Positions 1-64,000 are shown, counted from the first letter of the stretch. The stretch is DNA of 64,000 bases from Candidatus Bathyarchaeota archaeon (GCA_963780185.1 CAWABA010000011.1:192001-256000), one strand, 5' to 3'. Numbers and translations are program-made. The notes: a model not told the origin generated them from the sequence alone.

Positions 1-1
1 A

Positions 2-442
2 AATGAACCTCGGACGGACGGTGTGAAAAAACCCGTTGTCTTCGTTTCTTACAGTAGATCGAAGATAGTTGACCAAGTGAAGCAACTGTTAGAATATCTC
101 CATTATGAGTATCTTATGGGAGACCACGAAGAGACCCCTGTTCCAATTCCCGAAAACAAGTTTGGGCTAATGAAAGATTGTGACTGTGCCATAATCATCA
201 TTTGTGCCGTCGAACAAGAGAGGAGATACAGCGGACTTTACGTCATTAATTCAAGCATTCTTTCGGAAATCAGCGCAGCCTTCCTAAAATATAACATGCA
301 GGTTGTCTTGTTGGTTGAAAGAAAAGTGGATTTGCCTTCAAATCTTAAGGGCCTAAGAAGAATTGAATTTGACTCTGAAGACCTGTCTTTCGATGCAGCC
401 ATGGAACTGGAGAAAACGCTGGCAACCTTTGGAAAAACGTAG
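2..442 (+). CDS. TIR-like domain protein (predicted nucleotide-binding TIR family), probably 5'-truncated by the window edge
   Basis: Motifs VFVSYS, DCDCAIII, ILSEISAA (Glu at the TIR catalytic position) and LPSNLKG; the frame is open to the window start. Confidence 0.7.
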   Translation, partial: NEPRTDGVKKPVVFVSYSRSKIVDQVKQLLEYLHYEYLMGDHEETPVPIPENKFGLMKDCDCAIIIICAVEQERRYSGLYVINSSILSEISAAFLKYNMQVVLLVERKVDLPSNLKGLRRIEFDSEDLSFDAAMELEKTLATFGKT

Positions 443-515
443 GCTATGGATTGCCTCCTGGAAAATTCCGCTTTTCTCAGGTTCTCGAGAGCAAGCGGCT
501 CTTTTGGGCGCCAGA

Positions 516-989
516 TCAGTTTTTCTTTTTCGCTTGCCGCTTTGCCTCTTTGTACGATGCGGCGCAGTGTACGCAGCAGAATGCTGTTTCTTTGCCGCCT
601 ATGACTTCTCGGTAGCCGCCTTCGTAGACTTTGCATCCGCAGTGGGCGCAGACGTAGAGGCTTTGTTCAATGGCGATTGATACCAGGTCGGCGAAGCGTT
701 TGAAAAGCTCTGTGCATAGATCTCTTCCCGCGTCGGTTAACTCGAAAATCTTTCTTTCCTTCTCCCCAACGGGCTTTACTGCGTGTGTAACTAAGCCTTT
801 CTCCTCCAACTGCTGAAGGAACGGGTAAACCAAGCTTGGGCTAACATCTTTTTTGACTCTTTTCTTGAATCGGCTGATGATGCTGTATCCATGCGCAGGT
901 CCCTCGAACAGTATGGTGAGTATGTAGAAGCGGGAGAAGTCGCTGATTAACGCGTTCATGTTGTTTTCGGATTGTTCGTCGTTGGGCAT
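516..989 (-). CDS. PadR-family transcriptional regulator with C-terminal TRASH-like metal-binding domain
   Basis: PadR wHTH (GPAHGYSII, LVYPFLQQLEEKGLV, RKIFELTDAGR) plus CAHC...FCCVHC; start could be upstream at 1022. Confidence 0.85.
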   Translation of the reverse strand: MPNDEQSENNMNALISDFSRFYILTILFEGPAHGYSIISRFKKRVKKDVSPSLVYPFLQQLEEKGLVTHAVKPVGEKERKIFELTDAGRDLCTELFKRFADLVSIAIEQSLYVCAHCGCKVYEGGYREVIGGKETAFCCVHCAASYKEAKRQAKKKN

Positions 990-1161
990 TTTTTTCGCTA
1001 AGTCATAAGCGATGTTCTGCAATAATAAATGTTTTTTAGATATATCCCTAAAAGAGCCTATTTTCCGAGCAAAACCGCTATTTCCTGCTTCCTGAAAGTT
1101 TGCGCCAACAGATATATCTTACTTGTTACATTTCAATTTGGGTTCAGGGAGGATTGCGCCA

Positions 1162-2565
1162 ATGAAATATGACGTAATAATTGTGGGAGCGGGGCCAGCA
1201 GGCATCTTTTCAGCGTTGGAACTAACCGAGAAAACAAACTTAAACGTCCTCATAATTGACAGGGGACCAGACATTGACAAACGCAAGTGCCCGTCCAGCC
1301 GCGGATTCGAATGTGTGCATTGTGAACCTTGTTCGGTTCTTTCAGGCTGGGGCGGAGCAGGGGCTTTTAGTGACGGAAAACTCACCCTGTCCACTGAAGT
1401 TGGCGGTTGGCTAAACCAGTACGTCTCAACCAAGGAGCTTCAGTCGCTGGTGAAGCACGTTGACAGCGTTTACCTGAAGTTTGGGGCAAGCGACAAAGTT
1501 TACGGCGGCGACAACGAAAAAGTCGACGAAATCGAACGTTCAGCCTCCCTAGCAGGATTAAAACTAATCAAGCAAGAGGTCCGTCACATGGGCACGGACA
1601 AATGCAGCGAAACCTTGCATCGAATGCGCAAAGAACTCAACAGCAAAATCACTTTCCACCCCAAAACAGACGTCAAAGCACTCATCACCGAAAACCACCT
1701 CATCCAAGGCGTGGAAACGGTCGGCGGCGAAAAAATCTACGGCAAATACGTGATAATTGCCCCCGGCAGAAGCGGCGCAGAATGGCTTCAAACTGAAGCT
1801 CAGGTACGCGGACTAAAAACCGTGAACAACCCAGTTGACATTGGTGTGCGCGTTGAAGTTTTGGCTTCGGTTATGGAGAACCTCACCAAGACGCTTTATG
1901 AGCCGAAGCTCGTATACTATTCTCGACAGTTTGACGACCAAGTTCGCACTTTCTGTGTTTCACCCTACGGTGAAGTCACCACGGAATCCTACGACGGCGT
2001 GTTGACGGTTAACGGCGGAAGCTACGCTGAAAGAAAAACCGACAACACCAACTTCGCCATCCTCGTCAGCACCCAGTTCACGGAGCCCTTCAAAGAGCCT
2101 ATCGCTTACGGCAAATACGTTGCCAGACTTTCAAACCTTCTAAGCGGAGGCGTGATGGTTCAGCGGCTGGGCGATTTAGCTGTTGGGCGACGTTCGACAC
2201 CTGAACGGTTTGCGCGTAGTGTGGTTACGCCAACGCTGAAAAACGCTACTCCAGGCGACTTAAGCTTCGTTCTGCCGTACCGTTACCTGGTTGACATCCG
2301 CGAGATGCTTCAAGCCTTAGACGTCATCGCGCCTGGAATCCACTCACGCGACACCCTGCTTTACGGTATAGAAGTCAAGTTTTACTCTTCCCATCTGCAA
2401 CTCAGCAACTCTTTGGAGAGCAAAATCCAAAACATGTTCACTATCGGCGATGGCGCAGGCGTTACACGCGGGCTAATTCAGGCTTCAGCTTCAGGCGTAA
2501 TCGTTGCGAGGGAAATCTTGAAACGGGAACATTTAAATGAACACTTAAAGGCACAAACGACCTAA
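1162..2565 (+). CDS. FAD-dependent oxidoreductase (COG2509-like)
   Basis: YDVIIVGAGPAG Rossmann motif, GWGGAGAFSDGKL, IGDGAGVTRGL; GGAGG upstream of the ATG. Confidence 0.85.
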   Translation: MKYDVIIVGAGPAGIFSALELTEKTNLNVLIIDRGPDIDKRKCPSSRGFECVHCEPCSVLSGWGGAGAFSDGKLTLSTEVGGWLNQYVSTKELQSLVKHVDSVYLKFGASDKVYGGDNEKVDEIERSASLAGLKLIKQEVRHMGTDKCSETLHRMRKELNSKITFHPKTDVKALITENHLIQGVETVGGEKIYGKYVIIAPGRSGAEWLQTEAQVRGLKTVNNPVDIGVRVEVLASVMENLTKTLYEPKLVYYSRQFDDQVRTFCVSPYGEVTTESYDGVLTVNGGSYAERKTDNTNFAILVSTQFTEPFKEPIAYGKYVARLSNLLSGGVMVQRLGDLAVGRRSTPERFARSVVTPTLKNATPGDLSFVLPYRYLVDIREMLQALDVIAPGIHSRDTLLYGIEVKFYSSHLQLSNSLESKIQNMFTIGDGAGVTRGLIQASASGVIVAREILKREHLNEHLKAQTT

Positions 2566-2668
2566 AACTTCACTTTCCCCATATCAATTTTTAAATCTTT
2601 ACGTTCTAACAAACTTTAAAAGAGACTCCTTATTATCAACCAATACTAAAAAAGGCGGAGATTTGTAA

Positions 2669-3205
2669 ATGAGCGATAATAACGATACTTTATCTAAAGT
2701 TAAAGGTCAAATGAACCTCCCCGAGCGGATAGCCGCTTTTGTTCCAGGTTTCCGCGGGTACAAAGAGAAAGAGATACGTCGAGAAAGCGACAGGCTAATC
2801 AGGAATCATCTTTACATGAAGCTTCAGATTGAAAGATCAGACATCAAAGACGTTGAGCAGAAGCTGGCTGACCGCCGCTACTTCGATGTCCTAACAGACA
2901 TAGATCGGCTGGTAGCCAAGATGGACCGTGTTGTCGAAAAAGTCAACCATGCCTCTTACGGGTACAGCGGGTTTTTTGACGCTGTAAAAGTGCGGGAAGA
3001 CAACCTTGACAACATGATAGCCTTCGACAACAAACTTCTAGACGGCGTAACCGCATTAACAGCGGAAGTTGACGCACTCAAAGCCGACTTAGCCAGCGGC
3101 GCAACCGCGAACCTGAAAACCCGTGTTCAAAACGTAACTGACAAGGTTGATAGTTTCGAGAACACGTTTGATCAACGTAACGAAGTAATTATGGGAGTGA
3201 GCTAA
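2669..3205 (+). CDS. Conserved all-helical hypothetical protein
   Basis: 178-aa ORF with GGAG upstream; motifs VPGFRGYKEKEIRRESD and YGYSGFFD; stop lies 1 nt before the next gene. Confidence 0.75.
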   Translation: MSDNNDTLSKVKGQMNLPERIAAFVPGFRGYKEKEIRRESDRLIRNHLYMKLQIERSDIKDVEQKLADRRYFDVLTDIDRLVAKMDRVVEKVNHASYGYSGFFDAVKVREDNLDNMIAFDNKLLDGVTALTAEVDALKADLASGATANLKTRVQNVTDKVDSFENTFDQRNEVIMGVS

Positions 3206-3206
3206 A

Positions 3207-4230
3207 ATGCCGCAAGTAATAGAGTGGACAAGTTCGCAGGCAAACGCGGACGAAATAGTTTACAGATGGGGACAAGCAGGACAACAAGCAGGAACAAACG
3301 CCTCAGAAGCTATTACATGGGGAGCGCAGCTCATCGTTCATGAATACGAGATAGCTGTATTCTTCAGAGACGGCAAGGTCTACGATGTTTTCGGCCCTGG
3401 AAGACATACTTTAACTACGCTGAATTTGCCTTTGCTCACGGGTGCATTAACGCGGCTCGCCGGCTACGGCAATAGACAAACCTTTCACGTCGATGGTCAT
3501 CTACGTCAGCACCAAAGTTTTCAACGGCAAATGGGGTACAAGCGCGCAGACAACAGAGTTAGCCCCGCTGAAAGTCTTCGGACAGTTCCTGTTCAAAATT
3601 GACGATGCCACGTTGTTCGTCACCGAAGTTGTGGGTGGACAAAGTCTCTTCGACACAAACGGCGTCAACGACTTCCTACGAGGATTCCTGAATGAAAAGA
3701 TAATCGCGGAACTATCGCACTACGACTTAATCACTGTCTTCACACGGCTGCAGGAAACGTCGGTGATTGTTAAGACGTCAGTTGCAGACTACTTCAAACG
3801 CTTAGGCATCGAACTAACAGACCTGCGATTCGAAGGCATCGACACAACCCCAGAGTACCGTGAACGACTCTTCTGGCTAAAAACCGGCAGCACCCCAGCC
3901 GACACTGTCCTACGTATGGAAACCGTGAAGAGCGCAGCAGCGTCTCTGGGTCAAGGCGGCGGTGGAGGCGGCGCAGGCTTAGGCACAGGCATGGTGCTTA
4001 TACCGCAAATCATGAATTCCGCAGGACAAGTTCAAGCTCAAGCACCCACAGCAGCCCTCGTGATATGCCCCAAATGCGGCGCCCACGTCCCAGCGACATC
4101 AAAGTTCTGTCCCGAATGCGGAACCTCACTTACACCTCCTTCGCAAGCAACAATCACCTGCCCCAAATGCGGACACTCGATTCCAGCAGGATCCAAATTC
4201 TGCCCTGAATGCGGCGCAACAATTTCGTAG
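3207..4230 (+). CDS. SPFH/Band-7 (YdjI/COG4260-like) protein with two C-terminal double zinc ribbons; frameshift near 3478
   Basis: QLIVHEYEIAVFFRDGK..FGPGRHTL and KWGT motifs, 2x CPKCG..KFCPECG; removing one A from caaacct joins ORFs 3207 and 3493. Confidence 0.85.
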
Positions 4231-4242
4231 GATGGCAACGAA

Positions 4243-4590
4243 ATGTCTGAAAGTAGACGGCAACTGCTAACCATCGGCGTTTTCTTTATAATAGTAGTTG
4301 TTGCCATACTGCTCTATCCGACAAACGTAACTCATGACTGGGGACACATTTTCCAGCTAATCCTCGTTTTGTTCGGAGTTTGGATTCTGGTTCTCGCTGG
4401 CATGAGAGCCATGAGCCCGCAGAAATATGAGCGTTCGCCGTACAGTACGGTTCAGATGGGTGTGCTTCTAATGGCGTTAGGCGGCGCTTGGTTCCTTTGG
4501 AGTTACAGCTGGATCTACACTGTAGCTCTGTTGCTGCTTGCGTTGGGTGCTATAGCTATCGCGTCAGCCATGCGGCGAAAGGCTTCTTGA
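4243..4590 (+). CDS. Small membrane protein, about 4 TM
   Basis: Four hydrophobic segments; operonic spacing after the SPFH gene. Confidence 0.75.
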   Translation: MSESRRQLLTIGVFFIIVVVAILLYPTNVTHDWGHIFQLILVLFGVWILVLAGMRAMSPQKYERSPYSTVQMGVLLMALGGAWFLWSYSWIYTVALLLLALGAIAIASAMRRKAS

Positions 4591-4657
4591 GCCCCTTTTC
4601 GGCTCTAAACATTTTTCTATCTCTCTGCACAGTCACATTGGCAGAAGGCTCAAAGTT

Positions 4658-6259
4658 ATGACTGAACAACTTGTTGGACGCGGCACATGGTACGACATGA
4701 TGGCTAAGAAAGTCATCGACCGCGAACGTGAACTCGGCAGAGACATGAGTAAACTTCGCACAGAGATGGGTCTTGGAGCCTCAGGGTTCCCGCACATCGG
4801 CAGCTTAGGCGACGCCGCACGCTCCTACACTGTTACGCTTGCCCTGCAGAATTTAGGCTTCAACTCCGAGTTGATTGCTTACTGCGACGACAAAGACGGC
4901 TTGCGCAAAGTTCCAGTCGGGTTATCAAAGGATCTGGAAAAGTACCTTGGTTACCCAGTGTCAAGCATTCCTGATCCGTTCGGTTGCCATGAAAGCTACG
5001 GCAAACACATGAGCTCACTTCTTCTGGAATCCTTAGACAAGTGCGGAATGGACTACCGCTATTACTCAGCTAAAGAAGTCTACGATAAAGGTTTGCTTCT
5101 AAACGAAATCAGAACCATTCTCACTAACGCCAAACAGGTTGGACAAATAGTAAAAGAAGAAGTTGGACAAGACACCTACACCGAAGTTTTGCCCTTCTTC
5201 GCAGTTTGCGAAAAATGCGGACGTATCTACACAACACGCGCCCACTCGTTTGACCCTAAAACCGATAAAGTCCACTACAAATGCGAAGGCTTAGAAATCC
5301 GCGGCAGGCTCATCCAAGGATGCGGGCACGAAGGCGAAGCAGACATAGCTAAGGGCGAAGGAAAACTAACTTGGAAAGGCGAATTCGCAGCCCGATGGAA
5401 AGCGCTGGATATACGGTTTGAAGCCTTCGGGAAAGACATCGCTGACTCAGTGAAAATCAACGATAGAATATGCCGTGAAGTCCTCCGCTTTGAACCCCCT
5501 TCCCACGCAAGGTACGAGATGTTTCTTGATAAAGGCGGAAAGAAAATCTCCAAATCAGCAGGCAACGTTTTCACCCCTCAAGTTTGGTTCCGCTACGGCT
5601 CCTCGCAGTCGCTGCTTCTGCTTATGCTGAAAAGGTTTGTCGGCACACGGACCTTGGATGTGTCGGATATTCCAGCGTACATGAATGAGCTTGACTATCT
5701 TGAAGAGGTTTACTTTGGCAAGAAGCAGGCGGGCGAAAAAGAAGCGGTGCGGCTCAGAGGGTTGTTTGAGTACTGCTACGTGGCGAAGCCACCGTCAAAG
5801 CCGAGTGTTCATGTACCCTACAATTTGATGGCGTTTCTCGTTAAAATGGCGCCTAAAGATTGTATAGAAGATTATGTGGCTGAGAAACTTCAAAGCTACG
5901 GTTACCTTCCGAAGGGTCAAGCATTAGACGCGAACTTGAAGAAACGAGTAGAATACGCTTTAAACTGGATCGCTGACTTTGAGGAAATCAAAGAAACCGA
6001 TGTAGCCCTTAAGGCTGAAGAGAAGGCCGCGGTCGCTGAATTAATTGCCAAACTTGAAACTGAAGATGAACCAGACAAAATCCAAAACGCCATCTTTAAT
6101 GCTGCAAAAAACAGCGGTGTCCAACCTGGCAGTTTCTTCAAGACGCTGTATCAGATTTTGATGGGCGCACCGCAGGGTCCCCGTTTAGGTCCGTACGTGC
6201 TTGCCATGGGGAAACAGAACGTTATTGCGGCTCTAAAGAGGGCGGTTAGCAAAAACTGA
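4658..6259 (+). CDS. lysS: Lysyl-tRNA synthetase, class I
   Basis: GASGFPHIGS (HIGH-like), KISKSAGN (KMSKS-like), GPRLG C-terminus. Confidence 0.96.
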   Translation: MTEQLVGRGTWYDMMAKKVIDRERELGRDMSKLRTEMGLGASGFPHIGSLGDAARSYTVTLALQNLGFNSELIAYCDDKDGLRKVPVGLSKDLEKYLGYPVSSIPDPFGCHESYGKHMSSLLLESLDKCGMDYRYYSAKEVYDKGLLLNEIRTILTNAKQVGQIVKEEVGQDTYTEVLPFFAVCEKCGRIYTTRAHSFDPKTDKVHYKCEGLEIRGRLIQGCGHEGEADIAKGEGKLTWKGEFAARWKALDIRFEAFGKDIADSVKINDRICREVLRFEPPSHARYEMFLDKGGKKISKSAGNVFTPQVWFRYGSSQSLLLLMLKRFVGTRTLDVSDIPAYMNELDYLEEVYFGKKQAGEKEAVRLRGLFEYCYVAKPPSKPSVHVPYNLMAFLVKMAPKDCIEDYVAEKLQSYGYLPKGQALDANLKKRVEYALNWIADFEEIKETDVALKAEEKAAVAELIAKLETEDEPDKIQNAIFNAAKNSGVQPGSFFKTLYQILMGAPQGPRLGPYVLAMGKQNVIAALKRAVSKN

Positions 6260-6521
6260 CAACGAAACTCGCCTTCTCCCATGCATTTTTTTCTGTCAAA
6301 TTCCGATGTAAAAATCTGTATGTTTTAACATTGCTAAAAGAACGAATGCCCTCTTTTGCTTGTTTCGTGAGCGCTGATGTTTTTAGGTGACTTTTTATGC
6401 ACCGTTTTGCGTAACCATTAGTCAGCCAGAGTAGAAACCCAAAAGACTTAACTGTTGAGTAGCCATAATACTACTTAGCCGTTGTCTAGGTTTCCTGTAA
6501 GATTAACAGGACCTACGAATT

Positions 6522-8129
6522 ATGAAACCAAAACAAAATAGTAAGCAAGAACCTCTTGAGGAAGACGAAATTTTAAGCACTATCTCTGCCTCCTGCGCTT
6601 TACCTCTGGAAGCAAAGAGGCTGCGCGACATTTTAGATAATATTCCGTCGGCTGTAATGGTCTTGGAAAAACCTGATGGAATGGTAACTTTTGCGAATAA
6701 AAGGGCTATTGAATTGTTCGGTGTTAACCCTTGCGGTTTGAAACTAAGTGAGCATGCCGCGGCTTTGAAAATTTACCTGTTAGACGGTAAACTTTGCCCG
6801 ACTGATGAACTTTACACTTACAGGGCACTTTTTAATGAAGAGACAATTCTTAATGCGCCTGAAATTATCGAGAGCCGCACCGGGAAACGCTATGTTCTTG
6901 ACGTAAGTACGAAACCGCTTTACGATGATGAAGGCAACCCTAAGGCTGCAGTTACCATTTTCGAAGATGTAACTGAACGCGTCAAGACGCAAGAGGCGCT
7001 TCAGGAAAGCGAAGACAGACTAAAAATGGCGCAGAAAATCGCTCACGTGGGCAGCTGGGAGTACTACGTAGGAACTGACAGGGCGATCTGGTCCGACGAG
7101 CTATTTCGAATTTTCGGCATGAAACCGCAAAAGTACGGTCCCACCACAACCGAATATGTCAATCATATATATTCTGAAGATCGAGAAAAAATAAACCAGA
7201 AAATGGAGCAACTTCTGTTTAACGCCAAGTTACTTTCCAAATCAAGTTTTGATTACCGCGTTGTTAGACACGACGGCTCAGTCAGAACCATCCATTCCCA
7301 GCGTATGGTCAGGGAAATAAGCGAAGACGGCAAACCCGCAAGGATAGTCGGCATCGAACAGGATATAACTGAACGCAAGCAAATCGAACAAAAGCTTGAA
7401 GACTACGCGAAAAATCTTGAGCTGATCGTTGCCGAGCGAACAAAGCAGCTTCAGGACGTTGAACGTTTAGCAGCGATTGGGCAAACCGCAGGTATGATTG
7501 GCCATGACATTCGCAACCCGTTGCAGTCGATTACTGGGGAACTGTTTTTGCTGAAGGAGGAAATGGATACTTTTCCTGAAAGCCCACACAAAACGAATGT
7601 TCAAGAAAGTCTGCAAACCATACAGGAACAGGTAGACTACATCGGCAAGATTATTTCTGATTTGCAAGATTTCGCCAGACCCCTCAAACCCGAAATAACC
7701 GACGTTGACCTGCAAGTTGCCATACCACAACTACTCTCAACAATCCCAATGCCAAACAACATAACAGTAATCCAACAATGCGAAAAGAAACTGCGGGTAA
7801 ACGCTGACTGCACATTCCTAAAACGCATCCTCGTAAACCTCGTTACAAACGCCATCCAAGCAATGCCGGACGGCGGCAACCTAACAATCAAAGCCTTCCA
7901 CAACCACAACAGCGTAAACGTAACCATTTCAGACACGGGCGTGGGCATCCCAGACGAGATAAAACCGAAACTTTTCCAGCCGCTGATGACAACCAAATCC
8001 AAAGGTCAGGGCTTCGGGTTAGCAGTTGTAAAACGACTGATGGAGGCGCAGGGTGGAACAGTAGGTTTTGAAAGCAAACTTGGCGAAGGAACCCAGTTCA
8101 AGATAGTTTTCCCGAAAAAAACCAAATAA
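6522..8129 (+). CDS. PAS-PAS sensor histidine kinase
   Basis: Two PAS/PAC domains, H-box IGHDIRNPL, N-box NLVTNAIQAM, DTGVGI, GQGFGL. Confidence 0.93.
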   Translation: MKPKQNSKQEPLEEDEILSTISASCALPLEAKRLRDILDNIPSAVMVLEKPDGMVTFANKRAIELFGVNPCGLKLSEHAAALKIYLLDGKLCPTDELYTYRALFNEETILNAPEIIESRTGKRYVLDVSTKPLYDDEGNPKAAVTIFEDVTERVKTQEALQESEDRLKMAQKIAHVGSWEYYVGTDRAIWSDELFRIFGMKPQKYGPTTTEYVNHIYSEDREKINQKMEQLLFNAKLLSKSSFDYRVVRHDGSVRTIHSQRMVREISEDGKPARIVGIEQDITERKQIEQKLEDYAKNLELIVAERTKQLQDVERLAAIGQTAGMIGHDIRNPLQSITGELFLLKEEMDTFPESPHKTNVQESLQTIQEQVDYIGKIISDLQDFARPLKPEITDVDLQVAIPQLLSTIPMPNNITVIQQCEKKLRVNADCTFLKRILVNLVTNAIQAMPDGGNLTIKAFHNHNSVNVTISDTGVGIPDEIKPKLFQPLMTTKSKGQGFGLAVVKRLMEAQGGTVGFESKLGEGTQFKIVFPKKTK

Positions 8130-8209
8130 CCCGCTCTCCCATAACCACTATTTTTAAGTTTAAGCAAAGTATTTACTATTCTGCCCCTTATTTTCTGGGC
8201 ACAAATTGT

Positions 8210-8287
8210 GGGCTCGTAGTCTAGTACGGACAAGGCATCGGCCTGCGGAGCCGGGAATCCTGGGTTCAAATCCCAGCGGGCCCGCCA
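8210..8287 (+). tRNA. tRNA-Arg(GCG), intronless, CCA encoded
   Basis: Acceptor GGGCTCG/CGGGCCC, anticodon arm TCGGC-CTGCGGA-GCCGG, T arm CTGGG-TTCAAAT-CCCAG, 3' GCCA. Confidence 0.96.
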
Positions 8288-8444
8288 AACTTTTTCCCTT
8301 AGGCTGAAAATTCTGGGTTGAACGTCGCGCTCTCCTTTGGTGCTTTTGGAAAAAGCCGATATGAACATGTGCTTTGTGTCTCCCAAACTGATAAGTTGCG
8401 CGCTTGTACTTGTTGAGAGCTAAAAATGGCTTTGGGGCTGACTA

Positions 8445-10065
8445 ATGAGTAAAGCGGCGGACATGGGCAAAGTCTCGGTGAAAGGTAGTTTCCATGTTAT
8501 GTGGGGGCTGCTTGCTTCAACAGTCATTTCTGCAGTCGGCGCAGTGATTTTAGCGGGGGTTCTGGGAGCAAGCAACTATGGCTTATACGCCATCACGTTG
8601 TCTGCGCCATCTTTAATCAGCTTATTTCATGATTTAGGAATAAACTACGCGGTTACCCGCTACTCCGCTCAGCTTAAAGCAGATGACAAGGCGGAGCAAA
8701 TAAGAGGAATCATACTTTCAGGGTTCATCTTCAAGATTCTTTTCGGGCTGGCGCTTTCAGTGATTTGCCTGCTGCTTGCGCCCTTCTTGGCCACAACACT
8801 TTTCCATCGCCCCTACCTCACAGCGCTAATTCGAGACGTCTCGTTTATCATCTTGGCTCAGTCTTTAGTCGCTACTGCAACCGCCGCTTTCACAGGCGTC
8901 GAGCAAATGCATGTTAACAGCCTTATGATTGTGTCCCAAGCCATCGTCAAGACTGTTCTTGCGCCGGCGTTGGTGCTGATTGGATTAGGGTTATATGGCG
9001 CAATCGTAGGCTACTCTGTTTCCTACTTTGCTACGGTGTTAATTGGGTTACTGCTGGTTTGGACAATATACAAAAGCCTGCCCAGTTTGCCCTCAAACAA
9101 ACTGGACTTCACCCGCAACATCAAACTGATGCTTCGCTTCGGGTTGCCGCTGGGCCTTAGCGACATTTTGGGGGGTTTCTTAATGCAGTTTTACTCGTTT
9201 ATCCTCGCCATTTACGTGGCAAACAACGCGCTCATCGGAAACTTTAGCTTAGCCTCAAACTTCGTGATTATAGTAACCTTTGTTGCTACACCCATAAACA
9301 CGATGCTTTTCCCAGCCTTCTCCAAAATTGACTGCAAAAACGACAATGCAACGTTGAAAAAAGTTTTTCAATCATCCGTCAAATATACGACGTTGCTGAC
9401 CATACCTATTGTAGGGATGCTGATAGCGCTTAGCAAACCCGGCGTCTCAACACTTTTCGCTAACCACTACGCACAAGCCCCCTTTTATTCTAGGTTTGCT
9501 TGCCCTCAACTACGTGTTCTTAGCGTTTGGAATGTACAGCACAACCAACCTGATTAACACCCAAGACCGCGCATCCATCAAAATCTTGCTTGCCGTGATG
9601 ACGTTGGCTGTCGGTTTGCCGTTAGGTTTCGTTTTGATTTCGCATTATGGTGTAGTGGGTATGTTGGTTACGTTGATTTTTGATGGGACGCCAAGTGTTG
9701 TTATTGGATTGGTTTTTGTTAAGAAACAATATAACCTGACCATCGATTGGTTAGCTTCAGGAAAAATACTTTTTTCGTCGTCGGCGGCTGGTTTGTTTTC
9801 ATATTTAGTTGTTAAATTGCCCGTTGCCAGCGTCATCCAACTGGTAATCGGCATTCCTCTTTTCTTGTTAACCTTTGTAGCGATGATAATTTTAACCCGA
9901 ACGTTGAGCCCAATGGACATGTCAAACTTTCATATGATAACTAGCGATTTGGCACCGCTTGCTAAAATTGTGAACCCCCTTTTGGATCTCCTGGAAAAAA
10001 TTGATAACGCAGTTAACCACCGGGAAAATAAGGTCGTCGTACTGGACGCTAAACTGCGTTCTTAA
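8445..10065 (+). CDS. Oligosaccharide flippase (Wzx/MOP family); frameshift near 9485
   Basis: Multi-TM; LGASNYGLY, DLGINYAVTRY, MLFPAFSK; two overlapping ORFs joined by removing one base. Confidence 0.85.
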
Positions 10066-10112
10066 TTGTAACCTGCAGGGCAGGTTGAAAACTAAGGGAA
10101 AAATTTTTGGTT

Positions 10113-10790
10113 TTATTCTCTGCTTGAGAGTACCAGGATGTAGTCTGCGGTGTCTGCGCACATGTCTGCGGCTTGCTCGATGAATTCTATGAGGTCATCG
10201 AATATCACCATGGCTCCGACGTTTATGTTGACGCCGTACTTCACGAACAGGCTTTTGCATTTAAGGTATTCAACGTCGATGGCGTGCTCGATTTCGCCGA
10301 CTTTTTTCGCCTCGTTAATGGCTTCAGTTGGGTTAGACGAAATTTTCTCGATGCTGCTTCTCAAAGTTTGAGCCGTGTCCACAAGCTTTCCCGTCATGAC
10401 AACTGTTTTGTCGCTTAGCTCCTGAGGAATGTCCGCGCCTGAAAGCATCTCAAGACAACGGGCGGCATCTTTAGTGTGGTCAGCCAACGTATCCAGCCGC
10501 TTAACCAAATGCAGCAAGTCTTCACGGTAATCTGCGACGAGGGCGGCTCCTTTGGATAACTCCATGAAAACGTCTGTTCGAAGCGAATCTACGCCTTCTT
10601 CGGTCTTGTAGAGGTTGTCAATGTATTTTTGTGCTTCCTTAAAATTTTTCTCTGAAAAGCTCTTGGTTGCCTTATGCAGCCACGTTACCGTATCGAAAGC
10701 TTTTGTTATCTGGTCATGGGCAAGCTCTAACCCTCTGGTTTTGCGACGCTGTTCAAACCAATCGTAGCTTTTTCTTTCCACGCTCAACAC
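10113..10790 (-). CDS. DUF47 / PhoU-like phosphate transport regulator
   Basis: Twice-repeated E..D motifs (EEGVDSLR, IEHAID; LDTLAD, IEQAADMCAD). Confidence 0.85.
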   Translation of the reverse strand: MLSVERKSYDWFEQRRKTRGLELAHDQITKAFDTVTWLHKATKSFSEKNFKEAQKYIDNLYKTEEGVDSLRTDVFMELSKGAALVADYREDLLHLVKRLDTLADHTKDAARCLEMLSGADIPQELSDKTVVMTGKLVDTAQTLRSSIEKISSNPTEAINEAKKVGEIEHAIDVEYLKCKSLFVKYGVNINVGAMVIFDDLIEFIEQAADMCADTADYILVLSSRE

Positions 10791-10900
10791 CGCTTAACTA
10801 TTGAAGCGGATGCAGATATAACCCTTATCATATATCTCGCCTACTCGTAAGGTTAACGTTTTAAGATGCATGTTTTTGTTTCCTTCAATTTCTGGTTCTT

Positions 10901-10993
10901 TTATGGAAAGCACGCGTCAATTGCCAAGAGCCAATCCGTAAGATCGGCGTTTTTAGTCTTCGCTTGCTTTTTGCTATTTATCTGTCCCTTCAC
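10901..10993 (-). CDS. Putative 30-aa peptide MKGQINSKKQAKTKNADLTDWLLAIDACFP
   Basis: GTG start preceded by GAGGGG at 5 nt; not in the ORF track. Confidence 0.35.
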   Translation of the reverse strand: MKGQINSKKQAKTKNADLTDWLLAIDACFP

Positions 10994-11027
10994 ATTTTCC
11001 CCTCAAATACCATTTGTTTCTCCATGT

Positions 11028-11144
11028 TTAGACATGGTTGAAGTACCATGGAATTTCTTGGTTTGCACGCTGTTTCTTCGCTTTTTTCTTCTGCATGGAC
11101 TTCCAATGGAACCTTCTGCTTTTTGCCTTATTTGCACTGCCCAA
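11028..11144 (-). CDS. Putative 38-aa basic peptide MGSANKAKSRRFHWKSMQKKKAKKQRANQEIPWYFNHV
   Basis: TTG start with a TATA-like CTATATAG 25-32 nt upstream; not in the ORF track. Confidence 0.4.
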   Translation of the reverse strand: MGSANKAKSRRFHWKSMQKKKAKKQRANQEIPWYFNHV

Positions 11145-11181
11145 ATAGTATATAGAGAACAACTTATTCTATATAGAAAAA

Positions 11182-12108
11182 TCAGCTTTCCAGAACGGTT
11201 TTCGCTAATCTAACCTTATCTTCCAGACCCTTCATCACGGTATCCGTCATCTTCACGTCGATCCCGATCTTCTCAATACGACCTTTTTCATCGGCGTCCT
11301 TGACGTCAATTACAAAGGCATCAAGAAAATCCTCGTAAAGCTTCGCAACGGAAAAGGCTGAAACCTCAAAGCCTAACCCATGCATAAGTTTGTCGGCGGG
11401 TCCTTTAATGGGGGCGCCGTTCACTATGGGGCTGACTCCGACGATTTTTGCCTTTGTCTTTCTCAACGCGTCCCTGATGCCGTCAACCGCCAGTATGCTG
11501 CCTATGCTGACTATTGGGTTGCTTGGGCAAACCACAACCATCTCCGCGTTTAAGATTGCATTGACAGCTTTTGGGGCGGCTTTCGCTTGGGCGGAGCCGA
11601 CGAACTCGACGCCTAAAACGTTGTCTTTAGCTTGTCTCTTCACAAAATAATCTTCAAAATGAATCAGGTCGTTCTCGATTTTTATCCAGGTCTCAAACTT
11701 GTCATCCGTCATAGGCAAAATGTTAGCTTTGACTCCTAAGCGTCGGCTTATTTCTTCGGTAACATTTGAAAGGGTGAATCCTTGGCGTAGCAAATCTGTC
11801 CTGAAGATGTGTGTGGCGAAATCTCTGTCGCCTATGCTGAACCATGTTTCTAAACCCATTTTTCTGAGCGTTTCGAGGCATTGGAAAGTGTCGCCTTTTA
11901 TTCCCCACCCCTTCTCGTCGTCAACGATGCCCGCTAAAGTGTAGGACACGATGTCGATGTCTGGCGAAATATGCAAGCCGAACATCTCCATGTCGTCGCC
12001 AGTGTTAACAATAACCGACAAATCTTCTTCTTTCACAAGCTTAGTTAAGCCAGTTAGAAATCTTGCTGCTCCAACCCCGCCCGCTAAAGCTGTAATCATA
12101 AGTTTCAC
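11182..12108 (-). CDS. cofD: 2-phospho-L-lactate transferase (F420 biosynthesis)
   Basis: LAGGVGAARF, VNTGDD, ISPDID, WFSIGDRD, CPSNPIVSI, IKGPA. Confidence 0.95.
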   Translation of the reverse strand: MKLMITALAGGVGAARFLTGLTKLVKEEDLSVIVNTGDDMEMFGLHISPDIDIVSYTLAGIVDDEKGWGIKGDTFQCLETLRKMGLETWFSIGDRDFATHIFRTDLLRQGFTLSNVTEEISRRLGVKANILPMTDDKFETWIKIENDLIHFEDYFVKRQAKDNVLGVEFVGSAQAKAAPKAVNAILNAEMVVVCPSNPIVSIGSILAVDGIRDALRKTKAKIVGVSPIVNGAPIKGPADKLMHGLGFEVSAFSVAKLYEDFLDAFVIDVKDADEKGRIEKIGIDVKMTDTVMKGLEDKVRLAKTVLES

Positions 12109-12118
12109 AACGCCAAAA

Positions 12119-12583
12119 CTAGTGGTTATGTTTCTCTGAAACCCAGTATTCGTCGGCGGCGCCTTTTTTGTTGACTACGCGTTCTTTTTTGAAGATTGGT
12201 GCTTCGCTTTTGTATCTCTCAACGGCTTCTCGCAAAACCGTGAACACTTCTGGTCGATGGGAGCCAGCAACCGCAACGTAAACCAAGTCGTCTCCAACGT
12301 TGAATTCGCCCAGTAAATGGTGAATTTGAACGTTAACTATGCCGGGTTTCTTGGTTAAGTCATCGCATATTTTGCCGAGAACTTGGTCGGCTTTTTCTTC
12401 GTAAGCTTCAAGATGCAGCTTCTCAACCTTTTGGCCTTCAACCGTGTCGCCTCGCACTACCCCGATGAAAAGCCCTATCGCGCCCGCTTTAGGGTAGTTC
12501 GGATCCTTTTTGATGTTGTCAATAGCATCTTGGACGGTGAAGCTTCCTTTCTGGTGGACTCCTGCTTTTGCCGACAAATACAA
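12119..12583 (-). CDS. moaE: Molybdopterin synthase catalytic subunit
   Basis: GAIGLFIGVVR, LEAYEE, GSHR, APIFKKE. Confidence 0.92.
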   Translation of the reverse strand: MYLSAKAGVHQKGSFTVQDAIDNIKKDPNYPKAGAIGLFIGVVRGDTVEGQKVEKLHLEAYEEKADQVLGKICDDLTKKPGIVNVQIHHLLGEFNVGDDLVYVAVAGSHRPEVFTVLREAVERYKSEAPIFKKERVVNKKGAADEYWVSEKHNH

Positions 12584-12668
12584 CGCTCCCTAGTGTTGGT
12601 TTGAAAGTTTCTAGAATGATGTTTCTAAAGAATTTTGCCCTAAGAAGGGGCTTTGAAAATAAGGATAG

Positions 12669-13325
12669 CTATGCTTCAGCTTCTTCTACTTCAGGTGCTT
12701 CGGCTTCAGGCTCTGCCGCTGCTTCCTTTGGCAACGGCACATTCTGAGGTGCAGCCAAAAGTTTAGATTTCCTTATGCCGACGTGTCTTAGAGGTGCAAC
12801 TTCTTTTGCTTGGTTGTAAATGTCCGATGCAATCTTGCCGAGGACCATTTCTTGGACAAACTGGTCAAGCGAGAGCGCGGCTGCTTTTTCATGGATTGTT
12901 TTATCCATTATTTTGCGGATTACTTTTTCCTGTGAGGTTTTTATTCTTGAAAGTGTCAGCGCTGAAACGGCGATTCTAAGTTTGTATCCGTCTTTTGTAG
13001 TCAGGTTAATCAGCGAGTCAACTTTGGTTGTTCTTCTTCTGACTAAGCTGCGAAGATAATCCCGCGAGTACTCATGACCTTTAAAGAGTGTCTTTGCGGT
13101 TTTCGCGTCAATCTCGTTAACTTGGAAGAACATTTTCAAATAGTGATGCGAAAAATCCGCTGTTATATCGTAAAGTGTGGCTTCAACGACTCTACCGATC
13201 AGCTTTTGTGGTTCTTCAGCTGGGATGGAGCCTAACTCAACGTTGCCAAAGAAGGAAGGTGCAACGACCATGTACCATGCTTTTCCACGCCACTTATCTT
13301 TTACATGTCTCGTTTTTGAAGACAA
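12669..13325 (-). CDS. rps3ae: 30S ribosomal protein S3Ae (eS1)
   Basis: KDKWRGKAWY, GRVVEATLYD, RDYLRSLVRR. Confidence 0.96.
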   Translation of the reverse strand: MSSKTRHVKDKWRGKAWYMVVAPSFFGNVELGSIPAEEPQKLIGRVVEATLYDITADFSHHYLKMFFQVNEIDAKTAKTLFKGHEYSRDYLRSLVRRRTTKVDSLINLTTKDGYKLRIAVSALTLSRIKTSQEKVIRKIMDKTIHEKAAALSLDQFVQEMVLGKIASDIYNQAKEVAPLRHVGIRKSKLLAAPQNVPLPKEAAAEPEAEAPEVEEAEA

Positions 13326-13376
13326 ATCTATTTCTCCGAACGCGCAGTCAACATTCTCATAGAAATATTAAAAGGT

Positions 13377-14666
13377 TTACCGTTTCCTGTCAATTTTCTC
13401 TCTGTCACCCATGTACTTGCGCAAGGCAACCGGGATATTTATTGTGCCGTCTGCCTGCTGATTGTTCTCCAGCAACGCCACTATGGTTCTGCCCGTAGCG
13501 ACCGCCGTCGAATTCAAAGTGTGAACAAACCCTTTCGGCGCCGCACCTTCTTTCTCCCGGTATTTTATTCCTAGGCGTCTTGCTTGGTAATCTGTGCAGT
13601 TGCTGCACGAGACAACTTCTCGATAACCGTTTTGCGCCGGCATCCAAGCTTCAATATCGTATTTTTTGGCTGCCACCGTTCCAATGTCGCCAGTGCAAAC
13701 ATTCACAACCCGGTACGGCAACTCGAGCTTTTGAAGCAGCTCCTCAGCGTTCAAAAGCAGCTCCTCATGAAGCTTGGCTGAATCTTCGGGCTTGCAAAAT
13801 ATGAACTGCTCAATCTTGTTGAATTGGTGAGTGCGGAAGATGCCTCTTGTGTCTTTACCGTGGGCACCCGCTTCCTTCCTAAAACAGCTGCTTATTCCCG
13901 CCAGTTTTATCGGCATCTCCTGTCCTTTTAGTACCTCGTTCATGTACATTGCAGCCATCGGATGCTCAGAAGTAGCAATCAAATACAGGTCTTCATTCTC
14001 AACTTTGTAGAGCACCTCGGCAAAATCTCCCATCGCCGTCACGCCCTCGTACGCTTCACGAGTCATCAAGCAAGGCGGAACAATCGCCGAAAAACCCTTA
14101 TTCGTTAACTCTTCAATCGCAAGGTTCATCAAAGCCATATCCAGCCTCGCAACTTGGTTCTTAAGGTAGAAGAATCGGGCTCCGGAGATTTTTCCAGCCC
14201 TCTCCATGTCAATTTGGTCTAAAGCTAAAGCCAAATCAATGTGGTTCTTTACTGGAAAACCAAAAGTTGGGATTGTTCCCCAAGTTTTAACCTGCACGTT
14301 ATCTTTGTCATCTTTACCGAACGGCACAGTGTCATCCAGCAGATTTGGAAGCCGCATGAGGTAATCGCGGGTTTTCTCCTCTTGCGCTGTAACCTGTTTT
14401 TCGATGATCCCGATTTTTTCGTCAACGTCCTGCGCCCGATGAACCTCGTCGTCAGCTTCTTTGCCTGCTTTTTTGAGTTTAGCAATTTCGATGGTTACTT
14501 GTTTTCGTTGGTGGCGCATATCGTTTAGGTTAGTAAGGTTCAGCCGCCATTCCCTGTCCACTCCGATTAAGTCTTCCAGCATTTGGAGGCATTCGGGGTT
14601 GCCGCGTTTTGCCAGATTGTTTTTTACAAGTTCGGGGTTCTCTCGGATAAGCTTGATATCTAACAT
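13377..14666 (-). CDS. serS: Seryl-tRNA synthetase
   Basis: MLDIKLIREN, LIATSEH, FRKEAG, SCSNCTDYQARRL, HTLNST. Confidence 0.97.
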   Translation of the reverse strand: MLDIKLIRENPELVKNNLAKRGNPECLQMLEDLIGVDREWRLNLTNLNDMRHQRKQVTIEIAKLKKAGKEADDEVHRAQDVDEKIGIIEKQVTAQEEKTRDYLMRLPNLLDDTVPFGKDDKDNVQVKTWGTIPTFGFPVKNHIDLALALDQIDMERAGKISGARFFYLKNQVARLDMALMNLAIEELTNKGFSAIVPPCLMTREAYEGVTAMGDFAEVLYKVENEDLYLIATSEHPMAAMYMNEVLKGQEMPIKLAGISSCFRKEAGAHGKDTRGIFRTHQFNKIEQFIFCKPEDSAKLHEELLLNAEELLQKLELPYRVVNVCTGDIGTVAAKKYDIEAWMPAQNGYREVVSCSNCTDYQARRLGIKYREKEGAAPKGFVHTLNSTAVATGRTIVALLENNQQADGTINIPVALRKYMGDREKIDRKR

Positions 14667-14980
14667 GGCCGTCACACGCAAATTGGTTACTTAAGGAATT
14701 CAGCTATTTAACTTTGCAACATAAAAAGAACGGCTAAAACGGGTGACTATGCCGTATTTTCACGAGAAGTTCAGACACGCCAATTGAACGGTTAACTTTG
14801 TTGTTGATGATGATGAAGATGATGGAGTATTTTTCTTATTTCCAAAAAAGAAAGCTTAGCCATAAAAGCAAAACGAATTTACCTATTCTAATCCAAATAA
14901 TCAATGCGAGAGATTGATTAAGCCGCAGCCATAAAAAGACTTAACTCAAAACTGCTTAGCGCTGACGGTGGAAACATTCA

Positions 14981-16549
14981 ATGGCAAGCATAGAACTGGT
15001 CCTATCTGCATTCTTACTTTTGACTTTCATAGCAGCGCTTATCTCAATAAAAGTCAAGGCACCTTACACTTTGGTTTTGGTTCTAACAGGCGTCTTAATT
15101 ACCGTAATTGTAGGTTTGCTGGCGCTTCAGGGCAGCCCGATTCATGGTCCAATGCAGAACGTGATTTCGCAAATCAGGTCAATTTATGACCTGCTAATCC
15201 GAGGAGGCGGAGGCGGTCTCTACGTGGGCCTCATTGTTCCCCCGCTCATATTCGAAGCCATGATCCATATCCGCGGCAGCGACCTGAGAAGCGTCATAAA
15301 ACCGTCCCTTGCACTTGCAACGGTGGGGGTTCTCATAGCCACTGCCGTTACAGGGTTGATTTTGTGGCAAGTTGTTGGTCTCTCAATTTACGTGTCGTTT
15401 TTGTTCGCTGCTTTGATTGCGCCGACTGATGTGGTGACTGTTCTGGAAGTTTTTCGGCACGTCAAAGTTCCATCCAAACTGGCAACCCTTCTGGACACTG
15501 AAGCAAGCTTCAACGACGCAACCGCCATCATCGTCTTCACAATAATACTCTCAACCATCGGGCTTCAAAAAATAAACGTCCTCGGCTCTCTGACAAACTT
15601 CGGCTTCACTCTAGGCGCCGGAGTCTTGATCGGGCTGAGTGTTGCTTTTGCAGGAGAAGTCCTCTCGAGCTTAATCGAAGACAGGGTTGCCGAAACCATA
15701 TTGACCATCGCTGTTGTTTACGGGTCGTACGCTTTTGCATCCGGCATCGGCGCCTCTGGGTTAATTGCAGTGGCTGTTGCGGGATTGTACTTTGGCAATT
15801 TCACTATTCGAACCGCGATGGAGCCAGCGACAAGGGAAGCTGTTCAAATTTTTTGGCAAATCGCTGCCTTCTTAGGTAACTCGGTGGCTTTCCTTCTCAT
15901 CGGCTTCGAAGCCAACATCGTTACTTTTCCGCAATCGATTCTCCTCATTTTAGCGGCTTTCGTCGCGGTGACGGCGTCAAGAGCGTTCACTGTTTACCCA
16001 ATACTTGCTTTCTACCGAAAGATAAGTGGGAAAATGACGGGGGTCTGGAGCAACGTCGCTATGCTTGGCGGCGTCAGGGGCGCCCTTTCAATTGCGCTGG
16101 CGGCAACAATCACTGCCTCCGCAGTTGTTTCGGTGGCGGACCTGCACACCATAGACACGATGGTGTTCGGGGTCGCCTTTATTTCAATAATGGTTCAAGT
16201 GCCTCTGCTGTTCCGTTACGCCAAAAAAGTGATGCCTGATGTAGAAGCCTTCAAGCAAACCGAGCTTGACGACGAGTTTGCTCGACTATCCTCCTACATC
16301 GAAGAGATGCATAGACTGAGGTCAGAGGGAAGAATTTCTGAAAGTGAATTTGCGGAAAAACTCGAGGAGAGCAAATTGGAGCTGGAAAGGTTGATTGCAA
16401 AGTCGCATGTGACAGTTGAAACAAGAAAGATAATTCGAGCCAGAGCCTCGATTCTTTTCCCGCGTTTGCCAAAAACAACTAAGCGAAAACAAAAGGCAGA
16501 CGTCAACGAGGAATCAAATTCGCCACCCGAACCAGATGACAACAAGTAG
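14981..16549 (+). CDS. Na+/H+ antiporter, CPA1/NhaP family
   Basis: PPLIFEA, APTDVVTV, EASFND, GGVRGALS. Confidence 0.92.
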   Translation: MASIELVLSAFLLLTFIAALISIKVKAPYTLVLVLTGVLITVIVGLLALQGSPIHGPMQNVISQIRSIYDLLIRGGGGGLYVGLIVPPLIFEAMIHIRGSDLRSVIKPSLALATVGVLIATAVTGLILWQVVGLSIYVSFLFAALIAPTDVVTVLEVFRHVKVPSKLATLLDTEASFNDATAIIVFTIILSTIGLQKINVLGSLTNFGFTLGAGVLIGLSVAFAGEVLSSLIEDRVAETILTIAVVYGSYAFASGIGASGLIAVAVAGLYFGNFTIRTAMEPATREAVQIFWQIAAFLGNSVAFLLIGFEANIVTFPQSILLILAAFVAVTASRAFTVYPILAFYRKISGKMTGVWSNVAMLGGVRGALSIALAATITASAVVSVADLHTIDTMVFGVAFISIMVQVPLLFRYAKKVMPDVEAFKQTELDDEFARLSSYIEEMHRLRSEGRISESEFAEKLEESKLELERLIAKSHVTVETRKIIRARASILFPRLPKTTKRKQKADVNEESNSPPEPDDNK

Positions 16550-16649
16550 CCTCAATTGAGCGTTCTTTGAATTTCTAAAATTTAATTGCGTTGAATAATC
16601 AAAAAATAGAAGAAGGTTTAGATTTGGTTTCCTTGTTTTTGTGTCGGTT

Positions 16650-16937
16650 TTACTTTTTGCTTAGGGTTATCTCCATTGTGGAAACCATTCTGGATTTGCT
16701 TTCTCCCTCTCGTGGCGGCATCTCTACTGTTCCTATCGCGATTTTTGCAACTTTGAGTTCTTTGATGAATCGGTTTCTTGTTATTTCGGCGACGTCGACA
16801 GCGGTGGTTATGGCTTGGCCTCGTGCTTTCAAGGTTATTTCACTCAGGTTGCTTTGGGAGAGGCTTGTTATGATTGCCAGAACATAGCTCATCGGAGGTT
16901 TATTTCCCACAAAGATAACATCTGCATTTTCAGTCAT
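16650..16937 (-). CDS. albA: DNA/RNA-binding protein Alba
   Basis: IFVGNKPPMSYVLA, LKARGQAITTAVDVAE. Confidence 0.96.
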   Translation of the reverse strand: MTENADVIFVGNKPPMSYVLAIITSLSQSNLSEITLKARGQAITTAVDVAEITRNRFIKELKVAKIAIGTVEMPPREGESKSRMVSTMEITLSKK

Positions 16938-17163
16938 TTTATTTTACTCCTTTATAGTGGTTTGCTCTATGTAACGATCCGTTACTTGCGTTTGCTTCGT
17001 AACGAAACGTTGACCCCAACTAACATGGTTCTTGCTTATAAGCCCATTGAATAGAACAGTTTACGATGCTAAAAACGACGCAACATCAACTAGTGCAAGC
17101 AGCAAAACGGGAAAGGCTTTTCTACAGCCAACCCATAATGAGCTTTAACACCCCAATCAAGCC

Positions 17164-17802
17164 GTGAGTAACCTATTGCTGACTAAACTAAAGAAAAGGG
17201 TTCAAGAAATGCTGACGTCGGAGGCAAAAGCCGCTCACAGAGTAGGTTTAACCCCCAACAAAGTAAGCCTCATCGGCTTCATTCTCGCTTTCGCTTCAGC
17301 TGCCGCCTACGGGTTGGCGCAAAACCATCCTTGGCTTTTGTTGCTGGCAACGCTTTTTCTTTTGGCTTCAGGATTCTGCGATACCCTTGACGGAATCATA
17401 GCCAGAACTTTCCAGCAAGTAACCGTTTTCGGAGGCTTCTTCGATTCAGTTCTCGACAGGTATGCAGACGCAATAGTCTTCGCCGCCATAATAATCGCTG
17501 GCCTATGTAATGCTGCTTGGGGTACATTTTGGGGTTCGGTGTGGGCTTTGGCAGCTTTGGCTGGTTCTTTGCTGGTAAGTTACACTCGTGCAAGAGCTGA
17601 AGCTGTAGGCTTAAAAATGGAGTCGGTTGGGCTTGCGGAACGGGCAGAACGCATGCTTATTTTAGCAGTCTTCAGCGTGGTCGGGTTTTTCTGGTTGCCT
17701 GCGTTTGGTTACGGTGTAGCCTTGTTGGCGGTGCTTTCAAACTTTACAGTTATACAAAGAGCCTTGTATGTATACAAGGAGTTAAAGAAAAAAGCAGTTT
17801 AG
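17164..17802 (+). CDS. pgsA: CDP-alcohol phosphatidyltransferase (archaetidylinositol phosphate synthase-like)
   Basis: DTLDGIIAR..GGFFDSVLDRYAD, VSYTRARAE, ERAER. Confidence 0.9.
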   Translation: MSNLLLTKLKKRVQEMLTSEAKAAHRVGLTPNKVSLIGFILAFASAAAYGLAQNHPWLLLLATLFLLASGFCDTLDGIIARTFQQVTVFGGFFDSVLDRYADAIVFAAIIIAGLCNAAWGTFWGSVWALAALAGSLLVSYTRARAEAVGLKMESVGLAERAERMLILAVFSVVGFFWLPAFGYGVALLAVLSNFTVIQRALYVYKELKKKAV

Positions 17803-17806
17803 TTAC

Positions 17807-18100
17807 TTAGTATCTTCTTCGGGGCGCTCGTGAGTGACGTTCGCTTTCGGCTCGTACGTTGACTATTCCACGGTGTACGGCGCACGATATGCAGTAGTAT
17901 TTTGTGTCTACCCATGAAGCCAGAAAAGTGCCTTTTTGCCTGAGTTCCTTAGCTAACTGAGGTTCAACAAACGACACACGGCGAGTAGATCTCTTTGCCT
18001 TGTCACGTGGCACCTGTGCTCCGCAGTTTGCGCATTGTACAAGGCTGCCGCTTCCTTTGCTTCCTTTTGATCTTCCTCGGCTTTTTCGTTTAGATGGCAA
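17807..18100 (-). CDS. rps26e: 30S ribosomal protein S26e
   Basis: CANCG..VPRDKA, YCISCAVH. Confidence 0.96.
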   Translation of the reverse strand: MPSKRKSRGRSKGSKGSGSLVQCANCGAQVPRDKAKRSTRRVSFVEPQLAKELRQKGTFLASWVDTKYYCISCAVHRGIVNVRAESERHSRAPRRRY

Positions 18101-18149
18101 TTATTTTTAACCTCTTTCCTCTATTTTTCACATTATGGTCTAAACTATC

Positions 18150-19037
18150 TTATATATCTGCTCTTAACTTTAAGAGCGAAGCGACGTTTGCTTCCCGATT
18201 TATCAAAGGAACAATTTTTCCGCCCGGCGACGTCATCAAAGTTGTAACTCCCGGTCCATGCCCAGCTGTGACACAATTCGAATGGATGACCACGCCGACT
18301 GAAACAGCGCCTTGACGGTAAATCCTTCCAAACGAGTGGTCCGCATCAACGATGGCTACCAAATCGCCAAGCCTCAAGCTCTCCAACTCGTACTGGTCAA
18401 CAATCGTTTTATCGAACAATTGTATGTCGTAGTCTCCCGAGTTAACTTGGTTTGCGCCTAGGCCTGAACCCATGATGGCGGCTGGAATAACATGCGTGAC
18501 AGGCACCAAAAGCTTGTCTTCTTTGGGCTGCGGATTCCACACTGCAAGCAACGCGGGGTCCAGATTGAAGATTTTAATTTCTGGAAAATCAACCAACTTC
18601 AAACCTGTGCCGAAGGCTTTCACCAGCACTCTGTCTCCCAGCACAAGCTTTTCTAAAATGCCTGAGGGAAAATCAACCAGCACATGCTCAATTCCACCAT
18701 GCTTTCCCGTGACAACTCCCTTAGCGCCTTTACCGTCGCCGTTAACAACGGTTGCTTCATTTCCCACGCATGACAACACATTGAACGCCGTGTTAGCCGC
18801 CTGCCCCGACCGCGCGTCGTTTTCCTTGTTTTCCACGCTGACGCCTGGTTCCACATGGTCAGCTTCCCAACCGCACGCTGGGTCGCCGACTCTAAGATTA
18901 TAGGTTATGCCACCTACGCCTGGCAGCACAAGCGGTTGCCCCGTTGCGGTGACAGTGTAGACTGACCTAATGGTTGGGCTAGCTATTTCGCCCATAACTG
19001 AGATTTTTATGAGTTTTTCCGCATTTGTCTTAAGCAT
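18150..19037 (-). CDS. DUF4438-family protein
   Basis: LPGVGGITYN, DHVEPGVS, GKHGGIEHV, MGSGLG, GDYDI, GHGPGVT. Confidence 0.8.
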   Translation of the reverse strand: MLKTNAEKLIKISVMGEIASPTIRSVYTVTATGQPLVLPGVGGITYNLRVGDPACGWEADHVEPGVSVENKENDARSGQAANTAFNVLSCVGNEATVVNGDGKGAKGVVTGKHGGIEHVLVDFPSGILEKLVLGDRVLVKAFGTGLKLVDFPEIKIFNLDPALLAVWNPQPKEDKLLVPVTHVIPAAIMGSGLGANQVNSGDYDIQLFDKTIVDQYELESLRLGDLVAIVDADHSFGRIYRQGAVSVGVVIHSNCVTAGHGPGVTTLMTSPGGKIVPLINREANVASLLKLRADI

Positions 19038-19291
19038 AAATAGTTTCCCCCTTGCGCCACTATTCTCAAGTGCTGGAGCATCTAATAAAACTTCATAGCC
19101 CACCCACTAACTTTACACACTTGCGCCTTACGAGTTTTTTCTTTCAATATTGCGACGATATCACTGAGAGGCAATTTGTGCTGTTTAACCAGTTGAACCC
19201 GTCAAAAACCAGCAAGTTAGCGATAGATGTTAAAAAGGATACTCAAGAGGCACTGCAGGCGGAACTAGTTCTGCCTCTAGGAAAGGGGAGT

Positions 19292-20023
19292 TTATTGGAT
19301 TACGATTTCAAGCGGCGGTGTTTGTAGAAGAACTGTATGATAGTTAGGTTGAGTGGGATCTCCAATGCCCATCTCAACTGTTGAAACAATGTAGTATATT
19401 CCTGCTGAAACTGGCGGATTGCTGAACAGATTCAAGTTGTTATCCAGATGCCAAATGTCACTGAGTGTCATGTTACCTCCAGAACTAACATTATAAAAAT
19501 ATGTTGGCATGACCGGATGTACTCCGTATCGACCGTCATAGACCACAGTCCATTTGCTGTTGTAAACTTGAAGGTAATAAGACGATGAACTAGTAGAGAA
19601 TTCAGTTGTTTGGTTGCCGATGTTGGTTAATACATATGTCGCATCAACTTGTTCTCCGAGGCTGTAAACAGTCTTTGGAATAGAAAATGTAAGTTCGAGA
19701 CTGCCATTAACGGTTGTTGCTTCCGTTTGAGTTGGAATAGGAACTGACGTTGGGGTTGGAGTTGGTGATTCTGTTGGTGCGGGTGTCGATTTTGTTGTTG
19801 GAGAAGCTGTGGGACTTGGGGTTGGTAATGAATTCGGATGTGTAGATTGAGTTGGAGTTACGGTCGGAAAAGTTGTTTGGGTCATGGTTTGTGAAGTTTC
19901 TGAGTTATTTGTGATTGGCACAAGAGCAAATGCTGAAAGTGCCGAGATTGTGATTACTATCGCCGCCAATGTTGCAATCACTAACTTGGCAGTGTTCTTC
20001 ACTGAGTTCACCAATAGACCCAT
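19292..20023 (-). CDS. Membrane-anchored or secreted protein with Thr/Pro linker and beta-rich C-terminal domain
   Basis: N-terminal hydrophobic helix, TPTPT-rich linker, KTVYSLGEQV..LTNIGN Ig-like start. Confidence 0.75.
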   Translation of the reverse strand: MGLLVNSVKNTAKLVIATLAAIVITISALSAFALVPITNNSETSQTMTQTTFPTVTPTQSTHPNSLPTPSPTASPTTKSTPAPTESPTPTPTSVPIPTQTEATTVNGSLELTFSIPKTVYSLGEQVDATYVLTNIGNQTTEFSTSSSSYYLQVYNSKWTVVYDGRYGVHPVMPTYFYNVSSGGNMTLSDIWHLDNNLNLFSNPPVSAGIYYIVSTVEMGIGDPTQPNYHTVLLQTPPLEIVIQ

Positions 20024-20282
20024 GATTGGACAAAATACTTAAGTTTTATCCCAGTTTCAAAAAAAGGATGATTATGGGTTTAGCCCCACCACAAATAGTA
20101 GGCTGTTATAGTTGAGCTCCAGCCCATGTCTATTGCTTGTCCATTGTTGTATCAAAGAAAGCGACAAGAACAGTACAATCTGTTTAGTGGCTAAGATTCC
20201 AAGTAAGTAAATCTTAAATTATGCGCCTCTTTATTGTTCCGTTGGAAGTTAAGCCTCCTAAATTGTCGGATGTGAAATTTCA

Positions 20283-20864
20283 ATGTCTGAGATTGGATTA
20301 AGAACAAAAATGCTAGTTCGAGACGTAATGAGCAGCCCAGTCATAACTATGGATGAAGACGCAGCTTCTAACCTTGCCGCCGCCGCCATGGATAAGAACG
20401 ATTTAGGGTGCATAATCGTTGTTAACAAGGCTGGACAATCAATCGGGATAATCACGGAGCGGGATTTGGTTGTTAGGGTTTTATCGAAGAACCTTAAGCC
20501 TGACACGGTGAAAGCAAAACAAATCATGACCACCCCTCTGGTTACCATTGAACCCGACGCCACAATCAGCGAAGCCGCGAGAAGAATGAATAGGCTGGAC
20601 ATCAGGAGGCTCGGCGTCATCTACAAGGGCAACCTTGTCGGCATAATCACCGCTAAAGACGTCTTAGGCGTCATGCCTGAACTCATCGAGATTATTCAGG
20701 AAAGGTCACGCATCGAAGGCGAAGACCGCACCGAAGAAGAAGGCGAAGAGGTTCCGCTCTCAGGATACTGCGAACGTTGCAACGTTTACTCGGAAAGCCT
20801 CAAAGAACGCAACGGACAAAACATCTGCGACGAATGCCGCATCGAACTGGAACAAGAAAAGTAA
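20283..20864 (+). CDS. CBS-pair protein with C-terminal zinc ribbon
   Basis: VRDVMSSPV, GIITERDL, IMTTPLVT; CERC...CDEC. Confidence 0.9.
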   Translation: MSEIGLRTKMLVRDVMSSPVITMDEDAASNLAAAAMDKNDLGCIIVVNKAGQSIGIITERDLVVRVLSKNLKPDTVKAKQIMTTPLVTIEPDATISEAARRMNRLDIRRLGVIYKGNLVGIITAKDVLGVMPELIEIIQERSRIEGEDRTEEEGEEVPLSGYCERCNVYSESLKERNGQNICDECRIELEQEK

Positions 20865-20922
20865 AGCATCAAAGCTTGTTTTAGCTTCATTTCTTTTGGT
20901 TACGGATGTTTTTTGAGAATTA

Positions 20923-21168
20923 TCATCGGCTTTTCGAGCCTTGGGTCGGCGAGCCCAGAGCATGTTGAAACACCGCAACTCCGTAACGCAGTAGGCTTTT
21001 CACTGCACTTACTCGTTTTCTCGGGACGCATGCGACGCCGCCGATTAAGCCATACAGCGATAGGGCGGTCATGGTTAGGAAGGTTGATTTCGAGTAAACA
21101 GTGAGCCTTAGGATAAGTAGAAACAGTTTTGAAAACATGTCGTCTGACTTCTTTGGAAAAACAATCAT
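20923..21168 (-). CDS. Possible small hypothetical protein
   Basis: ATG preceded by GAGG and a TATA-like CCTTAAC upstream; fills the gap, but no recognisable motif. Confidence 0.3.
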   Translation of the reverse strand: MIVFPKKSDDMFSKLFLLILRLTVYSKSTFLTMTALSLYGLIGGVACVPRKRVSAVKSLLRYGVAVFQHALGSPTQGSKSR

Positions 21169-21433
21169 GCCTCTTTCAATGCACAACTATCTTGGCAAGA
21201 GAAAAGTTAAGGGTTTTGCCTTCCAAACCCTTTTTCAACTGTATCGACGAATTGTACCGTCTTTCCGTATATGCTTCACCCTCCTATCGGGTATCCTTGC
21301 ACAAAAACACAAAACAAATTATTGCCGCAAGAAAGCTCAACATCCTTTCTGTCATGACAAATACCTTTGCAGAATCGAGACCGAGATAAGCTTTTAACCA
21401 AACCCTCCGCTATTCAATAACCCGTGAACCAAC

Positions 21434-22780
21434 GTGATTGTTGATTCTGTCCTTACAAACGCCAAAGCCTACCTAAACGGACAGGTTGTCGATTGCAGCA
21501 TAGCTATTGAAGAAGGCAAAATCTTCAAAATCGGCAGAGAAACCCAAATGCCTGGCGCCGACCAAAAAACCAACCTGAAAAGCCACCTTGTCCTTCCAGG
21601 CTTAATCGACGAGCACGTGCATCTGCGCGACGAGGGGAAGGCATACAAGGAGGATTTCTTAACGGGAACCGCCGCAGCGGCCGCAGGAGGATTCACAACG
21701 GTTCTGGATATGCCTAACAACGACCCCGTTACGATGAGCGTTGACGCATTGAGGACCCGTATGGCGTTGGCTAAAAGAAGGATTCTGGTTGATGTTGGTT
21801 TTTACTCTGAATTTCCAAAGAAGCTTACGGAAGTCCGGGAAATTGTTTCTGAAGGTGCAGTCGGGTTTAAGCTTTTTTTGGGCAGCCAAATAGGCGGAGT
21901 AAATGTTGACGACGACGAAGAGTTGCAAGCGGCTTTCAGAGAGGTTGCGCCGTTAGGTGTGCCTGTGGCGTTGCACGCTGAAGACAAAGCAATGCTTACA
22001 GCCAACGAAAACAAACTCAAGCAAACCAAAAAAGTCAGCGTCTCCGCTTTCCAAAATGCGCATTCCGAAGTAGTTGAAGCAAAAGCCATTGAACGCATGC
22101 TCAAATTAAGCGCGTCGACTGATGTGCGCCTGCATTTCTGTCATGTTTCGACAAAAGAAGGCTTAAACGCTATTGAGGATGCAAAGAAGACAGGCCGAAA
22201 AGTAACCTGCGAAGTTACCCCCAACCACCTTTTGCTGTCAACCCCTGATTTGGAACGTTTGGGACAAATGCTGATTATGGCGCCGCCGCTCCGCAACACG
22301 GACCAAGTTGAAGCTTTATGGACTGGACTGGAGGCAGGCTGGGTTGATTCTTTAGGGTCAGACCACGCGCCCCATGCGCTGAGCGAGAAGTCTGCGAGCA
22401 GCGTTTGGGAAGTTAAAGTCGGCGTTCCAGGGCTAGAAACCACTTTGCCCCTAATCATGACAGCCGTCAGGAAGAATCGTCTGTCTCTGAGTCGGGCAAT
22501 GGCGCTTTTGGCTGAGAAACCTGCGGAAATCTTCGGTTTAGGTGACCGCGGGTATTTGGAGCAGGGGAAAAACGCGGATTTGACAGTGGTGGATTTTAAC
22601 GGCAAATTCAAGATTGACGCTTCCAATTTCAAATCTAAAGCCAAATTTTCCCCTTATGACGGCTGGGACGTGCAGGGCAAACTGGAAAAAACGTTCGTCG
22701 GGGGCACTTTGGTTTTTGACGAAGGCGAAATAGTTGCGAAGGCAGGCAGTGGCTCTCTTGTTCGGAGAGGCAACATGTGA
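21434..22780 (+). CDS. pyrC: Dihydroorotase (amidohydrolase family)
   Basis: PGLIDEHVHLR, GGFTTVLDMPN, HAED, CEVTPNHL, SDHAPH. Confidence 0.9.
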   Translation: MIVDSVLTNAKAYLNGQVVDCSIAIEEGKIFKIGRETQMPGADQKTNLKSHLVLPGLIDEHVHLRDEGKAYKEDFLTGTAAAAAGGFTTVLDMPNNDPVTMSVDALRTRMALAKRRILVDVGFYSEFPKKLTEVREIVSEGAVGFKLFLGSQIGGVNVDDDEELQAAFREVAPLGVPVALHAEDKAMLTANENKLKQTKKVSVSAFQNAHSEVVEAKAIERMLKLSASTDVRLHFCHVSTKEGLNAIEDAKKTGRKVTCEVTPNHLLLSTPDLERLGQMLIMAPPLRNTDQVEALWTGLEAGWVDSLGSDHAPHALSEKSASSVWEVKVGVPGLETTLPLIMTAVRKNRLSLSRAMALLAEKPAEIFGLGDRGYLEQGKNADLTVVDFNGKFKIDASNFKSKAKFSPYDGWDVQGKLEKTFVGGTLVFDEGEIVAKAGSGSLVRRGNM

Positions 22781-23271
22781 ATTTCTTAGCTGACAGCATG
22801 CTGGGAAAACTTGCACGTTGGCTACGAATGTTAGGACAAGACGTAACCTACAATGTTCAACTGAACGACAATGAGCTTTTAGATTTAGCGAGGACGGAAA
22901 GCCGCGTTTTGCTGACCAAGGATTTGGAGCTTTACAGACGCACCGCCGCCATGGGTATCGGAGCTTTTTTTGTCGAAGGCAAGTCAGAATCTGAACGGCT
23001 GGCGGAAGTTGCGAAAAGGTACGCCTTGAATTTGACGATGGATATGGAAAAATCCTTTTGCCCCGTATGCAACACCAAGCTTAAGGCTACTCCGAAGGAA
23101 CAGCTTTCGGGCGAATTGCAGAAGAACACTTTTACTTACTACGAAAAATTCTGGCGATGCCCAAACTGCGGGCGAATCTACTGGCAGGGCGCCCACTGGA
23201 AACAAATCAGCAACACCCTGTGTGAAGCGCAAACGAAACTTGAAAAACTAAAGAAAAAAGAATGTAGCTAA
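22777..23271 (+). CDS. Mut7-C RNase domain protein
   Basis: [36 protein letters not shown]. Confidence 0.92.
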
Positions 23272-23510
23272 GTTAGCCATTTCAAAGGTATGTCTTGGTA
23301 TGTTCCGTCTGGCAACGTCCGCCTGATAGTTATCGGCAGAATTGAAGCCTCAAGTTCTTTTAACGCTATGTCTATGGGGTTAGTATTTTCACTTGCATCC
23401 ACCAAAATCGGTGCTCCCATCGAGATTTGAAGAGCTCTAGCTCCAACTATCCTTGCTTTCTCGAAGCGAGTAATTTTTGGTGGTCCAACAACTATTTTTT
23501 GTTCTGCCGT
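23268..23510 (-). CDS. rpoK: RNA polymerase subunit K/omega (Rpo6); missed by the ORF track, apparent ACG start
   Basis: Manual translation: [36 protein letters not shown]...PIDIALKEL...[12 protein letters not shown]. Confidence 0.93.
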
Positions 23511-23512
23511 AT

Positions 23513-25195
23513 TTAATACTCTCCAGCGCCTGGATATCCGCCCATACCGCCCATGCCCCCCATGCCGCCGCCCATTCCGCCTGGAGGCATCGGTGGACCT
23601 TTCATTTTGCCTGAAGCGATGACGTCGTCGATTTTAAGTATCATGGAAGCTGCTTCATTTGCAGATTTAATTATCTGTTTTTTAACTGAGAGCGGTTCGA
23701 AAATGTTTACTTTTGACATGTCCATTACTTTTCCTTCTAAGACCTCTATGCCTGCCCATGTTTCTCCTTTTTCATGTCTGGTCCTTAATTCTACAAGTAT
23801 GTCAACTGGGTCTAAGCCTGCGTTTTCAGCCAGCGTTACAGGTATAGATTCGAGGGCTTCTGCGAAAACTCTAACTGCAAGCTGTTCTCTGCCCGTAATC
23901 GATTCAGCATACTTTCTCAGCACGCTTGCCATCTCCATTTCGGGAGCGCCTCCTCCGGCAACAATTTTTGGTTCCTGAATTAGGTCTCTGACTACGCATA
24001 GTGCATCATGGATTGAACGTTCTGCCTCAGCGGTCATGCGTTGTGTCGCACCCCTGATTAGGATGGTTACTGCTTTTGGGTTCTTGCAGCCTTCGATGAA
24101 AGTCATCTTGTCGTCACCGATTTTGCGTTCCTCAACTAAAGCTGCGTATCCCAGGTCGGATGGTGAAATGCCGTCTAGGCTTGAAACTACGTTTCCACCT
24201 GCAGCTCTTGCGAGCTTTTCCATGTCGGATTTCTTGGCTCTTCTAATGGCAATTAATCCTTTTCTTGAAAGAAAATGCTGAACCATGTCATCTATGCCTT
24301 TCTGGCACACGACCACGTTTGCTCCTGAAGCCACGATTTTGTTTGTCATGTCCCTTAGCATCGTTTCTTCTTCTTTGAGGAAGGCTTCAATCATGTCCGG
24401 GCTTTCAATGTTTATTTTGGAGTCTAACTCGGTTTTCTCAATCTCCAAAGAAACATCCACTAACAAAATCTTCGCGTTCTCTACGCGTTTAGGCATGCCT
24501 GATTGAACAATTTCCTTGTCTAAAACTATGCCGTTAATAAGTGATGTGTCTTTGAGTGATTCGCCTGTTTTCTTCTCAACCTTTACATCGTCTACGTCGG
24601 CCTTGTATACGCCGCCTTGTTTTTCAGCGACTGCAAGCATCGCTTTAACAGCTATGTCGGCTAAGTAATCCTTGTATTCAGCGACGATTTTGCTTCCCAT
24701 CGAAGTTGTGGCAGCCTTTATCAGAAACTCCGTCGATTTCAAGTCCACTGGCAACGCTATTTTCTCAAGGGTTTTAAGCGCTTTTTCAGCCGCTTTTCTG
24801 TAGCCGTCAATTATTACTGTGGGGTGAACGTTTTTGTCGATTAGTTCTTCTGCTCTGCTGAGAAGTTCACCTGCAATTATGACTGCTGATGTTGTTCCGT
24901 CTCCTGCCTCGTTGTCCTGTGTCTTGGCGACTTCAACAAGCATTTTGGCGGCTGGATGCTGAACATCCATTTCATCCAAAATGGTGCGGCCGTCACTTGT
25001 TATCGTGGTGTCTCCAAAGTTGTCAACTAACATTTTATCCATGCCTTTCGGACCTAAAGCGCTCCTCACGCTTTCAGCCACAACTTTAGCGGCAGTAATG
25101 TTTCCGTGCTGCGCTTCTCGTCCTCGGGACCTGTTTGAGCCTTCTTTCATAACTAGAACAGGTATTCCGCCTGCTTGCGTTGGAAATGATGACAA
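23513..25195 (-). CDS. Thermosome (group II chaperonin) subunit
   Basis: [25 protein letters not shown]-repeat tail. Confidence 0.97.
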
Positions 25196-25347
25196 ATCAA
25201 GTAAACCTCCCTTTAATGCGACACAACAAAATGTTACTAGCCATATAAGTTTTTCTAGGCGGGGTATGCTGATTAAAGCCTAGGCGTGGCGTTTTTGCAT
25301 CATTTTGCCATTTTTCGGGGTTTTCTTTTTTCTTTTTAGCCGTGGCT

Positions 25348-25851
25348 TTAATAGACCGCCACTTTAGCTATTCCAGGAATCTTTAGCACCTCAGGAATTA
25401 ATTCTCCGGGAATTTTTTTCTCTACAATAAGCGTAAGTTTTGGCTCTGGTGAAAGTTCTGGGTCATCCACTATGGCTTGTCTTATGCTTAATCCTGCCCT
25501 GTTAAGAATCATGGCTGCATTGGATAAGATTCCCGGCGACCTTGCGTTAACGGGCGTTATCTCTAAAACCCCTAGGTTGAGGTGCTTTGCGATTTCTTTG
25601 AGTGAGTGTCCCGCGGGGCGTATTTCATCAAAAATCAGTTTGAGTTCAGGGTCAGCTTCTATGGTGCGGAGTGTTTCGTTTACTGTTCTTCGGTCTACTC
25701 CGGCGGCTCTGGCTACGCGGACTGGTGGGATTTCGATTTGGTTTAGACATATTTTTTCTTTTTGGACGCTTAAGCCGTTTTCTATTAGGACCCGGGCTAC
25801 TTTGAGGCGTTCGGGGTATTCTTGCAGTTGGGTTTTTATCATGTTCCACAT
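25348..25851 (-). CDS. trpY: TrpY-like regulator (COG2150, HTH plus ACT)
   Basis: VARAAGVDRRTV HTH, PGIL..LSIRQAIVDDPEL ACT domain; divergent from trpB2. Confidence 0.8.
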   Translation of the reverse strand: MWNMIKTQLQEYPERLKVARVLIENGLSVQKEKICLNQIEIPPVRVARAAGVDRRTVNETLRTIEADPELKLIFDEIRPAGHSLKEIAKHLNLGVLEITPVNARSPGILSNAAMILNRAGLSIRQAIVDDPELSPEPKLTLIVEKKIPGELIPEVLKIPGIAKVAVY

Positions 25852-25918
25852 TTTGTTTCGCTTGTGTATGTTTTTGTTCGTTTAAGTATAAATGTGTTGT
25901 TTGCTTGCGCCTCTTAAA

Positions 25919-25964
25919 TGTACATAAGTGTACACAAAAGTTTTAAATAAAACTTAAACGTACA
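25919..25964. promoter_or_regulatory. TRP-box-like operator (TGTACA-N4-TGTACA, plus CGTACA) flanking a TATA box
   Basis: TGTACA at 25919-25924 and 25929-25934, TTTTAAATAA at 25941-25950, CGTACA at 25959-25964. Confidence 0.7.
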
Positions 25965-26000
25965 CTTCTCTGCTTTGGAATTAAAAGGACGAAAAACAAC

Positions 26001-27419
26001 ATGCCAACGCCAATGAAAAAAATATTCCTAAAAGAAGAAGACATCCCAAAAAAATGGTACAACATAGTCCCCAACCTACCCAAGCCGCTTCCACCATTCA
26101 TCGATCCAGCAACGAAGCAGCCTGGCGTCGGAATTGTCCCACGAATCTTCCCAAAAGAAATCATAGGTCAAGAAATAAGCCAGGAACGATGGATAGACAT
26201 TCCTGAAGAAGTCAGAGAAGTCTACCGCATCTGGCGTCCCTCGCCGCTTTTCAGAGCTCTCAACCTGGAAAAGGCATTGAAAACACCCGCAAAAATCTAC
26301 TACAAATATGAAGGTGTCAGCCCGGCTGGAAGCCACAAACCCAACACCGCCGTGCCCCAAGCATATTACAACATGAAAGAAGGTACCGAACGCTTGTCAA
26401 CTGAAACAGGCGCGGGGCAGTGGGGTTCAGCTTTGGCGTTTGCAGCCATGACTTTCGGGCTTAAAGCTACCATTTACATGGTGCGTGCAAGTTATGACCA
26501 GAAACCGTACCGAAAGATGATGATGAAGGCTTTCGGCGCAGAATGTATCGCAAGCCCAAGCAACAAGACTGAGGCAGGACGAAAAATCCTTGCCGAAGAC
26601 CCCGAAAGCAAAGGCAGTCTCGGCATAGCCATCAGCGAAGCCGTCGAAGATGCGCTTGTCAACGAGAAAGAAACTAACTACGCCATCGGCAGCGTCTTTA
26701 ACCATGTGTGCCTACACCAAACCGTTGAGGGTTTAGAAGCTAAACAACAGCTTGAGATGGTTGATGACTATCCAGATGTCGTTTACGGCTGCATAGGCGG
26801 AGGCAGCAGCTTCAACGGATTAATGTGGCCTTTCTACTACGACCAAGTTACGAAGAAGGCGCCTAAAGAAACCAAGTTCATCGCCACCGAAGCCACAGCA
26901 TGCCCCAAAGTCACCAAAGGCTACTACCAGTATGACCACGGCGACACCGCAAAATTAACACCGCTCGTGCCCATGCACACTATAGGACATGACTTCATGC
27001 CAGCACCCATACACGCAGGCGGATTACGTTACCACGGCATCTCCCCAGTCATCAGCGAACTTGTGCAGCAGAAAAAGATGACAACAGAAGCATTCAACCA
27101 AATAGAGGTCTTCGACGCAGCCAAAATTTTCCTTCGATCCGAAGGCATCATCCCAGCGCCTGAGCCATCACACGCAATCAAAGGTGTCGTTGACGAGGCA
27201 TTGCGGTGCAAGAAGACGGGTGAAGCAAAAACCATCCTGTTCGTGCTCTGCGGACACGGCTACTTCGACATGGCAGCATACGACGAATACTTCAGCGGCA
27301 ACCTCCAAGCATACGAGTACCCAGCCCAGAAAGTCGACGAATCCATGAAGAAACTGCACAAACTGTACCCATGGCTAGACGAAGTCAACAAGAAATACAT
27401 AGGCTGCGAAACATACTAA
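26001..27419 (+). CDS. trpB2: Tryptophan synthase beta chain type 2
   Basis: [40 protein letters not shown]. Confidence 0.95.
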
Positions 27420-27590
27420 ATCTCGCAACCAACCTTTTCATTTTTTTATTTCTTTGATTGCAACAAAATTTTGTTTCCATATTTCACTCTCATTGTTTGC
27501 TTACGACTCTAACCCTTAGAGTACCCGCTCTAAATGTTAGGGCTATATCTTCAAGCTCACTGTATGCAATCAAAAAAGCGGGGAAAAAAG

Positions 27591-27710
27591 ATGAATGCTA
27601 ATTTCGAATATGCCAAGACTTTAGCTGGCGACGGTACAATACTGCTTTTGCTCAGTTTGATTTCCTATGTTGGCTGGGTATTAGGCGTAGTTGGTGGCTT
27701 TAATGACTGA
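27591..27710 (+). pseudogene. 39-codon fragment resembling the N-terminus of DUF996 membrane proteins
   Basis: MNANFEYAKTLAGDGTILLLLSLISYVGWVLGVVG, then stops inside the next gene's start. Confidence 0.5.
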
Positions 27711-28272
27711 GCAAGCTGAAGTTCAAACAGATTCTGGCTGGAGGCGATTCATAAGGAAGCACTGGGCGATATTTGCGGTATTTGTGGCAGCAGCTATACT
27801 GGCGTTTGCGAGTGCAGTCTATGTCTTTGGCTGGTTCACAGGAAACGCCCAATCCACAGGTTTAGTCCCATCCACCCTAAATCTATGGTCTATGAACAAC
27901 CTTGTGATGTTTATTCTCCATGCAATCTTCTGGGAGCTCGTCTTAATCGGCATCCCTGTAGCCATAGGTGCAGTGGCAGGTTGGCAATGGTGGAAAAGAT
28001 TACCTGAAGGAGAAAAAAGAGAATATCATCTCTCTGGGAAACGCTCACGCGGTTCAAGCGCAGGCGGAGCAGTATCACCATTGCTTTTCATTGCGTTCGC
28101 CATCAAGGTCTATGTTGACGGAAACTGGAATGCTGCTATTGCAAGCTGGACTCTGAATTATGTGGTGGGTTCGATGATAACGATACTAATCTGGATGGCT
28201 GCCATCTTTGCGATTCCTGCAACGATAGGGGTCATCTGGTGGATACGCCGCGGAATGAACAAAAAACCCTAA
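27703..28272 (+). CDS. Hypothetical Trp-rich membrane protein, about 4 TM
   Basis: Four hydrophobic segments; T-tract after the stop. Confidence 0.75.
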   Translation: MTEQAEVQTDSGWRRFIRKHWAIFAVFVAAAILAFASAVYVFGWFTGNAQSTGLVPSTLNLWSMNNLVMFILHAIFWELVLIGIPVAIGAVAGWQWWKRLPEGEKREYHLSGKRSRGSSAGGAVSPLLFIAFAIKVYVDGNWNAAIASWTLNYVVGSMITILIWMAAIFAIPATIGVIWWIRRGMNKKP

Positions 28273-28421
28273 CCTTTTTATTTTTTTAGCGTTTACTGAG
28301 GTGAACCCAGATATGAGTATCGATCGAGAAAAATCTTTCCCGACAGGTTGGACTGAGGAGGATTTGAATTTTATCTTTTTATTAATCCCCCACGCGTTAT
28401 TACTCCACAGGTTAACCACCT

Positions 28422-29558
28422 TTGACTGCAGCCAAATCCGCTATCCCAACAAAAACCATCGGCTTCATCGTAAACCCAGTTGCAGGAATGGGCGGCGCCG
28501 TCGGGCTTAAAGGAACAGACGGTAAAACTATTCTAGCCAAAGCCATTTCACTGGGCGCGAAGCCCATAGCCTCAGAGAGGGCTGAAACCTTCCTTTCCGG
28601 TTTGGCGAATGTTAAAGAAAGCCTTCGGTTAGTTGTTGGGGCGGGAAGGATGGGTGAGGCTGAAGTGAAGAAATGCGGCTTCACTTGCCAAGTCGTGGGC
28701 AAAGACAAGAAAGAAACCACATCCGAGGACACACAAAATGCGGCGCACGAGATAGTGGAGGCAGGAGTTGATCTGCTGGTTTTCTGCGGTGGAGACGGAA
28801 CAACCCGCGACATCTTAAACGCCGTCGGCTTGAAGGTTCCTGTGCTCGGGGTTCCGACAGGCGTCAAAATGCACAGCGCCCTATTCGCCGTAACTCCCCA
28901 AGCAGCCGCAAGGGTTGCCGTCGGGTACCTGTGGGGCGGGTTGCCTTTGCGGGAGGCTGAGGTCATGGATATTGACGAGGAAGCTTTCAGGGGTGGTCAT
29001 CTTTCCGCCGAACTTTACGGTTACATGCTGAGTCCTTTTGAACCCTATTTGATTCAGGGAAACAAGCTTGAAAGCCCCATGACTGAAAACGAGGTGCGTA
29101 ACCAAGCGGCAATCGCAGTCTACATCATAGAAGAAATGAAGCCCGACGTCATCTACGTCGTTGGTCCAGGAACCACAACACGCACCATCGGCGACCTCTT
29201 AGACCAGAAAAAAACTCTCCTAGGCGTAGACATCTTCCAAAACAAAAAAATAATCACCTCCGACGCAAACGAAAGAAAAATATTGGAATGCATTAAAGGA
29301 CAAGCGGTGCAAATTATTGTGACGCCAATTGGCGGTCAAGGCTTCATTTTCGGAAGGGGCAACCAGCAGATAAGCAGCAAAGTAATCCGTCAAGTAGGTT
29401 TGGACAGAATTGTTGTGGTTGCGACTAAAAGCAAACTGGATAAACTGAAGAGTTTAAGGGTTGACACTGGCGATTCAGAGTTGGATAAGGAGTTTCGAAC
29501 CCGCGGAATCAGGGTTGTAACCGACTATAAAACCACACAAAAAATCGCCGTGGACTAG
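28422..29558 (+). CDS. ATP-NAD kinase family protein (COG3199-like)
   Basis: IVNPVAGMGG, GGDGT, GVKMHS, GFIFGRGNQQ. Confidence 0.9.
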   Translation: MTAAKSAIPTKTIGFIVNPVAGMGGAVGLKGTDGKTILAKAISLGAKPIASERAETFLSGLANVKESLRLVVGAGRMGEAEVKKCGFTCQVVGKDKKETTSEDTQNAAHEIVEAGVDLLVFCGGDGTTRDILNAVGLKVPVLGVPTGVKMHSALFAVTPQAAARVAVGYLWGGLPLREAEVMDIDEEAFRGGHLSAELYGYMLSPFEPYLIQGNKLESPMTENEVRNQAAIAVYIIEEMKPDVIYVVGPGTTTRTIGDLLDQKKTLLGVDIFQNKKIITSDANERKILECIKGQAVQIIVTPIGGQGFIFGRGNQQISSKVIRQVGLDRIVVVATKSKLDKLKSLRVDTGDSELDKEFRTRGIRVVTDYKTTQKIAVD

Positions 29559-29674
29559 TTTCTGTCTGAATCCATTTCGTTTTGTGTCGCCACAAGTTAC
29601 TGTAAGAGTTAAATTGAACGTTGCATTATGGATAGGCTGAAACTTCAGGTTACTTGTATTTTGTTTAAAGGGGC

Positions 29675-30076
29675 ATGAGATGTTTGAGTACTGAATCGGC
29701 AGATGTTTCACGTATAAAAATAAAGTTTGTAATCGAAGGCTTAGGTCACGCTGAAGGTGAACTGGTTAGGTTTTTGGCTCCAAGAACCATCGATTTCATT
29801 GTCCGTAAGCTTCCAATTGAAGGCAGAGCCGCCGTTTGGAAAGAAGAAGTTTACTTTGAAATCCCAATTAAGATGGGTGAAGAAAAAGCTAAGCCCACCG
29901 TTGAGACAGGCACCATTGCTTTTTGGCCAATGGGCGGCGCTCTATGCGTTTTCTACGGCAAGTCACAGCCCTACAGCCCCGTAAGCATACTTGGCAAAAT
30001 AACCGAAAACTTGGATGTTTTCAAGCAAATTAAAAGCGGAATAACCATCCGGGTTGAACTGCTACCTACTACTTAA
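29675..30076 (+). CDS. Cyclophilin-like fold protein
   Basis: APRT..KLP, WKEEVYF, GTIAFWPMGGALCVFYG. Confidence 0.85.
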   Translation: MRCLSTESADVSRIKIKFVIEGLGHAEGELVRFLAPRTIDFIVRKLPIEGRAAVWKEEVYFEIPIKMGEEKAKPTVETGTIAFWPMGGALCVFYGKSQPYSPVSILGKITENLDVFKQIKSGITIRVELLPTT

Positions 30077-30573
30077 AACGCCAACGAGCTTTCTTTCCAC
30101 ATTTGCAGCAGCCGCTCGCATTCCTCTTTGACGGCTTTATCGTCACTTTTCTCGCTTAGAACCTTCAGGAACTCAACTCGTTTCGCAACTGAACGTTTCT
30201 CCGCGCTGCCGCCGTAGTAAAGTTCTCCTTCTAAGTACTCTTTCATGCTGTAAGCCTTCTGCACAAACAGGCTGGCGGCGTCCACGGGGTTCTCAACTGC
30301 GAATTTGTTTGCCCAAATAGCCGCTTCAGTTTCCCGAAGTTGGCTTATGCCGTCAATCTCCATTATTTTTCGGATGTAGGCTCTGAAAAAGTCAAAGTAA
30401 CCTGCCGTCTTGATTAAAGCTTGAACCTGGCTGATTTTTTCTTTGAAGCCGGCTGAGCCTTCAACCGTGAGGTTATGTTTGTACCCTTGGTTGACTAGTT
30501 CCTTGGCGTTTTTCACTTCTTCAGCAGTGTAAACTCTTTCAGGAAAATCCGTCAAACGAAAACAAATCTCCAA
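30073..30573 (-). CDS. Hypothetical protein
   Basis: 166-aa ORF co-oriented with rps25e; start uncertain. Confidence 0.7.
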   Translation of the reverse strand: MEICFRLTDFPERVYTAEEVKNAKELVNQGYKHNLTVEGSAGFKEKISQVQALIKTAGYFDFFRAYIRKIMEIDGISQLRETEAAIWANKFAVENPVDAASLFVQKAYSMKEYLEGELYYGGSAEKRSVAKRVEFLKVLSEKSDDKAVKEECERLLQMWKESSLAF

Positions 30574-30613
30574 AAATTGAATTTAAGAAAATTAAAGAAT
30601 AGAATTGGTAAGC

Positions 30614-30943
30614 CTATGCTGCAGGCTTGTAGATTTTGAGGTTGTGGCTTGCGGAGACGAGTTGGACTGCGCCGTTTGTTTCAAGCTGCTCTAAGAAGTC
30701 TTTGGCTGTGCTGATGCGGATGTTGTATTTTGTCGCAACTAGGTATGGTGTTAGAACGACCATCTTTTTGACTTCGGCGACGACTTTGTCGTTTTTAGCG
30801 TCTGGCGCCACTATGCTGGCGGCTTTTCGCTCTTTCGGCGGCCCTGATTTTTCCTTCTTCTTACCATCTTGTGTCTTTGCTTCGTCTTGGCCAACCTGCT
30901 GCTTCTCCATCTGCTTTATGCCGAGTTTCTTTTTTCCACCCAT
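30614..30943 (-). CDS. rps25e: 30S ribosomal protein S25e
   Basis: Basic N-terminus, LTPYLVATKYNIRISTAK..LEQL winged helix. Confidence 0.9.
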   Translation of the reverse strand: MGGKKKLGIKQMEKQQVGQDEAKTQDGKKKEKSGPPKERKAASIVAPDAKNDKVVAEVKKMVVLTPYLVATKYNIRISTAKDFLEQLETNGAVQLVSASHNLKIYKPAA

Positions 30944-30978
30944 GAATTTTTTCACCTTGATTTTATTGTTCTCAACAT

Positions 30979-32484
30979 CTAGAATGGCTGGCTTATTTCA
31001 ACTTTATGTTGCGCTTTCCATTCTTTGAGTGGAACGCCAAGTTTCTTTTCAACTTCGGCTCTGTGGATGGAGTTCATGGTGCAGAAAGGAATGATGCGTC
31101 CGTCTGGTACGGCGTAGTGGATTAGGCAGCGTTGCACTCTTTCAAGGTCAAAGTTGTAGGGATCCATGAAATGCATGGCTGAAAGCAGAATAGATTTCCT
31201 TTGCAGATCACCCAGCGTTTTATAGTTACCCTTCGTCATTACTGGAAGAACCATACGCATGGTACCGAATTTTAAGTGGCGTGCAGTGCCTAGCAAAGAT
31301 AGGTATGCTCTTGTTTTGTGTCCGCTGGACGCTTTCGCGTAAACATCTCTCATGCCAGCGAAAAATGCGTCAACGTTCGCCATGTCCGCGATAGTCTTGA
31401 CTTTGCCTTTGTCGATCATCAGGTATGTTGCCATGCCGCAGTGCGGGTGCGCCGTGAACTCTAAGTATCTTCTGCCTTTTAGTGCGCCAACTGCTTTTGA
31501 CACTATTGCAACTGAAGGCACTGGGTAGAAGTCGGAGGTTTTAATCATGCCTTTGGTTTGTTCTTCAACTGCCTTCATGAAGTCTGGGATTGTGATGCGC
31601 ATTTTTTCACGTTCGGTTTGGGGTAAACGTCCGCAGAGACTTACGGGTTGAACGTTGATGCATCTTATGACATCGAAGTTCTTGACTGCGAAGTTCACGA
31701 TGTCCCCAAGTTGATGGTCGTTGACACCTTTAACCAGTGTGACCACCAACACAATGCTGTCGAATCCTGCTGCTCGAAGGTTCTCGATTGCCTTCATCTT
31801 TATGTCAAGCAGGTCTACTCCTCGGATAAACTTGAAAACATCAGAGGTTAAGCCGTCAAACTGCAGGTAAATGGTGCTTACGCCTGCTTCTTTGAGCTCC
31901 TTAGCGTATTCAACGCTTTGCGAGATTCGAAGACCGTTCGTATTAACTTCGACATGGCTGAAGCCAAGCTCTTTTGCTTTTCGAATAAATTCGGGCAGTT
32001 CCTTACGTATTGTAGGTTCTCCGCCTGAGAACTGAAGCGCCGTGGCTGGCACTGGCTTGTTGGCCCTCAGGTTCTCGAGCATTCCAATGATTTGCTCTTT
32101 GGTTGGTTCGTAAACGTAGCCTGCGGCTGCGGCGTTAGCGAAGCAGACTGGACAGGTTAGGTTGCATCTGTTTGTGACGTCGATTATTGCGAGCGCCGTG
32201 TGAGATTTGTGTTCGGGGCAGATGCCGCAGTCGTTTGGGCATCCGTTCTTTTTCTCGGTTCGGGGGTTAGCCATGCCTTCGCCGTCGAAACGGAATTTTT
32301 CTGCCCGCACGTATTGGTCGTAGTCTGACCAGTAAAGTTCTTGGAAATGCCCATGTTCAGGGCAATCTTTTTTGATGAAGACTTTGCCGTCGTCTTCGTA
32401 AATGGTTGCGTCAATAGCTTTTAGGCATTCGGGGCAGATGCTTCTTGTCGGTTTGATGTCTTTCATACTTTTGCCTTCTAACAT
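30979..32484 (-). CDS. tes: Radical SAM tetraether lipid synthase (Tes/GDGT-MAS family)
   Basis: CPEC..CPEHG, CPNDCGICPEH, CNLTCPVC radical SAM motif, HPHCG, FMDPYNFD..RC.IHY, IIPFC. Confidence 0.88.
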   Translation of the reverse strand: MLEGKSMKDIKPTRSICPECLKAIDATIYEDDGKVFIKKDCPEHGHFQELYWSDYDQYVRAEKFRFDGEGMANPRTEKKNGCPNDCGICPEHKSHTALAIIDVTNRCNLTCPVCFANAAAAGYVYEPTKEQIIGMLENLRANKPVPATALQFSGGEPTIRKELPEFIRKAKELGFSHVEVNTNGLRISQSVEYAKELKEAGVSTIYLQFDGLTSDVFKFIRGVDLLDIKMKAIENLRAAGFDSIVLVVTLVKGVNDHQLGDIVNFAVKNFDVIRCINVQPVSLCGRLPQTEREKMRITIPDFMKAVEEQTKGMIKTSDFYPVPSVAIVSKAVGALKGRRYLEFTAHPHCGMATYLMIDKGKVKTIADMANVDAFFAGMRDVYAKASSGHKTRAYLSLLGTARHLKFGTMRMVLPVMTKGNYKTLGDLQRKSILLSAMHFMDPYNFDLERVQRCLIHYAVPDGRIIPFCTMNSIHRAEVEKKLGVPLKEWKAQHKVEISQPF

Positions 32485-32567
32485 CTAAGCGGTTACGAAG
32501 TGCTTAAGAGCTAATGTTACGATAATAAGGTTTCCAAACGTTTCCTAAGGTGATTGAGGGGAAAGAC

Positions 32568-33320
32568 ATGTCGATTAACGAGAACACACGCATCGCCCTT
32601 CGAGAAATGGGTTTAAACGCCTACGAAATCGACGCTTACACGGCGCTGCTGGAAGTTGGGCAGATGACAGCTATGGAAATCAGCCAAGAAGCCAAAGTGC
32701 CCTACAGCAAAATGTACGAAGTTCTAAACTCGCTCAAAGCAAAAGGCTGGATAAAAAGCAGCGAAACCCGACCCTTCAAATATTTCCCGGTGCCTCCGCT
32801 CGAAGCAACACGCTCCACCAAGCTGCGGTTGGAAGACAAGTATCTGAGTTGGGAAAACACAGTCGCCGAAACGCTTCAGCCCCTCTACGAAAAACGGGAA
32901 CTCGTCGAGCGACCAGACATGCTTATTCTCCGCGGGCAACAGGGCGTGCTGAGCAAGCTTGAAGAAGTTTTAAGCAAAGCAACCAAAGAAGTCGTGATTG
33001 CCGCACCAGAGTTTGCCAAGCCAGTTATCACGTTGGCTGAACCCCTGCTGGGAAACGTTTTGAAGAAGACGGTCAGCGTTAAACTTATGGCTGCTGGCAA
33101 AAAGGAAGATTGGCTTTTCTTAAAGAAGTACCCTGCGCTGAACGAGTTTCGCATCCGCGACCACATGTTCGGCGGCGGCGTAATCGCGGACGGCAAAGAA
33201 GCCATGCTGTTCCTTGGCGAAGACAAACCTACCCTCGTGATTTGGAGCAACCACGTCGGCTTAGTGGGGTTCGCCCGCGAGTACTTCCAGTTCCTCTGGG
33301 ACTCCTCAGAAACCGCCTAG
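32568..33320 (+). CDS. TrmB-family transcriptional regulator
   Basis: GLNAYEIDAY, VPYSKMYEVLNSL..KGW, C-terminal effector domain. Confidence 0.92.
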   Translation: MSINENTRIALREMGLNAYEIDAYTALLEVGQMTAMEISQEAKVPYSKMYEVLNSLKAKGWIKSSETRPFKYFPVPPLEATRSTKLRLEDKYLSWENTVAETLQPLYEKRELVERPDMLILRGQQGVLSKLEEVLSKATKEVVIAAPEFAKPVITLAEPLLGNVLKKTVSVKLMAAGKKEDWLFLKKYPALNEFRIRDHMFGGGVIADGKEAMLFLGEDKPTLVIWSNHVGLVGFAREYFQFLWDSSETA

Positions 33321-33332
33321 CTGGGAGTTCGA

Positions 33333-33399
33333 TTCCTGTCAGAAACCGCCCGTAACCGCCCATACCCGACAATGCTGCCTATGTGGCTTCATCATGGAA
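33333..33399 (-). ncRNA. Candidate C/D-box sRNA
   Basis: TTCC-ATGATGA...46 nt...CTGA-CA-GGAA; internal D'/C' boxes not evident. Confidence 0.35.
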
Positions 33400-33660
33400 A
33401 GTCGCAACCCGCCCATCCCTGCCCATCCCGCAACATAGAACACGACCAAACACGACCAGACCTACAAACGATTCAAGCTCGATTTCAAAAAAGCAACATG
33501 AAACACAAAAAGAAAAAGTCTCAACTTATCCTACGGCAAAAGCCCCAAAAAATTACTCCTAAAAACCTAACTCTAAAACGGCGAAATCAATTGTCTAAAA
33601 ACACGCGTAGAGGTATCTAAACAAAAAAAGAAGAAAGGAAGGAACTTTGTTATAAGGTAA

Positions 33661-33882
33661 CTATCTTTCCATGACTTTTCTTGCGGCGATTTCAATATCT
33701 TCCGCTTTGATGGTTTTTCTTCCAGCGTGCATCGCGAAATCCAGTGCTTCCTTAGCAATCTTTACGCCGATTTCTTCGAGAGCCTTTGCTAGTTCCTTTG
33801 CTGCTGCTTCACTTACTCTGTCAGCACCCGCTTTTTTGCATAAACGGTGCATGGGAGCTACAGCTATTTCTAATTCGGTCAT
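33661..33882 (-). CDS. Archaeal histone (HMf family)
   Basis: [29 protein letters not shown]. Confidence 0.96.
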
Positions 33883-34031
33883 ATCGACTTCTCCACAGCC
33901 TCTTTTTCATTTTAAAGCAATATTTAACCTTTGTTGTGCCTTTTAATTTAAATTCCCGACATGTAACTTGACCAGAAAAAGAAAGAAAATTATAAAAAAC
34001 ACTCAACAATGACTATTCCCACAGACCAAAA

Positions 34032-34805
34032 ATGAAGCTAATCGACGCGCACATACATCTGTCAGATGCAGACTATGCAGGACACATAGACGAGTTAATA
34101 GCAGACGCAAAAAATGCGGGCGTAGCAGCATTAATGACAAATTCATTGGATCTCAAAACCTGCCAAAGCGACCTGAAACTGGCAGAAAAATACGCTGGCT
34201 TAGTTTACCCAGCATTGGGGATTCATCCGTGGAACGTGAACGTCCTTAAAGAAGGCGAGCTTGAACAAACCATCCAGCTGATTACCTCTCAAAGAAGTGT
34301 GGTCAAGGCAATAGGCGAAATCGGCTTAGATGCAAAGTACGAAACAGTGTGGGAAAAGCAGATGATGGTTTTCGACAAGATGCTGCGGCTTGCAGAAAAG
34401 CTTGAGTTGCCCGTGATTATTCATAGCCGAGGTACAACCGACAAAATAATAGATATGCTCCCCTCGTACCGCCTTAAGCACGTTTTGCTTCACTGGTTCA
34501 GCTACCCTCTGGACGCACTTTCCAAAGCGATGGATAACGGGTATTTTATCACCGAAGGTCCGCCAGCAGCCTACTCAAGCGGGATACGGGAAATCATCGA
34601 TAAGGTGCCGCTGACACATTTTTTGACGGAAACCGATGGTCCAGTCAAGTATTACAAGCGCCCCTATAGCGCCAAACTAACTATGTCGTCCTTCATCCGA
34701 AACGTCGTTGAAGCCGTCGCCGAAATCAAAAAAATGCAGGTTGAAGAGGTTGCCCAGCAAATAGTTGAGAACTTCCAGGTTTTCTTCAACATAAAAATAA
34801 ACTAG
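34032..34805 (+). CDS. tatD: TatD-family nuclease
   Basis: IDAHIH, GIHPW, IGEIGLD, IHSR, ETDGP. Confidence 0.93.
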   Translation: MKLIDAHIHLSDADYAGHIDELIADAKNAGVAALMTNSLDLKTCQSDLKLAEKYAGLVYPALGIHPWNVNVLKEGELEQTIQLITSQRSVVKAIGEIGLDAKYETVWEKQMMVFDKMLRLAEKLELPVIIHSRGTTDKIIDMLPSYRLKHVLLHWFSYPLDALSKAMDNGYFITEGPPAAYSSGIREIIDKVPLTHFLTETDGPVKYYKRPYSAKLTMSSFIRNVVEAVAEIKKMQVEEVAQQIVENFQVFFNIKIN

Positions 34806-34955
34806 TTAAGCTTCTGACTGCCGCTTGGAACTTTCTGCAACACTAAACGTGAGCTATTAAGCGTAAACTTAAATTAAACCAATCATCTATTGGGAATTGC
34901 TCTTACGCATTCAAGCGTCGGACAAAGTAACATTGATGACATGAGGTATTTGGAT

Positions 34956-35198
34956 TTGGGAAAAGTTAAGACTGACCAAGTTAAACGATCTGGCAAAGAA
35001 CTGATGCGTCGGTTTCCAGAAAAATTCACCACCAACTTTGACGAAAACAAACATGCAGTGGACACTTTAACTGAGGGTACAACCACGCGGGTTAGAAACC
35101 AAATTGCTGGGTACATAACGCGCACACTTGCGCTGGCTAAAGCCAACTCGGGAAACGAGCCGATTGAAAGCGACGATGAAGACGAAGATTCAGAATAA
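34956..35198 (+). CDS. rps17e: 30S ribosomal protein S17e
   Basis: GKVKT..VKR, FTTNFDENK, VRNQIAGYIT; TTG start after GAGGT. Confidence 0.95.
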   Translation: MGKVKTDQVKRSGKELMRRFPEKFTTNFDENKHAVDTLTEGTTTRVRNQIAGYITRTLALAKANSGNEPIESDDEDEDSE

Positions 35199-35224
35199 AC
35201 GCTGCTGTTAGAAAGGAAACCTCT

Positions 35225-35602
35225 ATGATGGATGATTACAGGAAAGGGTGGGCTCTACGGTACCTTCGTGAAGCAAAAGCTGAGTTGGAAGCCGCACGAA
35301 AAATCCCTTACATGGCTCCAGGATTGGTTTTGGAAGCAATCAGAAAAGCCAGAAACGCCATTTACTACAGCCTAGGCGAACCTGCCTTCATTGAAATACT
35401 CATTCGGGAGGAAGTCCTCAAAAACCCGGGTACGAACGATTCGATTCTGCGTTTTCTAATGGAGATCGAAGCTGTCGTTCAGCAGATGCAGCAGCTAGAG
35501 GAAGTGAACGGCGACGTAATGATGAAGCAGGCAGACTCCATCGTCGGAATAGCCTCCGATATCGTGGAAACATTAACGGCTGAAAGAATACAGAGCTTCT
35601 AA
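35225..35602 (+). CDS. Helical hypothetical protein, possibly HEPN-like
   Basis: YLREAKAELEAA resembles HEPN helix 1; no Rx4-6H motif. Confidence 0.6.
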   Translation: MMDDYRKGWALRYLREAKAELEAARKIPYMAPGLVLEAIRKARNAIYYSLGEPAFIEILIREEVLKNPGTNDSILRFLMEIEAVVQQMQQLEEVNGDVMMKQADSIVGIASDIVETLTAERIQSF

Positions 35603-35667
35603 GTTCCTTATTTGGCGCGCAAACACTTTTAACGTAAACGCCGATTCTATATTTTAAGCGAAAAACA

Positions 35668-35952
35668 ATGGTGCTAACCATAAAATTCGTCGGCGCAATG
35701 CGCCACATCACAGGCAAAACCCAACTAACCGTCAACTACGAAAAAGAAATGTCGCTAAAAGAGTTGCTTGCGAGAATCAGCCAGGAAACGCCGAAGCTGG
35801 AAAAATCCTTGAGCGACCAGCAAATGGCCGATTCGACTTCTAACGCTTTGATACTGGTCAACGGGAGGGAAATCAGTGTTCTTAACGGTTTAGAAACCAA
35901 GTTAAGTGATGGAGACGAAATCGTTTTTGTTCCCGTTGTGCATGGAGGTTGA
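35668..35952 (+). CDS. MoaD/ThiS/SAMP ubiquitin-like protein
   Basis: ILVNGREI, DGDEIVFVPVVHGG with C-terminal GG. Confidence 0.92.
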   Translation: MVLTIKFVGAMRHITGKTQLTVNYEKEMSLKELLARISQETPKLEKSLSDQQMADSTSNALILVNGREISVLNGLETKLSDGDEIVFVPVVHGG

Positions 35953-35956
35953 GCTT

Positions 35957-36736
35957 ATGATTACTTTGACCAGCGATTTTGGGCTCAAAGACCCTTACGT
36001 GGCTGAGATGAAAGGTGTAATTTTAACCATAAATCCCAACGCCGCGCTAGTTGACGTTACGCATCAAATCGAAAAATTCAACGTGCGCGCCGCAGCTTTC
36101 ACGTTGGCGTCTGCAGCACCGTACTTTCCCGATGGCACCGTTCACTTGGCAGTTGTGGACCCTGAAGTCGGCACAGACAGACGCGCCGTAGTGATGCAGA
36201 CGGAAAAAGCCTTCTTTGTCGGGCCTGACAACGGCGTTTTGGCTCTAGCAGCCCAACGCCAAGGCATCCAACACACCTACCAGCTGACGAACCCGAAGTT
36301 CACGATGCCTAAAGTTTCCAGCACCTTTCACGGCAGAGATATTTTTGCACCCGCAGCCGCATACTTATCGAAAGGCGTTGAACCTTCAGAGTTTGGACCA
36401 GAAATAAAAGATCCCGTCTCTCCATCATTTGCCCAAGTAAAATTAAGCAGTGGCTCGATAATCGGGGAAGTCTTAGGCGTAGACGGCTTCGGCAACGTAA
36501 TCACGAACATAACTCAGAAGGATGCAGCAGGCATGGAAGGGAAAACCGTCAATGTGGAAATCGCCGATGCCACGCTGGAAATCCCGTTTAGAAAAGCGTA
36601 CGCCCAAGCAAAAGCCAAAGGACCCGTTCTCTTGGTTGGTAGCCATGGTTTCTTGGAAATCGCACTGAACCAAGCAAGCGCCGCCGAAAAATTCCGCCTA
36701 AACGTTGGCGACAAAATCAAAGTCGCGGTTGCCTAA
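35957..36736 (+). CDS. SAM hydroxide adenosyltransferase (DUF62; fluorinase/chlorinase-like)
   Basis: ITLTSDFG, VVDPEVG, GPDNG, STFHGRDIFAP, DGFGN. Confidence 0.93.
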   Translation: MITLTSDFGLKDPYVAEMKGVILTINPNAALVDVTHQIEKFNVRAAAFTLASAAPYFPDGTVHLAVVDPEVGTDRRAVVMQTEKAFFVGPDNGVLALAAQRQGIQHTYQLTNPKFTMPKVSSTFHGRDIFAPAAAYLSKGVEPSEFGPEIKDPVSPSFAQVKLSSGSIIGEVLGVDGFGNVITNITQKDAAGMEGKTVNVEIADATLEIPFRKAYAQAKAKGPVLLVGSHGFLEIALNQASAAEKFRLNVGDKIKVAVA

Positions 36737-37707
36737 AGGGTTTTTACAATTTTTTCGATTACGTCAACGGGGTTTTCCAGTTCCGCAAGTTTACTTTTGA
36801 CATCAAATTTTTTGCCAAGATACTTCTTTGCGTAAGCCAGCACGCCACGTTCAGTTGTGGCAAACAGCGGGAACCCTTTCTCGGCTATGTAACGGTTAAC
36901 GTTGGTTTTCGCCATATCCGAAACAGCGACGCTGGGCACGCCTTGAAGAGCTGCTTCCCTCGCAATCGTCCCCCCATAGCTGACCACCAAATCCGCGTTC
37001 GCCACCAAGCTTGCTGAATCCACAAACCCTTCCTTGCCTGCAAAAGCTTCGCCTTGGCTACTGTACCTCTCGATGAAATGCACGTTGCCCAGCTTACCGA
37101 GCTTCTCCGCCATCAATCTTGCAAGGTCCTGTTTGCCCCCCGCATAGGCGGCTTTGGTTTCAATTTGCCTGACAACTATTAGAGGCTTCTTTAATCCTTC
37201 GATTTTTCTCGGCTTAAAATCCTTGATCCATGCAACCTCATCGACGCCTCTGAAGGCCACCCGATTTTTGGCGCAGTGCTGAGATACAAAACTTTTCGGC
37301 AACGCCTCCGACACCACAACTGTGTGCGCAAAAGGTATTGTGAGCCTGTTAACGGCTGTGGCGTAGGGGGTATCTGCGGTTAAAATGATTGGGATTCCTA
37401 AGCCGAAGGCTGTTCTGCAAAGCTCAACTGATTGATGCGCGATAGCGACCTGTGGCGGGTTATCCTTGAAAAGGTCGGCGAACCCTATTACTCGTTCGGC
37501 GCTTTCTTTGAGCCTTGAGGATAGCGTTGACGGATTGTATTTGCCTATGACGATGGGTTTTTCCCCGAGAACCTTTGCAAGCGGCAGCGTGTCTGGGTGC
37601 TCACGCGTCGTAAAGACGTATTCGTGTCCTGCTTTTCTTAGCCTTTGACCGATAGCTGACCCGTACCTGACATGTTTGCCCGTGCAGGCGTCATACCAAA
37701 TTTTCAT
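36733..37707 (-). CDS. DUF354 protein (GT-B-like)
   Basis: MKIWYD, GGTIAREAALQGVP. Confidence 0.85.
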   Translation of the reverse strand: MKIWYDACTGKHVRYGSAIGQRLRKAGHEYVFTTREHPDTLPLAKVLGEKPIVIGKYNPSTLSSRLKESAERVIGFADLFKDNPPQVAIAHQSVELCRTAFGLGIPIILTADTPYATAVNRLTIPFAHTVVVSEALPKSFVSQHCAKNRVAFRGVDEVAWIKDFKPRKIEGLKKPLIVVRQIETKAAYAGGKQDLARLMAEKLGKLGNVHFIERYSSQGEAFAGKEGFVDSASLVANADLVVSYGGTIAREAALQGVPSVAVSDMAKTNVNRYIAEKGFPLFATTERGVLAYAKKYLGKKFDVKSKLAELENPVDVIEKIVKTL

Positions 37708-38222
37708 TTATCATTTATCCAACCTATGTGTGAAGCTATGAACTTGTCACGTTTTTCTTCATATTCCTCAAGCGTCATTATTACTTTTGCTGGAACACCA
37801 CTTAACACCGTTCTAGGCGCCACGTTTTTGGTGACGACGCTTCCTCCGCCAATCACGGCTCTTTCGCCTACCGTCACGTCTGGCAGTATGGTGACGCCGC
37901 CGCCGATTGCAACATTGTTTTTGATGACTGGCGGAGTCATAAAAGTGCCCTTTGGATACTTATCGTTAAGAAGCGATGTGTTGGGGGCGATGAACACGTC
38001 GTTGCCTAGTTGGCAGCCGTTTGAGATAGTTACGTGTGCTTGGATGTTGCATCTTTTGCCTATAACCACGTCTTTGCCTATGTCGCAGAAGCTTCCGATG
38101 ACGGTGTCATCTCCGATTTTCGCGCCGTCGCCGATCACAACGTAATTCCAGATAGCCACGTTTGTACCGATCAAAACCTTGGCGCCTGTAACTACGCCTA
38201 CGCCTCTCTTTGAATTCTGCAT
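37704..38222 (-). CDS. Hexapeptide-repeat sugar N-acyltransferase (WbpD-like)
   Basis: Left-handed beta-helix repeats, NDKYP, GSVVTKNV, GVPAK. Confidence 0.88.
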   Translation of the reverse strand: MQNSKRGVGVVTGAKVLIGTNVAIWNYVVIGDGAKIGDDTVIGSFCDIGKDVVIGKRCNIQAHVTISNGCQLGNDVFIAPNTSLLNDKYPKGTFMTPPVIKNNVAIGGGVTILPDVTVGERAVIGGGSVVTKNVAPRTVLSGVPAKVIMTLEEYEEKRDKFIASHIGWINDK

Positions 38223-38294
38223 GAACTCTCCTTTCGGCTCCAGATTTAAATAGTTTAAGCTTAACATTGATTTTCCAACGGTGGATGCAATCAT

Positions 38295-39179
38295 TTGACC
38301 AAAGAAACAGTTTTGATTATAGGTTTAGGCGAAATCGGGCATACCCTTTTCGCGTTGATGAACGAGCAGAAAAAAAGCTTCAGCGTTTATGGATTAGATT
38401 TAGATGAACCAAAAATGCGTCAGCTCGGTCAAAGCAGAAGCCATCTGCCAAGCCAGGTAGACACCCTGCATATTTGCCTGCCATGCGGTTCCCAAGAAAA
38501 ATTCTTAGGTGTTGTTGATGGCTACGTTAAAGAGTTTAGGCCCAAACTTGTGATTGTCAACAGCACAGTTCCGCCTGGAACCACCCTGAAGGTTGCGGCA
38601 AAATGCAAGTGTTTAGTTGCGCATTCGCCTTCGCGTGGCGTACACAAGAACGATGCACACATGATATGGGAGATGAAGCGTTGGACAAAGTACGTCGGCG
38701 GCGCAGACGAGGCGGGTGCAGAAGCTGCCCGAGCCCATTTTGAAAAACTCGGCTTAAAAGTGAAGGTGCTTAAAACCTGCACAGAAACGGAGCTTGCCAA
38801 GCTTTTCGAAACAACTTACCGCGCGTGGATGATTGCTTGCTTCCAAGAGATGCATCGCATTTCCAGGGCTTTCGGCACGGACTTTAACGAAACAGTTGAT
38901 TTCCTTGAGGACACCCATCGCGTACGGTTCGACAGGCCTGTTATGTTCCCAGGTGTAATCGGGGGACACTGCCTGATCCCGAACACTGAACTGCTGCTGG
39001 ATGCTTACGACTCGGATTTTCTGCGGTTGATTTTGAAGTCCAATGAAAAACGCAAAGAAGAAGTCAAAGATGAGGCTGTTAAGGCGGAAGTGGCGAAGGT
39101 TGCGGCGCGGGCTGTGGCGTTGGAGAAGGAGCTTGCGGGAGAAAAGAACGAGTCCACCGAGCCAAACCAATGCGGATAA
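38295..39179 (+). CDS. NDP-sugar 6-dehydrogenase family protein, short form
   Basis: GLGEIG, NSTVPPGTT, ELAKLFETTY, IGGHCL; lacks the usual C-terminal domain. Confidence 0.85.
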   Translation: MTKETVLIIGLGEIGHTLFALMNEQKKSFSVYGLDLDEPKMRQLGQSRSHLPSQVDTLHICLPCGSQEKFLGVVDGYVKEFRPKLVIVNSTVPPGTTLKVAAKCKCLVAHSPSRGVHKNDAHMIWEMKRWTKYVGGADEAGAEAARAHFEKLGLKVKVLKTCTETELAKLFETTYRAWMIACFQEMHRISRAFGTDFNETVDFLEDTHRVRFDRPVMFPGVIGGHCLIPNTELLLDAYDSDFLRLILKSNEKRKEEVKDEAVKAEVAKVAARAVALEKELAGEKNESTEPNQCG

Positions 39180-39324
39180 CCCCCTTTTTGCAAGGGGTTC
39201 ACTCTGTTTTTGGCGTTTCCAACCATTTTTTCGTGAGTCACTTTTTTCTGGCTTAATTGCCTCGTGAAGATAATAACATTAATACGAAAAGAGATACAAT
39301 AGATGGCAAGCTCGCGTGAACCCG

Positions 39325-40128
39325 ATGAAGTTAGATGTCGTGCTGTTAACCAAAAACAGCCTTAAACCCTGCTTATCCGAATGTGTCGAGTCCATTTACC
39401 GCAACGTACCCGTCAACAGGCTTCTGGTGGTGGACGGCGGAAGCACCGACGGCACCTTGGAGCTTCTCCGAAAATACCCCAACGTCAAAATCATCGAGGA
39501 TTCGCCTGGCACAAGGGCAAGCGCGCGGCAAAAAGGAATTGGCGCTGTTGGAACGGAGTGGCATATCCACGTTGACTCAGACGTTATTCTCTGCGAAGAC
39601 TGGTTCAAGGAAGCTTGGAGAACCGTTGCCGATGATGTTGGCGCGGTTTGGGGGGTGGCGGTGCCGAACGAGAAACACTACTACAACGCAACGTACGCCA
39701 TGTCTAAGTTGTATCGAATAAGCATCAAAGATTTGATGGTTAGGCAGATGCGCAGCGAACGCTGCATGATGCATGACACTCTTATCCGAACAAGCACGGT
39801 TAAAGACATAGCGATCCCAGCGAACCTGCATATCTATGAAGACGACTACATCGGGCAGCACATAATCCGCAAGGGCTTTAGGTTTCTAAAAGTCACCGAA
39901 CCATACTGCCTCCACAACGTCACACCTAACGAACGCACCCAAGGGTATGTCACCACAGGCTATCTGCTGAAAGTTTATCATTACGGGCGGCTTAGTCAAA
40001 TTCTCCGATGGGTTCTGACGTCTATCCCCAAATCTGCGTGGATATTCATCGTGACAAGGGATTTTCAGGCGTCCAAAACCAACTTCATTAGCAACATATT
40101 GATTTTCAAAGGCTGGTTGGCTGCATAG
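39325..40128 (+). CDS. Glycosyltransferase family 2
   Basis: VDGGSTDGT, VDSD, ED motif. Confidence 0.9.
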   Translation: MKLDVVLLTKNSLKPCLSECVESIYRNVPVNRLLVVDGGSTDGTLELLRKYPNVKIIEDSPGTRASARQKGIGAVGTEWHIHVDSDVILCEDWFKEAWRTVADDVGAVWGVAVPNEKHYYNATYAMSKLYRISIKDLMVRQMRSERCMMHDTLIRTSTVKDIAIPANLHIYEDDYIGQHIIRKGFRFLKVTEPYCLHNVTPNERTQGYVTTGYLLKVYHYGRLSQILRWVLTSIPKSAWIFIVTRDFQASKTNFISNILIFKGWLAA

Positions 40129-40229
40129 AACCTGAAAATGCAGCTTGCGGCGCCCGATTTTGGCGGGCTGGTTTTCAGAAACCTAAATTAGTTCTCTTAC
40201 TGCTTTAGTGATTCAAATCTGGGGCGCTT

Positions 40230-41042
40230 GTGTTGAGTGAAAGAGTCGACGTTGTCTTTCTGACGAAGAACAGCATGAAGCCGTGCCTAAAGGAATGCTT
40301 GGACTCTGTGTTCGCTAACGTTCCAGTCGGGCGTCTTTTGGTGATTGACGGCGGCAGCACTGACGGAACCCTCGATGTCGTCAGAACCTACGCTAACTGC
40401 GAAGTGATTGATGATTCCGGCGGGAACAGGGCAACAGCAAGGCAAAAAGGCATCGAAGCCGCAGAAACAACCTGGCACCTACATGTTGATTCTGACGTTG
40501 TTTTATGCAAAGGCTGGTTTAATGAGGCTCTGAAGCACCTTAACCCGAAAGTCGGCGGCTTGTGGGGCGTCACTGTCCCAGGTGACAAGCACATCTACAA
40601 CCAAAACAAAGCTATGGCGATACTTCACCGTAAAGACACCATTGACTATATTTTGCAGCAAAAATACCTCAAACGCTATTTGACCCATGACACGTTGCTG
40701 CGAACCGAGGCGGTTAAAGACATAAAGATACCCAGCGACCTACACCAGTGGGAAGACCATTTCATCGGACAGCACGTCGTCGCAAAGAATTATGAGTGGG
40801 TGAAAACCCGTGAACCCTGCTGCCTCCACTACTTCCATGAAGGTATGACCTGGAAAGAATTCGTGCAAAACGGCAAACTTGCAAGGGAAAGCAAATCGTA
40901 CACTAACCGCCAAATACTGCTCAGAGTGGGCGCCGCCGTTCCCAAGTCGCTTTGGATAATCATGGCAACTGGAGACTTCACCGCCGGCAAACAACAACTC
41001 GAAAACTACATCGGCCTAGCAAAAGGCTGGTACGGGATTTAG
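40230..41042 (+). CDS. Glycosyltransferase family 2 (tandem paralogue)
   Basis: Same motifs and length as the upstream GT2. Confidence 0.9.
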   Translation: MLSERVDVVFLTKNSMKPCLKECLDSVFANVPVGRLLVIDGGSTDGTLDVVRTYANCEVIDDSGGNRATARQKGIEAAETTWHLHVDSDVVLCKGWFNEALKHLNPKVGGLWGVTVPGDKHIYNQNKAMAILHRKDTIDYILQQKYLKRYLTHDTLLRTEAVKDIKIPSDLHQWEDHFIGQHVVAKNYEWVKTREPCCLHYFHEGMTWKEFVQNGKLARESKSYTNRQILLRVGAAVPKSLWIIMATGDFTAGKQQLENYIGLAKGWYGI

Positions 41043-41088
41043 ACAGTATTTTCAAAGTTGTAAGCAAACCTGTCTCGCTATGCTGGTT

Positions 41089-42090
41089 TTAACTTTTTAC
41101 AGATTGTATACTATTACCGAGGTGTTCCCTTTTACCCATGTAATTCTCTGCTTCTACAAAACGCTTCAAAAAGCTGAAAGAGTTTTCTTTTCCAATTTGC
41201 GAAAAAAGCGTTTTACGATCCTTCAAATAGAAAGGTACATACTTCAAGAAATCACTCCAGCCCTTCACTATATTTTTCGCATTCTTGAATCTCAAGTTGG
41301 ACACCTCTATCAAGAGCTCTGCGATCTGCGCTACCGCTAAAGGAATTGACAAGAAAACAACCTCATCGACTTTGGCGCAGACAAGCACGGTTGCGAAAAC
41401 AGTACGTGCGTTAAAATAGTAGGCTCGGGGACCCTTTATGCTTGAACCCCTTTTATGCATGCAGTAAACGTCATCAAGAACCTTTACATTTTTCCCTTTA
41501 AGGTCCAACCTCCAAGCCCACTCAATATCCTCATAGAAACCTATGTTTTGGTTAAATGGTGTTTCAAGGTAGACCTGCCGCTTTACAAGGCAGCACGCAA
41601 AAATGAAATAGAATGGTTTTTTGTCGCCGACTGAAGGAAAAAGCTTCGTCAGCAAAAGACCAAATAAGTCATACTCGTGAACATGAAAAAACGGCCATCC
41701 TAAGCCAGCATTTGCGTAGTGGCCTTCCCAATCAAGGCAGACTGGAACAGCGACATCCAACGATAAAGCCCGCGTTTTTTCCACTAGATTTTTTACAGTG
41801 TTGGGGAAAACCTTCACGTCTGCGCTAATCAACAAGACATAATTGCCTTTTGCCTTGGAAACGCCATATGTGTAGGCCTCATCTGCCCCCGGGTCAGCTC
41901 TAAACTTTACAAGTTTAACCCATGGAAAATTCTTTGCAATGTAGCCAGCGCTGCCGTCCTTGCTCCCGCAATCAAGAACGATAACTTCCATGTTCTTGAT
42001 GCTGCTCTTTGAGAGTTCGCTAAGAGTGGTTCCTATTATGTCAATATTGTTGAAGCTTAACATGACAGCCGAAACTAGAGGTTCAGTCAA
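41089..42090 (-). CDS. Glycosyltransferase family 2
   Basis: LDCGSKDGS, FYEDIEWAWR. Confidence 0.88.
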   Translation of the reverse strand: MTEPLVSAVMLSFNNIDIIGTTLSELSKSSIKNMEVIVLDCGSKDGSAGYIAKNFPWVKLVKFRADPGADEAYTYGVSKAKGNYVLLISADVKVFPNTVKNLVEKTRALSLDVAVPVCLDWEGHYANAGLGWPFFHVHEYDLFGLLLTKLFPSVGDKKPFYFIFACCLVKRQVYLETPFNQNIGFYEDIEWAWRLDLKGKNVKVLDDVYCMHKRGSSIKGPRAYYFNARTVFATVLVCAKVDEVVFLSIPLAVAQIAELLIEVSNLRFKNAKNIVKGWSDFLKYVPFYLKDRKTLFSQIGKENSFSFLKRFVEAENYMGKREHLGNSIQSVKS

Positions 42091-42297
42091 TAGGTAACTT
42101 CACTTTTGTTTTATATTTTGGGTTTATGTCAGTTACCAATCGTTGAGTATATTAGCATTTTGGGAGCCGTCGATATTCCAATGCTGCTTTAGTTACGTCG
42201 ATTTTCACATCGTTATCTCAAATAAGCCGAAAATAGCTTTAATAACAAATTTCAGGTAGAATACAAAGACAAGGGCAACTCTATGGATAAAGGGTAA

Positions 42298-43146
42298 TTG
42301 ATGGTGCGCTATCTTCTATACTACACTTTTCACCGTGCCGATGCAGTGTCACTACACCGTTTGATGCGATTGAAAAATATGAATCCTGATGTGACGGTTG
42401 CCCCCGTTTTCGGGGTTGCACAAACCATCAGTTTTCCCATTCCTAAACTTCCTAAAAGATACAAGGATAACTTTGACTGGGTAGCTAGCAGGTCAAACAA
42501 GCTTTTGAAACTAACAAGAGCAATAGACACATCCGTAGAGTCCTTCCGACGCAGAAGTGAACTTCAAGCAATTGCCGCCTCGCTTCAGAAATCTGGGTTA
42601 AGCCTTTACTGTGATTTTACGCCTGTCGGAAAAATCAATCAAGACTTAGTTATTGTTAACTGGTTTGCACGGCAAGGAAAAGACTACGACTTCGATTATC
42701 TAGTCTACGTCGAATACGACGTTTTCATGACTAAAACGCTTGAAGAGTTGTATGCCCCCTACTTAGGGTTTGACGCTGGGTTCGTTGATTATCGCAAGGC
42801 TGAACCAACGTGGCTATGGTACGATTACCCACCTGGCTCTAAAAAATCAGTTCTAAAATGGCTAGAAAACCATAACGCAAGACCGATTATTTACGGTGGG
42901 TTCTTCCCCTGCCATTTCCTTTCCCGCAAAGTTCTGGAGAAACTTGTCGACCTAGAGTTTCCGTCGGCGTTTAACGAGATGCGGTTGCCTTCAGTTACTA
43001 CTGGTCTAGGCTTCTCTGTTGCTCGCCTTGACTTTCCAATGGTTCATACGCCCGGAGTTAACGGGGCTGGGATTTCAGAAGCTGAAATTAAAGCAAATGT
43101 GTCGTCTGGTGTTTTTCATCCTGTTTACGCTGACTTTGAGCTCTAA
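42298..43146 (+). CDS. Hypothetical protein, possible divergent GT-A glycosyltransferase
   Basis: FDYLVYVEYDV, NEMRLPS, VFHPV; lies in the glycosylation cluster. Confidence 0.6.
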   Translation: MMVRYLLYYTFHRADAVSLHRLMRLKNMNPDVTVAPVFGVAQTISFPIPKLPKRYKDNFDWVASRSNKLLKLTRAIDTSVESFRRRSELQAIAASLQKSGLSLYCDFTPVGKINQDLVIVNWFARQGKDYDFDYLVYVEYDVFMTKTLEELYAPYLGFDAGFVDYRKAEPTWLWYDYPPGSKKSVLKWLENHNARPIIYGGFFPCHFLSRKVLEKLVDLEFPSAFNEMRLPSVTTGLGFSVARLDFPMVHTPGVNGAGISEAEIKANVSSGVFHPVYADFEL

Positions 43147-43215
43147 ATTCTGGTCGAAAGGCTTAATCGGTCGAAGGCATATGCTGATTTAAGCAATGCA
43201 AATACGGGTGGACGG

Positions 43216-44532
43216 TTGAGGACTGGAATCTTCGGCGGGGGGCTAACGGGATTAACGTTGAGTTACCTGTTAAACCAAAAAGGCATCGACGTCGAGATTC
43301 TGGAGAAGGAGCCTGAACTGGGAGGATTAATGAGGACCCTAAGAGAAGATGGGTTTACTTTTGATTGGGGCGGCTCCCATATTATTTTCTCGAAAAACAA
43401 AGACGCACTGAGTTTTATCTTAAACCTTCTCGGCGAAAACAAAATCTGCAAAAAACGAAACACAAAGATTCTCTACAATTGTTCGTACGTTAAATACCCG
43501 TTTGAGAATGGGTTGGCGGATTTGCCTAAGCAAGACAATTTTGATTGCCTCTTCTCTTTCATCGAAAACTTGCTTGCCAAAGAAAAGGGCGAGCTTAAAA
43601 AACCTGAAAACATGAAAGAATGGTTCTACTACACTTTCGGCAGGGGCATCGCCGAGAAATACCTTGTTCCATATAACCTGAAGATTTGGAAGCATCCGTT
43701 AGAGGATATGACTTTGGAGTGGGTGGAACGTGTCCCGAATCCTCCTGTTGCCGACGTCGTGAAGTCTTCTCTTGGCATAGAGACGGAAGGGTACACTCAT
43801 CAATCAAACTTTTACTATCCCCTCCGAGGCGGCATTCAAAGCGTAATTGAGTCGTTAGCCCGGCATGCTCAAGGAAACATAACTGCTGGTTTTGAAGTTA
43901 AAAAAGTCCGTAAAGAAGATGGCTGCTGGGTTGTCACGGACGGGAAACAGCAAAGAGTCTACGACAAAATCGTTTCCACGATGCCAATTCAAGACTTAGT
44001 TAAAGCAATGGATGCCCCAAAGCAAGTCAGAGCCGCCGCCAAAGATTTGAAGTTCAATTCCTTGGTCAGTGTGATGTTGGGATTGAATAATGCGAAGCTT
44101 AACGATCTATCTTGGCTGTACATTCCAGAAAAAACTTCGCTGCCGCACCGCGTAAGTTTTCCTTCCAACTATAGCCCTATGGGTGACGCCTGAAGGGAAA
44201 TCCTCGGTTCTTGCCGAAATAACCTGCAAAAAAGACGATGCCACATGGAAAATGAAAGATGAGGAAATCATAAGTCAGGTAATCGAAGATTTGCATCGGC
44301 TGGGCATAGTGGATAAGAAAACCGTTTGTTTCGCCAAAGCTAAACGTTCAACCTATGCTTACGTCCTGACTGACATGGAATATGAAGAGAACCTGAAAAC
44401 CATCAAAAAATACGTTAACGAAGCGGGGATTGATCTTCTTGGAAGGTTTTCAGAGTTCAAGTATCTGAACATGGATAACTTGCGTTGAGAACGCGCATGA
44501 ATTACATGAAGGAGAAGTTCAAAGACAGTTGA
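43216..44532 (+). CDS. FAD-dependent oxidoreductase (UDP-galactopyranose mutase/HemY-like); frameshifted
   Basis: GGGLTGL, FDWGGSHI, PYNLKIW, FYYPLRGG, GRFSEFKYLNMD; shifts near 44180 and 44480-44497. Confidence 0.8.
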
Positions 44533-44545
44533 CGGCGATGAGGCA

Positions 44546-46111
44546 GTGACGATTAAGCTAAGGATGGATGTGGATTACCCTTACCCGTCGAGGTCCAAAA
44601 GTTTCCTTTACGTTACCTTAGGAATCAAAAACAGGAAAGGCAATGGCTACCTCAAGAACGCCCGCATCATCGCCAAAATGATTAACGAGTCGCCTAAGGA
44701 TGTTAAGGCTTACTGGTTCTTCACGCCGTACACGATTCCAGACAAGAAACTGCTTGATTTGCTCAACCCCCGAACGACATGAAGTTGCGTTGCACATTGC
44801 GACGGACCCCTATCAGGGAATGGAAAATCCTTGAAAACGAAACCGACAGAACCGTAAAGTACTACACCATCCACGGGACTTCGCGGCTTTTTGCCCAGCT
44901 TATTTGGGGACGAAAAATAGGCCAAAAACAAGCCACGATACCTCCTGATTTTCCCTTGAAATGTTTCCAAGACGAACAGGAATTCAAAACGTTCAGCATG
45001 GACAGAATACGGTTTCAGGTGGGTTTTGAAAAAGGCAAAGCCGAAGTTGAGGCATGGATAAAACAGGGCTTCATCGTTTCGATGCATCCTGAGTGGCTGT
45101 TCAAGAAAGGGTCGGATAGAGGTCCCTTCTACGACGTACTTAAAGATCTTCTAGAGGCGGACAAGGACCTTGATGTTTTGCAGGTGAGAAAGAACGCCTT
45201 TGCCAATGTGGCGCGCTCCATCAAGGAGTACGAATTAGACAATGCTCCCTCCGAAGACTTCCTTGAAAAGCTCTCTGAACACGGCGTTGACGTCTTCACT
45301 TTTCTGGAGCGAAAATGGTGCTGCCCCAATCCCCAATCCGCCAGGCACCTGGGAAAAGAAACGAAGACAACGTCGCCTTGCTTGAAATAAAAGACTATGC
45401 CGGCTGGTGGAGCGACGTTGGAAAGAAAACGCGTAACATGGTTAAGAAGGCTGAGAAAAGCGGCATAAAAGTATCAGTCGCGGAGCCAAGCGAGCAGTTC
45501 GCAGAAGGCATATCAAAAATCTACAATGAAACCCCCATCAGGCAAGGGACGAGCCTTTCCGCATTTTGGCGAACCGCTGGAAACGGTTGCTGGCAACATG
45601 TACGCAGGCGCCAAAAACTCCACCTTCATAGGAGCCTACCTCAACGAAGAACTCGTTGGCATTATCCAAATGGTGTACGGCGACAACATAGCCATCATCT
45701 CCCAGATACTCTCCATGCAGAAGCACTGGGACAAAGCAGTGAACAACGCACTTTTGGCCAAGGCGGTCGAAGTTTGCGTATCCAAAGGGCAGCGATGGCT
45801 CATGTACGGCAGAATCGGTAATCATCCCTCGCTGGACAGGTTTAAGGAAAGCAACGGCTTCGTCAGCTATCCGATAACGCGTTTCTATGTGCCTTTAACG
45901 TGGAAAGGCAGGGTCGCCGTTCACTTAGGTTTGCACAGAGGAGCTCAAAGATGCGTTGCCTCAGTCGCTGAAGGATAGGCTTATTCCAGTTATGAATTGG
46001 ATCAGCCGCAGCAGAACCCGACTGCGAAGCAAACCCGAAGTGAAATCTGAGGAATCGGATCAGCGAGCCAAACCCGAAGCGACAGACGAAACTGCTGAAG
46101 AGAAATCTTGA
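44546..46111 (+). CDS. Putative deacetylase-like plus GNAT/FemAB-like fusion protein; multiple frameshifts
   Basis: LRMDVD, HEVALH, IHG, MHPEW, then KKTRNMVKKAEKSG..SLDRFKESNGF spread over four overlapping ORFs. Confidence 0.6.
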
Positions 46112-46153
46112 TTAGGACAAAAAACCGCTGTGTAGGGTGAGAGGGACAAGCAG

Positions 46154-47305
46154 CTGGCAAAATTCCTGGTTATTCATCCGAACTTGGATATTTACGGCGG
46201 CGGAGAGCGCGTCTGCCACCACGTTTTGAAATCGTTGCTTGAACACGGCGAACATGTGGAACTGTTGACTTTCGACTTTGACCCTGTTCGTTACATGCAG
46301 ATTATGGGTGAAAAACTGCCTGAAAACGTCGTCGTGCACAGCTTAGGAAAACGAATAGATGTTAAGCCCCCGTTCACCGTTTACAAGAGACGTAGCAGAA
46401 TCATCAAGCTAACTAAAAAAATCAAAAATTTAGATTACGACGTTGCGTTTTCCACTCAGACCCTCACAGCTTTTGAGTCGGCGCTGTTTAGCGAGACAAA
46501 ACGGAACATTGCATATGTGCATTTCCCAGAAATCCATCACCGCTACCTGAACTCGGGGCGATTGAAGAAAGTTTACTATTGGCCATATCAGCGTTGGCTT
46601 GATAAAGACATCAGCAAGCTGAACTTGATCTTCTGCAACAGCAACTACACCAAAGGCATGATTGAGAAATACTGGGGCAAAGACGGAATCCCCGAACCCA
46701 TCGTTGCCTATCCACCCGTCGACTTGGACCCCTTCTGGAACAAAAGCCCGCTTAAAGACCGTTCCAAACAGGTAATCTACGTTGGGCGTTTTATCCCGCA
46801 GAAACGGCACGAGCTAATGAAAAAGCTCGCAATTGACCTTCCCCAAGTCCAGTTCCTAAGCGTAGGCGGCTTGCGGGACACGGAGCAGGAATGGTTTGAA
46901 GCCTTCTCAAAGGATCTTCCAGCCAACTACATTCTTAAGCCGAACGTGCCAAACGAAGAATTAGCGGCGATCTACAAGGAATCTCGAGTTTACTGCCACT
47001 TGATGGAGGGCGAGCATTTCGGGATTACACCGATGGAAGCCTTGGCAAGCGGATGCGTGACGCTGCCCCACAAGAGCGGCGGAACAGGCGAGTTTATCCC
47101 CGACGATTTCAGGTGGCAAACCTACGACGACCTCAAAGAAAAAATATCCCGCTGGGTCGAACCTACGCAGCTCGACAGCGACGTCTGGGACAAGCTACGG
47201 GAAGAGTTATGGGGTAAAATCTCCGTCTTGCAGCCTAAAGTTTTTCGGGAGAAAATCTGGGCGCATGTGCAGCGGCTGATGCAGCAGACAGAAAATGATA
47301 ACTAG
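46154..47305 (+). CDS. Glycosyltransferase family 4 (ALG11-like)
   Basis: HPNLDIYGGGERV, YVHFP, NSNYT, EHFGITPMEA; the first strand requires a CTG start. Confidence 0.88.
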   Translation: MAKFLVIHPNLDIYGGGERVCHHVLKSLLEHGEHVELLTFDFDPVRYMQIMGEKLPENVVVHSLGKRIDVKPPFTVYKRRSRIIKLTKKIKNLDYDVAFSTQTLTAFESALFSETKRNIAYVHFPEIHHRYLNSGRLKKVYYWPYQRWLDKDISKLNLIFCNSNYTKGMIEKYWGKDGIPEPIVAYPPVDLDPFWNKSPLKDRSKQVIYVGRFIPQKRHELMKKLAIDLPQVQFLSVGGLRDTEQEWFEAFSKDLPANYILKPNVPNEELAAIYKESRVYCHLMEGEHFGITPMEALASGCVTLPHKSGGTGEFIPDDFRWQTYDDLKEKISRWVEPTQLDSDVWDKLREELWGKISVLQPKVFREKIWAHVQRLMQQTENDN

Positions 47306-47404
47306 CCAGAACATAACAGTTAAACACGATGCTGAAACACCAGCCGACAGAGGCAACCCACAGCATGCATAAGGCTCAAAAACTCGAAGAGGCGAGGGTT
47401 TAGC

Positions 47405-48628
47405 ATGAAAGTATTGTATTTGGCGAACCCTCTTATGGGTGGAACAGGCGGGGACAGGCGAAGCTTCGAAGTTCTCAGCCGAGTTGAGCAGCACGGAGTA
47501 GACCCTGTTATTGCAGTGGACGATTTCGTGTTGAAAAAGATGAAGAGCGAAGGAAACCCGCTTTGCCAACGCCACAAAATCTACAGCATTAAACGTCCCA
47601 ACGTTATCTATGACAAATACTTCCGAAGTGCCAGCCGAGCCGCGCTGGATTGCATTTCAATTTATGAAACCGCCAACACAATAGCCAGCATAGCGCGGGC
47701 CGAACGGGTTGAATTCATAGTTTCTCACCATGAAAAAACCGATTTCATGCTTGAAGCCTGCTTCGCCGCAAAAAAACTCCGTCTCCCTTGGACCTGCCTC
47801 TTTCAGCTTCCCCTTTTCCCGCCATACGCCTCAACCGAATGGCGAGTCGTCAGAGGTGCACGCAAACTCTACATGTACGCCCTCTACTCACGGCTGTACA
47901 CTGTAGTTGCAAAAGCATTAAAATCCACTGTGCCGTTGGCTGTCAGCCCTTCCATAGAACTTGAAACCAAAAGCTTCCTCGGCAAAAGCATCAAAATGTA
48001 TGTTCTTCGTCCCGGCGTGGGCGTGGATAACGAAAAAATGCAAAAAGTTGAGGCTGCCCAAGAGCGGGTAGATGCTTTTTTCTTTTCAAGGCTTGCTCCC
48101 GAAAAAGGAATCTATGATTTGCCGCAAATAGCTTCCGAAATGGCGAAGACTAAGCCTGACTTGAAGTTTTTGTTCGGTGGGCGGTTCGGCGCGGTTTTAT
48201 TCCAGAAAAACTTTGAAAGTTTAGCAGCGAAAAATCAGCTTGGTGAACGCTTGGTGTACAAGGGGTTTCTTGGGCAAGTGGAGCTTTACGGGTTTGCGAA
48301 GGCAGCCAAAGTCTTGGTTTACCCCAGTCGGCACGATGCGTTTCCTCTGGTTGTTCTCGAAACCCTTGCGTGCGGCACACCCGTCGTCGCCTACGGCATT
48401 CCAGCAATAACGTCTAATTTTCCAGCGGATGTGGTTAAGCCAGTTCCCGTGGGAAACTTTGAGCAGATTGCTGCTGAGGCATTAAAAATCATTAACAATC
48501 CGGACCTTAGAGTGGAGCTTTCTCGAAAAGCCAAGGCTTTCACAGCGCAATATTCGTGGGCTAACGTGGCGGCGGCGGAAGTTGAAGCCTACAGCAGGGT
48601 ATTTGAAAAATTCAAGAATCCTGCCTAA
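47405..48628 (+). CDS. Glycosyltransferase family 4
   Basis: SRLAPEKG, DAFPLVVLETLACGTPVV. Confidence 0.9.
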   Translation: MKVLYLANPLMGGTGGDRRSFEVLSRVEQHGVDPVIAVDDFVLKKMKSEGNPLCQRHKIYSIKRPNVIYDKYFRSASRAALDCISIYETANTIASIARAERVEFIVSHHEKTDFMLEACFAAKKLRLPWTCLFQLPLFPPYASTEWRVVRGARKLYMYALYSRLYTVVAKALKSTVPLAVSPSIELETKSFLGKSIKMYVLRPGVGVDNEKMQKVEAAQERVDAFFFSRLAPEKGIYDLPQIASEMAKTKPDLKFLFGGRFGAVLFQKNFESLAAKNQLGERLVYKGFLGQVELYGFAKAAKVLVYPSRHDAFPLVVLETLACGTPVVAYGIPAITSNFPADVVKPVPVGNFEQIAAEALKIINNPDLRVELSRKAKAFTAQYSWANVAAAEVEAYSRVFEKFKNPA

Positions 48629-48634
48629 GCCAAA

Positions 48635-48904
48635 TCAGAGCAGCATTGCCGCGAGGACTCGGTTTAGTTCTTCTCGGTTTTTGACGCCGCGGAAGATGGC
48701 TTTTCCGCTTGTGTAAAGTCGGAAAGAAAAGTCTTCGAATGTGAGCTCAAAAATTATCCCAGCGATTTTGTTGTTTACGGTGGCTTTCTTTAGGATGTTG
48801 GCGATGGCTTCATCTTTCTTTTCGTATTTAAAGAACACGATGACGTCTTTTTCAGCGCCGCATGTTCCCTCTACCCGTGCCACATAGTCGTCAAGAGTCG
48901 CCAT
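48635..48904 (-). CDS. Small single-Cys hypothetical protein, translationally coupled to sufS
   Basis: TAATG stop/start overlap; GTCG and FRLYTSGKAIFRG motifs. Confidence 0.75.
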   Translation of the reverse strand: MATLDDYVARVEGTCGAEKDVIVFFKYEKKDEAIANILKKATVNNKIAGIIFELTFEDFSFRLYTSGKAIFRGVKNREELNRVLAAMLL

Positions 48905-50135
48905 TATAGTCCCTCAATCTCCTTGAGCACCTCAACGAAACGGTCAATTTCTTCTCGTGTATTGTAAATATAGAAGCTCGCTCTCGCGGAGGAATGAAGT
49001 TTGAGGATTTCTTGGTGCAGGGGCTGGGCGCAGTGGTAGCCGCTTCTTATCATTATGCCGTAGTTGTCGCAGATGAGGGCAACATCATGTGAGGATAAGC
49101 CTTCAATGCTGAATGATATGATGCCGCATCTTTTCGTGAGGTCGCTGGAGCCATGAATCGTGACTTTTCTGCATTCCCCCATGCGTTCAAACGCGTATCT
49201 GGTTAGATCTTTCTCGTGGCTTACAACGTTATCCATCCCAACAGCTTCCAGGTACTTCACGGCTTCGCCTAAGCCGATTGCGCCGCAGATGTTAGGGGTT
49301 CCTGCTTCAAACTTCCACGGCAACTCATTTAAAGTTATGCTGCATCCGCCCTGCGGCTAAACTCCACTTCTTTAATCATTTCGCCCCCACCTTCGAACGG
49401 CGGCATCGCTTCAAGCAAAGCCTTTTTGCCGTAAAACACGCCGATTCCCGTGGGTCCAAGCATTTTGTGACCTGAAAAAGCCAGAAAATCCATATCCAAA
49501 TCCTGAACGTCAACAGTCAAGTGTGGCATAGACTGGGCACCGTCTACAAGCATTAACGAGCCGTTGTCGTGGGCTGCCTTCGTGATGCGTTTAACGTCAT
49601 TGATTACTCCCGTGACGTTTGAAACTTGGCTTAAACAGGCGATTTTAGTTTTTTTGGAGAATTTAGCTTCGAAATCTTCATAGTCCAGGGTTCCGTCGGC
49701 TTTGACGTTGGCGTATTTGACGGTGAACCCTCTGAGTTTGGCGGTGATTTCCCAGGGCACAATGTTACTGTGGTGTTCCATCAGAGAAACCAGCACTTCA
49801 TCTCCTTTGCCAAGGTTGCTTAGCCCCCAAGAATATGCAACCAAGTTGATGGCTTCGGTTGTGCCTCTGACAAAAACAACCTCAGAGGATTCCTTTGCGT
49901 TTATGAATTTTGAGATTATTTCCCGCGACTTCTCGTATAGGTCAGTGGCTTCCGACGATAAGGTATGGACTGAGCGGTGGATGTTGGCGTTGTGGTTTTC
50001 GTAAAAGTCGATTTCAGCGTTTATCACTTGGCGGGGTTTCTGGGTGGTTGCGGCATTGTCAAAGTAGATCAAGGGGTAGTTGTTGACTTTGCGTTTGAGT
50101 ATCGGGAAATCCTGTCGAATCGCTTGTAAATCCAC
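48904..50135 (-). CDS. sufS: Group II cysteine desulfurase; frameshift near 49355
   Basis: YFDNAATTQKP, MEHHSN, DGAQS, SGHKM, FEAGTP, RSGYHCAQP, RASF. Confidence 0.92.
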
Positions 50136-50137
50136 GA

Positions 50138-50650
50138 TTACTTCTCTGCCTTCTCTTCTGTCTTAAGCCTTTTGGACAGCAACTTCGCCAGCTCTTCCTC
50201 TTCCAACGCCTGTTTTTCTTCAAACGTGTTTTCCGCAGGCATCCAGTTGGGAATTGCCACATTTCTCTGCTTAAAATACTGCCGTATCGCACGCTTCAAT
50301 GCGCCGACGGCGAGGACTCCGCAGTGGAATTTGACGCTGGGTAAACCGCCGATTTCCTCCGTGACTCTCTTCCAAGTAACGTCTTCCCATGCCTTTTCAA
50401 GACTTAAGCCCTTAATCATTTCCGTAACGATGCTGGATGTGGCGATGTTTGCGGCGCAGCCGTAGCTTTCAAAACTGGCTTTCTCGATGATGTCTTTGTC
50501 AGTTATTTTCAGGTAAAAGGTTATCATGTCACCGCAAGCTGGGTTCCCAGCCACGGCTACAACGGTGGCGTCATCCATTTTTCCAAGGTTCTTGGGGTTT
50601 CTAAATAAATCCATAACTTTCATGTTGTAAGGTAACGGTATACGCGACAT
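50138..50650 (-). CDS. iscU: IscU-type Fe-S scaffold with acidic C-terminal extension
   Basis: GNPACGD, YGCAA, LPSVKFHC. Confidence 0.92.
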   Translation of the reverse strand: MSRIPLPYNMKVMDLFRNPKNLGKMDDATVVAVAGNPACGDMITFYLKITDKDIIEKASFESYGCAANIATSSIVTEMIKGLSLEKAWEDVTWKRVTEEIGGLPSVKFHCGVLAVGALKRAIRQYFKQRNVAIPNWMPAENTFEEKQALEEEELAKLLSKRLKTEEKAEK

Positions 50651-51875
50651 CTAATCAACTCCTGTCGAGCCAACTATCCCCCGAATACGATTCACTGACG
50701 GCGGCAAAACCTTTAGGACGTAATCTATGTCTTCGGCTGATTGGTAACGCGTTGTTTTCATAAGGATGCTGCCGTGTGCTTCGCTGAATCTGCGTCCTAT
50801 GGCAACGAGAACGTGGCTTGGCTGAAGCAGTCTTCGGCTGCAGGCGCTGCCGCTGGAAACGTAGACACCTTTTAAGCTTAACTCAATTGTTAGTGCTTCG
50901 CCTTCTGCACGCAGGATGCTTATGTTTGCATTGTCTGGCGCTCGTTTGTCTCCTTTTGGACCGTTGAAGCGAAGGTCGTCGAGTTCTGCGAATATGCCGT
51001 CTACAAGTTTGTCGCGGAGCATACGCATTTTGGCGACGTTTGCGTCGAAGTTTTGGAATGCCAACTCGGAAGCCTTTGTGAAGCCGACGATTAGAGGGGT
51101 GTTTTCGACTCCTGGCCAAAGTTTCTGTGTGCCGATTTGTCCTTCAAGAATGCGTTCCATGTTTATTCCTTCTCGAAGGTACATGGCTCCCATTCCGCGT
51201 GGACCCAAAATCTTGTAGCTGCTAAGTGTCGCTAAGTCAACTTTTAAGTCTTGCACATTTAATGGTATTCTGCCATAGGCGTCGGAGGCGTCTGTGTGAA
51301 AGAGGGTTTCATGGTTTTTCGCTTTAACGATGTCAACTGCTTCCTTAATTGGCTGCACCGTGCCTATCTCGTTATTTACTGCTGAAATGCTTACAAGAAC
51401 GGTTTCGTTGTCAACTGCTTCTTTGAGCTTCTCAAGGTTGATGAAGCCTTCAGGGTTAACTGGGATATTCTGCATTGTGAACCCGAACTTCTGCATCATC
51501 TCCGCAACCTGCAAAACGTTGATAGGCTCTATTTCGGAGATGACTATTTTTTTGCCTATGGTTTTTCCGCGCGAAGCATGTACCCATGATTGCAAGGTTG
51601 TTTGCTTCTGTTTCGCCTGGCGTGAATGTGATGTCTTCGAGGTTTTTTGCGCCGATGGATTTGCTGATTTTCTGGAAGCAGTTCATTATGACTTCAAAGG
51701 CTTCCCAGCCTGGCTTGTGGGTAAGCGTCGGGTTACCGTAGGCTTTCTTGTTAAAGTAAGGCAACATCTCGTCAACGACTTCTTGGGGAACAATGCTTGA
51801 GTTTTCGTTGTCTAAGTAAACCTCGTGTGTTATGCCTTCATGCAACTTTAGGAGTTCCTTCACGTTTTCAACCAT
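50651..51875 (-). CDS. IscS/NifS-like protein with a degenerate active site; frameshift near 51563
   Basis: Group I fold motifs (YGNP, NNEIGT, SSGSACS), but many catalytic residues are substituted. Confidence 0.85.
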
Positions 51876-52023
51876 ACAGTATCCTACCAATCTAAAGGGG
51901 GTTAGATAACTCGTCACTTGCTAGTATCTAGTTCAAATAGAAAAACGTAGCTGAAAAAACATCAGCGGAGTCGCCAACACTATTAAACTAGCATATTCAA
52001 TAAACTGTTTGAATGGCGAGTTA

Positions 52024-54258
52024 ATGTTGAAGATTTCCGAGTTGCCCGTTCCAGACGAAGTAAAACAAATCCTGCAGAACATGGGAATCACTGAGCTTTT
52101 TCCGCCTCAGGAAGACACCATACGGGCAGGCGTGTTAGAAGGCCAAAACATCGTGTTAGCCAGCCCAACTGCGTCTGGAAAAACGTTGATTGCGGAACTC
52201 TGCGCACTCAAGCATGTGCTGGAAAAGAACGGAAAGGTAATCTATCTCTCGCCGCTCCGAGCCTTGGCAAGCGAGAAATTCGAGGAATTCGGAAAATACT
52301 CCTCTATAAAAAAGGCGAACGGCAGAAAAGTCTCGGTGGGAATCAGCACAGGCGACTTTGACACCGCCGACAACTGGCTTGAACGCTACGACGTAATAGT
52401 CACCACCAACGAGAAGGCTGATTCGCTTTTGCGTCACCGCGCCAAATGGATGGATGAAATCTCCCTTGTCATAGCCGACGAAGTTCACCTCCTCAATGAC
52501 GCAGGGCGTGGGCCAACCCTTGAAATCGTTTTAGCCCGGCTGCTGCAAGTTAACCCCGACATCCAAATCTTGGCACTGAGCGCCACCATAAACAACGTTG
52601 ACGAAATAGCAGGCTGGTTAAACGCCAAATTCATTGTCACGGAGTGGCGTCCAGTCAGCCTAAAGGAAGGCGTACTTCTGCATGATGAAATCCAATTCAA
52701 AGATGGCGGCTCAAGAAAAGTTGAGCACAAAACCCATATCCCAACAGTAAATCTCGTCTTAAACACGTTGAAGACTGGCGGCCAAGCCTTGGTTTTTGCT
52801 TCAACACGTAAAAACGCGGTTTCAGCCGCCAAAACAATTGCTCAGCACACGGGCGAAGTTTTGTCCAAACCCTTGAAGCGGTCGCTGGAGCATGAAGCTG
52901 AAAAAATCCTTTCTGCGGGTGAGCGAACCCAAATCAGCGACACTTTAGCCGAGCTTGTTCGATGCGGAACTGCTTTTCACCATGCAGGGTTAGCGGGCGC
53001 TCATCGCAAGATGATTGAGGATTCGTTTAAGGAAGGAAAAATCAAAGTTTTAACTGCAACTCCGACTTTGGCTTTCGGCGTAAACCTTCCCGCACGTACG
53101 GTTATCATTCAGGATTATCGTCGTTTTGAGGCAGGCTACGGCAACTACCCCATCAGCGTTTTGGAGTACAAGCAGATGGCGGGTAGGGCTGGACGACCAA
53201 AATACGACAAGGTAGGCGAATCGGTTCTTACCGCCAAAACCTCGGATGAAGCAGACTACCTGATGGAAGGCTACGTTTTAGCTAAGACCGAACGAATTTG
53301 GAGCAGGTTGGCGGTTGAAAAAATCATGCGCGGACACGTGCTGTCAACGGTCGCGTCAGATTTCGCTCATACAGAGAACGGGATTTACGAATTCTTCGGA
53401 AAAACATTCTATGCTTACCAATACGACGTTAAATCCATTAAGAGCATCATCGGCAAAATTTTGAAGTACCTCTACGAAGAGGAAATGATCGCTGTAGACG
53501 GAGACGAAATCTACGCTACAATGTTCGGCAAACGAGTAAGCGAACTCTACATTGACCCCCTGTCAGGCGTCGTCATCCGCGAAGCCTTCAAGAAAAAACC
53601 CGAAGAACCAACCGACTTCGGCCTGCTGCACCTGATTTCTCACATGCCTGACATGGGACCCGTCATGCGCCCCTACACACGGGAAATTGACCCGTTGGCG
53701 CTTGAGTTGGAGAAGCACCGCGACGAACTCTTCACTGAAGTCCCCAACGAGTGGGATGACCGTTTCGCTTTTGAAGAGTTTTTAGGCGAAATCAAAACCG
53801 CATTTGTGATGAAGAGTTGGGTTGAAGAAGTCAGTGAAGAAAACCTGATTCGACAATTCAACGTTCAGCCAGGCGATTTGTACCGCACGATTGAGAACGC
53901 AAAGTGGCTTCTTCACGCAACCGACGAATTAGCATCGTTGTTCGGATGCAAAGAGATTCGTCCCCTAACCAGCGAACTCGTAGAACGGGTTTCCAAAGGC
54001 ATAAAAAGAGAGCTGCTGCCGCTTGTTCGGCTTGAAGGCGTCGGCAGAGTCCGCGGACGCATAATGTTTGACGCAGGCTTCCAAACAATTGATGATGTAA
54101 AAGCTGCTTCAATGGAGGAATTAAGCAACCTGCCGCTTATGGGTCCCAGGCTTGCTAAAAAGATTAAAGAGCAGGTCGGCGGCTTCGTGAAAAAAGACAC
54201 ATGGGAAAAACTCAGCAACGAACAAGATTACAAGCAGCGCGCGCTATCTGAGTTTTAG
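52024..54258 (+). CDS. hel308: Ski2-like helicase Hel308/Hjm
   Basis: PTASGKT, DEVH, LSAT, FHHAGL, QMAGRAGRP, GRVRGR. Confidence 0.95.
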   Translation: MLKISELPVPDEVKQILQNMGITELFPPQEDTIRAGVLEGQNIVLASPTASGKTLIAELCALKHVLEKNGKVIYLSPLRALASEKFEEFGKYSSIKKANGRKVSVGISTGDFDTADNWLERYDVIVTTNEKADSLLRHRAKWMDEISLVIADEVHLLNDAGRGPTLEIVLARLLQVNPDIQILALSATINNVDEIAGWLNAKFIVTEWRPVSLKEGVLLHDEIQFKDGGSRKVEHKTHIPTVNLVLNTLKTGGQALVFASTRKNAVSAAKTIAQHTGEVLSKPLKRSLEHEAEKILSAGERTQISDTLAELVRCGTAFHHAGLAGAHRKMIEDSFKEGKIKVLTATPTLAFGVNLPARTVIIQDYRRFEAGYGNYPISVLEYKQMAGRAGRPKYDKVGESVLTAKTSDEADYLMEGYVLAKTERIWSRLAVEKIMRGHVLSTVASDFAHTENGIYEFFGKTFYAYQYDVKSIKSIIGKILKYLYEEEMIAVDGDEIYATMFGKRVSELYIDPLSGVVIREAFKKKPEEPTDFGLLHLISHMPDMGPVMRPYTREIDPLALELEKHRDELFTEVPNEWDDRFAFEEFLGEIKTAFVMKSWVEEVSEENLIRQFNVQPGDLYRTIENAKWLLHATDELASLFGCKEIRPLTSELVERVSKGIKRELLPLVRLEGVGRVRGRIMFDAGFQTIDDVKAASMEELSNLPLMGPRLAKKIKEQVGGFVKKDTWEKLSNEQDYKQRALSEF

Positions 54259-55589
54259 CTTTTCGCGAACTTTTCCGCCTGTTTAACTGCTGTGCCCAAA
54301 TAGTTCTTCGGGTTTAGCGCCTCGACGATTTCTGCTTCCGAAAGTTTGCCGCTTACGAATTTATCTTGCAGCAACATCTGTTTGAAATCTTTTTTCTCAG
54401 TTGCGCTTACAATCGTGAGTTTACGAAGCATCTCGTGGGCTTCCTGTCTATCGACGCCTTTCTTTGCTAACGCCATCATCACTGACTCCGACATCGCCCG
54501 CCCCTGGGTTATGCTCAGGTTCTGCAGCATCCGTTGCGGGTCAACTCGCAGGTTCGCGACGACATCACACATCAAACTAAGCATGTAGTCGAGCAGAATG
54601 TTTGTTTCTGGAAAAATGAACCGTTCAGCCGACGACTGCGTCAAATCTCTCTCATGCCACGTCACCATGTTTTCGAATGACGGGACAGTGAGGCTTCTGA
54701 CGATTCGCGCTAAACCGCAGATGCGTTCGCATGTTTCAGGGTTTTGCTTATGAGGCATAGTGGAGCTCCCAACCTGCTTGCTTGCTTCAAACGCCTCAGA
54801 AAGCTCGCCGATTTCGGGTCTTTGGAGCTCGCGGATTTCATTTGCAAAATTCTCAAGCGAAGAAGCAACGATCGCGTAGATGCATATTAGTTCAGCGTAG
54901 CGGTCTCTTTGAACAATCTGGGTTGAAATCTCAGCGGGGCGAAGACTTACCCGTTTCATGACGAGGTCTTGGATTTGCTCTGCATGTTCGCCTAAACCTG
55001 CTTGGGTGCCGACGGCGCCGCTTATTTTGCCGACTAAAACGCGGCTTTTGCACTCGCTTAATCGTTCGATGTGCCTGTCGACTTCGTAGCCCCAAACCGC
55101 AAACTTGAAACCCAAAGTAATCGGCAAAGCATGTTGCCCGTGGGTTCTGCCAATCATCACCGTTTCCTTATATTGACCAGCCTGTTTCTGCAGGGTCAAC
55201 TTCAAATCCAAAAGCCGCTTCTCGATAAGAACCATCGCATCTTTTAGTTGCAACGCGTTAGCCGTGTCAACTATGTCGTAGCTTGTCGCTCCCAAATGCA
55301 CGTAGCCGCCGCTTGACCCGCAAACCTCCGCTAGAGCCCGAACCAGCGCGGCGACATCATGTTTAATTTCCTTTTCAATAGCCTTCACGCGATCAACTTT
55401 AACGTATTTTGTGGAAGCCATGGCAGCGATTTTTTCCGCGTCTTTCCTTGGAATATTGCCTACTTCAGCGTGCGCCAAAGCCAAAGCGGCTTCAACGTCA
55501 AGAAGCTTCTGGACACGGGTTTCTTCTTGGAATATTTTAAGCATTTCTGGCGTGCCGTAGCGGCCAGTGTCTATGGGTAGGATTGGCAA
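54255..55589 (-). CDS. purB: Adenylosuccinate lyase
   Basis: KHD, HLGATS, GRTHGQHA, GSSTMPHKQNP. Confidence 0.96.
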   Translation of the reverse strand: MPILPIDTGRYGTPEMLKIFQEETRVQKLLDVEAALALAHAEVGNIPRKDAEKIAAMASTKYVKVDRVKAIEKEIKHDVAALVRALAEVCGSSGGYVHLGATSYDIVDTANALQLKDAMVLIEKRLLDLKLTLQKQAGQYKETVMIGRTHGQHALPITLGFKFAVWGYEVDRHIERLSECKSRVLVGKISGAVGTQAGLGEHAEQIQDLVMKRVSLRPAEISTQIVQRDRYAELICIYAIVASSLENFANEIRELQRPEIGELSEAFEASKQVGSSTMPHKQNPETCERICGLARIVRSLTVPSFENMVTWHERDLTQSSAERFIFPETNILLDYMLSLMCDVVANLRVDPQRMLQNLSITQGRAMSESVMMALAKKGVDRQEAHEMLRKLTIVSATEKKDFKQMLLQDKFVSGKLSEAEIVEALNPKNYLGTAVKQAEKFAKS

Positions 55590-55686
55590 GTTAGTGTTCC
55601 TCAGGGTGAAGGATATGCCAGATTGAAGATTAATGTTTTGTCAGTTAAAACTGCCGTTTGACGCATATTTTGGCTGGGTCGCTTTT

Positions 55687-56421
55687 CTATTTCCATTTTG
55701 TCAGGATTTCTTCTCGGCGGAAAGTGGAGACGCTGAAGTAGAATAATGCCAAGTCAACAATCATGAATGCGCCTGAAATGATCAGCAGGTTTTCTGTGTT
55801 GAGCGTTATCACCCCGATTTCGCCCGCGAGGTAAATAACCATGAAAGGTATGAACATAAGACTCCCGACTTGGTTAGCGGACCGCACGTCACTCACTCTT
55901 GATGAGGTGATTACACTCAACTCTATGCTTAGTACTGCTGCGATAGGGATAAGGAGGAAGATAACGCCGATGCTCCAATTCGGATAGAGCAGGTAACCTA
56001 AGGAGCTAGAGGTTAATTTGTCCATGAGCACCATGTAGATGGAAAGCCCTGCCCACGATGCCGCGACAGGCGGTATGAATGCTGCGATGCTCTTTCCCAG
56101 CAGTATCTCCCCGTCAGTTGTAGGCGTGGCAAGAAGAGGCTCAAGACTCTTCTCAACTTTTTCGCCAACTATGGCATAAGAAGCAATCGCACTGGGAAGC
56201 GTAGCTGCCGCAATCACGAAGAAGAAAGCGAATGCGTTCAGCAATCCTGGAAGAACAGGCGCTGGTATTCCTCCAGACTTCCTTTGTTCGTAAAGAATAA
56301 CCGCAGGAAATAGAACGTCGAGAAGCAGAGGGAAAAATATGGTTCCTATTATGATGCTTCTCTTTCTCTTGAATGTCTTGAGTTCTTTTGCGGCGATAAT
56401 CCATGATGAACTCAGATTCAT
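55687..56421 (-). CDS. ABC-2 type transporter permease
   Basis: About 6 TM; GEKVEKSLEPLLATP. Confidence 0.9.
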   Translation of the reverse strand: MNLSSSWIIAAKELKTFKRKRSIIIGTIFFPLLLDVLFPAVILYEQRKSGGIPAPVLPGLLNAFAFFFVIAAATLPSAIASYAIVGEKVEKSLEPLLATPTTDGEILLGKSIAAFIPPVAASWAGLSIYMVLMDKLTSSSLGYLLYPNWSIGVIFLLIPIAAVLSIELSVITSSRVSDVRSANQVGSLMFIPFMVIYLAGEIGVITLNTENLLIISGAFMIVDLALFYFSVSTFRREEILTKWK

Positions 56422-57338
56422 TCTTTCTCCCTCACAAGCTTAAGGTAAGTGTCTTCCAGGCTGCTGCTGGACACAAAAACCGTTTGAATGTTGCCGCCAG
56501 CCTCAACGATCGTGCGGATAACGGCGGGGTTTTCCCTGAATGGATTCGCAAGTTCAATTGTCAACTTGTTATCATCTCGGGTTACGTTTCCAAGCGACAG
56601 TTTCTTCACTGAATTTAGGATTGCATCGTTTATTTGCTCCAGTTGAATCACAGTTCTCCTTGCGCCAACGGAGCGTTCAAGTTCTTCAGGAGTGCCAACC
56701 GCCATCAGCTTCGTGTTTAATATACCGATTCTGTCGCAGATTCTTTGCGCCTCGTCAAGGTTGTGTGTGTTTAGAAAAATGGTTTTCTTCTGCTTTTTCA
56801 AATCAAGAATAAACTCTCTAACCGTCTTCGCCGATTCTGGGTCCAAGTTCGCTGTCGGCTCATCCATGAACAGAACTTCGGGATTATGAATTAAGGCGCG
56901 TGCGATTGCGAGTTTTTGCTTCATTCCCTTGGAAAATGTCCCAGCCATGATGTCTCTTTTTTCCCACAATCCCATCATTTCGAGAAAATGCTTGATGTTT
57001 TCCTTCTTCTCAGGTTCAGTGCATTTGTAAAGTTTCGCGTAAAACTCCAGGTTCTCATACGCGGTCAAATCTTCGTAGAGGCCAACGTTATCTGGGACCA
57101 AACCGATGATTTTTCTTATTTTTAAGGCGTCAGCCTCGTTTTCAACATCGTAATCCGCAATCCTTGCCGAACCGCTCGTTTTCGAAATCAAGCAGCTGAG
57201 CATCCTCACAGTCGTCGTCTTTCCAGCGCCGTTGGGTCCAAGAAAACCGAAAACTTCGCCGTCATCAACGTGCAGAGTAAGGTTGTCTACGGCTGTTAGG
57301 TCCCCGAATTTTTTTGTTAGGTTTTCTGTGTCAATCAT
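56418..57338 (-). CDS. ABC transporter ATP-binding protein
   Basis: GPNGAGKTT, FSKGMKQK, MDEPT. Confidence 0.95.
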   Translation of the reverse strand: MIDTENLTKKFGDLTAVDNLTLHVDDGEVFGFLGPNGAGKTTTVRMLSCLISKTSGSARIADYDVENEADALKIRKIIGLVPDNVGLYEDLTAYENLEFYAKLYKCTEPEKKENIKHFLEMMGLWEKRDIMAGTFSKGMKQKLAIARALIHNPEVLFMDEPTANLDPESAKTVREFILDLKKQKKTIFLNTHNLDEAQRICDRIGILNTKLMAVGTPEELERSVGARRTVIQLEQINDAILNSVKKLSLGNVTRDDNKLTIELANPFRENPAVIRTIVEAGGNIQTVFVSSSSLEDTYLKLVREKE

Positions 57339-57438
57339 TAGATATCACGGTGGTGGGCGGCTGTTTATATCCCTGTGCTGAGTTCCCATATTTAAACCTA
57401 AATTCAAGAAGAGTTATATCTTAGAAGATATAGGTCGA

Positions 57439-57969
57439 TTACATCTCCATTAACTTTTTGTACATTTCCATGTTTGCCTTTAGTAACGGTATCCCAGATT
57501 CTAAGAGCGCAAGTGCAAATCGGTCCAATTGCTCCTTATATTTTTCCATTTTTGCAATTGCATCGTCATACCGTTCTTTTGTATACTTGAAAAATGGCTC
57601 GACAATTGTTCGCCTCTCCTCCTTAGTGATAAAACTGAAAAAGAGTGCGTGGACTATAAGATCTTCCATATCGGTATTTCTAACTTTTCTGAACTGGACT
57701 GGCGTCGCAACAAGTCGCTTTATTTTTTCCATCCCGTTTTCCGTAAGTTGATACACTTTCTTGTTTGGTGCATTGTACTGCATTTCGATTTTGCTTTTGA
57801 TGAAGCCTTCCTTCTCAAATCGTAATAGCCTAGGGTAGATTGCGCTGTCGCTTAAGTTTGGGTATTGGGCTCCAAAAGAGATCGCTATTCGTTTCTTTAT
57901 GTAATAGCCATGAGCTGGACCTGCCAGTAGGACGCCCAGAACCATTAAGTCGATTTCGTTCTTACCCAT
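57439..57969 (-). CDS. PadR-family transcriptional regulator
   Basis: GPAHGYYIK, IYPRLLRFEKEGFI, KKVYQLTENG; the track's longer N-terminus is antisense to the 58174 gene. Confidence 0.88.
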   Translation of the reverse strand: MGKNEIDLMVLGVLLAGPAHGYYIKKRIAISFGAQYPNLSDSAIYPRLLRFEKEGFIKSKIEMQYNAPNKKVYQLTENGMEKIKRLVATPVQFRKVRNTDMEDLIVHALFFSFITKEERRTIVEPFFKYTKERYDDAIAKMEKYKEQLDRFALALLESGIPLLKANMEMYKKLMEM

Positions 57970-58173
57970 TTTCCTTCTTTCCCCCACCGCTTTAGACACT
58001 GTTTTTCCAGTGAGCTCGGTTGGATTAGGGAACTGCAAATTTGAGTATATAGTTTTTTGCACAAATAGACACGTACGGCTGCTGATATTTTGACGCTGAC
58101 TTTCGGCTAAGTGCAGGGAGAAAATTAATATCGGACGCTTGCCCATGAACTCTGGAAACGTTGGTGTAGAATC

Positions 58174-58389
58174 ATGAGTTTTGGTACCTCTAAAGTGTTC
58201 GGCGGCATTACGGAAGCCTTCATCTTGGCGTTGATGCTTGTGTCTGTTATTGCAGTTTTGGAAATTAACATGGCCATCATGTACAAGGTAAGCATCGTAG
58301 CCATTGTTTTCTCGATGATTTTCTTGATGACCATTGCCTCTCAAATTCTGCGGGAACAAAAAGAAGCACGCAAGCAACAGCAAGCCTAA
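58174..58389 (+). CDS. Small 2-TM membrane protein
   Basis: GGTG upstream, two hydrophobic helices, charged tail. Confidence 0.65.
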   Translation: MSFGTSKVFGGITEAFILALMLVSVIAVLEINMAIMYKVSIVAIVFSMIFLMTIASQILREQKEARKQQQA

Positions 58390-58512
58390 ACCGCACGTTT
58401 TTCCATTTTCACTTTCACTCTACCCTCCCCTGTGTCCAAATGTCGTTTGGACGATGCTTTAAAAAGGGTTAACCGCCGTATTGCCCTCCATGGACAGGAG
58501 TGCAGAAGCGGA

Positions 58513-59271
58513 ATGACTCAAAATTTAATGGCTAAGCCTCTGATGGCGCAGCCGCTGTTTTCTTTAAACATGCCCAGCGTAGACGAGCTTTTCCCAGGAT
58601 TTGCCCCAGGTGACTTCGCGGTTCTCTACGGGTCACCTTCAGTTATTTCACTAACCTCTCTGCTTTGCATCCGTGCACAGTTGCCAGCGCAGCTTGGCGG
58701 CTTAGGAAGCAACGTAGTCTTCATCGACGGCGGAAACACATTTAGGCTCTACAAGATTTCCCGTTTAGCCCAGCTTCACCAGCTGAACCCCTCTGAAGTG
58801 CTTGAACGCATCTTTATTTCAAGAGCATTCACCGCTTACCAGCTAACTTCCCTTATACTTGACAAACTTGAAGAAACCGTAAAGCAATACGACGCTAAAC
58901 TTGTAGTGATTTCCGATATAGCCGGGTTCTTCTTAGACAACGATGTCCCGCATGAAGAAGCACAGAGAGTCTACAGCCAAATCGTTAGTTACCTTTCAAG
59001 CTTTGCCAAAAAACACCAAATAGTCGTCGTCGCAACTTACCTTCCCTACTCTGACAGCCGAAGAAACATGCTGCTTCAAGAAATGACATGCACCAAAGCA
59101 AACACCGTTTTATCCGTCAGCAAAACCATGTACACGAGGGAAGTAACATTGGAGAAACACCCATCTTTCATGTTAGGCACCGCTGAGCTTCCATCCGAAA
59201 ACTTGACGTTAACCGACTTCATGGGCGATGCAAACAAAAATCTTCAAGCTTACACGTTAGGTTGCGGTTAG
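58513..59271 (+). CDS. Inactivated RadA/Rad51-like protein
   Basis: VDELFPG, VVFIDGGNTF, IFISRAFTAYQL; Walker A is degenerate (LYGSPSVISL, no GKT). Confidence 0.82.
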   Translation: MTQNLMAKPLMAQPLFSLNMPSVDELFPGFAPGDFAVLYGSPSVISLTSLLCIRAQLPAQLGGLGSNVVFIDGGNTFRLYKISRLAQLHQLNPSEVLERIFISRAFTAYQLTSLILDKLEETVKQYDAKLVVISDIAGFFLDNDVPHEEAQRVYSQIVSYLSSFAKKHQIVVVATYLPYSDSRRNMLLQEMTCTKANTVLSVSKTMYTREVTLEKHPSFMLGTAELPSENLTLTDFMGDANKNLQAYTLGCG

Positions 59272-59402
59272 CTTAGGTTGTTGAACATGTTTTGAGTGGC
59301 TGACTCTGGCAATTTAAGCTCTAACTTTACAACTTGGGAGAACAGAAAAGTGTAGAATTCATTAGCCATCTCCATTTTGGTTCTTGCTTCTTTCGGCTTC
59401 AT
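59268..59402 (-). CDS. Putative 44-aa protein MKPKEARTKMEMANEFYTFLFSQVVKLELKLPESATQNMFNNLS
   Basis: ATG preceded by AGGGTGGG; stop overlaps the convergent gene's stop. Confidence 0.45.
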   Translation of the reverse strand: MKPKEARTKMEMANEFYTFLFSQVVKLELKLPESATQNMFNNLS

Positions 59403-59655
59403 CGGTTTCCCACCCTTCTCTGTTCAGCTTTTGGGTTTAAGAATTTTATGTTCAGGGATGAGGTAGGTCTGGTGGAGCCGCTTGCTTGCGTGTCGGGTGC
59501 TGTTGCCCTCCAAAGGCTGTTTCGCAGAAAAAAAGTGGTGGCACAAATTGTTTTGAATTATCCGTTGCTTGCGGATATTTATTTCAAATTCATTATGGAT
59601 TTAAACCAAAACGTCAATTATAGAAAAACAATGCTGTGAGGAAACGATTTACCAG

Positions 59656-61350
59656 ATGAAGATACGAACAAAAACAGTTGTTACCATTGCCGTCGTTGCA
59701 TTTGTCTTTTTCATAGGATTATCAACGGTTGCGACCCTGGTCATTCAGCCCAGTTTCAACAATATAGAAAAACAGGAAAGCAACCAGGGTATGACTCAGA
59801 CGCTGAACGCAATCAACTATTCACTTAATCAGATTAGGGGGGATCTGCGGGATTATTCAGACTGGGATGACACCTACAACTTCGCCGAAGACGGAAACCA
59901 AAACTACATTCAGGACAACATGGTTGACTCGACCTTTGAGCAGTTAAACCTTAACCTCATCGTGGTTGCGGATGTTAATGGCTGCTTAGAATATTGCCAA
60001 TCGTTTGACCTTAACAATTCAGTCAAAGTTCAAACTACAGACCAGACTAAACAAACCTTAGAATCCGACAAATCGATTTGGGAGTTCTCTTCCACAGAGG
60101 CAACCGTCTCAGGCATCATGCTGCTGGACAATCAATCAATGCTAGTCGTTAGCGCGCCTGTATTGACAACGACAAATCAGGGACCCATCAACGCAGGAAT
60201 GCTTTTTGGAAGATATCTGGATGCAAAAGAAACCAGCAAACTACAGACAATAACTGACCTAAATTTCTCGATTGATACATTAGCCGATTTTAAACTCAAT
60301 AATAGCCGAATGGCCGATTCATTATTTTCTAATCCGCAGGGTAACCTCTTGAAAGAGAACGGGCGTAGCACCCTGTCAGATTACATGTTAATAGACGACG
60401 TTAACTCGGAGCCGACGTTTGTGCTGCAGGTTACCCAATCCAGAACCGCTTATCAGCAGGAAGTATGGGCAGGAAACATCTTTTTGGTTGCTGCCGTCTT
60501 GCTTACCATTGCTTTCGGCGTGTCCATTTTGATTTTGTTGGAAACAAGCATTATCAAACCCATGATTAAGCTGGCGTCTCAAATTGAAAACATGCCCCTG
60601 AACCCAGATGTGCCTAAGAATAAATCTAAATTCGAAACTGACGAAATAAGCATAATTGCCAACTCAGCGAGCAGTAATCTTAACAAGAAACTTGAAGCAA
60701 TAACTGAAGTCTCGAGGATGGTGGGTCACGACCTTCGGAACCCATTGTCGGGAATCAAGAATGCGGTGTACATTCTGAAGAAAAACTACGGTTCGCAGCT
60801 GGAGGAGAAGGGAAACGCGCAGCTTAAGACAATCGATGACTGCGTTGAATACTCGGACAAAATCGTGCGGGACCTGCTTGAATACTCCACCGTGGCAAGG
60901 CTTGGTCTCACTAAAACGAACCTCAAAAAGCTGATTGACGATTCCTTGTCAACGTTTACTGTACCCAGCAACGTTCAACTAGCAAACGATGTTAAAGACG
61001 ACCAAAACGTGTTGCTCGTAGATAATGGGCAAATCCAACGGGTCTTTAGCAACCTGATAAAAAACGCTTTTGACGCGATGCCTAACGGCGGAAAACTTCA
61101 GATATCCAGCGGCAGAAAGATGACTGGGAAAGTAGCTGTTGCTTTTTCTGATTCAGGCGTCGGCATGTCGGAGGAAACTTTGAAGAAGCTGTGGACGCCG
61201 TTTTTCACTACAAAAGCCAAGGGGTTAGGCGTCGGCTTGTCTATTTGCAAGAAGGTAATTGAAGCGCATGGCGGTACCATCAAAGCCGAAAGCACGTTGG
61301 GTAAAGGAACCACATTCACAGTTCATCTACCAACACACAGCCCAAACTGA
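59656..61350 (+). CDS. Membrane CHASE4 sensor histidine kinase
   Basis: TM-DYSDWDDTY-TM, VGHDLRNPL, NLIKNAFDAM, GLGVGL. Confidence 0.92.
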   Translation: MKIRTKTVVTIAVVAFVFFIGLSTVATLVIQPSFNNIEKQESNQGMTQTLNAINYSLNQIRGDLRDYSDWDDTYNFAEDGNQNYIQDNMVDSTFEQLNLNLIVVADVNGCLEYCQSFDLNNSVKVQTTDQTKQTLESDKSIWEFSSTEATVSGIMLLDNQSMLVVSAPVLTTTNQGPINAGMLFGRYLDAKETSKLQTITDLNFSIDTLADFKLNNSRMADSLFSNPQGNLLKENGRSTLSDYMLIDDVNSEPTFVLQVTQSRTAYQQEVWAGNIFLVAAVLLTIAFGVSILILLETSIIKPMIKLASQIENMPLNPDVPKNKSKFETDEISIIANSASSNLNKKLEAITEVSRMVGHDLRNPLSGIKNAVYILKKNYGSQLEEKGNAQLKTIDDCVEYSDKIVRDLLEYSTVARLGLTKTNLKKLIDDSLSTFTVPSNVQLANDVKDDQNVLLVDNGQIQRVFSNLIKNAFDAMPNGGKLQISSGRKMTGKVAVAFSDSGVGMSEETLKKLWTPFFTTKAKGLGVGLSICKKVIEAHGGTIKAESTLGKGTTFTVHLPTHSPN

Positions 61351-61445
61351 TTTCGCCAAACTCCGCTCGGAGAAGCCAAGGAGTCACCTTCTATGTTGTC
61401 AGCGTTCAAATACTGCTTCTGCATATTGAGAAGAGAGGCATCTAA

Positions 61446-61988
61446 ATGGCTTCATGGATGGAGTACTTCGGCTGGACCCTGTTTCGGTTAATGAGAAAGC
61501 TGCGGATTACGAGGATACTGCGTTTAGGCGTTTCATCTGGGCGGTTTCTGGATTATTTTAAGGGTTTCGAGAAGTCTAAGGCTGTGCGCGGCATCTTCGG
61601 CGACGCAACCGAGGAGGTCCTCAGGAACCTCAGAGTCCAGTTCACTTGGTTTGGGTACATGGGTGTCGACGACAACGACGGGCACTTAATGGTTAACAAG
61701 AGCTACCTCAACAGCGGCGACAAAACCGACATCTACCTCGACGTAGTCCACGAGCTCTGCCACGTCAAGCAGCATCTGGACGGCAAAGAACTGTTCAAGA
61801 TGGGATACGATTACGTCGACCGACCCACCGAAGTTGAAGCTTACCGTTACACGGTGATTGAAGCCAAGCGGCTTGGGTTAAGCGACGAGCGGATCCTTGG
61901 TTACTTGCAGACTGAATGGATGAGCAAAGAGGATGTGGCGCGGCTTGTCAAGAACATAGGAATCGACCTTCACGTCGCCGAGAACTAG
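61446..61988 (+). CDS. Putative zincin-like metallopeptidase
   Basis: VVHELCHVKQ (HExxH) and a downstream EVEAY. Confidence 0.65.
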   Translation: MASWMEYFGWTLFRLMRKLRITRILRLGVSSGRFLDYFKGFEKSKAVRGIFGDATEEVLRNLRVQFTWFGYMGVDDNDGHLMVNKSYLNSGDKTDIYLDVVHELCHVKQHLDGKELFKMGYDYVDRPTEVEAYRYTVIEAKRLGLSDERILGYLQTEWMSKEDVARLVKNIGIDLHVAEN

Positions 61989-62046
61989 GAAAACAAGAAA
62001 GAAATTAAAAAGAAAAAAATTTGTTGCTAATATTTTGGGAAAAGAT

Positions 62047-62847
62047 TTAGTGCGAGAATAGTTTCTCGTAGGGTCTCTTTGAGACGGGTAGTATCTTTTT
62101 GAATTTGTGCGCCATGATTTGGTTTGGGTCAGCGCCGAAGTGGCTGCAGTATTCTTTGACGAGGGCTTCAATGGTTTTGAGGTCCCGTTTTCCAGCATCT
62201 AACGTTTTGGTTCCTTTGACTGGCTCGAGGATTTCGCCGCGTTCATAGATGACTCCGCCATGCATTCCTGTGCCAACGAATCTTGCTTTGCATTTTTCGC
62301 CTTCTTTCAGGTTTAAGCCGAGGATAATCATTACTCCGCCCGCCATGTATTCTGCGAGGAAGTCACCTGCGGTTTGCCCGATGACGATCTGTGGGATTTT
62401 ACGTTGGTACTGCTTCATATGTATGCCGACGCGGTAGCCGACGTAGTCGCGGACAAAGATTTTCCCGCCACGCATCGAGTTACCTGTGACGTCGCCTGCG
62501 TGTCCATGGATGATGATTTGGCCTTCGTTCATGGTGTTGCCGCAGCCGTCCTGCGCGTTACCGTGGATTACCAGTTTGGGTCCGTTCATGAATGCGCCGA
62601 GGTCGTTTCCTGGGGTGCCGTAAACGTCGATTTGGGCGGTTGTTTCCAGGTCGGTGCCGATGTAGCGTTGCCCGCAGACGTTTTTGATTTCGATTCGCTC
62701 GATGCCGTCTGAGCCTATTGCCTGCCGCAAAAGAGCGTTCAGGTCTCGGTAGTAAAGTCCTTCTGCGTCCACTTGGAATACTTTGTCTTCCATCTTGATT
62801 CTGCCAAGGTATTTTTGGTCTATCTGCTGGGTTTTCTGTTCAAGCAT
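62047..62847 (-). CDS. Glutamate synthase GXGXG (domain 3) subunit
   Basis: GQRYIG, GTPGNDLGAFMNG, AEYMAGG, GMHGG. Confidence 0.92.
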   Translation of the reverse strand: MLEQKTQQIDQKYLGRIKMEDKVFQVDAEGLYYRDLNALLRQAIGSDGIERIEIKNVCGQRYIGTDLETTAQIDVYGTPGNDLGAFMNGPKLVIHGNAQDGCGNTMNEGQIIIHGHAGDVTGNSMRGGKIFVRDYVGYRVGIHMKQYQRKIPQIVIGQTAGDFLAEYMAGGVMIILGLNLKEGEKCKARFVGTGMHGGVIYERGEILEPVKGTKTLDAGKRDLKTIEALVKEYCSHFGADPNQIMAHKFKKILPVSKRPYEKLFSH

Positions 62848-62854
62848 GCTAACA

Positions 62855-64000
62855 TTACTCTCCTGCCAATTTCACTCCGAGGATTTTTGATTCAGCCCTC
62901 GATAACCCGACGCCTCTGAGCGCTAAACGGTTGCCCCGTAAGCTTTCGATGGCGTTTATGCCCATGCCGCCCATCATGTCTTTGATTTCGACGCTCCAAC
63001 TGTTAAGGAGGTTGACGAGGCGTTTGGATGCGATGTCGGGGTTGATGCGTTTGCTGATCCACGGGTCGCTAGTCGCGATTCCCCATGGACATTTGCCCGT
63101 GTAGCATTTCTGGCAGACCGTGCAGCCCATGGCGATGAGAGCAGCGGTTCCGATGTAGACCGCGTCAGCGCCTAACGCGATCGCTTTGAATACGTCCGCG
63201 CTGCCTCTTATGCCGCCTGCGATGACTACGGAGGCTTGGTTGCGAATGCCTTCTTCGCGGAGGCGTTGATCGACCTGTGCAAGAGCCAACTCGATGGGTA
63301 TGCCTACATTGTCACGGATCGTTTTCGGTGCAGCTCCTGTTGCACCTCGGACGCCGTCAAGCGCAATTATGTCTGCGCCTGCTCTGACCATGCCGCTTGC
63401 GATAGCCGCAGCGTTATGGACCGCCGCGATCTTCACGGAGATTGGTTTGGTGTAGTTGGTTGCTTCTTTGAGCGCGTAGATGAGTTGGCGTAGGTCTTCG
63501 ATTGAGTAGATGTCGTGTTGCGGATACGGTGAAAGCGCGTCGGTGCCTTCGGGTATCATGCGCGTTTTAGCGACGTTGGCGGTAACTTTTTCGCCTGGTA
63601 AGTGTCCGCCGATGCCGGGTTTTGCGCCTTGTCCGATCTTAATTTCGACGGCTGCCGCAATGTCCAGGTATTTGGGGTGGACGCCGAACCGTCCTGATGC
63701 GACTTGGACGATGGTGTGGGCTCCGTACTTGTAGAGTGATGTGTCTAAGCCGCCTTCACCCGTATTGAAGTAGGTGCCGCATTCCGTGGCTGCCCGCGCC
63801 AATGATTCATGAACGTTTAGGCTTATGGCGCCGTAGGACATGGCTGAGAACATGATCGGTGTGTCTAAGCGAAGCTGTGGTGTAAGCTGAGTCTTCAGAG
63901 TTGCCTCGCCGTTTTCCATCTCTATTTCAAGCTTGTCTGGTTTCGTGCCTAGGTAAGTGCGGATTTCCATCGGCTCCCGCAAGGGGTCAATCGATGGGTT
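62855..64000 (-). CDS. Glutamate synthase FMN-binding subunit; 5' end lies outside the window
   Basis: AMSYGA, NTGEGG, QVASGRFG, KIGQGAKPGIGGHLPG, CTVCQKCYTGKCPWGI. Confidence 0.95.
   Translation of the reverse strand, partial: NPSIDPLREPMEIRTYLGTKPDKLEIEMENGEATLKTQLTPQLRLDTPIMFSAMSYGAISLNVHESLARAATECGTYFNTGEGGLDTSLYKYGAHTIVQVASGRFGVHPKYLDIAAAVEIKIGQGAKPGIGGHLPGEKVTANVAKTRMIPEGTDALSPYPQHDIYSIEDLRQLIYALKEATNYTKPISVKIAAVHNAAAIASGMVRAGADIIALDGVRGATGAAPKTIRDNVGIPIELALAQVDQRLREEGIRNQASVVIAGGIRGSADVFKAIALGADAVYIGTAALIAMGCTVCQKCYTGKCPWGIATSDPWISKRINPDIASKRLVNLLNSWSVEIKDMMGGMGINAIESLRGNRLALRGVGLSRAESKILGVKLAGE

Follow-up and report, generated by a model that had tools for sequence, protein, structure and literature searches.

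Assembly of iron–sulfur clusters on an IscU-type scaffold needs a source of sulfur, and the locus studied here raises the question of which of its proteins provides it. Within a 64-kb stretch of DNA from a Candidatus Bathyarchaeota archaeon (hereafter, the window), an operon encodes a degenerate IscS/MisS-like protein (labelled MisS* here), an IscU-type scaffold, the type II cysteine desulfurase SufS and a small protein with a single conserved cysteine. We favour, with a probability of about 0.55, a reading in which SufS would make the persulfide, and a desulfurase-dead MisS* would dock IscU and relay sulfur to it or ligate the cluster. This was the core idea of a preliminary description of the locus; it fits all computed data, has been strengthened by comparative data and can be regarded as partly supported.

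A four-gene operon interrupted by two single-base indels

ORF coordinates (Table 1) agree with the description of four tightly coupled minus-strand genes, with junctions of 0 nt between MisS* and IscU, 2 nt between IscU and SufS, and a 1-nt overlap between SufS and the small gene. The divergent intergenic region presumably holds the operon promoter; a sigma-70 scan of this region was not above chance, the sigma-70 model not being applicable to archaea. Most Bathyarchaeia-type loci whose contigs reach that far repeat the arrangement with a divergent helicase gene and an adenylosuccinate lyase gene. No HscAB, Fdx, IscA or other ISC genes were found in the 64-kb window, and neither the operon nor the window contains SufBCD, SufE or SufU.

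Table 1. Coordinates of the operon and adjoining features in the window.
Feature	Position	Strand	Basis
MisS* (IscS/MisS-like; first gene)	50651-51875	minus	ORFs; Pfam PF00266 on both pieces
IscU/MisU-type scaffold, 170 aa	50138-50650	minus	Pfam NifU_N, E 8e-38
SufS, type II cysteine desulfurase, split here	48904-50135	minus	ORFs; Pfam and NCBIfam sufS
Small 89-aa protein, uncharacterised family, predicted TBP-like alpha/beta fold	48635-48904	minus	ORF
MisS* frameshift site, A5 run (cggAAAAAcc)	51562-51566		DNA alignment with orthologous loci
SufS frameshift interval	49338-49356		Stop codons bounding both frames
Divergent intergenic region, operon versus helicase gene	51876-52008		
Archaeal DEAD/Hel308-type helicase gene	52009-54258	plus	

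Both desulfurase-like genes are interrupted in the window. A surplus base within or beside the A5 run divides MisS* between ORFs 51456-51917 and 50651-51595; at this site, 7/7 orthologous loci are one base shorter in a DNA alignment. Skipping one base restores FARKTIGKKIVISEIEP, corresponding to FARKSMGKKIVISEIEP in an orthologue, and the resulting read-through (P0001) has 407 aa and aligns co-linearly with unsplit orthologues of the same length (87-93% identity). Lengths in the best 120 orthologue clusters are 407 aa (118 clusters) or 420 aa (2 clusters). SufS, previously taken to be intact, is also split into two ORFs, in different frames (49335-50135, 266 aa, and 48904-49323, 139 aa). Compared with orthologues, the window lacks one base here, at GCAGGGCGGA-TGC in a G-rich stretch; a TAG in the downstream frame and a TAA in the upstream frame bound the interval. 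No further stops or substitutions break the frame of either gene.

Were these frameshifts real, the IscS-like gene and SufS would be decaying pseudogenes in this organism, as the interruption of both genes in the window sequence might suggest. We consider this very improbable. Both lesions are single-base indels, at or beside the A5 run in MisS* and at the G-rich stretch in SufS; the reading frames are otherwise unbroken, and the read-through is 93% identical to intact orthologues. At least three unrelated genes in the window are split likewise: an SPFH gene, an amine oxidase gene and one that is a single 504-aa ORF in locus L004. Among related loci, such splitting is limited to one MAG series ('MFD' isolate names), affecting operon genes in 5/7 contigs of that series and 0/38 others. 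Given such splitting elsewhere in the window and more than 100 orthologues that are unsplit at 407 aa, both frameshifts are most likely assembly errors. The earlier term 'pseudo-IscS' is also misplaced, since relatives carry an intact gene that is subject to purifying selection.

A degenerate and conserved catalytic pocket in MisS*

MisS* has the Aminotran_5 (aminotransferase class V; PF00266) fold with the long Cys loop of type I enzymes, and its top PDB matches are type I desulfurases. Aligned by MAFFT to the annotated IscS of E. coli MG1655, whose numbering is used throughout, it carries H104P, Q183D, H205Y, R240W, T243V and R354L. At the level of motifs, TSGAT has become TPGET, EH104 EP, DATQ183 DASD, GH205K206 SYK, R240SGT243 WPGV and SIR354F SILM. 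In IscS, Thr243 and His205 lie at the PLP phosphate and Arg354 anchors the substrate carboxylate. Kept in the window protein are T76, D180, K206 and the SSGSAC328 loop, with K221 and D195 of MisS* aligning with the lysine that forms the PLP Schiff base (K206) and the aspartate at the pyridine nitrogen (D180); Ser203 is also retained. Every substitution listed in the preliminary description therefore holds in this alignment, as does the retention of the PLP lysine, the PLP-binding aspartate and the loop cysteine.

NCBIfam desulfurase models all scored below their cut-offs on MisS* (NifS, 359.9 versus 530.75; IscS, 287 versus 548 and 643). In E. coli IscS, H104Q and Q183E bring desulfurase activity to zero, and R354K, in which the charge is kept, is active (PMC9978102). 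Judged by its sequence, MisS* is a type I IscS/MisS homologue with a degenerate PLP and substrate pocket. Because the carboxylate-anchoring arginine and residues essential in E. coli IscS are gone, desulfurase activity has probably been lost, and the residue pattern argues against MisS* being the cysteine desulfurase of the system.

We then counted residues in 39 full-length unsplit loci, out of 45 loci encoding members of the MisS* clade, and compared them with 35 canonical neighbours, bacterial and archaeal (L046-L080); the lineage labels of contigs were taken from the MAG records and may be wrong. Position 354 is Leu and position 328 is Cys in 39/39 clade loci, whereas Gln183 and Thr243 are each found in 0/39. 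Position 243 is instead occupied by Val, Ile, Leu or Ala in all 39, and position 240 by Trp in 38. Thr76, Asp180 and the Cys328 loop are kept across the clade, and Lys206 in 38/39 loci; the sole exception, L039, has Arg and has lost His205 as well. Pro104 occurs in 25/39 loci, which comprise all 25 Bathyarchaeia-type loci, each with Asp183. Across these 25, position 205 is Tyr (as in the window), Phe or Asn, while the wider branch outside Bathyarchaeia keeps His104 and His205. Conservation of the substitutions in Bathyarchaeia had been suggested as a check, and it was borne out: the pattern is common to 25/25 Bathyarchaeia-type loci and absent from 35/35 canonical neighbours, in which H, Q, HK, R..T and R are present. 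It is no product of chance.

In a FastTree LG tree of 209 sequences, the clade defined by the most recent common ancestor of the W240/L354 set contains 41 sequences (support 0.99), and its sister, P0125, is likewise degenerate. Loss of Q183, T243 and R354 also extends to contigs labelled Thermoproteota, Aigarchaeota, Nitrososphaeria, Methanomethylicia and Heimdallarchaeota, among others. On this phylogenetic evidence, MisS* is a monophyletic archaeal clade and no pseudogene, and the loss of these three residues is far older and wider than Bathyarchaeia. A dN/dS analysis, suggested as a check, gave a median NG86 value of 0.047 for MisS* (12 pairs), compared with 0.049 for IscU, 0.084 for SufS, 0.158 for the small gene and 0.068 for the neighbouring lyase gene, all of them rough values as dS is ~1.5 and near saturation. 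A ratio of ~0.05 indicates that MisS* is under strong purifying selection. The best-conserved 15-aa segment in the clade, 331-345, is that of the Cys loop and ends in SGSAC (0.91 versus 0.76 in canonical relatives).

PLP or PMP binding by MisS*, or an altered PLP chemistry, is conceivable, because Lys206 and Asp180 are kept and the wider branch also has His104 and His205. MisS* might thus still be an enzyme, with SufS supplying sulfur in parallel. It could be a desulfurase whose pocket has been rewired or a PLP enzyme that uses a different sulfur compound, possibly a protein-bound persulfide, a thiosulfonate or a substrate without an alpha-carboxylate. The retention of Lys206, Asp180, Thr76, Ser203 and the catalytic Cys would suit such an enzyme, as would the two histidines of the wider branch and purifying selection as strong as that on IscU; uniform replacements (Asp183, Trp240 and Leu354) are also expected from a new function. 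We nevertheless judge both forms of this explanation, and the substrates that it would entail, unlikely: Leu354 is fixed in the clade and Gln183 and Thr243 never occur, a clade member (L039) dispenses with both Lys206 and His205, the desulfurase models score far below their cut-offs, and the H104Q and Q183E variants of E. coli IscS are inactive (PMC9978102).

Scaffold, probable sulfur source and candidate carriers

The scaffold had been described as IscU-type from its LPSVKFHC motif. Together with NPACGD and YGCAA, this LPPVK-like motif supplies three Cys ligands, an Asp and a His, at the positions of Cys37/Asp39, Cys63 and His105-Cys106 in IscU, and the protein ends in a charged tail of ~40 aa. 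SufU is recognised by an insertion of 18-21 aa that is absent from IscU. The spacer between the second and third cysteines is 35-36 residues here, as in bacterial IscU and with no SufU insertion; the motifs and an IscU-length spacer recur in 44/44 clade rows (the window and 43 loci). NifU_clost/IscU is the best NCBIfam match; SufU, at 62 bits, falls short of its cut-off (92.5). With no insertion, His105 kept and the SufU model below its cut-off, a SufU identity was ruled out and the original assignment stands.

Orthologues of the operon SufS have 405-412 aa, and the two window pieces cover positions 2-257 and 264-399 of the sufS profile (Pfam and NCBIfam). The intact L004 protein has its best match of known structure in B. 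subtilis SufS (5j8q, E 2e-135). HH, D..Q, SGHK, R.G.HC and the C-terminal R are invariant in 28/28 orthologues, and the features of the family, including the short HC(A)QP Cys loop and the beta-hairpin, are visible in both window pieces. By these signatures, the operon SufS is a canonical type II cysteine desulfurase, frameshifted in the window copy. The persulfide of type II SufS is buried, and a transpersulfurase is needed to collect it. The beta-hairpin is extended by 4-6 aa (2-4 aa in L002, L004 and L042), and the extension carries a conserved Cys in 21/21 SufS from loci with the small gene and in 0/7 from loci without it, a co-occurrence that represents at most two lineages, the Bathyarchaeia clade and L042. 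The SufS frameshift interval falls inside this Cys-bearing extension. In E. coli SufS, the beta-hairpin positions the transpersulfurase, and the hairpin region has been called a hotspot of regulation that corresponds to the frataxin/CyaY site (PMC10011822).

The small protein has an invariant Cys15 in 26/26 copies, including those upstream of MisS* in L039 and L042, and Cys15 and Gly67 are its only invariant residue pair. AlphaFold2 predicted its fold with a pLDDT of 92.2, placing Cys15 on the loop that joins strand 1 to strand 2. Pfam matches to TBP (E 0.005) and DUF3378 (E 0.007) are both weak and below cut-off. Foldseek found nothing in the PDB at E<=0.001; the closest plausible matches listed are TBP 2z8u (TM 0.51) and the RNase HIII N-domain 2d0a (TM 0.47), both with E > 0.3. 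The family comprises 1772 clusters, and one Atlas neighbour cluster has a TBP Pfam share of 20%; no fused forms were found, which is weak evidence. Neither Pfam, hhalign nor Foldseek detected a relation to TusA, SufE or SufU. We rejected a TusA/SirA identity in view of the missing Pfam TusA match and an hhalign probability of 0.6% against the TusA-like family, and TusA and SirA are absent among the 47 Foldseek matches listed. We propose the small protein as a candidate sulfur carrier from SufS to MisS*-IscU.

IscU lies directly 3' of MisS* in 43/45 loci, the remaining two contigs ending inside MisS*. The MisS*-IscU-SufS-small order, whose conservation had been suggested as a check, is found in 22 Bathyarchaeia-type loci, that is, in every one long enough; the contigs of L006, L009 and L019 end inside SufS or the small gene. 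In Bathyarchaeia, SufS and the small gene are thus in translational coupling with MisS*-IscU. Canonical type II SufS is present within 35/45 loci, in varied arrangements in distant lineages (L024, L025, L027, L030, L032, L033, L037 and L042). It is not an obligatory neighbour of MisS*-IscU, being absent from six loci that have ~6 kb on each side (L023, L034, L035, L036, L038 and L039). Outside Bathyarchaeia, MisS*-IscU adjoins either TusA, which DsrE may accompany, or a TusA-like gene, whether SufS is there or not. A bona fide TusA (Pfam E ~1e-20) is encoded immediately 5' of MisS* in L034, L035, L036 and L038; in L034 and L038, DsrE-like genes precede this TusA. In six loci, a TusA-like ORF (hhalign E 0.0016; Foldseek top match the SirA-like 3hz7, E 8e-3, TM 0.61) lies 3' of IscU. 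DsrE and TusA form a known sulfur relay. This flanking of MisS*-IscU by carriers elsewhere suggests a general logic, in which a dead desulfurase hub is fed by small sulfur carriers.

These data bear on two further explanations. In the first, IscU would accept persulfide directly from SufS in the manner of SufU, MisS* would only stabilise or regulate IscU, and the small protein, instead of carrying sulfur, would regulate the system, donate iron or act as a chaperone (frataxin/IscX-like). The adjacency of iscU and sufS (2-nt gap) is in line with this, as are the partnership of B. subtilis SufS, the best solved relative, with the IscU-like SufU (PMC8918507), the probable descent of SufU from a MisU ancestor according to a review (PMC13066941) and the equivalence of the hairpin hotspot to the frataxin/CyaY site (PMC10011822). 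However, the scaffold has none of the SufU features examined (the insertion is absent, His105 is kept and the SufU model is below cut-off), the invariant Cys15/Gly67 pair suits a thiol function, and SufS-less loci still have MisS*-IscU together with a Cys carrier. On balance, we regard direct transfer, and the accompanying non-carrier role of the small protein, as unlikely.

In the second, MisS*-IscU would use free sulfide, and SufS and the small protein would merely be co-transcribed, serving other sulfur needs (thiolated tRNA, molybdopterin or thiamine). Bathyarchaeia are typically anaerobes, and the contigs labelled as such would come from organisms of this habit; SufS is, moreover, missing from six well-flanked loci. 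Sulfide use has been proposed for A. fulgidus IscS-IscU (PMC8918507), and a 2026 review asserts it for MIS and SMS (PMC13066941). We consider this explanation improbable given the tight coupling of the genes (0, 2 and -1 nt), an order kept over the whole Bathyarchaeia-type set and the re-appearance of SufS near MisS*-IscU in distant lineages and different arrangements. In addition, loci without SufS usually have TusA or DsrE carriers, which indicates protein-bound sulfur rather than free sulfide.

In the mechanism that we favour, MisS* would have given up cysteine desulfuration and become a structural partner of IscU, leaving SufS as the actual sulfur-mobilising enzyme. The small Cys protein would carry sulfur from SufS to the MisS*-IscU complex, possibly via the extra Cys on the elongated SufS beta-hairpin, although IscU, acting like SufU, may be the acceptor instead. 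The mobile Cys loop of MisS* would accept persulfide delivered in trans and pass it to IscU; alternatively, it may provide the fourth ligand of a nascent [2Fe-2S] cluster, as proposed for A. fulgidus IscS.

Relation to known systems and significance

The closest functional parallels are A. fulgidus IscS (AF0564; PDB 4eb5, 4hvk) and M. acetivorans IscS1, desulfurase-inactive paralogues paired with IscU (PMC8918507, PMC7585200); the former contributes a Cys ligand to the IscU-bound cluster (PMC8918507, PMC13066941). Like MisS*, both combine a type I fold and an IscU-type scaffold with lost desulfurase residues and a retained Cys loop, and the role proposed for them is likewise that of structural partner and cluster ligand (PMC8918507, PMC7585200). 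They have lost the PLP lysine (Asp199 in A. fulgidus) and, by description, are otherwise IscS-like. MisS*, in contrast, keeps the lysine and has replaced Gln183, Arg240, Thr243 and Arg354, plus His104 and His205 in Bathyarchaeia. The comparison with A. fulgidus, drawn in the preliminary description with precisely this difference, is thus apt, Lys206 being present in all but one of the 39 clade loci. In the literature examined, the excerpts describe no adjacent SufS, TusA or small Cys protein for either paralogue. PDB scores give no sign of special closeness between MisS* and A. fulgidus IscS, as the MisS* protein P0002 matched 4eb5 at E 4e-79 (270 bits) and a canonical-looking 406-aa desulfurase, 9wer, at 285 bits.

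The operon also resembles the MIS (minimal iron-sulfur) system MisS-MisU of Archaea (Garcia et al. 2022, as cited in PMC13066941, PMC12442378 and PMC12192291), with which it shares a two-gene core of IscS-like and IscU-like proteins without HscAB, Fdx or IscA. Unlike MIS as described in those sources, the MisS* clade lacks a desulfurase pocket and has SufS and/or small sulfur carriers attached. With B. subtilis SufS-SufU (PDB 5xt5) and E. coli SufS-SufE, the locus shares a type II SufS that has a beta-latch hairpin and needs a Cys-loop acceptor, and that is encoded beside an IscU-family protein; it differs in having a true IscU as neighbour, an extended Cys-bearing hairpin and a candidate acceptor with an unrelated, predicted TBP-like fold. 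E. coli IscS is itself a hub that binds TusA and IscU near its Cys328 loop (PMC2854127), and TusA (with DsrE-like genes in two loci) is encoded directly upstream of MisS*-IscU in related loci. In E. coli, sulfur flows from active IscS to TusA and IscU, whereas any flow through MisS* would run from carrier to hub, because MisS* presumably cannot make persulfide.

A broader and more tentative reading, which we hold to be possible though short of probable, is that a lineage-wide split-function Fe-S machine operates in TACK, Asgard and related archaea. MisS would have abandoned PLP chemistry to act as a Cys-loop relay for persulfide and a docking hub for IscU, served in trans by interchangeable sulfur modules, and the system would be a living intermediate between MIS and SUF (SufS-SufU). 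In Bathyarchaeia, the module would consist of SufS and a TBP-fold transpersulfurase not recognised before, working through the Cys of the SufS beta-hairpin; elsewhere, TusA/DsrE-type carriers would take this place.

Archaeal MIS has been described as a desulfurase plus a scaffold, and the sulfur route to archaeal Fe-S scaffolds is called open in the excerpts consulted (PMC13066941, PMC12192291). If a large MisS clade is dead yet conserved, genome-based calls of 'cysteine desulfurase present' would be wrong for these lineages, and the A. fulgidus oddity would become one case of a recurrent solution reached with a different substitution set. The locus would then offer a tractable four-protein system for persulfide transfer from a type II desulfurase to IscU, including a candidate new transpersulfurase fold, and may bear on a possible origin of SufS-SufU-type systems from MisS-MisU.

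Operon structure and assembly quality

The operon comprises four minus-strand genes in the order MisS* (the IscS/MisS-like gene), IscU, SufS and a small 89-codon gene, and the preliminary description of co-directional genes separated by gaps of 0, 2 and −1 nt was correct by the ORF listing and raw sequence. Using Pfam and NCBIfam models, we assigned the first product to Aminotran_5, with NifS and IscS as the closest models at scores far under their curated NCBIfam cut-offs (for example, 359.9 versus 530.75), the second to NifU_N/IscU (SufU model, 62 bits versus a cut-off of 92.5) and the third to SufS, while the fourth gave only sub-threshold matches to TBP and DUF3378. A scan for sigma-70 promoters and terminators gave nothing above shuffled sequences, the sigma-70 model not being applicable to archaea.

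Both MisS* and SufS are broken in the window. SufS had been described as intact, which is wrong here because it too is split into two ORFs by a frameshift. DNA alignment with seven orthologous loci placed one extra base of MisS* in or adjoining the run cggAAAAAcc, and one missing base of SufS at ...GCAGGGCGGA-TGC. A one-base skip in MisS* yields a 407-aa read-through protein (P0001) collinear with orthologues in the database, which among the best 120 clusters measure 407 aa in 118 cases and 420 aa in 2, at 87–93% identity. Elsewhere in the window, an amine-oxidase-like gene is split and an SPFH gene is broken, with Band_7_1 profile positions 9–55 in one ORF and 70–201 in the next; several unrelated genes are split by frameshifts, and the window as a whole looks like an indel-prone assembly. 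Across the 45 archaeal relatives, broken operon genes were found in 5 of 7 contigs from one MAG series (isolate names 'MFD...') and in none of the other 38. Because other window genes are likewise broken and splitting is confined to the MFD series, both operon frameshifts are probably assembly errors rather than biology; that they are real is very improbable.

Pairwise NG86 estimates from unsplit Bathyarchaeia-type loci (pairs with dS <2) gave median dN/dS values of 0.047 for MisS* (12 pairs), 0.049 for IscU, 0.084 for SufS, 0.158 for the small gene and 0.068 for the neighbouring adenylosuccinate lyase, all of them rough since dS was about 1.5 and thus near saturation. The MisS* value gives no sign of decay. 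Pseudogene decay was rejected on the basis of single-base indels, intact orthologues and purifying selection, and the earlier label 'pseudo-IscS' is a misnomer for a gene that is unsplit in relatives and has a low dN/dS.

Upstream of the operon, divergent genes for an archaeal DEAD/Hel308-type helicase and adenylosuccinate lyase form an arrangement that recurs in most Bathyarchaeia-type loci extending far enough (among L001–L045). The window also carries ThiS/Urm1-like and MoaE-like genes, which are sulfur-carrier-related and not linked to the operon, and a tetraether lipid synthase (Tes) gene that scores 654.6 against an NCBIfam cut-off of 450, consistent with the contig being archaeal.

Coordinates of features in the window and in related loci (L numbers)
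Feature	Sequence	Coordinates	Strand	Remarks
MisS* gene	window	51875–50651	minus	ATG at 51875, stop ending at 50651; ORF listing and raw sequence
MisS* ORFs	window	51456–51917; 50651–51595		
MisS* extra base	window	51562–51566		
IscU gene	window	50650–50138	minus	ATG immediately after MisS* stop
SufS gene	window	50135–48904	minus	GTG start, 2 bases past IscU stop
SufS ORFs	window	49335–50135; 48904–49323		
SufS missing base	window	within 49338–49356		
SufS beta-hairpin	window	about 49300–49400		between GGGEMI and LPWKFEAG
Small 89-codon gene	window	48904–48635	minus	ATG overlaps SufS TAA by 1 base
Helicase and adenylosuccinate lyase genes	window	52009–55589		
Frameshift-split unrelated gene	window	3207–4230		
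Frameshift-split unrelated gene	window	43216–44488		
Frameshift-split unrelated gene	window	44546–45978		504-aa single ORF in L004, at least three pieces here
Frameshift-split unrelated gene	window	8445–10065		possibly
ThiS/Urm1-like gene	window	35668–35952		overlaps start of next
SAM hydroxide adenosyltransferase gene	window	35906–36736		
MoaE-like molybdopterin synthase subunit gene	window	12122–12589		
Tes radical SAM gene	window	30982–32484		
Degenerate MisS* gene	L039	6001–7188		contig labelled Heimdallarchaeota
TusA region upstream of MisS*–IscU	L034	5291–5974		
TusA region upstream of MisS*–IscU	L035	5690–5974		
TusA region upstream of MisS*–IscU	L036	5622–5981		
TusA region upstream of MisS*–IscU	L038	5298–5986		
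About 80-aa D..C...P ORF	L024	7840–8106		
About 80-aa D..C...P ORF	L025	7727–8002		
About 80-aa D..C...P ORF	L027	7634–8047		
About 80-aa D..C...P ORF	L028	2397–2717		
About 80-aa D..C...P ORF	L030	7712–7966		
About 80-aa D..C...P ORF	L032	7730–7972		
HTH_3 regulator gene	L033	4967–5356		
HTH_3 regulator gene	L037	5561–5932		

Active-site substitutions across the MisS* clade

Taking the annotated isc locus of E. coli MG1655 as reference, we built an alignment of its IscS, the window protein and five related proteins. In E. coli numbering, window MisS* carries H104P, Q183D, H205Y, R240W, T243V and R354L and retains T76, D180, K206 and C328, which confirms all the substitutions listed in the preliminary description together with the retained PLP Lys, PLP-binding Asp and loop Cys. 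Scanning one genome from each GTDB species, we obtained 80 loci, comprising archaeal relatives (L001–L045; 46–100% identity to the query orthologue P0002) and canonical, mostly bacterial IscS/NifS (L046–L080). Residue counts rest on 39 full-length unsplit archaeal loci, with split loci (L026, L029 and L045) and those cut by contig ends (L042, L043 and L044) left out, and alignment rows labelled L026 and L042, which were SufS mis-picks, ignored.

Position 354 is Leu and position 328 is Cys in 39/39 clade loci, none of which has Gln183 or Thr243; Trp240 occurs in 38/39 and Asp183 in 37/39. Pro104 with Tyr, Phe or Asn at 205 was found in 25/39, all from the Bathyarchaeia-type branch, so that the substitutions are conserved there (25/25 with Pro104). 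His104 is retained in the other 14, on contigs labelled Desulfurococcales, Zestosphaera, Thermoproteota, Aigarchaeota, Nitrososphaeria, Sulfolobales, Methanomethyliaceae, Heimdallarchaeota, Methanomicrobiales, Thermoplasmata and others, and 13 of these 14 also keep His205 and Lys206. The exception, L039, has Asp at 205 and Arg at 206. It has lost His205 and Lys206 (SSDR) as well as Arg240 and Gly242 (SPDV), and keeps the Cys loop and adjoining IscU, with a TBP-like Cys protein upstream; its sequence reads as a further degeneration step within the same clade. The full canonical residue set is present in each of the 35 canonical loci, and chance resemblance was rejected because the signature runs through the whole clade and none of these 35 neighbours has it.

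In a 209-sequence FastTree phylogeny (LG model), all W240/L354 sequences, including L039, formed one clade of 41 (support 0.99, FastTree SH-like values only), with the likewise degenerate protein P0125 as its sister. Most of the best 150 matches in a 50%-identity representative library were canonical; the nearest relatives there (P0122, P0123 and P0125–P0128) share the degenerate signature, and various other representatives scattered among these matches lack the Lys or other residues through independent losses. The distribution indicates that the substitutions are older than Bathyarchaeia and that their phylogenetic reach is wider than had been assumed.

The best-conserved 15-residue stretch of MisS* among 20 diverse clade members is 331–345, ending in SGSAC, with a mean commonest-residue frequency of 0.91 compared with 0.76 in the 35 canonical sequences; residues 358–372 and 314–328 follow. 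Selection thus bears most heavily on the Cys loop and the residues around it, whereas the cofactor/substrate pocket has been rewritten. In IscS, Arg354 anchors the substrate carboxylate, and Thr243 and His205 are phosphate ligands. According to passages of PMC9978102, activity of E. coli IscS is abolished by H104Q and Q183E and not by R354K, which keeps the charge. In the MisS* clade, position 354 is Leu throughout, and from these residue patterns MisS* is probably not a desulfurase. The main rival reading is that MisS* may still bind cofactor, given that Lys206 and Asp180 are retained, and in the wider branch His104 and His205 as well.

Gene context, SufS hairpin and small protein

IscU lies directly 3' of MisS* in 43/45 loci, and the remaining two contigs end inside MisS*. 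Its full ligand set and the lack of a SufU insertion in 44/44 rows (window plus 43 loci), together with the sub-cut-off SufU score, uphold its earlier assignment as an IscU-type scaffold. SufS is present in the fetched stretch of 35/45 loci. The four-gene synteny is conserved, with the order MisS*–IscU–SufS–small gene in 22 Bathyarchaeia-type loci and three more (L006, L009 and L019) cut by a contig end inside SufS or the small gene. Elsewhere, SufS follows the small gene in convergent orientation (L020), precedes it divergently (L042), lies 0.2–1.6 kb downstream of IscU (L024, L025, L027, L028, L030 and L032) or lies upstream (L033 and L037), and it is absent from six loci that extend about 6 kb to either side (L023, L034, L035, L036, L038 and L039).

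In four of these six SufS-less loci (L034, L035, L036 and L038), a bona fide TusA gene (Pfam E about 1e-20) sits directly upstream of MisS*, preceded in L034 and L038 by a DsrE-like gene; L036 also has a divergent ThiF-family gene. The six loci with SufS 0.2–1.6 kb downstream of IscU share an ORF of about 80 aa 3' of IscU, from an unannotated family with an invariant D..C...P pattern. This family is weakly TusA-like (Pfam E 0.034 for a single member; an in-register hhalign match at E 0.0016), and the top Foldseek match of its predicted fold is SirA-like 3hz7 (E 8e-3, TM 0.61). Cysteine-synthase-family (PALP) genes, a ThiF-family gene and Cys-bearing HTH regulators recur near MisS*–IscU. L033 and L037 carry an HTH_3 regulator with a Cys-rich C-terminal tail (PFC.IC) directly upstream of the IscS-like gene, with a PALP gene and SufS further upstream; this regulator may be sulfur- or Fe-S-sensing. 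What these loci have in common is a MisS*–IscU pair amid sulfur-mobilising or sulfur-carrying proteins.

The intact SufS orthologue of L004 has a match to B. subtilis SufS (E 2e-135), and the His-His, Asp..Gln, SGHK, R.G.HC and C-terminal Arg motifs are invariant in 28/28 orthologues. In E. coli SufS, the hairpin of the 'beta-latch' contributes to the active site of the adjoining monomer and holds SufE in position (passages of PMC10011822). In the SufS orthologue alignment, this hairpin is extended and carries a conserved Cys in 21/21 proteins from loci with the small gene, by 4–6 residues (2–4 in L002, L004 and L042); it is unextended and without the Cys in 7/7 from loci without the small gene. 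Because L042 SufS falls outside the Bathyarchaeia clade in the SufS tree, this association covers at most two lineages. The window SufS frameshift sits inside the hairpin insertion.

The 89-aa protein falls in a family of 1772 clusters, the best 120 of which are all 89 aa. NCBI annotates it as 'hypothetical' and JGI as 'ribonuclease HIII' or 'TBP', and the two JGI labels appear to be misnomers through over-annotation from weak domain similarity. Cys15, Gly67 and Leu84 are the sole invariant residues in 26 sequences, which include two distant copies directly upstream of MisS* (L039 and L042). A confident AlphaFold2 model (pLDDT 92.2) consists of a Cys-bearing strand-loop-strand, a helix, four strands and a helix. 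Foldseek returned nothing from the PDB at E ≤0.001; above that threshold, the closest sensible matches were archaeal TBP (TM 0.51) and the RNase HIII N-domain. The ESM Atlas gave only hypothetical Bathyarchaeota clusters and one in which TBP has a 20% Pfam share. A relationship to the TusA-like family was rejected by hhalign (unrelated), and no fused forms occurred among 8000 longer candidates, which is weak evidence. The protein is possibly a new sulfur-carrier fold. Near-identical archaeal-type sequences occur in records titled Sulfotelmatobacter, Limnocylindrales and Verrucomicrobiae (noted with proteins P0272–P0391, P0105 and P0338 and locus L011), probably through mis-binning.

A putative sulfur relay and its relation to known systems

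From the observed gene content, residue patterns, conservation and synteny, we infer a relay, including all of its transfer steps and all binding. SufS would make the persulfide on its buried active-site Cys, and the small protein would take it over via loop Cys15, perhaps through the SufS hairpin Cys, and deliver sulfur to a MisS*–IscU complex. There, the mobile loop bearing MisS* Cys345, which aligns with C328, would hand sulfur to IscU and/or ligate the nascent cluster; TusA or DsrE would fill the delivery role in lineages carrying them. Models for these last steps come from passages on the A. fulgidus (IscS–IscU)2 structure, for Cys-loop transfer and cluster ligation (PMC13066941, PMC8918507), and on E. 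coli, where TusA and IscU both dock beside the IscS Cys328 loop (PMC2854127).

The closest described case is the inactive IscS of A. fulgidus, together with M. acetivorans IscS1, also without the Lys (passages of PMC7585200). Whereas the Lys is lost in those proteins, the MisS* clade retains it and has lost other residues instead, and we therefore do not assign the clade to their family. Within the operon, SufS is an ordinary type II enzyme and IscU an ordinary scaffold, not SufU. In the literature excerpts retrieved, we found no description of an IscS-like protein with the MisS* substitution set and no linkage of such a protein to SufS, TusA or a TBP-like protein, an earlier notice of either being possible in Garcia et al. 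2022 or supplements. The papers listed contained nothing tying Bathyarchaeota to IscS/IscU/SufS, and only unrelated matter on DsrE, TusA, IscS and IscU together in archaea and on the PDB codes of the top structural matches.

The MisS*–IscU pair fits the gene-content definition of MIS, the minimal archaeal MisS–MisU Fe-S system, although passages of PMC12192291 and PMC13066941 describe MIS with an active desulfurase, unlike our reading of MisS*. The preliminary observation is largely right, the SufS frameshift and the 'pseudo' label apart. The earlier interpretation, in which SufS makes the persulfide and an inactive IscS acts as relay, cluster ligand or docking platform for IscU, is plausible and now appears better supported. 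The system reads as a putative inactive IscS partner within a MIS-like system.
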